DNA of 64,000 bases from Caecitellus pseudoparvulus (GCA_965644315.1 CBFFRQ010000045.1:1-64000), one strand, 5' to 3'. Positions 1-64,000 are shown, counted from the stretch's first letter. Notes: generated from the letters alone by a model not told the origin. Program-made: numbers and translations.

Positions 1-17
1 GGCCCTGTCCCATTGAG
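1..17 (+). repeat. Left TIR of the Harbinger element
   Basis: 15/17 match to the reverse complement of 4995-5011. Confidence 0.8.
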
Positions 18-621
18 TGGTTAGGAGGGGTTCGTTTTTGAGCTTGTCAGGAGGGCATGTTGGCGATAGTTGTATGTGATAATGTACTGAGTATAAAATA
101 ACGAATGCATACATTATTTTTGTCAGAGTGTGCTTGAAAGGTTGGGTCTGTGATGCAAACTGGATGCGGAATTTGCTTGCCCACGTTTGTAAAAGGAGGC
201 TGCTGTCTTATGTTCCAGTCTACTTGCGCGTATTCGTACACTTTCGTGATCCAATGCAAATTTTTATGAAGTGTGGGCCGAATTTCGAGGAATCGGGCCG
301 TTTTGGTGATCACCCTCTTTCGATTCGGGTGAGTTGTCTGTCGATTACGAACAGAGGGCCTGCGTCGTCATCGAGGTGCTCACAAACCCGCATTCGACAC
401 CGGCGCAACCAGCACTCCAGCCCCCATGTGTCTTTCACAGTGTCGAACTACCGATCAAACGATCAGCGTCCCAGGGTTGCAATTCACAATTTTCACCTCG
501 AAGGCTTGCACTTCCCGCAAGGCGAGTTTCGCGGAAATCGAAATGAGTCTTGGTTGAGACAGGCCGAACAAGGCACTGTGAGAAAAGACTCCCCGTATTG
601 TCTTGCACAGATCATACAACC

Positions 622-2451
622 ATGTCTGGCATGCAATTCCTGGTTTCCTTTTTACTGTTGCGCCGGCGGCAGCATGTCCGTAGGTTGCAAGCGCTCCAAG
701 CACTTATTGCCACAGAAGCAGCACTGTTGCTGGCAGTGGTAGCAATGGCCGATGAAGATGGACACGAGCAGGCCGTGCCACTACCGTGCTTCGATGAAGA
801 CTGTGCTCTGGAGGAGGGCGTGAGGGCCAGCGCACGTGGCCGCACCAATCCTCTTGCAGGTTTGGCATCCGGTGTGAGGACGTGGGTGGCACGGCAACAT
901 GGAGTGCCTCTCGAAGAGCACGAGGTTTGCACAACCCCACATACGGTGTTGCAGTATACTATGAAGCAGTTGTGCTCTGTTGGTGTGAACACTATTTTAG
1001 CTCTATCGGTGTGGTTCATGAAATCTTCTGCACCAAAACTCTGGTACAGGTGGGTCATGCATTCGATCCTACCCGTGGAAGTAGAGGCCCACGCTGTGGA
1101 GCTTGCAGGTGATGAACCTGCAGAGGAACCAGACTCACAAGAGCACAGGACCTGGCAGAGACAGCTTCGGCGCCACAGGGAAGACTGTCTGCACGAGCAC
1201 TGCAGTCGCCTTGGGGCATGCGAGCGTCCCATGGTGCAGCAACAGCCATCAGTGGCAGACTGGTGGGGTGCTGTGGACTCATCATTCTGCGGCCAAGGAT
1301 GCACTTTCAGTTGGCTGGAGGCTTGTTGCCTTGGAGTGCATTATATGTGCAAGGGTTTCAACATGAGAGCTGGACAAGAAGCGTTCACTGGGGCATCGAA
1401 GTCCACATGCAGTCGAATCCTAAAGGTTTTCTTGCGGTCTATCTCATCCAGCATGTTTGAACAGCAGGTGTACATGCCAGCACCAGATTCTGGGGAGTGG
1501 ATGGAGAGTGTACGATTGAACTTTGCCCTGTCAGGCATGCAGCTGCCGTGCGTAGCAGGCAGCGTGGATGATACACATGTGCGTGCTTACATCAGTGAAG
1601 ATAGTGGAAAGGGCGTATACATAAACAAGGATGGCGTGGCTTCGGTTAGTGCCCAGTGCATGGTAAGTGGCCACGGACTCTTCTGGCAAGCAGACATTGG
1701 GTATGCTGGTGCCGAAAGCGATCGGGGGAAGCTCATAAGGTCTCCCATGTTTGCGGCAATGGTCGGGAACCCAAGCTTACGTCCTTGTCCACTCCCATAT
1801 ACATTGGCAGCAGACTCGGGATTTCGTCCGGGGTACACATTCTTACTTCTTCCGTTCGACCAGCGGGACACTGATGTGGTGCAGCCGAATCATTTGGTGA
1901 CAATTTTCCACGATGCACTTTTGCACATTCGAGTTAAGGTAGAATGTGCATTTGGAGAGCTCAAGAACAGGTTCCGCATCTTGAACAACACTGCGAATGG
2001 AAACCTTGGGCCAGCAGCAGTTGCACTGCGTCTACGTGTAGCTGTAGCACTGCATAACTTTGTACTGCGAGCTCTGCCATTGCGGGCATCTGTGTGGCAT
2101 GCCCTTGATGTGACAGCGCCGGGGACTGTCTGGGGTGACCTGCTGGAAGAAGCAACGGCAAAGGTGGTAGAGGACTTGCTTGAGGCGCAGCCCCCCTTCA
2201 TGGAGTATGCCGAGTGCCATGGGATGGAAGACGCAAGTGCTGGAGCTGGCGCTTGGCCAGCTTCCACCCACACCATCTTCAAGTATGCTGGGGTTCAGTA
2301 TCGCTCCATCATGGTGGGCACTGCCCAGTGGTGCCGCGAGAGAGTTGAAGAGCTAGCCCTTCTGCACCTGCAAGCACCTGAACAGCCTGGGGCTGCCGGC
2401 GAAGGTGATGAAGGGAGTGACTGGGAAGGTGACTCTGTTGGCAGTCAATAA
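622..2451 (+). CDS. Harbinger/PIF DDE transposase (DDE_Tnp_4, HARBI1-like), about 609 aa
   Basis: Motifs GSVDDTH, YINKDG, QCMV, AADSGF, LLPF, RVKVECAFGELKNRFRIL, VAVALHNF. First ATG is at 622 (the ORF track starts at TTG 550). Confidence 0.92.
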   Translation: MSGMQFLVSFLLLRRRQHVRRLQALQALIATEAALLLAVVAMADEDGHEQAVPLPCFDEDCALEEGVRASARGRTNPLAGLASGVRTWVARQHGVPLEEHEVCTTPHTVLQYTMKQLCSVGVNTILALSVWFMKSSAPKLWYRWVMHSILPVEVEAHAVELAGDEPAEEPDSQEHRTWQRQLRRHREDCLHEHCSRLGACERPMVQQQPSVADWWGAVDSSFCGQGCTFSWLEACCLGVHYMCKGFNMRAGQEAFTGASKSTCSRILKVFLRSISSSMFEQQVYMPAPDSGEWMESVRLNFALSGMQLPCVAGSVDDTHVRAYISEDSGKGVYINKDGVASVSAQCMVSGHGLFWQADIGYAGAESDRGKLIRSPMFAAMVGNPSLRPCPLPYTLAADSGFRPGYTFLLLPFDQRDTDVVQPNHLVTIFHDALLHIRVKVECAFGELKNRFRILNNTANGNLGPAAVALRLRVAVALHNFVLRALPLRASVWHALDVTAPGTVWGDLLEEATAKVVEDLLEAQPPFMEYAECHGMEDASAGAGAWPASTHTIFKYAGVQYRSIMVGTAQWCRERVEELALLHLQAPEQPGAAGEGDEGSDWEGDSVGSQ

Positions 2452-2471
2452 TGCAGTGTGTTGTCTCATGT

Positions 2472-4692
2472 TCATGACTGCATGGGTTGCCCAGCAACAC
2501 TACGCTTCTTCAGGGCTGTAACCATTTGAAGTCGGGCGCGTGCGACCTTCAGCTCCTTGTCTGCGTCTGACAGCGGGTGCGGTGGCATGCCACGCAAGGT
2601 TGGAGGCACACTTCCGCTGTGCAGCTGCTCCAAAACAGTCTGAACCTGCTCTTGCATGCTAAGGTCACCGTCAATGATGCTTAGGTCCAACCACCCCTGC
2701 ACTCTTGTAATTACACCTGATATCGCTGCATCTACCGCACGCTCACTATGTGCGGCAGCAGCACCTGGTGCAGGCACCGAAAGCGAAGGTGCGGGCTGCT
2801 GCACTTGCAAGGACTGCTGGAAAAACTGAAGAAGTGAGGCGTCCTGTTGTGCTTGTCGTTCCCGTGCTGCCTCTTCAGCAACCTGTCGTTTCTCCAGCGA
2901 ATCTGCCAAACGGGCAACGATGTCACGCATGCCTGCGGCTGGTGGTGACGTGCCAGACCCCAGGCGACCTCCATCCAGGGCTCCAGTTGCTTTTGCAACA
3001 GCAGCAACACGGCTTCCCGTGCTCGTTCCACTCCCCGCACCTGATAGGTACTCTCCGCCCTGTCGCGGACTTTCAGTGGGCAACGCAGCGGGCCTGCCAC
3101 TCGCCAACAGCGAGGCTACTGTGTGTGATCCTTCAGATCTAGCCTCTGCAAATATCCCGTTGGTGATGTTGCGAGGCACTGAAGACATCGTTGCCTTTGG
3201 CCTGGCTTTGCCTTGGCACACGCTTGCATAATTCATCAGCTCGCCCGGAAGCAGTCCACCGTTCAGGGGTGGATAGCGCAAGTCATCAGTTGGTCCCACA
3301 GGCAACCACATTTCCTTGTTCGTTACGCTACACCGCAGGCGCTGGAAGCGCAAGCGCGCAGCGGCGCTTGCGTTTCGTGCCCTGCTCCACCCCACCTTCG
3401 TGATGTCCCAACGTGTGTACTTCTTTCCATTTAAATCAAGAGAGGGAGCACCAGGGTGGCTAGGGGCTGTGGGTTCGCTTGCCCCCCCGCTTCCCGTCCT
3501 TCTGCCCTCAGACCCGTTGATGATGTCAACCTGTTTCTTCAACGTTTCGAGGCTGGCCCAAGTACCTGAAGCTGGAACCAGAGCCTCACGAAGGAGGCTT
3601 GAAACCAGGACCAAGCCTGACCACGACAGGAAGGCTTCTTGGGAATCACTACCTGGTGTTGAAACCAACACCATGTACTTTGAGTCGTCTCGCTCCGGCC
3701 ATGGCCTTCCTAGCATGTTCGTGTCATGCTCCTCGAAGGCAGTGAGCAGCAACGGCAAGAATTTGTGAGCTAGGCTCTTGCCCACAATGCCACTTCGCAT
3801 CTTGTTGCTCCCTTGTGTGGCAAAAGTCCGGAACAGGCTTCTGTCAGAGCCTTCCGGGCATGGCTCACCCGACGAGACAACACGACCCCCAAGAGATGAG
3901 TAGTCAATGGTACCCTCACGAACACCCAGACGAACGATAGCTCCAGACATTCTCCATGCACTTGCTTTGTTTCCAAAGGCAGCCCAGGTCGACGACGGCA
4001 TCAAGGTGGCGAACTCCTTCTTGTCAGGGTGCGTCTGCACCCCATTCTTGGACGGTGTTTGCAACAGAGCTCGATCAGTAGAGGCCCACGGAATTGGGCT
4101 CGCTGAGTCGAGACGCATCAACGCACGGGCAGGGGAAGTGGCAGCTGGTGTCGCGCCGACGGCACCAGCAGCACTCCGTGGTGGGGAAGGGCTGCCAGCT
4201 GTCCAGGACACACCACCACTCTCCAAGTCAGGACTTGAACTGTCACTCTTGCCCTCATCACCACTCATGTCAACGACCTCGTCTGCGGGCAGAGTCAGGA
4301 AGGCGTGTTTGCGAGAAGCGTTTCGGAGTTTCACACAGCGGAAATGAAAACGAACCGAAAGCTTCCAGTTGTTCCTTAGCGTTTGTCTTCATCCTCCTGG
4401 CAATGCTTGCTGTAAGGGCAGCAATCCGGACTGGTCTGGTAGGCGTTGCGATGGCGGGTGATTCTTGCGCAGCGAGTTCGCTTCCTGGAGGCGTTGCAGG
4501 CAGCTCAAACACCCGTCCTGCTGCCCCGAGCCTCGCGCCCGTCCGCAGTCGGGAAGTCGGTGCGTTACCTTGAAGGAACTGTCGGACCAGTGCATGTGTG
4601 TCCGCTTGCGAGCCTTCAACTGCGGTTCTTTTGCCACTCGTCGGCGCATCTGCCTGAACGCGTGCATTCCGGGGGCGCTTGCGGCCAGACAT
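2472..4692 (-). CDS. Harbinger accessory protein (putative divergent Myb/SANT/trihelix DNA-binding), 2 exons, about 715 aa
   Basis: Exons 4692-4356 and 4282-2472. A 73-nt intron 4355-4283 (GTTCGT...CTGAC...GCAG) joins the two ORF-track frames in phase. N-terminal RKRPR NLS-like motif, spaced Trp residues, position inside the TIRs. Confidence 0.7.
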
Positions 4693-4994
4693 GGCAGCAA
4701 ATCATTCCAAGAGTATGCTCACAACTTACTGTGAATAGTTTAAAAGTAGAGTTTGATATCCATATCTGCACTGCTCGCCATGGTACACAAACCACTGCCA
4801 GCAAGTGGCAAATTCCGCATGCTAATAGGCTCGATAAACAACGCTCTGTTGCACACGACAGAGCGGCCGTTCAAGTCTAACATCCTCTGTTAGTGTCAAG
4901 GTGACAAAACATGCTGCCTGCAGCACTTTTCCGTGAACTTCAAAAAATGCATTCTCGTTTCACAGATTTTCTCGATTCAGAGGCCTCCGCTGGC

Positions 4995-5011
4995 CTCAAT
5001 GAGACACGGCC
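4995..5011 (-). repeat. Right TIR of the Harbinger element
   Basis: CTCAATGAGACACGGCC followed by CTG. Confidence 0.8.
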
Positions 5012-8000
5012 CTGTACAGCCCAGCCTTCAGTCCTGATGGGGGCTCGTTCGTCACTTTGGTGCTCATCTGCAGCAACCCCAAGGGGAAGTCCTCTGAGGG
5101 CATGGCTGTGATGAACAGTCGGAAGTCTTCGTGCACTGCATCCTGCATCTTGTTCAGGATGTCCTCCATTTCCACCATGAGTTGCAGTCCCAACTCACAG
5201 TTCTGCAGCAGCACCCACGTGCCGTTCACCGCTGCTTTGTCCATCATGCGCTTGGCAATCTGTTCCTGCCCTTCACCCATGGAGATGCTCTCTACAGTTG
5301 TCTTCTTCCTCTTCGCCAGCGCTTCGATGGCCTCCGTCGGGTCTGCTCCCACAGAGAGCAGGAAGATCACCGGAACTTGGGCCACCATGCCGTCGAAGAT
5401 GCTCTCTATCGTGTCTGACACCGGGTCCACATACCGAGGTCCGATGTTCGCCACGTTGCGGATGAACTGCCGGATGGCCAGCAGGGTTCGGTCTTTGCGT
5501 AAGGCTCTGATCAGCAACAGCCGGCGCCAAGGCCCAGCATGTGGGTCGCCGCTCAGCGGCCCCTCAAAGTCAGGAATGGGGAGGCGCTCGGGATCGTTGG
5601 CATCAAACCAAGCCCTCCACATGCTCTCATTGCGACTGATGGCATCCAAGAGTGACGCGAAGAATGGCAGCGCTGATGTCAGCGCCTTGGCATTCAGCCA
5701 CGCCTCCCTGGGCATCCAGCGCGGTGGCGGCCCTGCGCTGGCAGGGTCAACCGCGGCGCCTGCTTGGAGGAAGAGGGAAATCTCGCTGGCGTCCAGGACT
5801 TCAGCCTTGACCAGGATCTTCAGGGTGAACATGAGCACGAAGAGGAGTTTATGCCGCTCGTACAGGCCTCTGTTTATGTAGCGGTACACGGAGTACGTCA
5901 TGGTGCTGACAATGTTCTCCACGCGCTTTGTGGCCAGTGCGCTCTTCTCCGCGTCATCGATACTCTTCGCAAACAACTCAATGAACTGCGCGAGGGATGT
6001 CTGGTACATGACGTTGACAAGGGACATCTCGACGATGGAGAAGTACAGCACCGACCCGCGGGTCGCGACAGGCCGGTATGCTTCGCGCTGCTCGCTGATG
6101 GAGGTGCGGGCCTCATCTGCAGCATCCAGCTTGTCCTTGACTTCAGCTGCCTTGGTCTTGGTGTTATTCAGGACGTCCACTAGCTCTGCATCCTCCAGCA
6201 AGTTGCCCCCCCCGCTCAGCCGATCCAGCAGCTGCGAGTCCAGCTCCTGCAGCGCTTTGCGGTTCGAGTTCACCTCCGCCAGCACCTGCTCCAGCATCTC
6301 TTCCAGCTCCCGTTTCTCCTTCTTGATCACTCGGCCCAGCAGCTGGTCTTCTAAGCCGCTCATGGTCACAGTGAAGTCCACGACGGTTGTTTTTGCTTGG
6401 AGCTCAGGGGAGAAGTGGGGATTGGGCAGGCGGGTGATGAAGTACATGGCGAAGCTGTCGTCCATCTCCACCTCACTGTCGGCGACTTTGATGTACTTCC
6501 GCTTGTTGCGGATGATGATCTGCTTCTCCAGCACAGGGTCCAAGAGGGGGTCCAGCTCCTCCTCCACGTTGATGACGATGAATGCGAAGCCCTGCCCCAT
6601 GCAGAACTCCAAGTTATCCTTCAACCGGCTGGAATTCACGGGGGTCACGGGGGGTGTCGGGAGTTTGCCCCCCTCACGGTTCCGGATCCAGTTCAGTGCT
6701 TGGCCTTGTGGGTCAATCAACAGCGGGTAGCGCGACGAGCGCGTGACCAGGATGCCATTCTGCACACTGAGGGGGTCAGTCGGTAGTCCTTCCAGGTTCC
6801 AGTCGCCAATGGTCCCGGCGTCCACCAGGAAGTCAATGACCTCCAGCTTGTCTGTGACGGGGACGCCGCGGGACTGCAAGTCGGCAGTGAACTTCTCCTG
6901 GACGAGGTACTGCCGGAAGGGTGCGTTGAATGGACCACAGTAGCACGTGAAGGCACAAGCCACTGCCACGTCCCCCACCAGGCGCCGCTTTTGGTCGGCA
7001 AAGTTCTTGCTGTCTTCCGTCCATCGGATCTTCTCCCCTGCCAAGCCGTTGATGAGCTTCTCTGCCTGCTGCAAGGTGGAGGCGAGGCGATTGGCATTGT
7101 CCTCCAGGTCCTGCTTTGCCGACATTTGTGCGTCGTAGTCTGCCTGCAGGGCCGCCAGGCGGGCCAGCACTCCCGCCTCCTCCTCCTCAGCCCTTCCCAA
7201 CGCCGCCAAGGCCTTGTCCAGCTTGCCTTGGGCGACTTGCAGGGCCTCAAGCTTTGGCTTGACCACCCTGGAGGCGTAGAAGTAGTCCCGCATGGCACCG
7301 GCCCACACTGCCATGTTCACGACGTAGTCGCTCATCTTCTTGGCAGCCAGGTGGTCTGCGTTCAGCCACGGGTGCAAGGAGTACACTTCGACGAGCTCGC
7401 AGGTCTCTTCATTCACTGCATCCTTGTCGAACCCCTGCAGGCGTGGAAGGAAGTCTGAGGTGCTGATGACCGCCAACGCTGAGTGCTTGTAGCTGTCTGC
7501 CAGGAACTCAAGCTCCGTCCCACACACGACATTCACAGCGTCACTTCCAGTTGTAACGGGAAGCAGAGGGGCTTGGAATAGGATGGCCACCATGTCCAGG
7601 ACATACTTGATGGCAGCGGGGGGGGACGGCTTCACTGCCTTGATGCTTTGGATGTCCTTGGCGGTGATGCTGGCAGCGGCGCCCAGCGCGCGGTCCACGA
7701 TGGGCTGCGCCTTGTCCAGGTCAGCTTGGCACAGTTTCTTCTCTCCTTCAATCTTTGCAGCCTCTGCCTCGCACCCATCTTTGATGACCTTCACCTTCTC
7801 GCCTTGTGCCTCCGCCTCCCCCCGCTTGACGGCCAGCGTGCCGAGCAGAGCATTCACCTTGTCCGTGGCATCCGCCACTTCTGCCTGCTTCACCTTCAGC
7901 ACCCCCTTCATCTCGTCGACGCCTGCGCTGCCCTCAATGAGCTTCTGCAGCCCCATGTTCACGTTATCTTCCTGTTTCTTCAAACTGGCGAGCTTTGTGG

Positions 8001-11000
8001 CATACAGCTCCTTGTAGTTGGCGATGAAGGCGAGGTATGACTTGGGCGTCTGGTACACGTGTCGCCGCATGGCTTGATAGTACTCCTTGCACACTTCCAC
8101 GACCATGTTGTGCACCATACCCATGTGAGTCATGAGCTCTTTCTTGGTCTCGTCTGGCGTCTCCATGGCGTAGTCCCCCAAGAAACCCCTGGACACCGAC
8201 ACCAACGCCTCCTCTGGCCATGGCAGGAACCAGTCGATGGTGCACCCCGAGAAGAGGCCGGGGAACTTTCGGGCTCTCTCGGAGAACTTTGCGTCCACAG
8301 GTGAGAAGCACAGGACTATGTGCAGGTTGTCTTTTGCCAGGTCGAAGAAGTACTGCTGTAGGTTTGTGGGAGTCTCTGGCACTCCCGCCCGCTCCTTGGC
8401 AAAGTGCGGCTGCAGATCGCCCGTGATGCCCATCATCTCGTCCTTGGCGAACAGCCCAGGCACTTCCCCCGTCAGCAGCAGGGAGTTGACGTACTCAAGG
8501 AAGGCCTCGCTCTTGATCTCGGCGTCAGTCAGCATGAACGTGACACTCTTGCGCTGGTGCCCGGCAAGGTCCTGGCAGAACTTGAGGTCTTCCATGAACG
8601 AGGCGACGTTGTACGTCTTCGTCAGCGTGATTTGAAACAGCGTGGAGCGCGCGATGTACGAGGCAAGCCGAGTTAAGCTCTGCTTGCCTGACCCGCCCAC
8701 ACCCACGAGGAGCGCAGATCCGCACGGCATGGCAAGAATGCGAGCAATGCGGATCATATGCCGCATGGCGTCCTCGAACAACACGAGGTTCAAGGAACGG
8801 GCAGGGAACTCGGTGTTGTGCTTGTGCATGAACATGGTTACACGTTCCCGAACGTTTTGCAGGCTGCCGCCTTGCTCGTACACCTTTGGAGCCTCCGCAA
8901 CTAGCACGTCGTCTTCGTCGTAGACATCTTCACGGAAGAAGTCAACCCAGAACGACTCCTCTTTGCACTTCGCGGCAGCATCTGCCCCAAACGTCTCAGC
9001 CAAGACACTGTCGGCTTTGGCGGCGTACCACTTCTTCTCGTCGTTGGCCACGAGTTTGTCGGAGAACACTCGCTCACACTCATGCTTCCACAGCTTGAGC
9101 AGGGCGATGTCAGGGTCCATGCCCGGAGTTTGCTGGCCACCGGTGCGGATGCTGTCCTTGGGGGTCAGCAGGACGCCTTGGAACACCCGGCTCAACTCGC
9201 GCATGTTGAAGACGTAGTGGAACTTGGCTGGTGTGGGCAGCATCTTTGCCTTCACCGAGTTCCACAGCTGAATCGTCGCCGCTGTGAGTTTGCTAACGAC
9301 CGCCATGGTGGCGTCACTGAAGTCGGCGGGTTTGAAGCGGCCCGCCAGCATCTGCCCGTACAAGTCATCAATCGACTTCAGGGAGGGAAGCACAAGGTTG
9401 AAGGCGAAGAATTGGCGCTTGAGGCGGTCCGGGATGTCGTTGCGACCGCCGCCAGGGTGGGTCATGGCCGCCATCCACCGCAAGTCCTCGCAGACCTTGA
9501 AGTCCCCACGCTTGTCCTTGTCGAGGAAGTACAGGCCGGACGCTTCGATGACCTGCCTGACGATTTCGTTCGTTGGCTGGTCTCCCCACTCGTTGATCTC
9601 GGGCATGGAGATGTCGTCAATGAACACCGTCATCTTCCGCCCAGCTGGGGGGCCAAAGTTCTTCCCCCCGCGCTTGTCCAGACTGGACTCGATGGCGTCT
9701 TGGAACATGCGCATGGTTGTGGCAGACGAGAAGTTCAGCCGCTTTGACACCATTGCAGAGGAATCGAACCCAGCCATGAACATGAGTGCCGTGGAAGTCT
9801 TTGCCGTGCCAGAGCCACCCGTCATGAGAACGGGAGTGTTCATGCTGTTCATGGCTTGCAGCAGGAAGATGCTCCGAGTTGAATCCATGGTGGGAACGAG
9901 GAGGTTCGAGAAGTCCAGCGGCTCGTCCACCGACGGGTAGTGCCAAGTGGGAGGAGCCCACGGCTCCCACTCCCACGACTCTTCGTTGAGCTGCATCTCA
10001 AAAATCGTTGCATCACCAGTGACCTGAGGCACAAGGTGGGGGACCACCCCTTCCATGTACTTGTGGTACTTTACGCGGTCTTCTGGCTCAAGCACCCCGG
10101 CGATCGCCCACGAGACGCAGTACAGCAGGATGCGGCCGCACACAAGCTCTGCCGCGTCGCTGCTCATGGCAGGCAAGTGGTCCGCATTGCGGCTCAGCAG
10201 AAGCTCTAGCAGCCGCGTCATGGCCTTCACGCTGCCGATGCGGGACAGCACCATCACGCGGTTTGTCTGGCGAATGAGGAAGTCAAAGAGGTGCCCTGGC
10301 TCAGGCGGGGCACACACGCCGATGATGCGCTCAGCAAGCCTGTCCAACACCTCACGCTGTGACTCCTCTTGCAGACCAAGCCAGGCGTCCCACTTCGGCT
10401 TCCAGTCCAAGTCCTCTTCAGACACGTACACAATGCCGCACCGGGACACCGTCGCTGGCGAAGCGTTGCGCAGCGTCTCGTTCTCGAACATGATCTTGAC
10501 GTTGTCAGTCATGGGGAAGCGGTCTCCGTTGGACAGTGTCAAGATGCGGTTGTCATCAAGCACAGTGTTCATGTCTTCGATCCAAATGGCATCTACAGGC
10601 CCATCCTCAATGATCCACGTGTTGTACGGTAGCTCAGCGTTGTTGAACTTCTCCCAGATGGAGGAGAAGACGCCCTTCACCCACTCCCCGCTCAGCGAGT
10701 CGTAGCTGCCGTACAACTCGTGTGCCAAAATAGCCTTAGGGTTCAGCTTGACAAGCTTGTAGGGTGTGCCTTGCCAGCGAGCTCGTGCAGCGGAGAGGCA
10801 ATCGAAGATGGCGCTCTTCCCGCCACCGGTCGGCCCAGACAGCATGATGCCATGTCGAACAAGGCATGTCTCGTGCAGCTGCACAACCTTCGTCACCCAA
10901 GCCGGGTGCATGCGCATGTTTGCCTCAGACACGACGGTTGTCAAGCTGTCCATGAGCTCAGGGAACTGCGCTTTCGCTGGTGCGTCGTACTGCGGGAACA

Positions 11001-14000
11001 GGTCTACAAGCATGCTCAGGAACAGCGGCACGTCTTGGGCAATGAGCTTTGAAAGGTTCATGTCACGTAGGGTGCGGTACAGCAAGATTTGTTCGTCAAC
11101 ATCCAAGTTTTGCCGCTTGGTGTTGCCCGCCGTCCGCAGCACGGACAGGATGTTGCGCAGGCCGAAGTCGTAGTGTCGCTGCTTGGACAGTTGCTCCTCG
11201 CACAGGCGGTAGCAGATGAAGAACTTTGTGCTCAGCAGGTCAGCATTCTGGTAGCCGACAGACACGAGCTTGACCTTGATGATGATCTGGCGGTCAGGGA
11301 CCATCATGGCCACTCCCCGGAACAGCGCCTTCAGGTTCTCAGGTAGCTCCTGGCGCCCAGCGTAGCCGGGGTTCATGGTGATGAAGAAGCCGCACACGGG
11401 GTTCAGCGTCGTCTTGAACTCATCACCAGGAAAGAAGAACTCCTTTGCGCTGGCCTTCTTGGCGTTGTTCACAGCTTGCACTTGCTGGGCGACGACGGAC
11501 AGCACTGGCAGTGCAATGCGGTTGAACTCGTCGAAGCATCCCCACAGGCCCGCTTGGCAGAGCCCCTTAAAGATCTTCCCACAGTCAGTGTACCGCATTT
11601 GATCGCTGCAATTGGTGACGATGACGTAGATCCCCAGCGTTCGTCCCATGTCTTTCACCGTCTCGGTCTTTCCCGTGCCGGCCGGCCCCGCTGGGGCCCC
11701 GCCAAAGTACATGCCCAGCGCCTGCGCCAGGGTGATGTAGCAGCGGTCAGTGAGCGGCGTGATGACGAGCCGTTCCTTGACGCCCAGGTACTCATACTGG
11801 TACAGGAAGTTCACGTCCGTGACGGAGATGCGGCAGGCGCCGTCTTCGTCCACCTGGTCGCCTTGATCTGGGTGCCAGTAGAAGCGAGCCTGCTTCAGCC
11901 ATTCAAAGTCATCGGAGGACCTGATCTTCCGAGACTTCCACAGTGCCGCCATGTCCCGTGATACATCTGACTGGTGCACTTGGATGGTGACGAGCGTTTC
12001 GATCTTGATGCGGTTCATCTTTGAGCCGAGGTCTTGCAGGCACCACGTTCCCATGGTGCGCTGCACTTCCAGCGCCTTTCGTTTTGCGAGGTCTACAGCA
12101 CCTTTCCGGCTGCGTCCTTGGGATAGCGCCAGCTCAGTGTCAGCTGTCCACATGAGCTGGATGCCGAGCAGGGCGTACTGCCCGCACTGCCGGTCGACGA
12201 AGCCCCGTAGCTTGTCCAAGTCGTCGCCCACCGCTGCGATTTCAGCGGCACACTCGGCACAGTACCACTTCATCGTCGCTTGGTGCTCCTTCAAGAGAGC
12301 CATGAGCCAGTCCTCAATGTTCCCGACGCACTTTACTGGCTTGCGCAGCTCTATGGACTCGGTGCCGCCCTTCAAGAAAGAGTGCATGCCCACTATCATG
12401 TCCTTGTCCTTCTTGTCGTGCTCGACGCGCCCGATGGAGTCGAAGACGTTCTGGTAGTACTGCTGGATGGCTTGGGGGTCTGAGCCTTTCGACAGGATTT
12501 GCAGGAGGACGGGGCCCGAGCAGAAGAAGAAACGAGGGAACTTGTTGCGCTTCTGCTCCAAGTAGCCATCCAGGTGCTTCTGGCAGTTCTCCAGTGCGTC
12601 GTACATGCCAGGCAGCGAGGACTTGAGGACTTCGTTTGCGCAGCATGTCACTGCGACCTTCGTCTTGGAAGCGGCAGACATGATGTTCAAAAAGTCCTTG
12701 TCGGTCTTCTGGAAGCGCTTGGCGACGGCTGGCATCTGCTTCGCGATGTCACCACCCAAGAACACCACCTCCAGCGAGGACCACTGCAGCTGGACTTTCA
12801 GCCACAGCTCCAGCGTTTCGCTAGTGTCGCTGAGCTCCTTCAGCAGCAACTGTGTTGGCTCCTTGAAGGGGGTGATGTACCTGGAAGTCAGGTATTGCTG
12901 CAGCGCCATTTGGTCCTCCTCAAGCTCCTCCACGATGACAGGCACGGCGGTCATGGTTTGAACACTTGGACGAGAGGCGTACTCTTGGAAGGCAATCTCG
13001 CGTGTCGTCCATTTGGCCTGCACGACGGCAATCTTCTCCTCCAGGTCCGCCTCTTTCACCGCGCCAATGCACACCTCCTCGACTTCCTCGAAGTGGGGGA
13101 CGAGGGACTGCTTCATCAAGTCTGCCAGCTTGAACTCTGGGTCGTCCACAGTCAGCTCACCTTCACAGGAGCAGATGGACTCCAACGCCGCCCAGTGCCG
13201 CGCGATGACACACTCTTGGGCGAGCTGCGTCAGCAGTGGCAGCACAAGTTGAAAGTCTTCGATCTTGGTCTTCAATTCAAGGTATGCCTGCCAAGACCGC
13301 AGGCGCTTCGGCATCTTCTTGCACCTGCTTGCGAACGACTCCATGTCTGCAATCATCGTGTCCACGTTGTCCTTCACGTCCGCCCACAGGATCGTGCGGT
13401 ACTCGTCCATTTGGTTCATGACGTCTTTGTACAAGCCGTACAGCTTGCCAAGCAAGGCAAGCTCCTTCTTCGTCTCATCAAGCTCGGGAAAGGGTGTGAT
13501 GGGGAGTGCAAAGAGGTCCTCCCCGCCATTGTACAGCTGCCGCTTGCGCTCCATGATCTCGAACTTGTCCTCGAAGCGCCGCAGGCGGTCCATGGCCTCC
13601 AGCGGGGACACGCCTTCCACCATAGGCCCTCGCTCGATATACTCAGCTCGGAACTCCGTGACTTTCTCGGTGAACACCTTCAAGTCAATGAGCAGTTGGC
13701 GCCTGAAGTCCCCTTGCACTTGTGCGATGGAGGTGGTCACTTCGGCAGCCTTGTCCACGACACGCTTCCACGATGCCCACACGACGCTCTTGGCGTCTCG
13801 CTCCTCCTGGGACAGCTGAATGTCATGGAGCTCCAGCAGCTTGTACATTTCCATGATTGGATCAATCTGCGCGTGGATACTCGCTTGCCTGGTGCGCACT
13901 TCCTGCAGCACCTCCATGGTGTACCGGAGGCTAGTCAGGCCTGACACTTCCCGCTCCAGCTGGGTCAACGTGGTCTTTGTGTACTCCATGATGTCGTCAA

Positions 14001-17000
14001 GCATGCCCTTGGCTTGCTTGTGCAGGTTGGCGGAGTACCTCTGCTTCCATGCGGCGACTTCCTCCCCCAGCTGGGCCTTCAACGTCTCGGTGCGCAAGGA
14101 CAGGGCGCCGATGTTGTACATGGAGAAGATGCGGTCCACCTCCCCCTGCACAAGGGCGAACTTCCCCAGCTCTCGGGCGTAGTCATGCATGGCAGGGTCC
14201 TTCGCCAGAAACTCTGCGTACGCTTCGTCAGCGTCCTTCTTCCACAACCACTCGAAGGCCCCGAAGTCCTCCAGGTATCGCTGCACTTGGTACCGCGCTC
14301 CCTGGAAGCTGCCTGTCAACAACAGCACGGTGCGCACGACAGACATGTCGGATGTCAGGCGTTCAAACATGGTGGGCCACACAGCTGCCGCTTCGCAGCC
14401 CCATAGGGGCAGCAGCTTGAAGGCATTCAGGACACCCCGCGCACAGTCGTTGATGACTTCCTGCACAGCCTCCACGCTGGGCTCCAGGCAGACGTGCGGG
14501 ATGGCGAGGTGCACCTTCACCTCGAAGAATGGCCGCTTGGCCATGAGGTAGGTCGATTCATAGCGGTGAAGCAGGCGCTCCTTGAGGGTGTTCAGTGACT
14601 TCTTCACACAGCCAAGCATGGCCGCGTACATGAACGTGCTGTAGTGCTGTCGCAAGGCGCTGAACTCTGCGGGGCTCGCAAGCTGAATGGAGCCGTCCAG
14701 CTGGTACCCTTCGATAAGTTGGACCAGGTCGTGGACGGCGGTCTCCACTGTGCGGTTGATGTCCACCAGTATGGCGGCGTGGGTCTCAACGTGCGCCGCC
14801 TGGATGGAGCTGAACTCTTCCAGTGGAAGCGTGCCCGAGTCTGGGAGCTTCACCAAGCTCATGTGGGCAACCTTCTTGACGTTCGACTCAATGCGATTCT
14901 CGACAATGTCGTTGACGCTTGTCACGAGACCCCGCAGGCGCGCTAAACCGCTCTGCACGTGGGCTCTGAACGCGTCAATGTTCATCGCGTTCCAGGTCAT
15001 GGAGAAGAGCGCCGGGCGAAGGCGGTGCTCCATGTCATGCACGGCGGGCAGCATGACTAGCTGCAGGGCGTGGATGATCCGGCCCTTGGCAGCTGAGAAG
15101 TCACCCAGCATTTCGTGCAGGATTTGGTAGTACGCCTTGTACTTGTGCTCCTGGAGCACCACTGCCTTCGCCGCGCGAGGCACTGCAATTCCCATGCGCG
15201 CCATGCACTTGCTCTCCCTGATGAGCTGCAGCACTTCCCTGTCAAAGTTGACGTACAGCTTGCCATCTTTCGGGTGCCGAATCAGGAGCACAGCCTCCAG
15301 GCCTGCCATGGCCTTGTCAATGCTGTCCACCCAGGCTTGGTACCACAGGTACTCGAAGGCGACGAGGGTCCTGGCAACGCGGTTGTACAGCTTGACAATC
15401 TTTCGCCCCACCTTAGTAGCTAGCATTTCTCCGTGGTGCTTGAACGACTCCATAGGGCGCTGGATCCGTGCGAACAGGTGGCGTGCCCACATGATGTTCC
15501 CAGCAACTGGCGGCATGTTGCGCGCGCGGGGGGGGTTGTGCTTGCTTCCTTCGTAAATGTCCTGCACTCGCTCCAGTTCTGCGCCATAGGTGTGGAAAAT
15601 CCGAGTGAGTTGAGCACGCAGGTCGGCCGCCAGAATGGGCCGGTGCAGGATGCGGCACAGCTTGGAGTGCAGTACCAGTGCCGCATCCACGCTGCGGATT
15701 CCAGAGAACGACTCTTGAACAAAGGTCAGCATGCTGGCCTCCAGTTCGTTGATGTGCACGTTGAACTCAACAAAGTCCCTGTCGAAGCCTTGGTCGTACA
15801 CGGCGAAGAAGTTGTGCCGCTTGGCTTGCATCTCCATGCACACGCGCTTGTACCTGACCTGCACCCCCTCTGTGCCTTCCAGGCCGTGCCCCAGCAGGGA
15901 GTCGAAGTCAGAGATGGTTCCAAAAAGCGCATGGAGCTTGGTAAGGCGCCGAGAGAACATGTGTGCGTGCGCGAACAGTTGGCTGGCTGGCAAGTCTGCC
16001 CACGCGCCTTCCCCACGCGATGCGTACTCGCCTGCTGTTGACTCGTACGCTGCCTCGATCATGTCGATGGACGACAGACAGGCAGTGACTCGTTCAACAA
16101 CTAATGCAGCATCCTTCTTCCACAGGCGCTTGCCGGTGTCCTCAGCCTGCAGGGCTTCGACGTGCTCCTGGCAAGCTTGGCAGGCCTGCCTGACGACGCT
16201 GCCCAGCAGCTGCCCGACTTGCGCGGGGTCACGGAAGTGCCTGGAGGCAACTTGCACGGTGTGCACTGCGTGAAGAAGAGCAGGGAAGCCCTCAACAACA
16301 GTCTGGGGGTCGGCAGAGTACAGTGCGCCCAGGAACGGCTCCACGGAGCTTAGGTACCGGAAAGTGTCCCGTGCAATGTTCAGGCCCTCTGTGAGCTGCA
16401 GGTCCAGCTCCCTCCACGCCTTCACAACCGAAACCACCTCTGGTGTGTTGTGTGCTCCACCGAGGCCCTTTGCGATGGCATTCATGGCCCCAGACACTGT
16501 GCGCGCTTTCGACGTGCGCAGCTGCTCCACGACGCTGGACAGTTGGATGACCCGGACGTGCCACCATTCCAGGATGGCCTGCGGGTGCTCAGCGTGGGAG
16601 TCAGGAACAACATCATAGTGCAGGAGGTTTTTGACTGTTGCTGTCCAGGCCTTGAGGGTGTTTGTGTACGCAGTGGCTTGCAGTCGGGACACGGGGGCTT
16701 GCTGGCCTCGGGTGACGGACAGGCGCTCGAGCAGGTCGAGAGGAACGAACTCATCGCCGGGCATTTGCAAGGAGACGATGTGCGCGGTATTCAGCGCGAC
16801 GTCTTTCATTGCTTGCGAGAATTGAGCGATGCTGCTCTCAGCATCTGCGGCCACGGCAGCACTCGCCTTGCCCCAGTCAGCTTTGCTCGCAATGGCGTCG
16901 TGGAACAGCACGTCCATTTGTGCCTCCAAGCTGGCAAGTGGTGCTTCCATCATCTCTCCGATCAGGAGAGTGTGGTCATTGTCCTGCTCCCGACGCGGTG

Positions 17001-17412
17001 GGTGGGTTGGCCCGTGCAACGGCTCCAGGCATGAACGCCACTCACCTTGTCTGCATCAACTGCTTTTGAGCCTGGAGTGTTGCGCATGAAGTACATGACC
17101 TTGCCCCCGGCGATGGCATCCCCGCTCGCCACGAAGCGCAGTGCTGAAGGGTCCTCCGTCGGGTCCTGTACTCTCCGAGGGCGTGGGCCGCGGACGGTGA
17201 AGGCCAGGCGGCAGTGACTTCGGGCGCAGCCCGATGCAAGGTCGCACCTTTTCGCCAGCACTCAGGAGCAGGCATGCACGGCCTGTCCCACCAAGCAGGG
17301 CATCTAACTCGGCGACATGCTTCTTGCAGATGTCCTTTGCAGCTTCCTGGGAGATTTCGTACGCCTCAGCAATGCGGGAGGCACAGTGCAGGTGCCTGGC
17401 CCGAAGAGCCAT
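4996..17412 (-). CDS. Axonemal outer-arm dynein heavy chain (DNAH5/DNAH8, gamma-like), 3'-interrupted by the Harbinger element
   Basis: P-loops GPAGTGKT, GPTGGGKS, GGSGTAKT, GVGGSGKQ; WGCFDEFNR; NMPPVAGNIMWARHLF. Predicted exons 17412-17248, 17165-17046 and 16983-4996. Dynein sequence stops at NEPPSGLKAGLYR in AAA6; the last residues AVSH* are encoded by the TIR. Confidence 0.93.
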
Positions 17413-18210
17413 TCTGCGTTGCTGCAGCGCAACGCCGGCGCTGGCAAGGCTGGGGCGGACACGAGGCAGACACGTAAGATGGAAAGCAATGCATAAATGT
17501 TTCGTTTAGGCGCCATAGCCTGGCGTGCTGCTCATCCATGGAAAGTGTGCGGCCCCTGCTGTTGTTTGCAGGGCGGGACAGACGTTGGCTGCCTCGGCAG
17601 CGTGCAAGCCACACTGAGAGGCCCCGCTGCATGAGGTGTGTCGAATCAAGGGATGCCCGGCTTCTCACAGCACCTGCAGCTGCCGTCACTTGCCGCCTCT
17701 GCGTCTCCCACGCAAAGGCTATCACAGAGGCCGGCTTGCTTGTGCATGCGAGCGACGCCAGGCGATGTGCTTCAATGCTCCCCATTTCGCACAAACAAGG
17801 AAACACACAGTGCTGCACAGGCGCATGCAGCATGCCAGCTCGGCGCGCATGGGTTTCCTGCCCCGGGCCAACGCCTCGCGCAGCGGCACAGCCAGCGCCA
17901 GGCACACCAGCGCCAACTGACGGCATCGCTGGGGCTGCAGCGTGCCCACACGCGGCTTGGGAGTGAACAGCAGGGCGATTCTCGGTACGTGATTGAATTT
18001 GAAGACTTCCCGCACTGTTGCCATGCGGCATGCTGCATGCGTTGGGAAGAGGTGCCTGGCTGAAGGCAACGGAATTTCAAAGGCTGCAGCTGGTGCAGTG
18101 CCGCTGGGCGGGAGTGCACCGCCCACCTGCCTCAGCCAGTCGTGGGCGAGGCAGCGGAAAACGAAGACACTGCTTGCTGCTCCTTGCACAGGTGCTTCTG
18201 TGCGGCATGA

Positions 18211-21200
18211 GTGCGCACACGATCACTGCCGCCAACGTGCCAGCTGCTGTCAAGTACGTGCCTGCCCGCCGCCTCAGCCGGCGTCGCCCGCCTCGCACCT
18301 GCCTGCCGTCGCCCCCGGTGCAGGGTTTTGGAGAGTGCAGTTGCAGAGGCCCAGGCACGCGTGACGCCAGCTGTGGGCAAGCATGACCACCACCCACGAG
18401 GAGCCGACGCGTCTCTGCCGCCGGCAGCGCCCCCCATGCAGCCCCCCATGCCGCCCCTGTCCATGTGCCTGCACCCCCTGCTCAAGGCGGCGCAGGAGGT
18501 GCGCGCGCGGGTGAGGCAGAAGAGCGAGGCCATGCGGGCTCTGCAGCAGCTGCGTAACAGCAGCGGCATGCAGGCCGTGGGGGCCGCGCTGCCGGAGCCG
18601 GTGCGGCGGAAGTGCCACTGGGACTACGTCCTGGAGGAAGGCCAGTGGCTGGCCACGGACATGCACCAAGAGCACAGGTGGCACCTGCTGGCACTGCGGC
18701 AGGTGGCTGCCGCCGCTGCTGCCGCGGCGCGGCGTCGGGAGGCCCGCCTGGGCGCCAAGAAGGCCAAGAAAGCGGCTGCGGCCGCCTCCTGCAAGCCAGC
18801 ACCCCTGTGGGCCTTCCCGCACCTTCCCGCACCGCCCATGACCCCAGAGACGCCGACGACGGCGCAGCCGTGGCAGTGGCAGTACCTGCCCCTCGCCGGC
18901 TTGTGCCGTGAGGCCAACGTCGTGTCGCAGGTGCTGCTGGGGCCGGACAAGTACCCCCACTTGCCGCCCTCCACGCAGGAGGCGCCCCGCCTCCCGCAGC
19001 AAGTGGCCCCCCTGCGCTTCCCCGGCCAGGAGGCGCACGCCCAGTCCGCTGCTGCCACGTCCATGCTGCGCGCAGCCATGGCGTCGGTGGCCAAGTTCGT
19101 GCTGCCGCCCCCCCTGCGGGCAGCCCTGCGCCCGTACCAGCGGGTGGGCCTGCAGTGGCTCCTAGCCCACGCAGCACGGGGATGTGGCGCTGTGCTGGGG
19201 GATGAGCGAGGGCTGGGCAAGCGCGCAGTGGCTGTGGCGGCCATCGGGTGCATGGTGGTGGGCATGGCCACCCCGTCGTGCCTGCCGCCCTGCCTCGTGC
19301 CGCCGCCGCCACCCCGCGTCAAGGCCAAGGCCCAGCACGCCCTGCCAGTGCTGGTGTTGGTGCCAGACACCCTCGTCCCACACTGGCGTGCCGAGTTCCG
19401 TCGGTGGTGGCCTGCCCTGCGCGTGGGCTTGACTTCGCCGCCGCCTCGCTCCGGCGTGGATGTGCAGTTGCTGGCGGTGAGTGAGGCGGAGGCGGCGCTG
19501 CGTGAGGCCGGCAAGAAGGCAGCCTCTCCCTGGAGCATGGTGGTGGTGGACGCGACGGTGGGTGTGCCAACCGCTGCCTCGACAGCACTGCTGCACGTGG
19601 GCAGCGGGGAAGAGACACCCCCAGAGCCGTCACCAGCCACCGCGCACGGGGACGGGCAGGAGCTGCCTTGGGAAGCGCTGGCCAAGCTGCCCACGTGCCA
19701 CCGTCTCCTGGTGACGAACCGCCTGCTGCCGACAGAGGCGCCTCTCGTGCACCAGGTGGCTGCCTTCGTCTGCCCGCGCTCCTTTGCTGAGCACAGCCAG
19801 ACGCCCCCTGAGGCTGTGCTGGAAGCCATGGCCGAGTCTGGTGTCAAGGCCAGTGCGCCCAGAGTGGCTGACGAGGGCGACGCGCCCGCGCCAGCCACGC
19901 CTGAGGCTCCCACAGAGCCTGTGGACTTGACGGGCGACGGCGCTGCAGTGCGGGATGCGCTGCTGTGTTTCTTCCTGCGCCGCCAGGTGCAGGATGAGGC
20001 CATCCCGCCCCAGCTGCCGACGCTGTGGTGCCGCACGCTGCTGCTGCAGCCCACGCCCGCGCAGCGCCGCGTGTACGCCTCCCTGTGTGACGTGCAGGCC
20101 GTGTCCAGCGACGTGCACGCTGCCTGTGGGTTGGACCCAGACATGTCCCCGCTGCTGCGCCGCATGGCCCTGCTGCACGCCGCGGCACAGCACGCCGCAG
20201 GGCCCTCGTGCCTCGCAGAGGGCGCCTCCTCCTCCCTGTGGGCCGCCCTGGACCCCACCTGCCGCCCACAGGGCCGTCACACCCCCCTGCACGGCACAGC
20301 ACAGCCCCTGGCCACGTGTGCTGCAGCTGCCCTGGTCGCTGCGCACCGGCCCTCCCGTTGGCTGCTGCGCCAGGGAGAGGGCGGGCTGGGCCTCCTGCAG
20401 GGCCGCAGGGCGGTGGACTTCGTGGACGGCGGCGCCGCTGGGCAAGCCTGGGGGGGGTGGGGCCTCGCAGCGGTGCTGGCTGCGCCGTGGGGTGAGCCGG
20501 CCCCCGACAACCTCGCCTTCACCAGCGAGGCCAGTGGCCGCGGCAGGGGCCGCAGCCGGCAGTCTCCTCTGCCACCTGCCGAGCCGGGTTCGGCCGCTCG
20601 TGCTGTGAACGTGCACCGACTGGCAGTGGGGCAGGGAGGGGGCGCCTTGCGGTGGGCTGCGCAGCACTCCCTGCCCCTCGCCACGCCGCTGCGCCTGACC
20701 CTGCACCGCTGCCACACCCGCGGTGTGCTGCCGTTGACTGCCACTGCGTCGGAGCGGGCAGTGGATGTGGCTGGTGTGTTGGGTGTGTTGGGGCGCGGTG
20801 GGCTGTGGGGGTGGAGCGCCCCGGCCACCAGCGTGGAGGTGCAGGTGCAGACATGGCAGGTGCAGTGCCTGCCCGCTGTGCCCGCGCCTCTGACGTGCGG
20901 ACCCCTCGCAGGGCACACGGTGCAGTGGGACTTGTTGCCCCACGCCGTGCCCACTGCGTGGGTCCCCGGCAAGGGCAAGGCTGCCCCGCCCACGGCTGAC
21001 ACCATCACGTCGCCACGCGGCACGGTGTCGCCCTCCCCCAGCCCTGCCTTGCGCCCGCCGTCTTCCCTGGCCACCTGGACGGCAGGCAGCGCCAAGTTCC
21101 GACTCCTGCACCAGCTGCTGCACGAAGCGGTGTCCCTCGGCGTGCGGCTGCTGGCAGTGGCGTCCAGCCACTGGATGGCCGACGCAGCGGCCGCCTTTGC

Positions 21201-24200
21201 CAATGCGGCGGGGTTCCCAGCGCTGCGCCTGGACACCGCCCCCTCCCCGCCCGGCGTCATGGGCGCCGAGCAAGTGGAGCGCTTCAACTGTGACGCACGG
21301 TGGGCGCTGGCCGTGACCACCGTCGCGCCGGTGCTGGGCATGGGTCCCGAGGGGGCTGCCTGGTCGGGCAAGGCCGTGCTGGGAGCTGGCGCCGCCCGTG
21401 GGGACGTCGGGAACGCCGCCCCCCTGCCTTACACTGCGGGTGCAGCCGTCGTGCTGGACGCCGCCCCCACGCCTGCCTGTGGCGAGGCGCTGCGTGGGCT
21501 ACTGCAGCGCCTCTCTGCCGCGGGCGTGTCCCAGGTCGTGCAGTTGGCGACAGCTGGCACGCTGGAGGAGGGCTCCCTGCGCCTGGCGTCAGGGGGCGGC
21601 TCGGCTGCCGTGACGGCAGCAGCGCGGGCCCTGGGGTGGACCAGCGAGGAGGGGGACGACGTGCCGGACTACCCCTGCGACCCGGCCAGCGTGGGTGGGG
21701 CGCACGCCCGCCTGCCCCCAGACGCCGAGGTGCAGGGGCTGCTGCCGTGGCAGTCCCACGTGCGCAGCAAGGCCATGCACGGCACGTCGGCGGTGTGGGC
21801 TGGCACCAACACCAGTGCCGGCGGCATGGTGCCGCCGGCTGTGCTGGCTGGGGACCACCCCCGCAATGTGGGCGTGGGACCACCCTCCCTCCTGCACCGC
21901 CCCGCCGAGGCAGACACGCTGGCGTCGTCCCTCCTCAGCATGACCCGTGGCCTGCCGCTGCAAGCCCTGCGGGAAGCCCAAGTGCACGCGCTGCTGGCGG
22001 GGTGGGTCCTGCGCCCCGCCGCCTCCCAGCCCCTCGTGGACATCTCTCGCGTCTCCCCGGGCCAGTACGAGGCGGCGCTGGCCACGGTTCGCCGCCCCGC
22101 CGCCGCCCTGGCCTGCACCCACCTCCCCGCCACGCTCTCCCTGCCTGCCCTGGCTGCCAGCATGCGGGAGCAAGTGGGCAGCATACCGCCCCCCACCGCG
22201 GACAAGGCCCCCCTGGCACACCTGTGGCCGGCCGCTGCCTCACTCATGCGCACGCACCCCGCCCACCTGCCCTCCTGGCAGGCTAAGGTCACCAAGCGGG
22301 CACGCCTGGCGCCAGCCCACGCCCCCAGCGCCGGCAAGCACCTGTGGTACGACGTGCCGCGTGTGGTGGGCGGCAGCGGCGCCCTGGCTCGGGGGCCCAT
22401 GCGGTGGTTGGCGGGGCTGGTGGAGGAGCTGTCCCGCCACCAGGACGCAGGGCTGCTGCACACCTCCCACGTGTACGCGCCGCCCCACCCCGAGCAGCGG
22501 TCCCTGTACAGCAGTGTCAGCGTGCTGGGCGACAGCGCTGCCGCGGCTGGCCTGCGAAACCTGCTGCACCAGCTGGAGCAGAGCGCCATGGGGCTGTACC
22601 TGCACCCGCTGCATGTGCGCGCAGAGCAGCGCTTCTACGGCCCCGCCGCGGCGGTGGGGGCGGGTGGCGGGACCGGCGCCGCACACAGCGTCGCCGCCCT
22701 CACCAGCGGCACGTACACCAGCCAGAGCTTCTACGCACACCAGGTGCCCCAGCGGCCTCGGCCGGGGGCGGGTGCACCCCCCAACAAGTACGGCGCAGGG
22801 GACGGCGCGCTGTTCGACCGCCCCAGCCACAGCTACGGCTGGAGCTCCTGTGCCGCGACCAGCCTGCGGTGGGACGAGGAGGCGCCCAGCACCCTCACGG
22901 ACAAGCCAGTCGCACCGGGGTGCCAGCAGCCCTCCCTGCTGCACCTGCGCTTCGGCGGCTCCGCAGGCAGCGCCAGCCTGACTGACGTGGCGCTGGAGAT
23001 CAAGCGCCTGGCGTCCATGCGCACGGCCCTGCCTCGCGTCACGGCCAGCGTGCAGCAGGCAGGGGGGTGGATGCTGGATGGAGGGGAGGAGGAGGGCGGG
23101 TGCCCCCCCCCTGCCAAGGTGCCTCGAGGGGGCGTCCTGCCGCCCCTCGAGGCGACAGTCGGCGGCCTGCCCACCCGCACCCCGGCTGCCGTCGTGCCAC
23201 GCCCCCGCAAGCGCCGCCTGGCGCCGCCCTCCGCCGTCGGGGTGGACTCCTGGGCCGACATGCAGCTGGGCGCTTCCCCACCCAAGGTGCAGGCCGTGGC
23301 GGTGCGCGCCCCCCCCAACGCAGCAGCTGCAGGCGCCGCGTCCAGGGCAGACGCCTTGGTGGCGGCGCCCCTGCGCAAGCGTATGGTGCGGGGCAGCCTG
23401 GGCATCGACACGCGCGCTGGCGGCGTGACGCCCCTGCCTGCCTCCTCCCGCTCCGACTGGGCGCAGTGGGAGGACGCGCTGCTGCTGCAGGTGGTGCGGG
23501 AGTTCGGCTCCAACTGGGACCTGGTGCGGGGCGTCATGGCGGAGCACCCTGCGGCAGTGGCCCACGGCGGTCGGGCAGCTCGGGCCCCCCGCCTGCTGTA
23601 CGAGCGCCACCGCCGGCTGACCATGGGCGCCGTGGCAGCGGGGCGCAGCCTGGCCATCGCCAAGCGCGCCAAGAGCCTCAGCGGCAGCCTGGGCACGGCG
23701 TACGCGCAGTACGGCGGGGACGTGTCCAGCCTGGGCCGCGCGCAGTTGCTGTGGGGTGGCAAGCAGCTGGGGCTGTGGCCCCGCCGCCCCGCCTTTGCCC
23801 TGGCCCGCACGGTGGCCGACCACGGCTCCGCCCTCGCCACGGCCATGCGGGAGGAGAAGCAGATCCCCAGCGTCGTGTCTCGGGACGCCACCGACGCCAC
23901 ACGACAGGCACACGCGTCCCACGAAGCCAGCGTCGCCGCCGCCGCCCTGCGCCCCGAGGGGGCCGACGCCGCCGCCCCCACTGGCATCGCGGACGCCTTC
24001 TTCAAGGCTGGCGCCGCCTCCCTGCACGGCCGTCTGCGCGTGGAGCCGTTCCGGGAGTCCAGTCCCTACGTCCTGCAGCACGCCGAGGCGCAGCGCACAA
24101 GCGGCGCTGCCGGGGCGAGCGGGGCGGCGTACGCCCCACCCGCCCCTCAGGCCCAGCAGACCTCGGCAGGGCCGCCTGTCACGGGCACCACCACCTCGCG

Positions 24201-24552
24201 CCGCCTGAAGCTGCGCACGGCTGGCGCAGAGGCCCAAGCGCCTGCCCCCGCCTCGGCGCCGCCCCCAGCAGCCACTGTGCCGCCGCCACCCGTGGCAGCG
24301 CCCCCCCCCGCTGTGCAGCCGCCAGTGCACCCCACCCCTGCTGCGCCCGTGGCGGGTGCCGCCCCCATGGCAGGCATGGCAGCCATGCTGGGAGGCGGCG
24401 GCTCCGCAGACCAGTCCTGGCTCAACGAGGTGGCGCAGCGCCCCGAGGTGCGCCAGGAGATCAACCGCATCCTGTCCTCGGACGACGGCGACCCCAACGC
24501 CAAGGTCACCGCCATCGCCGACTTGCTGCGGCGGTACCAGCGCGAGACGTGA
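18211..24552 (+). CDS. EP400/Domino/Eaf1-like chromatin protein: HSA + degenerate SWR1-type SNF2 ATPase + SANT (start uncertain)
   Basis: HSA motif KCHWDYVLEEGQWLATDMHQEHRW; LRPYQRVGLQWL...LGDERGLGK; lobe-2 remnants SAKFRLLHQLL...LRLD...ERFN; SANT WAQWEDALLLQVVREFGSNWDLV. Confidence 0.8.
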   Translation: MRTRSLPPTCQLLSSTCLPAASAGVARLAPACRRPRCRVLESAVAEAQARVTPAVGKHDHHPRGADASLPPAAPPMQPPMPPLSMCLHPLLKAAQEVRARVRQKSEAMRALQQLRNSSGMQAVGAALPEPVRRKCHWDYVLEEGQWLATDMHQEHRWHLLALRQVAAAAAAAARRREARLGAKKAKKAAAAASCKPAPLWAFPHLPAPPMTPETPTTAQPWQWQYLPLAGLCREANVVSQVLLGPDKYPHLPPSTQEAPRLPQQVAPLRFPGQEAHAQSAAATSMLRAAMASVAKFVLPPPLRAALRPYQRVGLQWLLAHAARGCGAVLGDERGLGKRAVAVAAIGCMVVGMATPSCLPPCLVPPPPPRVKAKAQHALPVLVLVPDTLVPHWRAEFRRWWPALRVGLTSPPPRSGVDVQLLAVSEAEAALREAGKKAASPWSMVVVDATVGVPTAASTALLHVGSGEETPPEPSPATAHGDGQELPWEALAKLPTCHRLLVTNRLLPTEAPLVHQVAAFVCPRSFAEHSQTPPEAVLEAMAESGVKASAPRVADEGDAPAPATPEAPTEPVDLTGDGAAVRDALLCFFLRRQVQDEAIPPQLPTLWCRTLLLQPTPAQRRVYASLCDVQAVSSDVHAACGLDPDMSPLLRRMALLHAAAQHAAGPSCLAEGASSSLWAALDPTCRPQGRHTPLHGTAQPLATCAAAALVAAHRPSRWLLRQGEGGLGLLQGRRAVDFVDGGAAGQAWGGWGLAAVLAAPWGEPAPDNLAFTSEASGRGRGRSRQSPLPPAEPGSAARAVNVHRLAVGQGGGALRWAAQHSLPLATPLRLTLHRCHTRGVLPLTATASERAVDVAGVLGVLGRGGLWGWSAPATSVEVQVQTWQVQCLPAVPAPLTCGPLAGHTVQWDLLPHAVPTAWVPGKGKAAPPTADTITSPRGTVSPSPSPALRPPSSLATWTAGSAKFRLLHQLLHEAVSLGVRLLAVASSHWMADAAAAFANAAGFPALRLDTAPSPPGVMGAEQVERFNCDARWALAVTTVAPVLGMGPEGAAWSGKAVLGAGAARGDVGNAAPLPYTAGAAVVLDAAPTPACGEALRGLLQRLSAAGVSQVVQLATAGTLEEGSLRLASGGGSAAVTAAARALGWTSEEGDDVPDYPCDPASVGGAHARLPPDAEVQGLLPWQSHVRSKAMHGTSAVWAGTNTSAGGMVPPAVLAGDHPRNVGVGPPSLLHRPAEADTLASSLLSMTRGLPLQALREAQVHALLAGWVLRPAASQPLVDISRVSPGQYEAALATVRRPAAALACTHLPATLSLPALAASMREQVGSIPPPTADKAPLAHLWPAAASLMRTHPAHLPSWQAKVTKRARLAPAHAPSAGKHLWYDVPRVVGGSGALARGPMRWLAGLVEELSRHQDAGLLHTSHVYAPPHPEQRSLYSSVSVLGDSAAAAGLRNLLHQLEQSAMGLYLHPLHVRAEQRFYGPAAAVGAGGGTGAAHSVAALTSGTYTSQSFYAHQVPQRPRPGAGAPPNKYGAGDGALFDRPSHSYGWSSCAATSLRWDEEAPSTLTDKPVAPGCQQPSLLHLRFGGSAGSASLTDVALEIKRLASMRTALPRVTASVQQAGGWMLDGGEEEGGCPPPAKVPRGGVLPPLEATVGGLPTRTPAAVVPRPRKRRLAPPSAVGVDSWADMQLGASPPKVQAVAVRAPPNAAAAGAASRADALVAAPLRKRMVRGSLGIDTRAGGVTPLPASSRSDWAQWEDALLLQVVREFGSNWDLVRGVMAEHPAAVAHGGRAARAPRLLYERHRRLTMGAVAAGRSLAIAKRAKSLSGSLGTAYAQYGGDVSSLGRAQLLWGGKQLGLWPRRPAFALARTVADHGSALATAMREEKQIPSVVSRDATDATRQAHASHEASVAAAALRPEGADAAAPTGIADAFFKAGAASLHGRLRVEPFRESSPYVLQHAEAQRTSGAAGASGAAYAPPAPQAQQTSAGPPVTGTTTSRRLKLRTAGAEAQAPAPASAPPPAATVPPPPVAAPPPAVQPPVHPTPAAPVAGAAPMAGMAAMLGGGGSADQSWLNEVAQRPEVRQEINRILSSDDGDPNAKVTAIADLLRRYQRET

Positions 24553-24628
24553 CGCAGTGCCAGCGCGCTGGGCACGTCCCACCCCCTCACAATGCATTGC
24601 TACCGCAGGCGCTGGCCGTGTGCCACGC

Positions 24629-26370
24629 TCACGCAGACGCCGCCAGGGCAGCCTGCCGCACCGCCTCGGCCAGCGCATCCGCTGCCTCCTGGCTACCTGC
24701 CTCAGCGTACACACGCACGACATTCTCCGTGCCGCTGGGCCGCACAAACGCCCGCGCACTGGGGCCAGCCGCCGCCACCGCCTCGTCGATGGCGGCCTGC
24801 AGCGCTGCCGGCTGCTCCAGCCGCGTCTCGGAGGCGTTGGGCACGAACAGGGAGCGGTCGGGCACCGCCGCCTTGAGCTGGCGCGAGGGCAGGTCGTCGT
24901 ACAGGCCGTCCCACTCCTGCAGTGTCCAGCCCTGCAGCATGAGCACCGCCTCGCAGAACAGGGCGTCTGACACGGCGTCGCCGACGGCCTGGTTGATGAG
25001 GCGTGAGGCGGCCAGCAGGCGCCGCGCCGCAGCGCGAGCTTTGGGCGGCGCTGCTTCGTCCTCCGCCACAGCAGTCAGGCGGGCCAGCACCGCCGGCGTG
25101 AACAGCACCGTCCCATGTCCGTTGGCCTCGAAGTACACGCCGATGTCAAAGGCCGTGGCGGCGTGGTGCACGTACTTCACGCCGGTCTTGGCCAGCACCA
25201 CGGGCAGGCCCAGCGTCTTCGTGATGTACGCGGTGCTGGCTCCGTTGGCGTAGGCAGTCTGCACCACGCCCACGTTCACAGCGTCCTCCTCCGCCTGGCC
25301 CTCCCCCGGCGTGGCGCAGGGCCACCCCAGGTCCTTCAGCTGGCTCTGCAGGAACACACTGGCCAGAACAGCGATGGCGTCGCCGTCCAGCAGCGTCCAC
25401 GTGTCGCCCTTGTAGTAGTGGAACACCACTCGATCAGCGTCGCCATCCAGGGACGCAGCTGGGCCAGGCGTCACGTCCGTGAACCCTCGTGGGGGCAGGC
25501 GCTGCTTCTGTGCGTACTCGGCGCCCGCTGCGTCGTTCAGCAGGGCAGCGTCGCTGCCCTCTGGCGAGTTCACCACCTTCAACTGCACTGGCTGGGGCAG
25601 GAGGGGCGCCAGGGCGCTCACAGTCGTCGCACCCACCCCGTGTGCGCAGTCCACAGCCAGGGCGGGGCGTGGGCCCATGTCCGCCCCCTCCGCCAGCAGG
25701 TCTGTCAGCGCCTGGGCCATGAAGGCGTAGTAGCCCTGCACGCTGGCAGAGGCGTGCAGCGTGGCGTCCGTCGCGTTGGTGGCGCGGACGACATGGTGCA
25801 CGACTGGCGTGGGCACGACGCCGATGTCACGGACTGCCACGCCCACCAGCGCGACACCAGCGACCACCAGGTCCCGCAGAGCAGGACTGGAGGGGCGCGT
25901 GTCGCGCCCCACAACCACGCTGGCGCCACTGCCCTCCTGCACAGCGGCGGCGGGGGCCAGGGCTGCCAGAGCGGCAGCGGCGTCGTCAGGCGACGCGTTG
26001 GCGATGGCGCCGGCATGCACCTCCCACTCTGCAGCCAGCATGCCGCCATCTGCGTCCACCAACTTCATCCCATTGTCCTTCACGGGGTTGTGAGATGCCG
26101 TGATCATCACGCCCACGGCCTGCGAAGTGGCGTGGTGGGCGCATGCTCTGCACCAGTGGCCAGGGCTCCAGGCCGACACACCTTGCCCGTCACCTGCGCC
26201 CGCAGCGCAGCCAACACGCCCATGCGCAGGCAGACGGCATCCAGCAGCCCAGCTTCCATGCGGAACCCTGCCGTGCCGTAGGCGTACTTTGTGCCTGCCG
26301 GGGGAGGGGTCTCCTTGAACGCTGCACTCGCAGAAGCCTGCCAGGCAGGCGCAGCTTGCTCGGCGGCCAT
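24629..26370 (-). CDS. PGM3: Phosphoacetylglucosamine mutase
   Basis: YGTAGFR, MITASHNP, DGDADR, YFEANGHGTV, RPSGTE. Exons 26370-26182 and 26119-24629 (62-nt intron). Confidence 0.95.
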
Positions 26371-26760
26371 GGCAGCCGCTGCCCAGGAGGACGATAGGAG
26401 AGAGAAGCAACGAGAGGAAATATTGGACGATGTTCGGGGCGTGACTGTGCGTTTTGTCTGTTTTGGCGGCTGGGTGGCGGCGGCAGGGGCTCAGCAGGCG
26501 GGGGGACGCGCGGAATTTGACCCAGCCAACAATTCTCACGCCCAAACACACTCGAAAACCGCCCTTTGACGTACACTTTCAAATATTTTCGCCAACCCAA
26601 TAAAAGAAGCGTGTGTTCCGCTTCCGCTTGCCGCCTCGCTTCGTCGCTGCGCCTTGTGCAGCGGACGGGTATGTGGCATGCCCGCAGGCTGCCCTTTCTC
26701 GGCGCAGCGACAGCAACAGCAGCGGCGGCGCGATCTGTGAAGCAACTGCGACTTGCTGCA

Positions 26761-27757
26761 ATGGGGGCTTCGCAGTCCCTGCCCAAGGTGGCCTCCAGCT
26801 CGCTTGCGACGCCCCTGGACGCCGAGCCCCGCCTGCTGCAAGTGTACGTGCCTGGCTTGCGCACAAGCTGCCTGACTGCCACAGCGCACTGCTTCCCTTG
26901 CCCCCGCCACCAGAGACGGTCTGCGTATCGGCATCACTGACTCCATGCCAGATGGGGGCGAGGAAGCCACGATCCTGGCTGTGCACGGCTCCCCCGGCAG
27001 TGTGCGTGACTGGCGGTACCTGGCGGGGGCCCTGGCGGAGCGTGCGCCCACTCTGCGCCTGCTCCGAGTGGACCTGCCAGGATACGCCAGCAGCTCAGAC
27101 GAGACCTTGCATGCTGCGCTGAGCGGCCGGGAAGACTGGGCCCCCCTCCTCCGCGCCATTGCAGCTCAGGTGGGCGTGCAGACCCCCCTGGTGGTGCTGG
27201 GGCACAGCAGTGGTGCGCATGTAGCTCTCAGCTTCGCGGCAGGGGCGGGGGCAGGGGAAGGCCTGCCTGGTGCTGCAGGGCTGGCCCTGGTAAACCCCAT
27301 CGGGCTGAGCCCCCACAAGGGCATCTCGCCCTTCTGGCTGGTCCAAGCCTTGGGCTGGCCGCTCACGTGGACCTGGGCCAAGCAGGCATGGGCGGCAGGC
27401 GTGCTGCACCCCCTGTACACCAGCGTGCTCGGCTTCTCGCCCCGCACGTCAGTGGCGGACGTCAGCTTGAGCCACCGCCGCACGATGCACCTGGACTTTC
27501 CCGCAGCCAACGCCGCTGCAGCGACTGTGGCCGACGAGGGTGTGCCCACCCTGGTGGCATGGACGGCTGACGACAACTTGGTGCAGGAGAGCATCAGCAC
27601 TCGCCTGGCGCGAGCGCTGCCACACGGGCCCAGACTGGCCTTCCCCTCAGGCGGCCACCATGCGCAGAAGTACCACGCTCACGACATTGCTGACGCACTC
27701 GCTGCACTTGTGCGAGACTACATCCTCGCCAGCGACAGCGATGAGGCAGACGGATGA
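26761..27757 (+). CDS. Alpha/beta hydrolase with a possible N-myristoylation motif (MGASQS)
   Basis: VHGSPGS, DLPGY, GHSSG nucleophile elbow, ADD and GGHH. Intron 26844-26913 joins the ATG at 26761 in frame. Confidence 0.85.
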
Positions 27758-27854
27758 GGCCTGCAGGGGGTGCCGTCTGGCCCTGCCTCGTGAGTGGGTG
27801 GTGCATTGGGACAGCGGGTGCGGCCAGGTGCCGCTGGCTGTGTTGACACGCCCA

Positions 27855-29198
27855 TCACACCTTGCCAGCCAGCACGGCGGTCTCGTACGGCGTGAAGGCT
27901 GGGATGCCGGTGATGCAGCGGCCCAGGATCAGCGCATGCACGTCGTGTGTGCCTTCGTACGTGTTCACCGCCTCCAAATTCAACACGTGGCGGATGACGC
28001 CGTACTCGTCCGAGATGCCGTTGCCGCCCAGCATGTCACGTGCCTCCCGAGCAATGGCCAGCGCCTTCCCGCAGTTGTTGCGCTTGACGACGCTGATCAT
28101 CTCGGGGGGTGCGTTGCCCGTCTCGCGCTGGCGGGCCACCTGGATGGCGCCCAGCGTCCCCAGGCTGATGTCTGTCGCCATGTCCGCCAGCTTCTTCTGG
28201 ATGAGCTGGTTGGCGGCCAGCGGCGCGCCGAACTGGTGCCGCTCCATCGTGTACTGCCGCGCAGTGGCGTAGCAGTACTCGGCAGCGCCCAGAGACCCAA
28301 AGGCGATGCCCAGGCGCGCTGAGTTCAGGCACGAGAAAGGCCCGGTGAAGCCCTTGGCCTTGGGCAGCATGGCCGACGCCGGCACCTTGACGTCGTCGCA
28401 GAAAATCATGCCTGTGGGGCTGGCACGCAGGCTGAACTTGCCCTCGATGCGGGGGGCCGTCAACCCGGGCGTGTCCTTGTCCACGACGAACCCTCGCAGG
28501 GTGCCGTCCTCTGTACGTGCCCAAATGACGAACACGTCGGCGATGGGGCTGTTGGTGATCCAGTTCTTGCTGCCGTTCAAGATCCAGTCACCCCCTGGCC
28601 CTTGCTTGGCTGTCGTGAGCATGCCCCCCGGGTCGCTGCCGTGGTTGGGCTCCGTCAACCCGAAGCAGCCCACGAGGTCGCCGCTCGCCAGGCCGGGCAA
28701 GTACCTCTCCTTCTGCTCCTCCGAGCCGAAGGTGTTGATGGGGTGCATCACCAAGCTGGACTGCACGCTCATCGCAGAGCGGTAGGCAGAGTCCACCCGC
28801 TCCACCTCCCGCGCCACCATGCCGTAGCTGACGATGGAAGCGCCGACACACCCGTACCCCTCGATGGTCACGCCGAGCAGCCCCAGGGACCCCATTTCGC
28901 GGAAAATCTCCCTGTCGAACTTCTCGTGGCGGTGCCCCTCCAAAGCACGCGGCAACAGCTTCTCTTGGCAGTATGTGTGGGCCGTTGACTGTGCAGGTTG
29001 GCGCGGGAAGCGTGACACGGGCGAAGCGCGGAAATTGCATGCTCCCACACTCACCTCAATCATTCGCTCTTCCTCTGTCAGCAGGGAGTGCCACTGCAGA
29101 GGGTCATCCCACTGCAGCTGGTTGCTAGACATGCACCGCACACCAGGCACCCCTCGACGGGCAGCTGCTGCTGCTACTGCGCTTGCGCGGGCCAACAT
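27855..29198 (-). CDS. GCDH: Glutaryl-CoA dehydrogenase, mitochondrial
   Basis: [45 protein letters not shown]; Arg/Ala-rich presequence; in-frame 66-nt intron 29054-28989. Confidence 0.96.
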
Positions 29199-29388
29199 GC
29201 TGGGCGGGTGCGTCACAGGTGAAGTGAACTGCTACGAATTCGCCCCACGAGACAACCCGGGAGACTGGCAACGCATGCAGTGTACAAATGCAAGGACAGG
29301 GGGTTCAACTAATTCATTGTTCGTGTGGGCAGATTTGACGAGCGAGTACAAGTGGCGGCCGATCCCAAACGCCAAAAGTTGCGCCGCT

Positions 29389-31026
29389 TCACTCAGAAGC
29401 TTGGCTGCGTTGCTTGTTGCGGTTCCTGCGCTGCCGACGGGGCTTGTCAGCACCTGCAACAGACACATCCGACTTGGCTGCTGCTGCCTTGGCGCCGCCC
29501 TTCTGACCAGACCCGCCGCTGGCTGCTGCTGCCTTGGCGCCGCCCTTCTGACCAGACCCGCCGCTGGCTGCTGCTGCCTTGGCGCCGCCCTTCTGACCAG
29601 ACCCGCCGCTGGCTGCTGCCGTCTTGGCGCCGCCCTTCGGACCAGACCCGCCGCTGGCTGCTGCCGCCTTGGCGCCGCCCTTCGGACCAGACCCGCCGCT
29701 GGCTGCTGCCGCCTTGGCGCCGCCCTTCGGACCAGACCCGCCGCTGGCTGCTGCCGCCTTGGCGCCGCCCTTCGGACCAGACCCGCCGCTGCCTGCTTGC
29801 GAAGACCTCTGGCCACGCTGACTTGTGCCAGCAGACTTCCTCTCCTGAGCTGAAGGTGACTGGGCAGGACGGGTGACCTGCAAGTTGCCTCGACGACTGC
29901 CAGCCGTGCTGGCGGGCTGCTTGGACCTGCCCTGGCTGGCAGGCGCCTCAGATCCACCCCTCCGGCCACGGCCATACCGTTGCCGTGGTTGGGGAGCTGC
30001 ATCGCCGTACGCGACATCCACCTTCTGCAGCTCACGGGACAACTCCGACACCTCTTGTGCCAGCTCATCCGCCTGGAAGAGACTCTCCATGTGTGCTTCA
30101 TACAGCATGCATGCGGTGTCCACAGCACCCTTCCGCCCAAGCATGACGATGTCCAGGGGGTCTGACGGGCCGGAGCTGCGCACAGGCGCATCACCAGGCC
30201 TGGGCAGGGGCGCCCCACGGGGAACGATGTCGATCTGCATCACCTGGGACCGAGACTGGATATCACGGATGGTGGAGCCGCCTGCACCCACCACAAACCC
30301 AACCTGGGAGCCCACAATGGGGATGCGCTCCACGACAAAGTTCATGTCTGCCTTGGCAGCCGCCACTGCCCCCGGCGTACCCTTGATGCGCACAGTGCAG
30401 GTGTCCTTGTCGATCACCACACGCTCGATGCCGTCCATGCCCTCCAGGCGGGCAATGTTCGCGCCGCCCTTGCCAATGACCAGGCCGAGAGCCTCCCGAG
30501 GCACCTTGAACTCAGCACGGCGACCCTGGCGCACTTCCTCCTCCACAGACGCCATCTCAGAAACCAGCCGCTCCTTCAAACGGCGCTGCTCGTGCAGGGC
30601 AATCTCTTGCTGCAGGCGGAACTCAAGCAGTGCCCGGCCAGCACGCAGAGTGTCCATGTCCGAGGCTGACACGACGAACTGTGCCTTGCCCTGCCGAAGC
30701 ACCACGCACTCAACGGACTCCACGCCAGCCTTCTCTCGCACGACATCAGCGAAGCTCCGCCCGCTCTCCGACATGCTCCAGTCAAACATCTCACGTGGAA
30801 TGTCCACAGACGCGCTTCGGTGCCCTCGCTGTGCCCTGCCACCACCGCGAGGGGCAGAACTTGCAGCGACTGCCTTCCCTCGCCCCTTACCACCAGCACT
30901 TCTGCTGTCCTTCCCACCTCGGGATGGGGATGGCGCACCCGCGCTGGGGACCTTCTCAGCTGGTGCAGTCTGCTTCTTACCGGACCTGCGTCCGCGTCGG
31001 GGTCCGGGCGAGCCTGAATCTGCCAT
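29389..31026 (-). CDS. FMR1/FXR-like KH-domain RNA-binding protein with a low-complexity repeat tail
   Basis: KH1 LGLVIGKGGANI...IDKDTCT, KH2 VGFVVGAGGSTI, a following helix (YEAHMESL...ELSRELQKV), RG-rich segments. Confidence 0.78.
   Translation of the reverse strand: MADSGSPGPRRGRRSGKKQTAPAEKVPSAGAPSPSRGGKDSRSAGGKGRGKAVAASSAPRGGGRAQRGHRSASVDIPREMFDWSMSESGRSFADVVREKAGVESVECVVLRQGKAQFVVSASDMDTLRAGRALLEFRLQQEIALHEQRRLKERLVSEMASVEEEVRQGRRAEFKVPREALGLVIGKGGANIARLEGMDGIERVVIDKDTCTVRIKGTPGAVAAAKADMNFVVERIPIVGSQVGFVVGAGGSTIRDIQSRSQVMQIDIVPRGAPLPRPGDAPVRSSGPSDPLDIVMLGRKGAVDTACMLYEAHMESLFQADELAQEVSELSRELQKVDVAYGDAAPQPRQRYGRGRRGGSEAPASQGRSKQPASTAGSRRGNLQVTRPAQSPSAQERKSAGTSQRGQRSSQAGSGGSGPKGGAKAAAASGGSGPKGGAKAAAASGGSGPKGGAKAAAASGGSGPKGGAKTAAASGGSGQKGGAKAAAASGGSGQKGGAKAAAASGGSGQKGGAKAAAAKSDVSVAGADKPRRQRRNRNKQRSQASE
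29476..29790. repeat. 45-bp coding tandem repeat, 7 copies (SGGSG[P/Q]KGGAK[A/T]AAA)
   Basis: Unit GGCTGCTGCTGCCTTGGCGCCGCCCTTCTGACCAGACCCGCCGCT, head-to-tail with few substitutions. Confidence 0.95.
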
Positions 31027-31800
31027 GGCACGGGAAGGCGTGGTGACGAGGCGTTTCACACAAATCCGCTGCAGTGCTTTGAAGGCACAGTGCAAGCAGG
31101 CGCTTGCAGAGCAAACTCAGTCGAGGAAAGAAGCACCACGTCGGCAGGCAGTCACATTCGATGTTGCTGGGCGTCTGGAATGGCGACGATGACCGTGGAA
31201 GGATGGAACCGCCGGCGGCACTCTCACAACGTTTCGTTGCATCATTCACGGGACTCATTTATGTCCTGACTTCTAGCTCCAAGCCTGCATTCGCTCCACA
31301 GTACTTTCAGAAAGCCCTCCACGCATTGTCACTACTCCATTGCTGACCAGCTGGTTGCGTTGTGGTTCCCGTAAGTGTCTCACCTCCGGCCAGTCACTCT
31401 TGTTTGCGCCGTTTGGCTGGCTGTGCCTTTCCCCTCTGCTGTGTCGAAACGCCCAGACGTGGCCTGGGATGGCTGCCAGCACAACCCAGCTGGATGTGTT
31501 GGCGAGAAGGTGGCAGTTTGTGTTAGCATGTCTGTGCCTTCAGAGCCATGCTGTGCGGTAGGGTGGAGCAACCACACCTGAGCCGCCACTGGCTCAGCTG
31601 CGGAATTTGCCATCATCCGCAGCCCACTCTGGTGCCCTCTTTGAGGGAGCTACACGGCTCCACGGAGCCCACCCTTCCCATCAAGTGCTTCAGTCTCCCC
31701 CGCATTCCCACTGTGTCTATGCGTGTCTCTTGTGTGCACCTGGCCCCACTGCTGACCTCGCCCTGCATTCGCAGACACACACAGCAGCACCCCGACAGCC

Positions 31801-32508
31801 ATGAAGCTGAACCTGGCCAACCCCGCCACCGGGGCCATGAAGGTCCTGAACATCGATGACGAGAAGGTGCTCGTCAACTTCTACGACAAGCGCATGTCTC
31901 AGACCGTCCCCGGCGACATCCTGGGTGATGAGTTCAAGGGCTACGAGTTCAAGATCACCGGCGGAAACGACAAGCAGGGTTTCCCCATGATGCAGGGCGT
32001 CATGTCCGCCAACCGCGTGCGTCTGCTCATGTCCAAGGGCTTCTGCTACTACCGCCCCCGCCGCACCGGCGAGCGCAAGCGCAAGTCTGTCCGTGGCTGC
32101 ATCGTCGGCCCCGACCTTGCCGTGCTCAACCTGCTGGTGACCCAGACCGGCGAGAGCGAGGTTGTCGGACTCACCGATGAGGCCAGCGCCCAGCCCGCCC
32201 GCCTCGGCCCCAAGCGTGCCAACCACATCCGTCAGCTGTTCAACCTGACCAAGGAGGACGACGTCCGCAAGTACGTCATGTCCCGCGAGGTCAAGCAGAA
32301 GAACGGCAAGACCACCACCAAGCGCCCCAAGATCCAGCGCCTCATCACCCCCAAGACCCTCGCCCGCAAGCGCGCCCGCATGGCCGCCAAGGAGGCACAG
32401 CGCGTCAAGTCCATCAAGGAGGCTGAGGCGTACGAGGCCCTGCGCTCCAAGCGCCTTGCTGAGCGCAAGGAGCGCAAGAGCAGCCGCAAGAGCAGCCGCA
32501 AGGAGTAA
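31801..32508 (+). CDS. RPS6: 40S ribosomal protein S6 (eS6)
   Basis: MKLN...; [16 protein letters not shown]; [11 protein letters not shown]; RLGPKRA; PKIQRL; strong codon bias. Confidence 0.98.
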
Positions 32509-32760
32509 ATTTGCGTTGCACTCTTCACAGCAATGCATTGATTGGAGGTTCACGTGGCTCCTTCCCAGGCAGGGATGCCGATGAGGTGAGACGCAGGGCG
32601 AGGCCGGTCCAGGACGTGTGGGAGCGCTGTGACTGAGCGTCAGCATTGTAGCCTGGGCAGCTGGGGCATTGAGACAGCGGTGACACAAAACTACTCCCAT
32701 CATCAGTACACAGCGTGCATCAGAATGCAGTTGCTCAGGCGAACCTGTGCAGTGTCGCCC

Positions 32761-32779
32761 GTGCTGCTGTGCAGGCGAG
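32761..32779 (+). promoter_or_regulatory. Conserved upstream motif GTGCTGCTGTGCAGGCGAG shared by all four ankyrin-module genes (other copies: 34606-34624 +, 45512-45530 -, 47246-47264 -)
   Basis: Identical 19-mer ending about 45 nt before each ATG while neighbouring sequence diverges; function is inferred. Confidence 0.5.
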
Positions 32780-32824
32780 TTTGTAGGCGAGTGCAGGAGG
32801 TGCGGAAACTGAATTCCCCACGCC

Positions 32825-33982
32825 ATGGCTGATGGCAGCGACAGTGAGTCAGTGGTGGGGCGATGGAAGGCTGCATGTGAATCTGAGCAGGCAGATGTAC
32901 TGCTGGATTTATTGGAAGAGTGTGGTGGTGGCCCCCGGCAGGGAGGATTGACAAGCGACGAGACAACGGCTGGCTTTATCGTTGCTTGCCGGCTCGGGCA
33001 CCTTGAATTGCTTGACAAGATGCTGGCATTGGAGGGGGGCGTCGCTGTGGATGTACACGCAGAAGTTGAGGGTGAGGCTGAGGCTGAGGCAAGCTTTCTC
33101 GTTGCCTGTGCGAACGGGCACTTGGGCGTGGTGCGAAAGCTCTTGTCGCTGACAGGTGCTCGCGAGGTGAATGTTCATGTGGGAGTTGAGGGTAGCCCTG
33201 AGCTTGGGTTCATTGTTGCCTGTTTCAATGGTCACATTGATGTGGTGCGCGAGCTGCTTGAATTGAAGGGACATCGTGAGGTGGATGTGCATGCAGTTGA
33301 TGGCGATGGGCCTGAGGCCGGCTTCCGACTTGCCTGTACGTATGGGCACCTGAATGTGGTGCGCGAGCTGCTTGAATTGAAGGGACATCGTGAGGTGGAT
33401 GTGCATGCAGTTGATGGCGATGGGCCTGAGGCCGGCTTCCGACTTGCCTGTACGTATGGGCACCTGAATGTGGTGCGCGAGCTGCTTGAATTGAGGGGGC
33501 ACCGTGAAGTGGACGTGCATGCTGGGCCAGAGGGCAATCCTGAGGCTGGCTTCCGACTTGCCTGTCGCATTGGACATATAGAAATTGTGCGTGAGCTTCT
33601 GGCGTTGACCGGACATCGTGAGGTGGATGTGCATGCGGGGGACGTTGATGGGCCTGAGGCTGGCTTCCGACTTGCCTGTTGGAATGGGCATGTGGAAATT
33701 GTGCGGGAGTTGCTGGCGCTGAGCGGGCTTCGTGAAGTGGATGTTCATGCTGGAGATCGACGTGGATCCGAGGCTGGCTTTCGCCTTGCGTGCAAGGAGG
33801 GACACTTTTGTGTGCTGCGAGAGCTGTTGGGACTCACTGGCCATCGAGCGATCCCTCTGCAAACTCGACTTGCCGCTGGAAAGGCAGCTGTGCAGCAGGG
33901 CAAAGATGCCGTGTGGGCTGGCACCAGCACTCGGCAAGGCCGCACGGCCGTGCTACTGCTGCGGGCTTCAGTTGGAGCATAG
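32825..33982 (+). CDS. Variable ankyrin-like module protein A (385 aa; N-cap + 6 modules + terminal module/C-cap)
   Basis: 38-aa repeats EAGFRLACxxGHxxVVRELLxLxGxREVDVHAxxxxxP; intronless. Confidence 0.9.
   Translation: MADGSDSESVVGRWKAACESEQADVLLDLLEECGGGPRQGGLTSDETTAGFIVACRLGHLELLDKMLALEGGVAVDVHAEVEGEAEAEASFLVACANGHLGVVRKLLSLTGAREVNVHVGVEGSPELGFIVACFNGHIDVVRELLELKGHREVDVHAVDGDGPEAGFRLACTYGHLNVVRELLELKGHREVDVHAVDGDGPEAGFRLACTYGHLNVVRELLELRGHREVDVHAGPEGNPEAGFRLACRIGHIEIVRELLALTGHREVDVHAGDVDGPEAGFRLACWNGHVEIVRELLALSGLREVDVHAGDRRGSEAGFRLACKEGHFCVLRELLGLTGHRAIPLQTRLAAGKAAVQQGKDAVWAGTSTRQGRTAVLLLRASVGA
33240..33494 (+). repeat. Perfect 114-bp tandem duplication of one module (about 2.2 copies)
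   Basis: 33241-33354 is identical to 33355-33468. Confidence 0.92.
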
Positions 33983-34669
33983 GCACATCTCTGGCTTCGG
34001 GCTGACTTGGTGTGGGTTCCTCCAGCAGGCAAGGCTACACACTCTGAGTGGGTGGCAGTGCAGGTTTGCGACGCATGCCGCACCGTGAAAGCGGCCACCA
34101 CGATGGCCAGGTTAGGGTTGACCACAGTGCACGAGCCAGACAGTGCACCTGAGCCTTGCGGATTGAGAAGCTACGGCTTGAGCGCAACCCTGGGAAGAAG
34201 GACGTCTGCACCGACACCGTACCAAGGCCGTGGCGTGGTGGCGGGTGTGGTGACAGGCCAGGCGGGCCTCTTGATCATCCACATGACTTCCATGTAGCAG
34301 CTGGCGGACAGTGTATAGCAAGACCTGGGCGGCAGTAGTGCGGCGGCTGTGGACAGTGTGCTTGGTGGGCGTGGTGGACGTTGTGGAGGTGTCAAGCGAG
34401 TGGGGAGTTAGGACGAGGTCGGTCCGGCACGCTTTGGAAGCGCAGTGGTGGAGTTCGTTTGCACGAGCAGAGGTGTGAGCCAGGCAGCAATGCAGACCAG
34501 GTAAGTGGAGCATTACCAAGGCTGCGTCAAAAGCAGCGAGCGACTAAAAAACATGCGTTGGAGATCAGAGTGTCGATCCTCCGATGACACTGTGCTGTGC
34601 CGCCCGTGCTGCTGTGCAGGCGAGGGTGTTGGCGTGAGCGGGAAGTGCGGAAACTGAATTCCCCACGCC

Positions 34670-35641
34670 ATGGCTGATGGCAGCGACAGTCAGTCAGTGT
34701 TGGTGCAATGGAAGGCTGCATGCGACGGTGAACAAGCTGATGTGCTGTTAAGCGTGCTGCAGGAGTGTGGTGGTGGTGCTGATGCGGGTCTGGAAGGACT
34801 GTCAAGGGAAGATACGACCGCTGGCTTCATGGTTGCTTGTAAAACGGGACACATTGGACTGCTGCGTGAGCTGCTGGCGCTGGCAGGGGATCTTGCAGTG
34901 GATGTGCACGAGGGTCCGGAGGACTGTCCTGAGGCAGGGTTTCGGTTCGCTTGCCAGAATGGACACGTGGATGTGGTGCGCGAGCTGTTGTCATTGACGG
35001 GTGATCGAGCCGTGGATGTGCACGCAGGGCTTGGGGGCGATCCTGAGTATGGCTTCCGACTTGCCTGTGTGAATGGACATGTGGACGTGGTGCGCGAGCT
35101 GCTCAAGCTGGGCGATGAACGGGAAGTGGACGTGCATGCTCCCTTCTGGGGCGAACCTGAGGCTGGCTTCCTCGGTGCCTGCGAGAAGGGGCACGTGGAT
35201 GTTCTGCGAGAGCTGCTGGCGTTGAGCGGGCATCGAGAAGTTAATGTGCATGTAGGGTCTGGTGGCACGCCAGAGGCTGGCTTCCTGGCTGCCTGTCAGT
35301 TTGGACACACTGATGTGGTTCGAGAGCTGTTGGCCCTGAGCGGGCACCGTGAAGTAGACGTCCACGTACAAGACTGGGGCGTTCCAGAAATTTGCTTTCG
35401 ACGAGCCTTTCAGAATGGGCATGCAGGTGTGCTGCGTGAGCTGCTGGGCCTCACTGGCCATCGAGCCACCCCCATGCAGACACGCCTTGAGGTAGGGGAA
35501 GCAGTTGTGCAACCTGCCAAGGATGCTGTGTGGCACGGCACCAGCACAAGACAAGGCAGACGCACGATGCTGCTGCTGCGGACTTCTCGAACGGCCAAGC
35601 TGCTCGGTCTGCTTTCTGTGCACTCCTCGGGCCGCCAATAG
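34670..35641 (+). CDS. Variable ankyrin-like module protein B (323 aa; 4 modules + terminal module)
   Basis: Same MADGS N-cap, 38-aa modules and KDAVWHGTSTRQGR C-cap. Confidence 0.9.
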   Translation: MADGSDSQSVLVQWKAACDGEQADVLLSVLQECGGGADAGLEGLSREDTTAGFMVACKTGHIGLLRELLALAGDLAVDVHEGPEDCPEAGFRFACQNGHVDVVRELLSLTGDRAVDVHAGLGGDPEYGFRLACVNGHVDVVRELLKLGDEREVDVHAPFWGEPEAGFLGACEKGHVDVLRELLALSGHREVNVHVGSGGTPEAGFLAACQFGHTDVVRELLALSGHREVDVHVQDWGVPEICFRRAFQNGHAGVLRELLGLTGHRATPMQTRLEVGEAVVQPAKDAVWHGTSTRQGRRTMLLLRTSRTAKLLGLLSVHSSGRQ

Positions 35642-35666
35642 CACTGGATCCCGCAATACACAGCTG

Positions 35667-38265
35667 ATTTCTCAATGCAAGGGCTACCATGGGAGCCATT
35701 GGTGTCCAGGGTATCCGACGTATTATTGCCTCCTCCATGTAGGAAGGTCCATGAATTAGGGTGTGCTTCTTCACCCATGGCCGGATGGGGATTCTCAAAC
35801 CACTCTTCGTGGGAATGCAGTGTAGTTCAGGCTCCGCACCCCTGCGATATGTTCACGTTGGCCAAGACGCTTGTGGCCTTTGCTTGAGTCGGTGGCAATG
35901 AGACAAGAAGTACATACTCTCCGTGCATTGTGGTGAGAGTTGAAAGGCGCTCAAGTTCAATCGACGAACTTGCTCGAGCTTGACTCTGACCCAACTTGCA
36001 TGAAAAGTGGGGGCCAGTAGAAAGAGAAGCTTCGATCAATTGAAACAAGTGAAGAAGAAGCAAAAAGAAGGAAAGGCGACGAAAACGCAGCTGCATGCTC
36101 CCCAATGAAACGTATTCCGTCCGTCTTGAAATATGGCCCTTGTACAAAGGCGCCACAAGGGATGAAAGTTGATGATTGTGTCGAGACAAATGTGGGCTTC
36201 ATGCCAAGAGGAGGAAACCCTTGCATGGAAACGCACTGCAAAAGTGGTGTTGCTTGGACGCGCTGCAGAGGACATACGTCGCGCAAAGTCTCGAAAATCT
36301 GTGCACGGCATGGATCCAAAAATTGTTGCTCACAATGACAGCTGAAAGTATTCCACAGTCCAGCACAGGCTTCAAAGAAGCACCATTCAAGTTCATGCAT
36401 GGCATGATCTTGACATATCGATAAAGTTCTGGTTCAACAAAAGAGGACTGCAAGGTAATTATCCGTGTCTCGAATTTCTCTCATCAAAGCTGTTCCGCAT
36501 GAAAGCCCATTGAGCTACAACATTGCCATGCGCAACTCATCAACAAGAATACAGATGCGACCTCTCGACACAAATGAACGACTCCAATAGACATTTATCT
36601 TGAATGTATGTTCAGGGCAGATCTTCCAAGCAAACTCTGATGAGGCCTTACTCGATTGGTCTTCAAAGTGAGTGTAAGCAGCAATTTCCTTCACCACATT
36701 TTCCCTCTGAAATGACGAGAATCCGCTTGCAGAAGTCATTCTTGTCGTTCCATTCTCCTTCATCCGCAATGCGTACCAGCATAAGTTCTCGTTTATTTAA
36801 ACACTTCAAGCGGTCGTGCTTGATGGAGTGAGATGAAATGTTCATGCGGCACAGTGTAGAACAAAGGAAGAACTGCATCACATTGCAGCAACGCACAAAA
36901 CGTGACTGCTCATGTGCTACCCCACAGCCATCCATAAAGCCTCTTCTGAATCGGATGTGCAAGGAAGAGTGATTTCTTTCACGCAAAGACTTCCTTCCTC
37001 ATTTTCAGAGAATCTGGCTCATGAGAACTCAAGGATCTTCTGCCTCAAGCACCACAAGAATAACTCCATACTTTCATTCCTCAAGCAAGCTGCCTTGCGT
37101 TCCTCTCAGTGTTGCATCTCTATTTACATGAAGAGGTTCCCACATGATTATGCGGGGGAAGGAATTGTCATCGTTTCGGCTCTGGTGCAAAAGTGGCAGG
37201 TGATGGATGGTTTGTACTTCAAAACGTAGTGTAGATTTTTGATCGGTTTTGAGACGAGATTTGTTTCTGCCCATCTTTGCTTGAGAACGAGTCCGAATTC
37301 TTTGCAGCAGGTGCCCAACAAACTGAAGCACTGTCAGGCAGATGTGGACGCTGCTGGCTGCTCGTAGTCAAGTGATGCCGACTTCTTTGATGAAACTTGT
37401 TATCTCTTCGTGTCATCTTCGCAGTCAACGCTCAAAGGTGAACTGGACCGGTTAGGACTATGCGCCGAGTTTCCACTGTTTGACCATTTCCTTGAATTTC
37501 TGTACAAGCTCAAACATAAACGCAAAATCTGCATTGTAATTTCTGAGCAAGCGTTGAAGACAATGGTTTGTTCATCGAGGCATGCACCGTGTTCTTTCAA
37601 GGAGAGGAGTGAGTGTTTTCGCCATCTGATTCCACCATCACAGTATTTGCGCGTTCGATTTCTCATGCACTGGATGGTATCTCGAATGACTTTGCTTTCA
37701 CTTCCGAGGCATAAGATACTGCAGTTGGTTTTATGTCATCAGATCGTGTGACTTGGGTTCTTGTACAAGACTCAGACTTCATACTTGCATTTGAGTCATT
37801 CTGCTTGGGAGAAGACTTGAGGTGTCGAGCGGGTAATGTGATGCAAAGGAGTCAATTAGGCCGTGCCCTTTGCTCTTACATTGCGCAGATCGCGTTTGTA
37901 AAGTTCTGTTAGAAAAGTGCCGTTTTCCTGGGACTTGCAGCCCATGGTTTTCTACGAGCGAGGTTTGCCCGAGGTGCATTCTGGGTGATTGTTGAGCGCA
38001 AAGCGGGCCAAAAGCTTTCCTCACGCCAAGGTCCTGTATTGGCAGAATTGCCACCCTCTTTCGCAGAGGCCACGAGTCCAACTTACCAGTTGAAGACCCA
38101 GCTCAGGCGTGAAGCCATAGCAACAGTGCATTTCTGCAAGAAGGGTCACGCATAGCCGAACTCTGCAAGAGGTGGGGAGAACGGCCTCTCTGGTGAACCC
38201 GCCTTTCCAGTAGAATCAACACTTTGAACGTCATGAGAGAACACACTTGCCCAGTTGTTGGTACC
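35667..38265. other. Low-GC island without an intact ORF, possibly a decayed gene or element
   Basis: Three 60-nt lines counted by hand gave 40-47% GC, well below the flanks. One + frame (36912-37751) reads protein-like through two TAG stops. Confidence 0.5.
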
Positions 38266-39341
38266 ACAGCTGTGTTGCAGGAGGCCAGTGCTTGCGGCAA
38301 CTCCAGGAGTGGACAGGACGTATCCCGGGTGTCTAGGCTGGTCGAGCACCCCATAGCAGCAGCATGGCCTTGCGACCCTGTCGAGTGCCTGTGCCGTGCC
38401 AGACGGCATCTCTGGCTGCCTGCACAGCAACCCCTCCGGCCTCAAGGCGTGCCTGCAGCGGAATGGCTCGATGACCAGTTAGGCCCAGCAGCTCACGCAC
38501 AACATCCAAGTGCCCGTTGCGGCAGGCAAGCCAGAAACCAGCCTCAGGCATGCCCTGGTATGCAGCATGTACGTCAACCTCACGATGCCCGCTCAGCGCC
38601 AAAAGGTCAAGCACAACTGCAACATGACCAAACTGACACGCAAGTCTGAACCCGTGCTCTTGATCTCCCCTACTTGCCGCATGCACGTCAACCTCACGAG
38701 CACCAGTCAAAGCCAGCAGTTCGCGCACGACATCTGCATGCCCTGCCTTGCATGCGAGCCGGAAGCCAGCCTCTGGCTCACCATCGGACCCGGCATGTAC
38801 ATCCACGGCTCGATCACCCGTCAGAGCCAGAAGCTCGCGCACCACACCCAGATGGCCATTCTCACAGGCGAGCTGAAAACCAGCCTCAGAGTCGCTCTCG
38901 AATCCAGCATGCACATCCACGGCTCGATCACCCGTCAGAGCCAGAAGCTCACGCACCACCTCCAGATGGCCACTCTCGCATGCGGCCTGGAAGCCGTACA
39001 CGGGCTCACCCTCAACCCCAACACACACGTCTACCTCACGATCGCCAGTCAAGGCCAGCAGCTCGCGCAGCACACCCACATGCCCATTCTCACAGGCAAG
39101 CTGAAAACCAGCCTCTGGCATGCCCCCACGCGCAGCATGCACATCCACAGCTCGGGCGCCTTTCAGATTCAACAGATCTCGCACCACACCCACATGACCA
39201 TTTGCACAGGCAAGTCGGAAGCCAGCCCCAGGCCCATCCTGATCTCCAGTGTGCGCATCCACCGTCAGCTCCCCCTCCAACGCCAACAGCGCACGTAGCA
39301 GCCCAACATGCCCCGTCTTGCACGCGACCACAAAGCCAGCC

Positions 39342-39508
39342 GTTCTGCTGGACGCTCGAGCGGGTGGTGTGGTGTTTTGAATGCATTGTTGCCAATGCAT
39401 CCTTGCCGGACCGCCCGACACCACGGTGACCCCGCGCTCGGCACCGGCGTGCCGCAGTCGGCGGGGTCCCGTACCCGGTGGCCCCAGGGTGTCAAGGCGT
39501 CCATCCCA
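39342..39508 (-). repeat. Split direct repeat B2 (167 bp, including the GTT core)
   Basis: Matches 39693-39859. Confidence 0.95.
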
Positions 39509-39526
39509 AGGAGGGAAGAAGGAAAA

Positions 39527-39695
39527 AAAAGAAAAAGGAAGCGGGCGAAGTCAGGGAGGAAGGTTAGAGGGGGCATCGACGTGAGGGTCTGAGGATGGGA
39601 GGCGAGGTGAAGAGTGCGCCCCAGGCGACACTGCCCCGCCTCCCTCCCTGCAGAACCCCCGCTTGCCACCCCCTGCGGGGGAGGCAACAGCAGTT
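39527..39695 (-). repeat. Split direct repeat A2 (169 bp)
   Basis: Matches 45151-45319. Confidence 0.95.
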
Positions 39696-39859
39696 CTGCT
39701 GGACGCTCGAGCGGGTGGTGTGGTGTTTTGAATGCATTGTTGCCAATGCATCCTTGCCGGACCGCCCGACACCACGGTGACCCCGCGCTCGGCACCGGCG
39801 TGCCGCAGTCGGCGGGGTCCCGTACCCGGTGGCCCCAGGGTGTCAAGGCGTCCATCCCA
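39693..39859 (-). repeat. Split direct repeat B1 (167 bp)
   Basis: Matches 39342-39508; shares GTT 39693-39695 with A2. Confidence 0.95.
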
Positions 39860-41054
39860 CATCATTCACCCTTGCACCCAGCCCCCCTCGGGGGGGCCAC
39901 TGGCCGTGGTTGGCCATCGGTCGGCGCAGGGGAGGGCGATCTTCGCCTCTCCTCTCCTTGGCCGTGCGGTGCCGGACGAAGGGGTGGGGCTCAGGGACCC
40001 GGTCCTCTGAGTACCCCTCCCCCTGTGTTATGCCCCTCGCCCGCGAAGCAGCCTCGCTGCGGCCCGGATCTTGAGTAGGCAGCCTGTTGCCCAGCATGGC
40101 GTCCCGAAGCAGACTGTGTCCTACCCCGGACCGACCCCAGTAGCAGAGGCTAGGAACGTTCGAGGTCGGGGCCCACCCTCCCTGTTGGTGGATGGCCGCC
40201 GCTGGGAGCCCTTGCTGGACCCAGAACCTGTGGCCGCCTGGCCGCAGGCCTCCGAGGCCGACTCCGGTGTGCATCTTCAGCGCTGCGGTTATGTCCGCCC
40301 CGTCCTGGGACGATAGCACCCGACCTTTTCCTCGGGTTGCCTCTGCCCTGAGGTGGTCGAACGCGCGCGCCCACTCTGGGGACCTGGGGACGGACCATTG
40401 CCTGTCCCGGTGGTGATGTGTCTTGTCCCCATGCCTGCCCGTCACCACCCATACGCCGTCACGTCTTGTAAAGGTGAGGTCGGCCCATTCCAGGTGCAGC
40501 AGCTCGCCAGCGCGCATCATGGCCCAGAACCCAATCAGCAGGCAGGCTTGTAGCTTTGGGCGTCCGCCCAGAGCGTCCACCGTTTTACGAAGCTTGCTCA
40601 TAGGCACGTGTTCACGGTGCTGCACAGGCGGGCTCGGTTTCATCCGGGCCAGCGCCTTCGTAAGCTTGGTGAGCGTCATGCCCACTCTGCTCAGGTTCTC
40701 GACTGGGATGCACCATGAGTTCGCGGCGGCCAGCAGGGCCTTGAGCTTGCCGCCGGCCGACCGTGACGAGCAGGCTCCCGTCGTCACTTGGTGTCGGGCC
40801 CACTCGATAACCTTGCTCGCCCGCAACGGGCCCGGCGCCCTCGGTCCTCTATGTTCCCCGCGTGTACAGAAGCGCAGGAAGGACGCTAGGAGCCTGGCGT
40901 ACTTCTGTTGCGTCCGTGGTGCTAAGCTGTGCCGAATACAGCTTCCGACGCCATTTAGCGGGATGGCCCGAACGAGCCGCGCTAGTTGCTCTTCCTTGAC
41001 GACGATCCACCCTGCGTGAGGAGGAGGGCTGCCTGTTCGGCTGTCGTGACGCAG
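39843..41054 (-). CDS. Tyrosine recombinase of the retroelement (open frame with no upstream AUG)
   Basis: SLAPRTQQKY..F.RFC N-terminal domain, GFWAMMRAGELLHL, DKT, GGLRPGG, QGGW...LCY; the frame is open from 41054. Confidence 0.88.
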   Translation of the reverse strand: MRHDSRTGSPPPHAGWIVVKEEQLARLVRAIPLNGVGSCIRHSLAPRTQQKYARLLASFLRFCTRGEHRGPRAPGPLRASKVIEWARHQVTTGACSSRSAGGKLKALLAAANSWCIPVENLSRVGMTLTKLTKALARMKPSPPVQHREHVPMSKLRKTVDALGGRPKLQACLLIGFWAMMRAGELLHLEWADLTFTRRDGVWVVTGRHGDKTHHHRDRQWSVPRSPEWARAFDHLRAEATRGKGRVLSSQDGADITAALKMHTGVGLGGLRPGGHRFWVQQGLPAAAIHQQGGWAPTSNVPSLCYWGRSGVGHSLLRDAMLGNRLPTQDPGRSEAASRARGITQGEGYSEDRVPEPHPFVRHRTAKERRGEDRPPLRRPMANHGQWPPRGGLGARVNDVGWTP

Positions 41055-43159
41055 TCAACGAGGTCGCCTGGGCCGCTCGCGCGCGCGTCTGGGTTAAGGA
41101 CGACCCACTCAGTGGTTTGGTCGGTCGGCGATGTCTCTGCTTCCAGATTCAGGTCTACCATAGCGGCGGGAGGGGATCCCAGCCCGGAGGGATCCACGGT
41201 CTCCGGGTGAGAGAGGCGGTCCGCCTGCCAATTCAACCACCGCCTCTCCCACCGAGCGACGAGGCGAATCCGCAGGCGCCTCTGCGCTAGGGCGAGGCAA
41301 CGACAAAACTCAGTCATCGTTTCCGAACGGAGACTATAGCCGCGCTGGTGGATGGCCGCCGCGGCCCGTGAATCCACCACTGACTCCAGAAGAACCGGTG
41401 TACCGGGGCGCAGGCGATCCCGCACCATGCCGGCCGCCACGACCTGCCAGAACAGAGCCGCTACCTCCCAGGTCGTGGAGAGGCCGGAGGTACGCAGCGT
41501 TCCCGGAGCGGAGCCGGCGACGCGCCGCGTCCAGGCCCAAGCCGTGGCCCTGGTGCCACCGGCCGAGCGGTGCACGGTAAGAAACCCTCCCATGCCCCCG
41601 TCGCCTGCCGCGTCTGTCGCTCCGAACAGGGTAAGGCGGGAGTCGGTCGCGATAGGGACGGCGTCCCGAAGCAGGCGCGGGGCGTGGGGGAACTGCAGTT
41701 GTTGTGCGAACCATTCGAGGGCCGCCAGGGCCGAGCGGGGGATGTTCAGGGGTCGTGACCAGCTCGTAAAGCGAAAGGCCGGCTCCCCCATAGCACGGTA
41801 GAGGGGGGCGAGCCGCGCCCGACCCTCTGTCATCAGTTCCGCGGGGCGACGAAGCTGCGAGGTGAGGGCTGCGAAAGCGCGCTTCCGGAGCCCCCGAGTG
41901 TCGCTGTGCAGGCGCTCGACCACCAGCTCCAGTGCCACTGCGAGGAAGACTCGCTTGTGTTCCGGGAACCGGACCGCGACCCCCGCGGGCTGCGCCGAGA
42001 GGTGAAAGCCCAAGTAGTCAACCTCAGACGCCGGCCCCTGTAGCTTGGGCGCGCTTAGCCCCAGCCCCAGCAGGTGGAAACAATCCTTTACACCCTGCAG
42101 CACCTCGGCAGCCCGGTCTCGTGGGCTCGCCACCAGCAGGTCATCCATGTAGACCATGACCGCCGCCGAAGGGAAACGGGCCCGCAGAGTCTGTGCCAGC
42201 AGACCGGAGACCAAGCAGAAGACGAAGGGAGCCGCGGCCCACCCGAACGGGACGCGGCGCAACTCAAGAGGAGAAGTCCCGTCCCCGACCATGGTAAAGC
42301 GCCAGGCCGCGCGGGGGGCCACTGGGATGGTGGTGAACCCGTCCTTCACGTCTGCCACGATAAGCTGTTTGCCGCCCCCGACGCTGCACAACCACTCGGC
42401 CAGCGTCGGGTACACAAAGGGGATGCTGGCGGTGACGGCATTGACCGCAGCCAGGTCGAACACGACCCGGTCCTTCCGGGCGCATAGCGAGGAGGGCGGC
42501 TGAGCAGACTTGGCCCCGGTGACGAAGTCGACTGCCTCGCGGGGACACGACTCAGCCCAACGCCTCAGGCGGTCGGGGCAGTCGGGCTCCGGGTTGAGGG
42601 ACCACTTGGAGACCACGAACGCGGAAGCTACTGGAACCCCTTGGCGTCTCCTGGCGCGCATGTCCGCCGCGTCGAGAGGGACCGCCACCTCATCGCGCAA
42701 CAACTGGGCGAAGCGATCCGCCAACGCCCGACGCTCCCGAGCCAGCACGCTGTAGGGCCTCTCCACTGAAAGCCGCCGGGGGGGGGGTGCTACCATGAGG
42801 TCTCCGGGATCCACGCCCTCCGTGGACACCCAGACGATGACCCGGGCGGCCGGGCATCGCTGCAGCTGGGCTGCTACCCGGGAATCCCGCCCGCACACAG
42901 GGCACAACGTGCAGTGCGCCTGCCAGCACCCGACCGGGTCCAGAAGGCCGACCCGCCGTGGACGCGCTGCTGCCGCCAGCAGCTGTTCGAAAAGCCGCTG
43001 CGGGCGGAGCGAGGTCCCCCGTCCACAGGCCCGTATGACAGCCTCTAAGACGAAGGCCATCGCCAGGTGGTTGTCTGCCCGGGGGGCTGCGCTCTTCCAG
43101 AGATCGGGAGGGGTCTCCGGCACTGGCCAGCGGCAACGAACCCCCCGGGCGGCGAGTTC
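40982..43159 (-). CDS. Reverse transcriptase/RNase H (DIRS/Ngaro-type)
   Basis: RVVFDL, ADVKDGFTTIPV, VPFGWAAAP, YMDDLL, YLGF; RNase H ATDAAG, WEVAAL, VDS, NWQADRLSH. The frame begins immediately after the gag TAG. Confidence 0.93.
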   Translation of the reverse strand, partial: ELAARGVRCRWPVPETPPDLWKSAAPRADNHLAMAFVLEAVIRACGRGTSLRPQRLFEQLLAAAARPRRVGLLDPVGCWQAHCTLCPVCGRDSRVAAQLQRCPAARVIVWVSTEGVDPGDLMVAPPPRRLSVERPYSVLARERRALADRFAQLLRDEVAVPLDAADMRARRRQGVPVASAFVVSKWSLNPEPDCPDRLRRWAESCPREAVDFVTGAKSAQPPSSLCARKDRVVFDLAAVNAVTASIPFVYPTLAEWLCSVGGGKQLIVADVKDGFTTIPVAPRAAWRFTMVGDGTSPLELRRVPFGWAAAPFVFCLVSGLLAQTLRARFPSAAVMVYMDDLLVASPRDRAAEVLQGVKDCFHLLGLGLSAPKLQGPASEVDYLGFHLSAQPAGVAVRFPEHKRVFLAVALELVVERLHSDTRGLRKRAFAALTSQLRRPAELMTEGRARLAPLYRAMGEPAFRFTSWSRPLNIPRSALAALEWFAQQLQFPHAPRLLRDAVPIATDSRLTLFGATDAAGDGGMGGFLTVHRSAGGTRATAWAWTRRVAGSAPGTLRTSGLSTTWEVAALFWQVVAAGMVRDRLRPGTPVLLESVVDSRAAAAIHQRGYSLRSETMTEFCRCLALAQRRLRIRLVARWERRWLNWQADRLSHPETVDPSGLGSPPAAMVDLNLEAETSPTDQTTEWVVLNPDARASGPGDLVDCVTTAEQAALLLTQGGSSSRKSN

Positions 43160-44530
43160 CTATGCGCGGACACGTTCGAGGAGAAGGCCGAGCTTAGGTT
43201 CGCGCTTCGCGTACTCTCGCGCGAACTCACCGCCTTTGCTCCGCATCTTGGCACGGACGCGTCGGAGGAGAATAGTGAGGGCCTCCTCCTGGCCGCTGGC
43301 CTCCCCACCCCGCACGAGGGCCTGAACCTTCTCGCGTAGGCCTGGACAATCCTCGAGCGCATGTGTAGCGCACCTGGAAGAACAAGCCGTGCACCAAACG
43401 AAAGTGCGCGGGTCGTCGGCACCGAGTGGGGACCCCCTTCCCGGGCCGGCCACGTCGGCCGAGCCTCGGGGGGGCCGGCGCCCGCCCCTGGTGCCCTCGG
43501 CCGGTTGTGCCTCGGACCGGCGAGGGCGGGGAGACGGTGGCGGGGGTGCCGAGTGTGCCGCCGCCCCTTCCACCGCTATTTGGTGCAGCAGAGCAGAACG
43601 AGAGCTGGGGGCGACGGGGAGAAGGAGCGCTGACTCTGTCCTGATGGAGTCGGCCCACATCGCCGCCAAGCGCGCATCCGAGTCGGGGATCCGCGAGGCG
43701 CGCTTGCTACCCGCCATCGCCACCAGGCCCTCCAATGCGATGGAGATCCAAACAATGAGCGAAAGCATCCTTCTCCAACCTCGCGTGTCCGCGAACATGA
43801 GACTGTCCGGGAGCAGCCAGACTGTGTCGAGCCATGCCCGGAGCATGTCCGCGGTGGTGCGACAGTCCAGAATCCTCCCCAGCAAGGACGCTAAGACGGA
43901 CCGGCCCTTATAGCTGCCCATCATGACGCAGCGCAGCAGGGCGCCGCGTTCACAGCCGGCCCGCAGCACTTCTGTGTCCAGGACGACACGGACGCCACCG
44001 TCCTCCCCCGCCACGAAGTCCGTGACCAGCATGAGCCCTTCGTCCATCGAAATCCCAGACGCGTCCAGGTCCGTCCCGTGTAAGGGGCGCTGTACCCAGT
44101 CTGGAAGCGTAGACAACGCGCGAGCGGGGGGGGCGGGCAGACCTGCGCATAAGAACGCACCGGTATCCATCGGGCCCGACGGCTTGGTCGGGCCGGTCCT
44201 GCAGAAGTCCAACATGCAAGCAGCTATTGGAGCGATTACCGACGCGCCCTGACGCTCCGGGAACACCCGACCCAATGCGGCGAGGAGCTGGCGCAACTCG
44301 TTGTCGTCGTCTCCGGGGTACGCGGCGACCCAGCGCCATGCGCCTAGCCTGAGCAAGACCGAATCCTGAGGGACGTCGGGAAAAGTACTCGCAATGCTGA
44401 GCGCTTCCGCCCCATCCGGCAGACCACCCGCGCCTGCCAGGGGCGGTGGCGCGACTTGGGGCGTGTCTGAGGATGCAGTGCCCCCTCCTCGACACCGGCA
44501 GCCTCCGCGGTCGGCACGGAGGCCGGTTTC
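43160..44530 (-). CDS. Gag-like ORF1b with a Cys/His knuckle
   Basis: Frame open 44530-43160; motif CTACSSRCATHALEDC; gag position within the element. Confidence 0.7.
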   Translation of the reverse strand, partial: ETGLRADRGGCRCRGGGTASSDTPQVAPPPLAGAGGLPDGAEALSIASTFPDVPQDSVLLRLGAWRWVAAYPGDDDNELRQLLAALGRVFPERQGASVIAPIAACMLDFCRTGPTKPSGPMDTGAFLCAGLPAPPARALSTLPDWVQRPLHGTDLDASGISMDEGLMLVTDFVAGEDGGVRVVLDTEVLRAGCERGALLRCVMMGSYKGRSVLASLLGRILDCRTTADMLRAWLDTVWLLPDSLMFADTRGWRRMLSLIVWISIALEGLVAMAGSKRASRIPDSDARLAAMWADSIRTESALLLPVAPSSRSALLHQIAVEGAAAHSAPPPPSPRPRRSEAQPAEGTRGGRRPPRGSADVAGPGRGSPLGADDPRTFVWCTACSSRCATHALEDCPGLREKVQALVRGGEASGQEEALTILLRRVRAKMRSKGGEFAREYAKREPKLGLLLERVRA

Positions 44531-45147
44531 TCAACTTGCACATTGGCCGGTGTGCCAGCTGACTCCCAGCCCCGCCAACCTTCCTCCCCCTCGTTCCAAG
44601 GAAAGAAGGCCGGACGTTTTGCCGCTGGTTCATCCAACCAGCCGCTATCCTTGCAGTGCTGTTCCAGGTCCTCCACAGTTACCTCCGGGGGCAGCTGGCA
44701 CGCCGTCTTCCAGGCGGCCAGCTTCTCGGGGGACCAGGTTCGCCAGCCCCGCTGGGGGTCACAAGCGAACCTGGCACAGGTCCGGACGGCCTGAGCGCGG
44801 TCCACGCCCTCCGGCAAGGTCTCGGGAGGAACCAGGAACAATGCAAGCGCCTCTTCAGGCGAGTGCGGCAGGGGGGCGGCCGAAGGCGCCGGAGCCGGCG
44901 CGCTAGCGCGCCGGCGGCTAGCCGCCCGCTCCACCGCCTCCATGAACCGCTCCTTCCCGTCCTCCCCCCCCAGGCGCCGCAGCCGATAGTGCTTCCCTAC
45001 GGAACGCACATCGGCAAGGAGCGCCGAGGTCTGGACCCAGGTCCGTATGACCTCGACCTCGTACGACGCCACCAGGCCTTTCAGGGACGAGAACCGGAGA
45101 AGGTCCTCGACCCTAGCCAGGGGGGGTAGCGGGGCAGGGGCGGCCAT
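44344..45147 (-). CDS. Gag-like ORF1a
   Basis: ATG in GCCATGG context directly after A1; overlaps ORF1b, which is in the -1 frame. Confidence 0.68.
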   Translation of the reverse strand: MAAPAPLPPLARVEDLLRFSSLKGLVASYEVEVIRTWVQTSALLADVRSVGKHYRLRRLGGEDGKERFMEAVERAASRRRASAPAPAPSAAPLPHSPEEALALFLVPPETLPEGVDRAQAVRTCARFACDPQRGWRTWSPEKLAAWKTACQLPPEVTVEDLEQHCKDSGWLDEPAAKRPAFFPWNEGEEGWRGWESAGTPANVQVEKPASVPTAEAAGVEEGALHPQTRPKSRHRPWQARVVCRMGRKRSALRVLFPTSLRIRSCSG

Positions 45148-45150
45148 GGC

Positions 45151-45319
45151 AAAAGAAAAAGGAAGCGGGCGAAGTCAGGGAGGAAGGTTAGAGGGGGCAT
45201 CGACGTGAGGGTCTGAGGATGGGAGGCGAGGTGAAGAGTGCGCCCCAGGCGACACTGCCCCGCCTCCCTCCCTGCAGAACCCCCGCTTGCCACCCCCTGC
45301 GGGGGAGGCAACAGCAGTT
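45151..45319 (-). repeat. Split direct repeat A1 (169 bp, including the GTT core)
   Basis: Matches 39527-39695. Confidence 0.95.
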
Positions 45320-46149
45320 GTCTCATCGCTTGACAATCCTTCCAGACCCGCATCTGTACCACCACCACACCCCTCCAGCATGCTTAGCAGCATGCCTGCA
45401 TCCTCGCCATCACATGCAGCCTTCCATCGACCCACCACCGACTCTCCACTGCTACCATCAGCCATGGCGTGGTGGATGCAGATTCCGCACCTGATTCCCT
45501 CTCGAAACAAACTCGCCTGCACAGCAGCACAGACAGCACCGCGCAGTATTGCGATTGAAAATGCATTCTGATGTAGTCTACAGTCTGCCGATGTCGGCGT
45601 TGATTTTGACGCAACCAAGTAAATGTCACACCTGCCTGGAATCCGATGCTACCCACCCACACAACCTGTTTTTTGCCGGTCTCCACACCCTCACCACCCC
45701 TTGCACGAAGGACCCCAATAGTCTCAGCAATGCTCCCTGCACAATGACCACAGCGCACAGACCCGCCACAGCCTCCTCCACATAAGCCGTCAACCTACCA
45801 CCGCCCAGGTCCTGCTGCAAATCGCCCGTGAGCTGCAGGGTGGGAGCCATGTGTATGACCACACGACTTGCACGGCCCGTCACTTCCCCCACCGCCTTGC
45901 CACGGTCCTACCATGGTGTCTGTGCACACTTCCCACTTTCCAGGGGTGGCGCTCACGCCACAGCCCACAAGTCGTGCAAAACTCAAGTGCATTGACTTGC
46001 TCACCTGCACAGGCCATGCCCGAGTTGACCGTGGTGGCGGCTGGCACAGTGCAGCATGAAGTGCAAACGTGCTTGGCCCCTCAGTGAGAGCTTGGAGCCT
46101 CCACATCTGAAGCCACCAGCGCTGAGCCGGTCTGTTGCCAAAGAAGTGT

Positions 46150-47199
46150 CTAGGCTGCGAAGGAAGCCCGCAGCATCAACATCGCCACACGACCCCGACG
46201 AGTGCTGGTGCCGTGCCAGACAGCATCTTTGGCAGGCTGCACAGCCACTTCCCCTGCCTCAAAGCGCTCTTGCCGTGGGACAGCTCGATGGCCTGTGAGG
46301 CCCAGCAGCTCGCGCACCACATCTACGTGGCCATTCTCACAGGCAAGTCTGAAGCCGTACTCAGGCTCACCCTCAGGCCCAGCGTGCACGTCCACCTCAC
46401 GATGCCCAGTCAGAGCCAGCAGCTCACGTACCACCTTCGCATGCCCATTCTCACAGGCAAATTGGAACCCAGCCTCTGGCGTGCCCTCGAAACCCGTATG
46501 CACGTCCACCTCACGGTGGCCGGCCAAATTCAGCAGCTCGCGAACCACATCTGCATGCCCGTTCTCACAGGCAAACTGGAAGCCATACTCAGGATAGCCA
46601 TCAAATCCAGCATGCACGTCCACCTCACGATCGCCTGTCAGAGCCAGCAGCTCGCGAACCACACCAAGGTGCCCATTCGCGCACGCGTATCGGAAGCCAG
46701 CCTCAGGCTCCCCTTCGGGTCCTGCGTGCACATCGACTTCACGATGCCCAGTCAGAGCCAGGAGCTCTCGAACAACGCCAAGTTGACCAAACTGGCAAGC
46801 CCATTGAAAGCCAACATCTGGCCCGTCCCAATCTCGATTCCCCGCATGCACATCAACTTCACGATGCCCACTCAAAGCCAGCAGCTCGCGCACCGCACCC
46901 AAATGGCCATTCTGACAGGCAAGTCGGAAGCCATACTCGGGATCTCCCGTTGGCCCAGTGTGCGCATCCACCGTCAGCTCCCCCTCCAACGCCAACAGCG
47001 CACGTAGCAGCCCAACATGCCCCGTCTTGCACGCGACCACAAAGCCAGCCGTTGTCTCATCGCTTGACAACCCTTCCAGACCCGCATCCGTACCACCACC
47101 ACACCCCTCCAGCATGCTCAGCAGCACATCTGCATCCTCGCCATCACATGCAGCCTTCCATCGACCCACCATCGACTCTCCACTGCTGCCATCAGCCAT
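46150..47199 (-). CDS. Variable ankyrin-like module protein D (349 aa; 5 modules + terminal module)
   Basis: MADGS start at 47199, same caps and modules; serves as the empty-site reference for the insertion in gene C. Confidence 0.9.
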   Translation of the reverse strand: MADGSSGESMVGRWKAACDGEDADVLLSMLEGCGGGTDAGLEGLSSDETTAGFVVACKTGHVGLLRALLALEGELTVDAHTGPTGDPEYGFRLACQNGHLGAVRELLALSGHREVDVHAGNRDWDGPDVGFQWACQFGQLGVVRELLALTGHREVDVHAGPEGEPEAGFRYACANGHLGVVRELLALTGDREVDVHAGFDGYPEYGFQFACENGHADVVRELLNLAGHREVDVHTGFEGTPEAGFQFACENGHAKVVRELLALTGHREVDVHAGPEGEPEYGFRLACENGHVDVVRELLGLTGHRAVPRQERFEAGEVAVQPAKDAVWHGTSTRRGRVAMLMLRASFAA

Positions 47200-47614
47200 G
47201 GCGTGGTGGGTCCAGTTTCCGCACCTGATTCCCTCTCCAAACAAACTCGCCTGCACAGCAGCACAGGCGGCACAGCACAGTTTTACGAAAGCGCCTGCAT
47301 CATTTTATTCAAGGGAAGCCGAAGACTTCAATGTTGCTTTTTGACGCAGCCAGCACAATCGCACACTTGCTTGGTCCGCATCGCTGCCTGGCACGCTCGC
47401 GAGCGTGCAAACGGGCTCCAACACAGTGCTCAAAAGGCGACCTGGACCAACGTTGCCCAGCAACCGATCTAAACCATGACTTTAAAGGCCGCAAGCACGC
47501 ACCAACAGACACCACGGCTCCCCAGCCGTTTCCAGCATCCCATACGCTATCTCGCTCTCCAATTCCACAAGTCACAAACTCATAGACGCAATAAAGTGAG
47601 TGTACTTGTGAAAT

Positions 47615-47687
47615 ACCTTGCTAGCTCAGTTGGTAGAGCGTACGACTCTTAATCGTACGGTCACGGGATCGAGACCCGTGTGAGGTG
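47615..47687 (+). tRNA. tRNA-Lys(CTT)
   Basis: 73-nt cloverleaf: ACCTTGC/GTGAGGT, GCTC/GAGC, TACGA-CTCTTAA-TCGTA, ACGGG-ATCGAGA-CCCGT; anticodon at 47648-47650. Confidence 0.92.
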
Positions 47688-47688
47688 C

Positions 47689-47694
47689 TTTTTT
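47689..47694 (+). terminator. Pol III terminator (T6)
   Basis: TTTTTT immediately after the tRNA. Confidence 0.8.
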
Positions 47695-47796
47695 ACATGA
47701 AAAAATCTCCCGTTTTCGCTCTAAGTACGAGCTGCACCAGCTTCATGCGCGTTTGTGTTACAAGCTGTGCACTTTCCGCATGTATTTGATCGCTTT

Positions 47797-48429
47797 TTAT
47801 GTTTTTTTGTCGCCAGTCGCTGTTCCTTCGCGCTTGTCCGGGGCAGGGGCAGGCGATCCGCTGCCACAACAGGTCGGCTGCGGAGATGCCTTCCGGCCCG
47901 CATACTGTGCGCCGAGCAGGAGGGCAGCTCCAGATATGGCGGCTGGTGCATGGAGGGAGTGTGGCACCAGGCAAGGCATAGCTGCGATGGCACATGGTAG
48001 GTGGACAGCGGCGATCACGCCCATGCCTGTGAAGCCCGCTGCAGTCAGCACGCCCTGGCCGTGAGCCTTGTGCAAGCGGGCCAGAGACCACGCCCCAAAA
48101 GGGAGCACCAGTCCGAGGCTGCTGTACATGACCACCTCGTGGGCGGCAGCTTCGAGGCCTGGCGGTGCGAGGCTGCCGAGGACTGGCAGTGCGGCTGTCA
48201 GAGCCGGCAGCACTGTGCAGTTGACAGCGCACAGGGTGGCGGCAGCGGAGGCCAGCCCATCGACCTTATCGGGGCTCGCCTGGCTGGCGAAGTTGCTGCG
48301 TTGCCTGGTGTGCGTCGGGTGCGGGAGCAATTGCTTGCCCAGCGTCCCCGGCACAGCGTGCACCAGCACACTGCGCACTCGCTGCCGTGCCGCCCCCCGC
48401 GCCAGCCTGGAAAATGAGATAGGGTTCAT
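47797..48429 (-). CDS. MerC-like membrane protein with an Arg-rich, presequence-like N-terminus
   Basis: DKVDGLASAAATLCAVNCTVLP (MerC-like CxxxC in TM1), about 4 hydrophobic helices, His residues, C-terminal CC. Confidence 0.7.
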   Translation of the reverse strand: MNPISFSRLARGAARQRVRSVLVHAVPGTLGKQLLPHPTHTRQRSNFASQASPDKVDGLASAAATLCAVNCTVLPALTAALPVLGSLAPPGLEAAAHEVVMYSSLGLVLPFGAWSLARLHKAHGQGVLTAAGFTGMGVIAAVHLPCAIAAMPCLVPHSLHAPAAISGAALLLGAQYAGRKASPQPTCCGSGSPAPAPDKREGTATGDKKT

Positions 48430-48823
48430 GCCAGTAGTGTGCTTCCGGCCTAGACCCTGACCAGTTCACCGGGCAGCCTCGTGGCTGCAGCGCTTGTATT
48501 CCCACGCACACCGCCGCCGATGCCGCACAGCACCAGACTCTTCAGCACGCGTCCCTGACAGCACCAACACCCGTTCCGTAACGTACACGCGATTCGGACC
48601 ATATGGAGAAAGTGTGAGCGGGCGTGAATTTTTATTCGTGTTGCGTTTTGTGGCGTTCACTGCACTGTGCTTGTTTGCCGACCCTCGGCGAAATGTACGC
48701 CTCCACACTTGCAAGCGCGACAATGTGCGGAGGAAAGACCGATGCCCGCAATAAAACCCACCAATGCCCCTTCACTACCTTGTCCCTCTTCTTCCCCATA
48801 TGCTCGCTTTGACAACATCCGCC

Positions 48824-51210
<2,387 letters not shown>

Positions 51211-52138
51211 GCCCTGTCCTTGGGGCTCGCATCGAACGGCAGCCAATTCACGTTCAAGTCGCTTTGGACTGCTGGCTGCGTGTCCTCCGTAGTCGGCAGA
51301 GGAGCGCTAGCAGGCGCTGCCAAAGTAAGGAGTCCTTCATCTGGTGCTGGGGGCGTTGATGGTGTGCTTTCTGAATGCGAAGTTTGTGCTGGGCCTTCAC
51401 GGTTATCATGGACAAACAGGTGCAGGTGCTGTGCCGGGCCACAGGCCAACGCGGCGCTCACTGCCAGCAGAACTGCTGCGCAGGCAACTGGACGAAGGTG
51501 TACCCTGGCAATCCGGGTGGTTGCCTCGCCCCAACCACGTTTTGGGGAGCTCTTGGGGGTGCTGGACCTGCCGTGCTTGCTGGCGGATTTTGAGACAGCA
51601 ACAGTGGCGCTCTGTGTCACTCTGCTCGAACGCAGCAGGTCTTCGGCCCTGGTAAAGAATCGCCACGGGCGGCCGGGCAAAGATTCAGCACTCTCAACTG
51701 ATGCAGACTTCCCGTGCCCTGGCTCCGTCATGGTGAGCGCTTCAGGTGGTGGGAATGGAGCCAGCGAATGACTCTGGCGGTCCGGCGCTGATGCTCCTGC
51801 GTAGCCTGCAAACGCTCAACTGCAGTGGGCTGCGACGATATTCGTGCATCAATGAAGTGTAAAGATGGGCAAGTGCTCTGCATCTTTGCCATGAACTTCA
51901 TTTTGCGTGCATTGCCTTGGCGCTTTGCAACCCAGCCACTTGGCCTTCTCCGCAGCTGGCCATGCCGGAGGTGGCACCTGAGGCCGACGCATACATCTCA
52001 AGGAATGTACAATTGCGCAACTCGCACTGGCAGGGCCACCGTGTCCCAGCTTGTCTGCACTGCCGCCTGGCACACCCTCCGGCAACTTGCCACACACTTT
52101 GCGCCAAGCCAGAGAAGCGTGCTGGCTCCACGCCCAAC

Positions 52139-55100
52139 ATGGCTGCAGGACCTGCCACGGTGGAGGACAAAGTGAAGGTTGCTGTGAGGGTTCGGCCACT
52201 GCTGGGTGCCGAGGCGGGAAGTGACGCAGCATGGCAGGTGAAGGGCAGCAGCATCGAAGGCGCGGGGCGTGGTGGGCGCTTCGAGTTCGGTGCGTGCCTT
52301 GCCGCCGGCTGGGCTGCGCTTCGCCTCATCTGCATGGGCTCGCTGCGCTGTGTTTGTAGAGCACGTGTTTGACTCTGACCAGGACACTGCCAGTGTCTTT
52401 GACGCCATCGGCTCGGAAATCGTCGACGGCACGCTTGCGGGATTTGACGGTTAGTGCCGCAACGGACGCTGACACAGGGAGGCCTGCCACACGAAACGGG
52501 GCGCGACGCCGCAGGCACAATCTTTGCATATGGCCAGACAGCATCTGGCAAGACGCACACTATGATGGGTGCGTGGCGGCATCGCCTCTGTGTCGCTGCA
52601 CGCCGAGCACTCACCACCACACACGCGTCCCGCCACGGCAGGTGACGAGGGGTGCCCAGGCATCATCCCTCACGCAGTGCGGCGCATCATGCAGGCCATC
52701 CAAGCCGACGCGGACCGCATGTTCCTTGTGCGGTGCTCCTTCCTCGAGCTGTACAACGAGGAGCTGCGGGACTTGGCCCAGGAAGGCACGCCTTCCGTGC
52801 GCCTGCGCATCCATCCCAAGGTGAGGCGGCCGCCGGCCCTGCGCTGCCACCGCGCGCCACGTCCACGCCACCCGCATCGCCGCAGACAGGAGTCTTTGTG
52901 GACGGCGCACAGTGGGTGTCAGTGCGCAGTGAGCAGGAGGTGCTGGCCCTGGTGCAGGCTTGCTCGGCTCGCCGGGCTGTCGCTGCGACAGACATGAACG
53001 CGCGATCCAGCCGCAGCCACAGCATCCTGACACTAGAAGTGTCCAGCTCCCTCCAGCACGACGCAGCAGGCACGGGGGGCACCCTCTTCGCCAAGCTGAA
53101 CCTGGTGGACTTGGCGGGGTCGGAGTCTGTGCGGGTGACAGGGGCAGCTGGCGCCCGCCTGAAGGAGGGTGCCGCCATCAACCGCTCCCTGCTCACCCTC
53201 AGCCGCATCATCAGCATGGTGTCCACGGGCGCCACGTCAGGCTTCATCCCCTTCCGCGAGAGCCGCCTGACGCACCTGCTGGAGCCCTCCCTGCGAGGCC
53301 AGTGCCGCACCGCCGTCATCTGCTGCATGTCCCCTGCGCCGGCGTACGTGGAGGAGAGTCGCAGCACGCTGCAGTTCGCGACGTCCGCCAAGGCCATCAC
53401 GACGCGGGCGACGCGCACGGAGGTGGTGGACGACTCCACCCGCATCGCACGCATGGCCAAGGAGATCGCTGCGCTCAAGTCCCAGCTGGCGGCAGCCACC
53501 AGCGACTCCGCCAGCACTGGCACCGGCGGCGGCCACAACGAAGAACAGAAGCACCGCCTGGCCACCCTGCTGCAGGAGTTGATTGTGGGAGGCGGCACGC
53601 ACGCCGCCAGTGCTGGTGGGGCACCTCCCCTGCAGCCCGCCACGGCCCGTGGTCGCACCGTGCTGGATGTGGCTCGTCTGAACCAGCGAGGGCGGGTGGG
53701 TCGCGCACGAGAGACATGGTGCCCCTCCATGGCCTCTGACAGTGCTGCTGTCGCTGCGCTGGAGGCGTTCCGGGCGCCGGCACGACAGGCTGGCGGCAGC
53801 CCCGCCCACACGTCATTCCACAGTGGCAGCTCCCCACTGCACTCGCCCGGCGTGCGAAGCAGCGTCAGTGCATCACGCCTGAGCAGTGGCGGGTGCAGCA
53901 CTGCCAGTGGCATGAGCAGCGCCAGCACCGCCTCCGCGGGGACTGTGGATGAGGACGGCGCACTGCAGATGGAGCTGCACACGGCACGTGCAGAGGCTGC
54001 GGCGCTGCGTGCTGAGGCTGCCGCCACAGCTGAGCACCTGGAGCGTCTGCTGGCGGCAGAGGAGGAGGCGGAAGACACCATCCAAGAGCTGAAGCGCAGC
54101 CTGCTGGCGGCGGAGACAGCGGCGGAGGGCGCTGGTGAGCTGCGTGAGGCGTTGGACGTCGCCCTGGGCCGCGCGGAGGCGGCAGAGGCGGCCAGTGCAG
54201 CCCTGCAGCAACAAGTGGCCACTGCTGCAGCGAGCGTGGAGGCGGCGGAGGAGGAGGCAGATGCCTGGCGCCGCCGGGCAGAGGCCGCTGAGAGCGCTGC
54301 AGCTCGGCGTGTGGAGGACAGCGCCGCGACAGCTGCTGCGCACCGCCGGCGTGTGGCGGAGCTGGAGCAGCAGGTGGCCGCCCTGTCTGATGCGTTGAGC
54401 ACGTCCCAGGCCAGCCTGTCCACGGCGCAGGCGCGTGTGGCGAAGCTGGACAAGGTGAAGATGACGCGAGCACACCTGGACACCATGGCCCGGCTCAAGG
54501 CTGACAAGCAGCGGTACAAAGCACTTGCCAAGCAATTGCAGGAGCAGCTGGAGGACGCCGCGGCGGGTGCCGCAGCGTCCCCTGATGTGGCGGCCTTGCA
54601 AGCGCAGACGGCAGCGGCAGAGGAGGCTGGCGCAGCGGCGGCGGCAGAGGCGGAAGCAGCAGCAGAGGAGGCTGCCGCGGCAGCACGCCGGGCGGACGCC
54701 GCCACTGCGGAAGCGGCTGCGGTGCGGGGCGAGATGGAGAGCCAGACAGCTGCCCTGGCGGCACTGCAGGTGGAGGTGGCAGCTCTGGTGGCGGCGGCAG
54801 GGGGCGCTGCACAGCACGGCCTGGACACGGGGGGACTGCCCCAGGATGCCGCCACCAGCGTGGACAGTGCCACACGCGGCGTGCGCGCCGCCTCTGCGCT
54901 GTGTGGCGCCCTGCTCAAGCGCCTGCAGGACGCCGCTGCGGAGAAAGACAGCAACACGGCACGCCTGGTGCGCCTGGCTCAGGCTGGGCGAGCAGCGGAT
55001 GCAGCGGTGGAGGCGGCTCAGGCGCGTGCGAAGGAGGCGGCTGCCGAGGCGGAACAGGCACGAGCCACTGCTGCAGACCTGACGCAGCAGCTCGCGGACA

Positions 55101-55555
55101 TGCAGCAGGTGCAAGCGGATGCAGCCAAGGCTGTGGCCGCGGCGGAGGCCGCCACGGCTGAAGCTGCCTCTGCTGCTGAGGCAGTGACTGCGGCAGAGGC
55201 TGCCACGGCAGCTGCCGAGGCACGAGCGACTGCGGCAGAGGAGGCGGCTGCCGCGGCACGTGCTGCGCTGCAGGAGGCCAAGGCTGACGCGCGACGCAGC
55301 GGCGAGATCCTGGAACGGGAGAATGTGCAGCTGCTGATTGAGCTGCGGTCGGTGCGTGCTCAGGCAGCAGCAGCGGCGGCGACAGCCCAGGCGCCGGCAC
55401 CAGCGCCGCCAGCGCCTGCTCCATCCGGCAAGGCTGTCTTGACGCCGGTGCAGCCCAACACCCCCGTCGCGCCGGTATCCAGCCACAAGGCGCCGCCTCT
55501 GCAGGGGGCGGGGGTGGGCGAGGAGGAGGAGGCGGGTGAGTGCCAGCAGCAGTGA
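52139..55555 (+). CDS. Kinesin, CENP-E/kinesin-7-like (multi-exon)
   Basis: KVKVAVRVRPL, FAYGQTASGKTHTM, TDMNARSSRSH, LVDLAGSE, IPFRESRLT, RETWCP, long coiled coil; 4 short introns. Confidence 0.9.
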
Positions 55556-55628
55556 TGGTGCTGGCAGTCACGTGACGTGTGTTGCAATGCAGAGCGCCGC
55601 TGTCGCGTGGGCAGGTGCATTGGGTCGG

Positions 55629-57977
55629 TCACGCGGAGCTCGGGGCCAGGGTGAGGTCAAAGGACTGCGCCTCGCCCGCCGCCAAGTCCACGGCAGTGGC
55701 CATGTGGCGCGCAGCGAGGGGGTTGGGGCCGGCGCTGGCAGGCACGCCCAGGTCCAGCGCCGCGACACAGGGTGTGGCCACGAGGCGCCCCGCGCTAAAC
55801 TGCAGCAGCAGGTGCGGCAGGGCGCCAGCGTCCCACGTCACGGCCACCCCCGCCCCGCTGTGCAGGGCAGAGGTGAGGGTGAAGGCGCCCTTCTCCACGC
55901 CACACACCTGCACGGTGCCGGCCAGGGGCTTGGCGCTGCCTCGGGGCAGGGCAGGGAGGGAGGTGAGGTCCAGAGGTGCCCGGCCCGCACCCCGGCCAGC
56001 GCCTGCCCCCGCCACTGCCACCGGCACAGAGGCCAGGGAGGTGAAGTTCTGCGCGGGGGCCAGGGCGGTGGTGGCCTGGCCGTCGGCGACAGCGGCGTAA
56101 GGAGCCGTCGTGCCGTACTCGAAGTCGCCGATGGAGAGGTGGGCGGCGTCTGCGTCACCCTGAGGCAGGCGCAGGGCCACAGGCAGGCCCAGCGGCAGCC
56201 GCACGTCCTCACGTGGCGTGACGGTGGTGGTGATGGTCACACCGTGCCCCCCAGTCCGAGCTGCGATGACGCGGCGAAGGGAGGCTAGTGGGTGCCCGGC
56301 AGGCAGGCTGCAGGACAGCACCAGCCTGGCGTTGGCGGCATCCACCAGGTCAGGCACAGACGCCAGGCTGCCGCTCTGCACCTCCGACCCCGCCTCCTCC
56401 ACAGCCCAGGCCAGGTGTGCGGCCGCGCCGTCCATGACAGCACCCAGGTCTGTCACGGCAGCTGCCCGCACCGCTGCGCCATGAGCGCCCTCGGCAGGTG
56501 CAGGCGTGCTCGCGGCGGCAGCGGCGCCCCACTCCCCAGACACCTTGGTCAGAGTGCGCGTGCCGCCCAGAGGCACGGCGGCACCTGCGCCGTGCACAAG
56601 GTCCAGGGGGGTGCCGTGCCCGGTGAAGTGTGGCACCACGACGCCCCCCACAGCATGCACCGTCACGTGCCCCCCAGAGCACGGCAGTGTCCACACGTCC
56701 CCCTCCAGGGCGGCGTCAGACACCGCCCCCAGCAACGGCTCCTGGTGAGGAGACGCCGCCCCCGCTGCTGCAGCCGCCGCAGCCACGTCTGCGGCAGAGG
56801 CGGGGTCTGCCAGCGCCCCCGCGAGTCCAGTGGCGCGCGGCAGCAGGCGTGCCCAGCCCCCTGCGTCCCCCACCACCGCCACATCGCCGCGGGTGTCGTA
56901 GGAGAGACACGAGACAGAGGGCGTGGCCCCCGCCCCCGCCGTTGGCGCTGCCACTCGCAGCAGGGGCAGGCACAGGGCGCCGGCGTCATCCCGCGACACG
57001 CTGCGCAGCGCCACGGCGCCGTCGGTCCACCCCGTCATGAGGATGCCGTGTGCCGCTGCAAAGGTGCACGCGGTGATGCGGGCACTGGACCGCCCCTGCC
57101 CCGCCAGCTCCTCTGCCAGGTCCAGCACCTGTGTCTTGCCGCTGGCGATGTCCCACACCTGCAGCGCCTGGCCGCCCGTGGCCACCCCCAGCAGGGCCTT
57201 GAAGCCGTCCAGAGGCGCCAGGGATGCCAGGCCTGTCGCGCCTGCCTCCACCAGGGACGCCGACAGGCCCTTGGCGCCCAGCCACGTGCCGTCCTTCAAC
57301 GCGTACAGGTGCACGGCGCCACAGGCGTGCCCCACGGCCAGCACGGGCTTGGCGGCGCTGCCAAAGGTGGCCAGGGACACGACACGCGCGTCGGCGTCGG
57401 CTGACAAGGCGGCTGAGGCGGGGGGGGCGTACGCAGTCACATGGCGCTCTCGCCCCATGAGCGTGTACAGAGCGGCGGTGCCGTCGGCATGCCCGACGAG
57501 GAAATGGTCATGCCCCCACACGCCCACAGACGTGACGATGCCCGTGCCACCCCCCACGGAGGCCGACGCAGGCGCCGTGCCAGGCGTGGCCCCGGCACCC
57601 GCAGCCTGCGCAGCGGTGGCGATGGTTTTGACCAGAGACAGGTGCTCCGTGTCCAGAATCTGCGTCGTGCCGGCGGTGGTGCCGACGACCAGCACGTTGC
57701 CCAGCATGGTGGCAGCTGCCGTGGCTGAGCAGGTGATGCGCTCCGCGTCAAACACCGTGCGCACACGGCGGTCACCTGCGGGGTGCGGCCAGCGCGGCGT
57801 GGTTGGCTAGCGCACTGGTGCAGGTCAATTCCCGCACGCCACGCCAGCGCACTCACTGGTGCGCGGGTTGTAGCTCGTCACGTGCGACTCCGACACCACC
57901 AGTAGGGAGGGGCTCTTGCCCTTGATCCTGTCAAGGTACGCCCCCAGCACTTTGCCCTCTCCTGCCTCGCCAAACAT
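55629..57977 (-). CDS. WD40 repeat protein fused to a degenerate galactose-mutarotase-like domain
   Basis: N-terminal half has WD-like repeats (LVGHADGTAALY, LQVWD, LMTGWTDGAV). C-terminal half is beta-rich (PAGHPLASLRRVI, VRLPLGLP, VTWDAGALP, NPLA). One intron near 57.78-57.86 kb. Confidence 0.65.
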
Positions 57978-58508
57978 GGCGGCGGAGGAGGCGGCCTGCG
58001 CAGGGGTGGGAGGAGGCAGGGAGCGAGTGAGCCAGGTGCCCCGCCAGTGCAGCCGCTCGCATGCCGCACCTTGCTGCTTGAGGAGCCCATGATGAGTTGG
58101 GTGTGGACAGGGACGGCAGGGCCACTTCCGGCTGCAGTGCAGTGCAGGTGAAGAAGGCCGCCGCAAGCAAGTCACGCAAGTGAGCTTCTGCGGCGAGAAA
58201 GGGAGAGAATGCCACTGCGGGGCCGCGCCCTGGGGCATGTGTTGAAGGGATTGCTTTGAGAGTGCACGGAAAATGAACGACGCCTGGTTTTGCGTTTCGG
58301 GAGCACAACAGCAGCCCCAAACTGTGTGCACGGTCCGAGCGACTTCAGGTCTCACTGCCCTATCTCGCCCACTTCGCACGGGGGAGGAAACTCGACAATT
58401 TAATCAACTTCAATGTTCCATACTGGTCCTGTCCCCAACGGCCAAAACCCTCCAATTGCACCTTGCGTGGCCTGGCCGCCGCTCGTATGCGGAAATCGAA
58501 TGCAAGTC

Positions 58509-59960
58509 ATGGCCGGCAAAGCCTTGAAAGTGCGTGCAAGGGCGTGCGTGCTTGACGTCTTGGGCCTTTCCACGCACACTTTTCCATGTTCCATCCTTTC
58601 AGGCTGTTCGGGGCATGCAGGACCTGCATGGGGTTGCTGCAGGGCGTTTCGACGCGGCGCTGGCTGCGATGACAGGCGTACTGCGCAGCTGTGGCTTTGC
58701 ACGCGTGCACACGCCCATCGTGGAGCACCGCGCGACCTTCACTCGCAGCCTGGGGGCTGAGACTGACATCATTTCTAAGGTGGGCCCTGCCCCTGCCGCG
58801 CTGCGCACGCTGCAGCGCAGCACTCGCCCGCCCTGCCTGCACAGGAGATGTACAGCGTGGGCGGCAGTTCGGAGGAGCTGGTGCTGCGGCCTGAGGGCAC
58901 GGCGGCGGTCCTGCGCGCGCATTTGGGAGGGGGCGGGCACCGCGGTGGCGTGGCGCGTTCGTATTACGCAGGGCCCATGTTCCGCCACGAGCGCCCCCAG
59001 TCAGGGCGTCTCCGGCAATTCACACAGGTGGGCGCAGAGGTGCTGGGCGCAGCGGGGCCGGGGGTGGACGCAGAGGTCATTGGCACAGCGTGGAGGAGCG
59101 TGCGGTGCGCCCTGGACACTCTGGCGGGGGGCGCCGCACCGCCAGTGGAGGTTCTGGTGAACTCCCTCGGCACAGCGCAGGAGCGGCAGTCGTACACGGC
59201 AGACTTGGCGGTGTACTTGGCGGCGCACGCAGAGGCGCTGTCCCCTGGCTCCCGTGCCAAGCTGCAGTCTGGGCACGTGCTGGGCGTGCTGGACAGCAAG
59301 GCGCCCCAAGACGCCTCAGTGCTGGAGCACGCACCCATGCTGCCGCAGCATTGGGGCGCGGACACTTCTGCCGAGTGGGAGCAGTTGACAGGCACACTGC
59401 AGCGGTGGGGAGTGCCCTTCCGCCACACGCCTGGCCTGGTGCGGGGCCTGGACTACTACAACGGCACGGCCTTCGAGGTGGTGGTGGCGGGTGGCAGTGG
59501 CCGCGCACTCACCCTCGCTGGTGGGGGGCGCTACGACGCACTGGCCACAGCGCTGGGGGCGCGGGCACCCCTGCCAGCTGTCGGGTGGGCGGCGGGGCTG
59601 GAGCGCCTGCTGGCGCTGACTGGCGGCGCAGAGAAGGACGCCCCCCCCCCCTCCACACCCCTCATCACCGTCACCCCCCTGGAAGCGGCACCTGACGTGC
59701 TGGCCCTGGCACAGGACGCTGCCTTTGCCCTGCAGGGCGTCGCTGCCCAGCACGGGTGGCGCGTCGTGGCCCCAGTCACCGCCCGCAAGGCGCCCAAGGC
59801 CATCGCTGCCGCCGCCTCCGCTGGCGCCTCCGTGGCTGTGTTGGTGGGACAGGCCGAGGCGGCAGTGGGGAGTGTCGCCTTGCGGCACTTGCATTCCAGA
59901 CAGCAGGTGACAGTGCCAGTGCATGAAGCAGAGCAGTCGCTGCAGCGCCTGCTGCGGTAG
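58509..59960 (+). CDS. Histidyl-tRNA synthetase, bacterial/organellar type (multi-exon; start uncertain)
   Basis: VRGMQD, TPIVE, KEMY, LRPEGTA, GPMFRHERPQSGRLRQFTQ, LVRGLDYY, GGGRYD, GLERL. Confidence 0.93.
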
Positions 59961-59980
59961 TGGGCCGGCAGCAGCTCCCG

Positions 59981-61446
59981 TCAGCTGTCTGCAGCGGGCG
60001 GCGTCGCTGGTGGCGCGGGGGGGGGCGGCGCCCACAGCGCCACGGAGCTGTCTGCAGACGCGATGAGGGCGCAGGAGGGGTGCATGGCCACCGCTGTGAC
60101 GGGGCCGCTGTGCTTGGCCAGTTCGCTGATGGTGAGCTTGGGGTCCACGCTGACGCCTGCGGGGGGAGAGATGGCCGACGCCTCCGCCCCCAGCGGGTAC
60201 GCCGTGGGGGTCCACTTCTTGAGCTCTTGCCTGTACTCCACGTTGGCGAAGGTTTGGGCGGCTAACTCGTCGGCAGTCGGCGCCTGGGGCATCTCGTGCA
60301 TGTCGTACGCCCACACCCGCCCCTGTTCATTCCCCGTGACCAGGAAGCGGCTGTCGGGCGTCATGACGCAGCCGCTGCCCGCCAGGCCGTGCGTGGAGGC
60401 GACGGTGACCTCAGGCAGGGCGTCCTTCGGGTCCTCGCACGGCGACGCGTCCAGCACAATGCAGCCGTGTTGCTCACAGGCGGCGACGAGGAAGCGGTTG
60501 TCGGCGGAGAAGGCCAGCCCCTGGAAGTGCAGGGGGCGGTGGGGGGAGGAGGCCACGCGGCTGCCGCCCTCCCGTGTGGCGATGCGGCGCGAGGCGAAGG
60601 GCGCGTGGGCGTTGCGTGCGTCGAACAAGGACACAGTGTGGTCGGGGCTGGCCACGGCGAACACTTGCCCGGAAGGGTCCACCCCCACGCTGCCACGCCC
60701 CAGCACGCCACTGGTGACCTTCTTGCCGCGCGCCGCCTCCACGTACTTGTTCAGGCTGCCATCAGGCAGGGTGGGGGAGGGGTACGCCAGCATGCCGGTG
60801 TGGGCGCAGTTGGGGCTGCGCACGTCCCACAGGCGGAAGGTGCCGTCCAGGCTGGAGGTGAGGAAGGTGTCGCTGCCAGGTCGCATGGCGATGTCCGTCA
60901 CCGTCGCGACGTGCCCCTTGAAGATGCGCACGACCTTGTTCTCGTACAGGCTGTGGTACATGAGCATGCCTGCCCAGCAGCGGTGCGAGGAGGGCGTGTG
61001 AAGCATAGCAGGTGCTTGGAGCGGCCAGTGCTTTGCACGCACCTTGCGCACGAGCGCTGTTGGTGCCGTCGTACCGCCCCGCAAAGAGGACGAACTGGGA
61101 GTGGTGTGTAAACGTCACTGCCTGGCAGCCTGATGCCTTGAAACTGTACACTGCTTCCGGCTTGCCTGTGCGTTGGCGTGGGATGAGTGCTTGGCCTGGC
61201 CGAATTTCCGCACGCTGCCCCGCCTTCCCACGCACCGTCAGAGCTGCGAATGACCTGCACGGTGCGATCGTTGAAAGAGCCGGCCAAGTACATGCCATCG
61301 TCGCTGAAGCTGAGCTTGTTGCAGCGCCGGTCCTGCGCCTGCTCCGCCTTCAGCTTGCCATTGCCGGCGTTGTGCAGGACAGCCGACGGCAGGAAGCTGC
61401 CCAGCAGCGCAGGGGTCAGGGTGACCGGCCCGCTGGACGCCGCCAT
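59981..61446 (-). CDS. WDR82: WDR82/Swd2-like WD40 protein (multi-exon)
   Basis: YHSLYENKVVRIFKGH, DTFLTSSLDGTFRLWDVRSPNC, DPSGQVFAV, LFDARN..APF. Confidence 0.85.
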
Positions 61447-61543
61447 GCCTGCCGTGGAGCGTGAAGTGTGCGGCACGGGGCGGAGTGGCGCCGGCGGCAG
61501 GCTCGCTTGGGCAGTGCATTTTGAAGGGGGCAGTGGCAGTGTC

Positions 61544-63734
61544 TCATTTCTTGCTCGCGGCAGCAGCGGCAGCCGCGTCTAGGACAGAGTTCACCTTTGC
61601 GATGAGGGTGGCGACGACGTCGCTGTCTGCCAGCGTCGTGATGTCGCCCAGCTGGTCCGCCTCGCGGGAGGCGATCTTGCGCAGCACCCGGCGCATGATC
61701 TTACCCGAGCGAGTCTTTGGCAGGGCCTGCGTCAGGACGATGTGGTCTGGCGTGGCGAAGGGGCCGATGCCCTTGCGCACCTGCAGGCGCAGCTCGGACA
61801 GCAGGCCTGGCGTCTCCTGCACGCCCTCCACCGGCGTCACGTAGCAGCAAATGCCCTCGCCCTTGGTGCTGTGCGGGAAGCCAATCACCGCCGCCTCAGC
61901 CACGCTGTCGTGCTCCACCAGCACAGACTCGATTTCAGCGCTGCCCAGGCGGTGCCCTGACACGTTCAGCACGTCGTCCACCCGCCCCGTGATCCACAGG
62001 TACCCGTCCTTGTCCCTGTACCCGCCGTCCCCCGTGAAGTAGTACCCCGGGAACGGCTTCATGTACGTGTTCAAGTACCGCTGGTGGTCGCCGTACACGG
62101 TACGCGCCATGCCTGGCCAGATGCCTTTGACACACACCATGCCAGCCACGCTGTTACCCTGCAACTCCGCGCCCTCCTTGCTCAGCAGTGCAATGTCGAT
62201 GCCAAAGAAGGGCAGCGTGGCGCTGCCGGCCTTGGTGGGGGTGGCACCGGGCAGAGGCGTCACGATAATGCCACCCGTCTCTGTCTGCCAGTACGTGTCC
62301 ACGATGGCGCACTTGCCGCCGCCGACGTGGCTGTGGTACCACCTCCACGCCTCCGGGTTGATGGGCTCCCCCACGCTGCCCAGCACACGGAGAGAGGAGA
62401 GGTCTTTGCCCTCCAGGGGCTGCGTGCCGAAACGCATGAGGGCGCGGATGGCGGTGGGCGCCGTGTAGAACTGCGTCACCTTGTACTGCTGCACGAGGTC
62501 CCAGTACCGGCTGGGGTTGGGGTACGTCGGCGTGCTCTCGAACATGAGCGTGGTGGCGCCGTTGGCCAGGGGGCCATACACGATGTAGGAGTGCCCAGTA
62601 ATCCAGCCACAGTCCGCCACGCACGCATACACGTCTCCCGGGCGCACGTCGAAGACGTACTTGTGCGTGAGCATGGCGTACAGGATGTACCCCGCCTGGG
62701 TGTGGGCGACGCCCTTGGGCTTGCCAGTGGAGCCCGACGTGTACAGCAGGAACAGGGGGTCCTCCGCATCCATGGTGACGGGGGCACAGTACGGCCGCGC
62801 TTTGGGCAGCTCCTCGCTCATCTTCACGTCCTTGGCGCCGTAGGACACCAGGTGGCTGCCCGTGTGCTGGTACACAAACACCTGCTCAATGCAGGCACAC
62901 GCCGCCACCGCCGCGTCACATGTCGCCTTCAGGGGGATCGTGCGCCCTCCCCGCTTGCCCTCGTCTGCCGTCATGAGCCAGCGACACTTGGCGTCCAGGA
63001 TGCGGTCCCGCAAGCTGTCGGCGCTGAAGCCAGCGAACACGACCGAGTGCACTGCGCCGATGCGCGCACAGGCCAGCATGGCGAAGGCCAGGTCGGGGAT
63101 CATGGGCATGTAGATGGCCACCGTGTCGCCCTTGCGCACGCCGTGCGCCAGCAGCGTGTTGGCCACCTTGCACGTCTCAGCCAGCACTTGCTTGTATGTG
63201 AAGGTGCGGCTGGTGCCGGGCTCATCCCCCTCGTGGATGATGGCCACCTGGTCCCCCCGGTCTGCCAAGTGCCGGTCGATACACTGGTGCGACACGTTCA
63301 GCTGCCCACCTACAGGAGGATGGCGAGCGTGGCATGCGCCTGGGTGCAGCGCTTGGGCGCAGCGCTGGCCGCCTCACCTTCAAACCAGCGCACGTCGCCC
63401 TCCATGAAGCTGCCGCCGCACGTGTCCGTGAAGTCACGGAACCAGAACAGGTTCTCGCGCGCCATGCGGGCCCAAAAGCTGGAGGGATCCGTCACGCTCT
63501 CGGTCCACAATGCCTTGTACTCCTCCATGCTCTGGGCGGTGGGCGAAGGTGTGTGAGACTGCTGCAGCGGCGTGGTGGCAGGCGGCGGCAGCACCTCACT
63601 TGAATGTGCGCACCCTCTTGCGCGTGGGGAGGAACGGCATACTTCACTGCACCATCACGTTCGTCAATGTCCCCGTCGTCCACCCGGGCCTTCTTGGCGG
63701 GGCTCTCCGCGGTGTCAGTCGCAATCGCTGCCAT
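61544..63734 (-). CDS. ACS: Acetyl-CoA synthetase (AMP-forming), 3 exons
   Basis: LYTSGSTGKPKG, ADCGWITGHSY, GEPINPEAW, DTYWQTETGG, PKTRSGKIMRR. Confidence 0.96.
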
Positions 63735-64000
63735 GCTTGCTGTCCAGCGTCCAGGTGCACTGCACCTCTGCCGGCTGCTGGCCTTTCACTGGGCAGGTGA
63801 GTAAGGGGGGTGGGCTACAGTGGGCTGCGTTGAATTGAATTCAGGCCCTGACCTGCATGAAACGGCTGCTGTGTCCCTGCCCACGCTTCCTCCCGCTCCG
63901 GGGGCGCCAGCCACCCCTGCAAGGCCAGCCAGCCCGGCTGCGTTGCGGCGGGGTGGACGGCGAGAGTTGCAGGAGCACAGAATGTGAACCTTGCCAAAGC

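Follow-up and report, generated by a model that had tools for sequence, protein, structure and literature searches.

Known repeat-based repertoires

A fixed scaffold combined with a hypervariable surface is the mark of recognition repertoires such as the LRRs of plants and animals, the VLRs of lampreys, and the repeats of fungal NLRs. The same logic underlies DARPins, which are randomised at positions 2, 3, 5, 13, 14, and 33. Fungal NLRs carry hypervariable ankyrin (ANK), WD, and TPR repeat domains (Dyrka et al. 2014, PMC4986451). In their ANK domains it is the concave face, with its inner helices and loop, that holds the variable positions, and internal repeat identity in this class exceeds 85% (PMC4986451). 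The hypervariable ANK domain of fungal NLRs is the closest known analogue of the family described here, in which at least 150 genes of a marine protist encode small ankyrin-repeat proteins whose scaffold hardly varies.

The two groups are alike in their variable inner-helix and loop positions, in varying repeat number, in repeat exchange within and between members, and in forming a large lineage-specific family. The protist proteins, however, have neither NACHT/NB-ARC nor an N-terminal effector domain, their repeat period is 38 residues, their caps are their own, and their median internal repeat identity is 67%, versus >85% in the fungal class. At concave-face positions, where positive selection is a mark of the fungal class, dN/dS is 0.6–1.2 and nowhere significantly >1 by the counting methods used.

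DARPins resemble the family in having an N-cap, consensus internal modules, a C-cap, a fixed framework, and a few diverse surface positions per module. The protist family is natural, its modules have 38 rather than 33 residues (four of the extra residues follow helix 2 and the fifth is in the hairpin), a conserved unstructured tail stands in for the simple capping repeat, and the modelled solenoid differs in geometry (TM about 0.55). The original prediction equated its variable positions with those randomised in DARPins, which holds in part: positions 8 and 9 align with randomised 13 and 14, and loop positions 33, 34, and 36 match roughly, but positions 1, 4, and 5 correspond to the T, H, and x of TPLHx, fixed in DARPins (T and H at positions 1 and 4). 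Lamprey VLRs are alike only in the capped solenoid, the variable module number, and the variable concave surface; they are LRR proteins, secreted or membrane-anchored, built by somatic assembly of cassettes into an incomplete germline gene, whereas the protist genes encode ANK modules with no signal peptide seen and are complete in the germline. The ANK families of giant viruses, poxviruses, and intracellular bacteria also reach dozens to hundreds of paralogues per genome; the family here differs from these sets in lacking PRANC and F-box and in its cellular neighbours and composition. It likewise differs from ANK-SOCS box and ANK-PRANC adaptors, as Pfam and PDB searches find no SOCS box or F-box-like domain in its tail. 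With the ankyrin repeat superfamily it shares the profile match and the helix-turn-helix-loop solenoid (AF2, Foldseek) but not the 33-residue period with TPLH, and it is a variant within that superfamily.

The four-gene locus

Four paralogous ANK genes, g1 to g4, occupy positions 32825–47199 of the window, the whole 64,000-nt stretch of DNA that was analysed. The features are as follows.

32719–32824: leader of g1, equivalent to that of g2 (repeat families D4 and D5)
32825–33982, plus strand: g1, complete, 385 aa, with N-cap, 8 repeats (6 internal), and C-tail (ORF, Ank_2 E = 2e-28, repeat starts)
34564–34669, plus strand: conserved 5' leader of g2 (repeat families D4 and D5), where a metatranscriptome contig begins exactly
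34670–35641, plus strand: g2, complete, 323 aa, 6 repeats (ORF, Ank_2, repeat starts)
35900–38200: spacer of low GC (46%) separating the convergent gene pairs
38333–39341, minus strand: g3 3' fragment, open, 8 repeats and C-tail (ORF, Ank_2, repeat starts)
39342–45316, minus strand: tyrosine-recombinase (Ngaro/DIRS-like) retrotransposon of 5,975 nt in g3
45317–45465, minus strand: g3 5' fragment, its first 149 nt, with start codon and N-cap to ...DETT
45466–45554: leader of g3 (D4, D5)
46150–47199, minus strand: g4, complete, 349 aa, 7 repeats (ORF, Ank_2); the protein chosen for modelling
47200–47288: leader of g4 (D4, D5)

Pfam Ank_2 matches all four genes at E = 1e-23 to 1e-32 (83–111 bits against a cut-off of 27.3). 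They have in common the N-cap MADGS...WKAAC...TTAGF and the C-tail LLGLTGHRA...DAVW.GT.TR.GR...LLLR, and the repeat spacing of 38 residues, visible in the DNA as a 114-nt period, gives 8, 6, 8, and 7 repeats in total. The internal modules number 6, 4, 6, and 5, so the predicted cap-module-cap paralogues are borne out by reading frames, profile matches, and spacing. Modules of g1–g4 are 60–75% identical in amino acids, and two loops are two residues longer than the rest, one of them GNRDWDGP. The tail of g2 carries an odd 15-aa extension that arose by loss of a stop codon still present in a duplicate on contig C54. The spacer also has a 94% identical copy on C54, where two family genes again converge on it. 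The neighbours of the family genes are of normal cellular kinds (RPS6, a KH-domain protein, a tRNA), the base composition of the window genes matches the surroundings, and none of the four genes is located inside a transposon. The neighbouring RPS6 reaches at most 76–81% identity to marine sequences and 60–69% to sequences from named organisms.

The original prediction described four intronless paralogues; g1, g2, and g4 are complete, and g3 is discontinuous, newly broken by the transposon. Its reading frame is continuous across both pieces once the element is discounted, and its 5' fragment is 94% identical to the g4 N-cap; searches with g3 were run on the two pieces separately. The element agrees with Ngaro/DIRS-like YR retrotransposons in its A1 ... 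B1 A2 B2 repeats, its reverse transcriptase (RVT_1, E = 9e-14), and the absence of a target-site duplication. The split direct repeats, found as families D6 and D7, are A1 45151–45319 = A2 39527–39695 (100%) and B1 39688–39859 = B2 39337–39508 (99%), and comparison of the junctions with the empty site in g4 places the crossover at a shared AAC. The putative recombinase ORF has no Pfam match. Two further full copies (99–100%) lie on C177 and C34.

Module variability and fold

Variation within the module is far from even. Among 490 unique modules collected genome-wide, 20 positions have an entropy below 0.7 bit, and positions 36, 34, 8, 33, 5, 1, and 9 reach 2.6–3.6 bits. Eight hypervariable positions (1, 4, 5, 8, 9, 33, 34, and 36) make up a face of helix 1 and the loop, where the original prediction had placed the variation. 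Modules paired at random have 78% identity over the other 30 positions and 23% over these eight, which are 12% aromatic and 33% charged and yield 469 distinct eight-residue signatures among 505 modules. Since the eight positions differ from module to module, each protein would present its own binding surface. Module identity is the same within genes (0.67) as between genes (0.66), and only two of 67 sampled genes reach 85% between-module identity.

The AF2 model of g4 has a mean pLDDT of 83, with values >90 in the repeats, and predicts two 8-residue helices per module. Foldseek matched it to FEM1B, DARPins, and ankyrin (ankyrin-R) at probability 1.00, the best matches, those to FEM1B (TM about 0.55), reflecting the generic ANK solenoid only. 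The family sequence also aligns to the ANK repeats of NOMPC. The periodicity of variability (1/4–5/8–9) agrees with the modelled helix 1 (positions 38–7). The TPLH motif of canonical ANK repeats is replaced by xGFxx, positions 1 and 4 standing where TPLH has T and H. The scaffold is constrained, and the variability is concentrated on the canonical ANK interaction surface.

Family size and architecture

In the 30.6-Mb genome, N-caps number at least 119 and C-tails at least 150 (the latter from 268 candidates). These counts may be inflated, since small contigs that nearly repeat stretches of C54 and C67 could be alleles. The family search as a whole gave at least 210 matches and 730 candidates. 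Stop codons interrupt only 3 of the 119 N-cap matches, and of 598 spacings between repeats, 561 measure 38 aa. The census of gene structure rests on loci L001–L054, about one third of the family. All 51 capped genes sampled are complete ORFs with their own leader, start, caps, and stop, and contain 4–20 modules each; family members overall range from 4 to ~45 modules, and one 1867-aa ORF has both caps ~1826 aa apart. ANK arrays without family caps are a second gene architecture rather than cassettes, and no cap-less donor cassettes were found among the sampled loci. The family is large, lineage-specific, and germline-encoded, and its products are stand-alone proteins.

Selection and mosaic history

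Selection was estimated by three counting methods. The Nei-Gojobori method was applied to independent pairs of nearest-neighbour modules, sorted by divergence into five bins; changes were counted by SLAC-like parsimony along a 498-module FastTree tree; and paralogues were compared over colinear multi-module blocks. Scaffold dN/dS is ~0.05 (0.03–0.07) against dS of 0.06–0.57, and this contrast identifies selection, not homogenisation, as the source of scaffold conservation. At the hypervariable positions the ratio is 0.6–1.2, roughly 15–20 times the scaffold value and ~1.7 in some blocks, but never significantly >1; the best class gave P = 0.08, and one site among 38 gave P = 0.035, uncorrected. 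In colinear blocks it is 0.64, significantly <1, and g2 and its recent duplicate show 0 changes at 104 variable sites at dS 0.10. These counts give no support for positive selection at the variable positions, nor for its having driven the rapid diversification proposed originally.

Module shuffling among paralogues, the other part of that proposal, found support. Mantel correlation of distance matrices is 0.71 between the two halves of the N-cap and falls along the gene, from 0.66 between N-cap and module 0 to 0.28, 0.09, and 0.00 for module 1, module 2, and the C-tail. Among adjacent module pairs, 42 are colinear, 50 are non-colinear with the same partner gene, and 22 have different partners. 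From the uncorrelated cap histories and the mosaic module order it follows that paralogues swap segments over evolutionary time. The g2 copy on C54 illustrates this: identity is 96.7% over the array and 94.5% over the spacer, versus 84% for the N-cap and C-tail (dS 0.42–0.45). A capped gene and a large gene whose N-terminal domain is different also have modules 85–92% identical in nucleotides.

Conserved tail, accessory domains, and relatives

The conserved C-tail has ~43 residues. Across 31 members, W22, G24, and T25 are invariant, and conservation is 90% or higher at 12 others, including G30, R31, and L36-L37-R38. A tail profile retrieved only 14 representatives among 1.84 billion proteins, each matching at or near the C-terminus. 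There was no Pfam match at E up to 1, SOCS, F-box, and PRANC included, and no PDB match at E up to 10, and the AF2 model of g4 has low confidence here; on these grounds the role of the tail as a ‘handle’ is a guess.

Above the gathering threshold, Pfam found only ANK models in g1–g4, with no NACHT/NB-ARC and no effector domain; NTPase, TIR, death-fold, and other signalling domains had no match. No convincing transmembrane segment was found: the top Kyte-Doolittle 19-residue mean is 1.68, a peak that probably falls in the ANK helices. The expected absence of effector and membrane-spanning parts was confirmed, but a purely cytosolic location was not, as 16 of the 51 sampled members have an NLS-like tail of RKRPR type, and a 24-residue NLS-like extension is present in about one quarter of sampled members. 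N-termini are acidic (median net charge −2 over 30 aa).

A protein from a viral metagenome (P0038) is 44% identical and shares the R.IDVHA motif. The metagenomic relatives P0018, P0001, and P0021 have 33/34-aa modules and a C-terminal domain of roughly 200 aa; the proposal that the C-tail is a shortened form of that domain was dropped (BLASTP E = 0.5, nothing in Pfam). Language-model neighbours are generic viral ANK clusters and are a lead only. A viral origin was rejected when a scan of IMG/VR viral contigs with the family alignment returned no relative.

Possible roles and competing explanations

The family resembles a repertoire of binding proteins passed on by inheritance. We consider it probable that it is a stand-alone ANK family whose variable surfaces form an intracellular repertoire of protein-binding adaptors with a mosaic history. 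This reading builds on an architecture, fold, distribution of variability, selective constraint, mosaic history, and family size that have been demonstrated above. Each protein consists of a two-helix N-cap, 4 to ~45 ANK modules of 38 residues, and the ~43-residue tail, and strong purifying selection holds the scaffold residues. The family has expanded and changed by tandem gene duplication, by gaining or losing complete 114-nt modules, and by recombination or gene conversion between paralogues that remixed caps and module arrays. The proteins would likely act as intracellular adaptors with many specificities, and the tail may be a shared handle for a common partner; the binding, the location, and the partner are all inferred.

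An innate-immune or non-self repertoire, its surfaces diverging through an arms race with, for instance, giant viruses, is unlikely. Here the capped genes would serve as sensors, decoys, or module donors for domain-fused ANK receptors. The very large, clustered, lineage-specific family, the wealth of distinct signatures, the elevated dN/dS of ~1 at variable positions, the segments swapped between paralogues and modules shared with a large domain-fused gene, the distant relatives in viral metagenomes (among them P0038), and the analogy with fungal NLR ANK domains (PMC4986451) would all suit it, but the lack of any site or class significantly >1, the constrained colinear blocks, the unchanged g2 duplicate, the missing signalling domains, and the empty IMG/VR scan speak against it. 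In a more specific form, which we regard as quite unlikely, the capped genes would be a protist intracellular recognition system, a germline library of >150 pre-diversified ANK surfaces, cytosolic and nuclear. Gene conversion would keep reshuffling this library, and its modules would be shared with domain-fused ANK receptor genes, the capped genes acting as sensors or decoys themselves or as donors of specificity. If true, it would parallel, independently of NLRs, the repeat-based immunity of fungi and animals. On present evidence the genes are a well-characterised family with a presumed role in binding rather than a demonstrated immune system.

Adaptors of the ubiquitin-ligase type (ANK-SOCS-box, FEM1, poxvirus ANK-PRANC), in which the array picks the substrate and the tail docks the enzyme, follow the same logic of a variable ANK array and one conserved short C-terminal element. 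The invariant tail residues and the FEM1B structural matches point that way, but those matches are generic, the tail has no SOCS, F-box, or PRANC signature or PDB counterpart, and by eye it does not suit the BC-box pattern; this role is very unlikely. Extremely improbable is a somatic or ongoing programmed rearrangement that assembles genes from module cassettes. The VLR-like layout had suggested it, with the same motifs recurring at different positions, and in contigs of the presumed source DNA run some modules are linked by ‘joints’. These joints span only 20–29 nt on one side and lie within repeats, as is typical of tangled short-read contigs, and the module dS of 0.3–0.6 points to an old germline history. 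Because every sampled gene is already complete in the germline, and cap-less arrays belong to a second architecture, nothing points to VLR-like assembly.

The family is notable for combining, within a protist genome of 30 Mb, at least 150 genes, a 38-residue ANK module, its own caps, and no signalling domain. Protein engineers could draw on it for hundreds of stable natural ANK scaffolds, and it makes the question of whether repeat-based recognition exists in protists outside the NLR framework a tractable one.

Expression

Seawater metatranscriptomes contain low-depth contigs over g1 and g2 (depth 5–11), and the neighbouring RPS6 gene reaches a depth >1000. The contigs of run X1 may include some DNA carry-over; an X2 contig (34564–35204) starts exactly at the g2 leader. 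Together with the position of the genes outside transposons, this argues against unexpressed transposon cargo. A non-genomic 5' end on RPS6 transcripts, considered as a spliced leader, proved to be an upstream exon at 31342 joined across an ordinary 5'-UTR intron.

Genomic setting of the capped ankyrin genes

The window contains four paralogous ankyrin-repeat genes, identified from the ORF listing and Pfam:

32825–33982, + strand: g1, 385 aa, 8 repeats
34670–35641, + strand: g2, 323 aa, 6 repeats
45317–45465 (N-cap) and 38333–39341 (remainder), − strand: g3, in two pieces, 8 repeats
46150–47199, − strand: g4, 349 aa, 7 repeats

All four share an N-terminus (MADGS...WKAAC...TTAGF) and a C-terminus (LLGLTGHRA...DAVW.GT.TR.GR...LLLR), and their repeat starts are spaced 38 residues apart, matched by a 114-nt period in the DNA; two of the loops are longer by two residues. 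The repeat counts agree with the 6, 4, 6 and 5 internal modules of the original prediction, whose observation of a capped ankyrin family is confirmed and whose interpretation is partly supported. A stretch of approximately 100 nt preceding each start codon is conserved among the paralogues (repeat families D4 and D5). Around them lie RPS6, a gene for a KH-domain protein and a tRNA-Lys, all of them ordinary cellular genes, and the possibility that the family is transposable-element cargo is not borne out, as g1–g4 lie outside any mobile element. The tRNA-Lys (CTT) is located just upstream of g4, at 47615–47688. The KH-domain protein (29389–31095) adjoins RPS6 and ends in approximately seven tandem 15-residue units rich in G, K and A (SGGSGPKGGAKAAAA).

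A lineage-specific repertoire

The 30.6-Mb genome (215 contigs) holds many more members. Of 730 candidates in a six-frame search with g4, at least 210 matched; the N-cap gave at least 119 matches, only three of which contain a stop codon, and the C-tail at least 150, with all 150 scored candidates matching out of 268 in all. Some small contigs (C122, positions 1–2304, and C157, C205, C166 and C175) consist almost wholly of family genes, in segments identical or near-identical to contigs C45, C54 and C67; these are haplotigs or very recent duplicates, so the gene counts may be somewhat inflated.

We sampled 54 family loci, which yielded 78 non-redundant module-bearing ORFs and 51 complete genes, each with one N-cap, 4–20 modules and one tail, and encoding 233–839 aa. 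A 1867-aa ORF on contig C54 has ~1826 aa between its N-cap and its tail, corresponding to about 45 modules. Of 598 module spacings, 561 measure 38 aa and 22 measure 34 aa. The tail is lengthened by at least 9 aa in 16 of the 51 complete genes, and in about 13 of these (L003, L005, L008, L009, L014 and L025 among them) the extension is a conserved ~24-residue motif, RARKRPRP...SPAGKA.RSE. We take this extension, present in about a quarter of the capped genes, to resemble a classical nuclear localisation signal. The 15-residue tail extension of g2 (35615–35641) arose because the stop codon kept in its C54 duplicate was lost, so that reading continues to the next stop.

A tail profile found just 14 representatives among 1.84 billion proteins, each matched at or near the C-terminus, so the family defined by the tail is narrow; the metagenomic relatives P0002–P0009 have both caps. 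A second architecture is present in large ORFs at L043 (contig C50, 43000–50000) and L045 (contig C69, 484000–490000), in which the same 38-residue modules follow a non-ankyrin N-terminal region and the protein ends differently (DSVRQQA..FDDL.D.I). Nucleotide identity between its modules and the modules of a capped gene is 85–92%. As judged from these genomic and protein searches, a large lineage-specific repertoire of putative ankyrin binders is real.

Module fold and the variable surface

We modelled g4 with AlphaFold2 using 13 relatives. The mean pLDDT is 83, exceeding 90 in the repeats, and the final ~30 residues have low confidence. The model displays a two-helix N-cap (residues 10–31) and, in each module, 8-residue helices at positions 38–7 and 11–18 followed by a short turn at 22–24. 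Foldseek matched it to FEM1B, DARPins and ankyrin-R at probability 1.00 with a TM-score of only ~0.55, which fits a longer period altering the superhelix. An alignment with NOMPC repeats sets the register: module positions 1–7 (x-G-F-x-x-A-C) correspond to TPLHxAA and positions 8–9 to the 'xx' preceding GH. On our reading of this alignment, the module has four residues more than the 33-residue repeat after helix 2 and one more in the hairpin.

Variability, measured as per-position entropy over 490 unique internal modules, is concentrated in the loop and helix 1, as the original prediction held. Entropy is below 0.7 bit at positions 3, 6, 7, 10, 11, 14–19, 21, 23, 25, 27–31 and 38; it peaks at position 36 (3.64 bits), followed by positions 34, 8, 33, 5, 1 and 9 (2.6–3.2 bits), with position 4 next at 2.05 bits. 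Random module pairs are 23% identical at these eight hypervariable positions and 78% identical at the other thirty, and 505 modules display 469 distinct eight-residue signatures. The spacing 1/4–5/8–9 defines one face of helix 1, and 33–36 fall in the loop. Given the modelled secondary structure and homology, the eight positions are predicted to be the canonical ankyrin interaction surface.

Selection on scaffold and variable positions

We estimated dN/dS by three approaches.

dN/dS by class of module position
Nearest-neighbour module pairs, five divergence bins: scaffold 0.03–0.06; intermediate ~0.4; hypervariable 0.84–1.16; best P = 0.08
Tree-based count, 498 modules: scaffold 0.00–0.21; intermediate 0.29–0.72; ~1.0–1.17 at positions 1, 5, 8 and 36, lower at 4, 9, 33 and 34; none significant after correction
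Colinear multi-module blocks between paralogues: scaffold 0.07; intermediate 0.47; hypervariable 0.64 overall (0 to ~1.7 per block), significantly below 1

Overall, the variable positions evolve 15–20 times faster than the scaffold. The synonymous divergence of modules is high and their identity within genes (0.67) is no higher than between genes (0.66); the scaffold is therefore kept by selection, not homogenisation. At the variable positions, dN/dS significantly above 1 was found in none of the three comparisons.

A recent copy on contig C54 of the stretch that runs from g2 through a low-GC spacer offers a closer view. Identity is 94.5% over the non-coding spacer and 96.7% over the repeat array; at an array dS of ~0.10, no non-synonymous change is found at 104 hypervariable sites, where ~6–10 would be expected under neutrality. 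The variable surface of at least one gene, g2, is being conserved, and the rapid adaptive diversification proposed originally is unproven. The spacer itself (35900–38200, 46% GC) has its ~94% identical copy at positions 408699–411000 of C54, and both lie between convergent family genes. The C54 neighbour on the g3 side resembles g3 no more than family members do on average.

Exchange of segments between paralogues

We correlated distance matrices for successive gene segments of the 51 complete genes. The two halves of the N-cap correlate well (Mantel r 0.71), and the correlation with the N-cap then declines along the gene, from 0.66 at module 0 to 0.28 at module 1, 0.09 at module 2 and 0.00 at the C-tail (P = 0.49). 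The nearest relative by N-cap is also the nearest by tail in only 10 of the 51 genes. Adjacent module pairs in which both members have a match of ≥85% in another gene fall into three groups: 42 pairs are colinear, 50 have both matches in one partner gene but in a different order, and in 22 the two matches come from different genes. The internal modules of g1–g4 are not colinear with one another, and a near-identical stretch of leader, N-cap and first module (89–92%) is common to g3 and g4 only. In the g2–C54 comparison, the N-cap, leader and a 190-nt tail island are just 83–84% identical (dS 0.42–0.45) within a block of 90–97% identity, so the g2 caps and array differ in age.

By these patterns, segment exchange among paralogues over evolutionary time is well supported, in line with the module shuffling predicted. 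The repertoire evolves through gene duplication, through modules gained and lost, and through recombination between paralogues. There is no indication of somatic assembly, and all sampled capped genes are complete. Apparent 'joints' in contigs of the presumed source run were rejected as rearrangements: they extend only 20–29 nt on one side and lie inside repeats.

A retrotransposon within g3

The two pieces of g3 are parted by a 5,975-nt element (39342–45316). It carries a reverse-transcriptase ORF and split direct repeats of the Ngaro/DIRS type (A1...B1-A2-B2), with A1 and A2 100% identical and B1 and B2 99%, and is an intact Ngaro/DIRS-like retrotransposon. Comparison with the intact site in g4 revealed no target-site duplication, and the crossover falls at a shared AAC. 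Two further full copies, on contigs C177 and C34, are 99–100% identical, so the element was recently active and its insertion in g3 is recent. Both g3 pieces are open and would be in frame if the element were discounted; the module architecture ascribed to the third gene stands, and the gene itself is not continuous.

Relation to known repeat-based systems

The nearest described phenomenon is that of the ankyrin, WD and TPR sensor domains of fungal NLRs, which display hypervariable positions on the concave face, variation in repeat number and repeat shuffling (PMC4986451). Unlike these, the present family lacks a NOD or effector domain, has low internal repeat identity, and combines a 38-residue module with caps and a tail that are particular to it; positive selection, moreover, is not demonstrated for it. 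The likeness to DARPins extends to the architecture and to positions 8 and 9; it breaks down at positions 1 and 4. The comparison with lamprey VLRs fails on every defining feature that could be tested, and VLR-like diversification is improbable. An immune function of the repertoire is unproven.

Expression

A 4,101-nt stretch of the window was compared with two seawater runs labelled metatranscriptomic (X1 and X2). Both runs contain RPS6 at a word depth exceeding 1000, and its transcript is polyadenylated at ~32550. Its 5′ end joins an upstream 5′-UTR exon (~31342–31370, joined at 31342), and the ~400-nt intron, ending at 31774, is spliced out in transcript contigs from three runs. Splicing and polyadenylation indicate that X1 and X2 hold mRNA of this organism. 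Contigs of g1 and g2 occur at depth 5–11; in X2 the sole ankyrin-gene contig (34564–35204) begins at the first base of the conserved g2 leader, with no coverage in the intergenic bins. These observations give modest support to low-level transcription of g1 and g2 in nature. RPS6 has at most 81% identity to its closest sequences and ~60–69% to those of named organisms.
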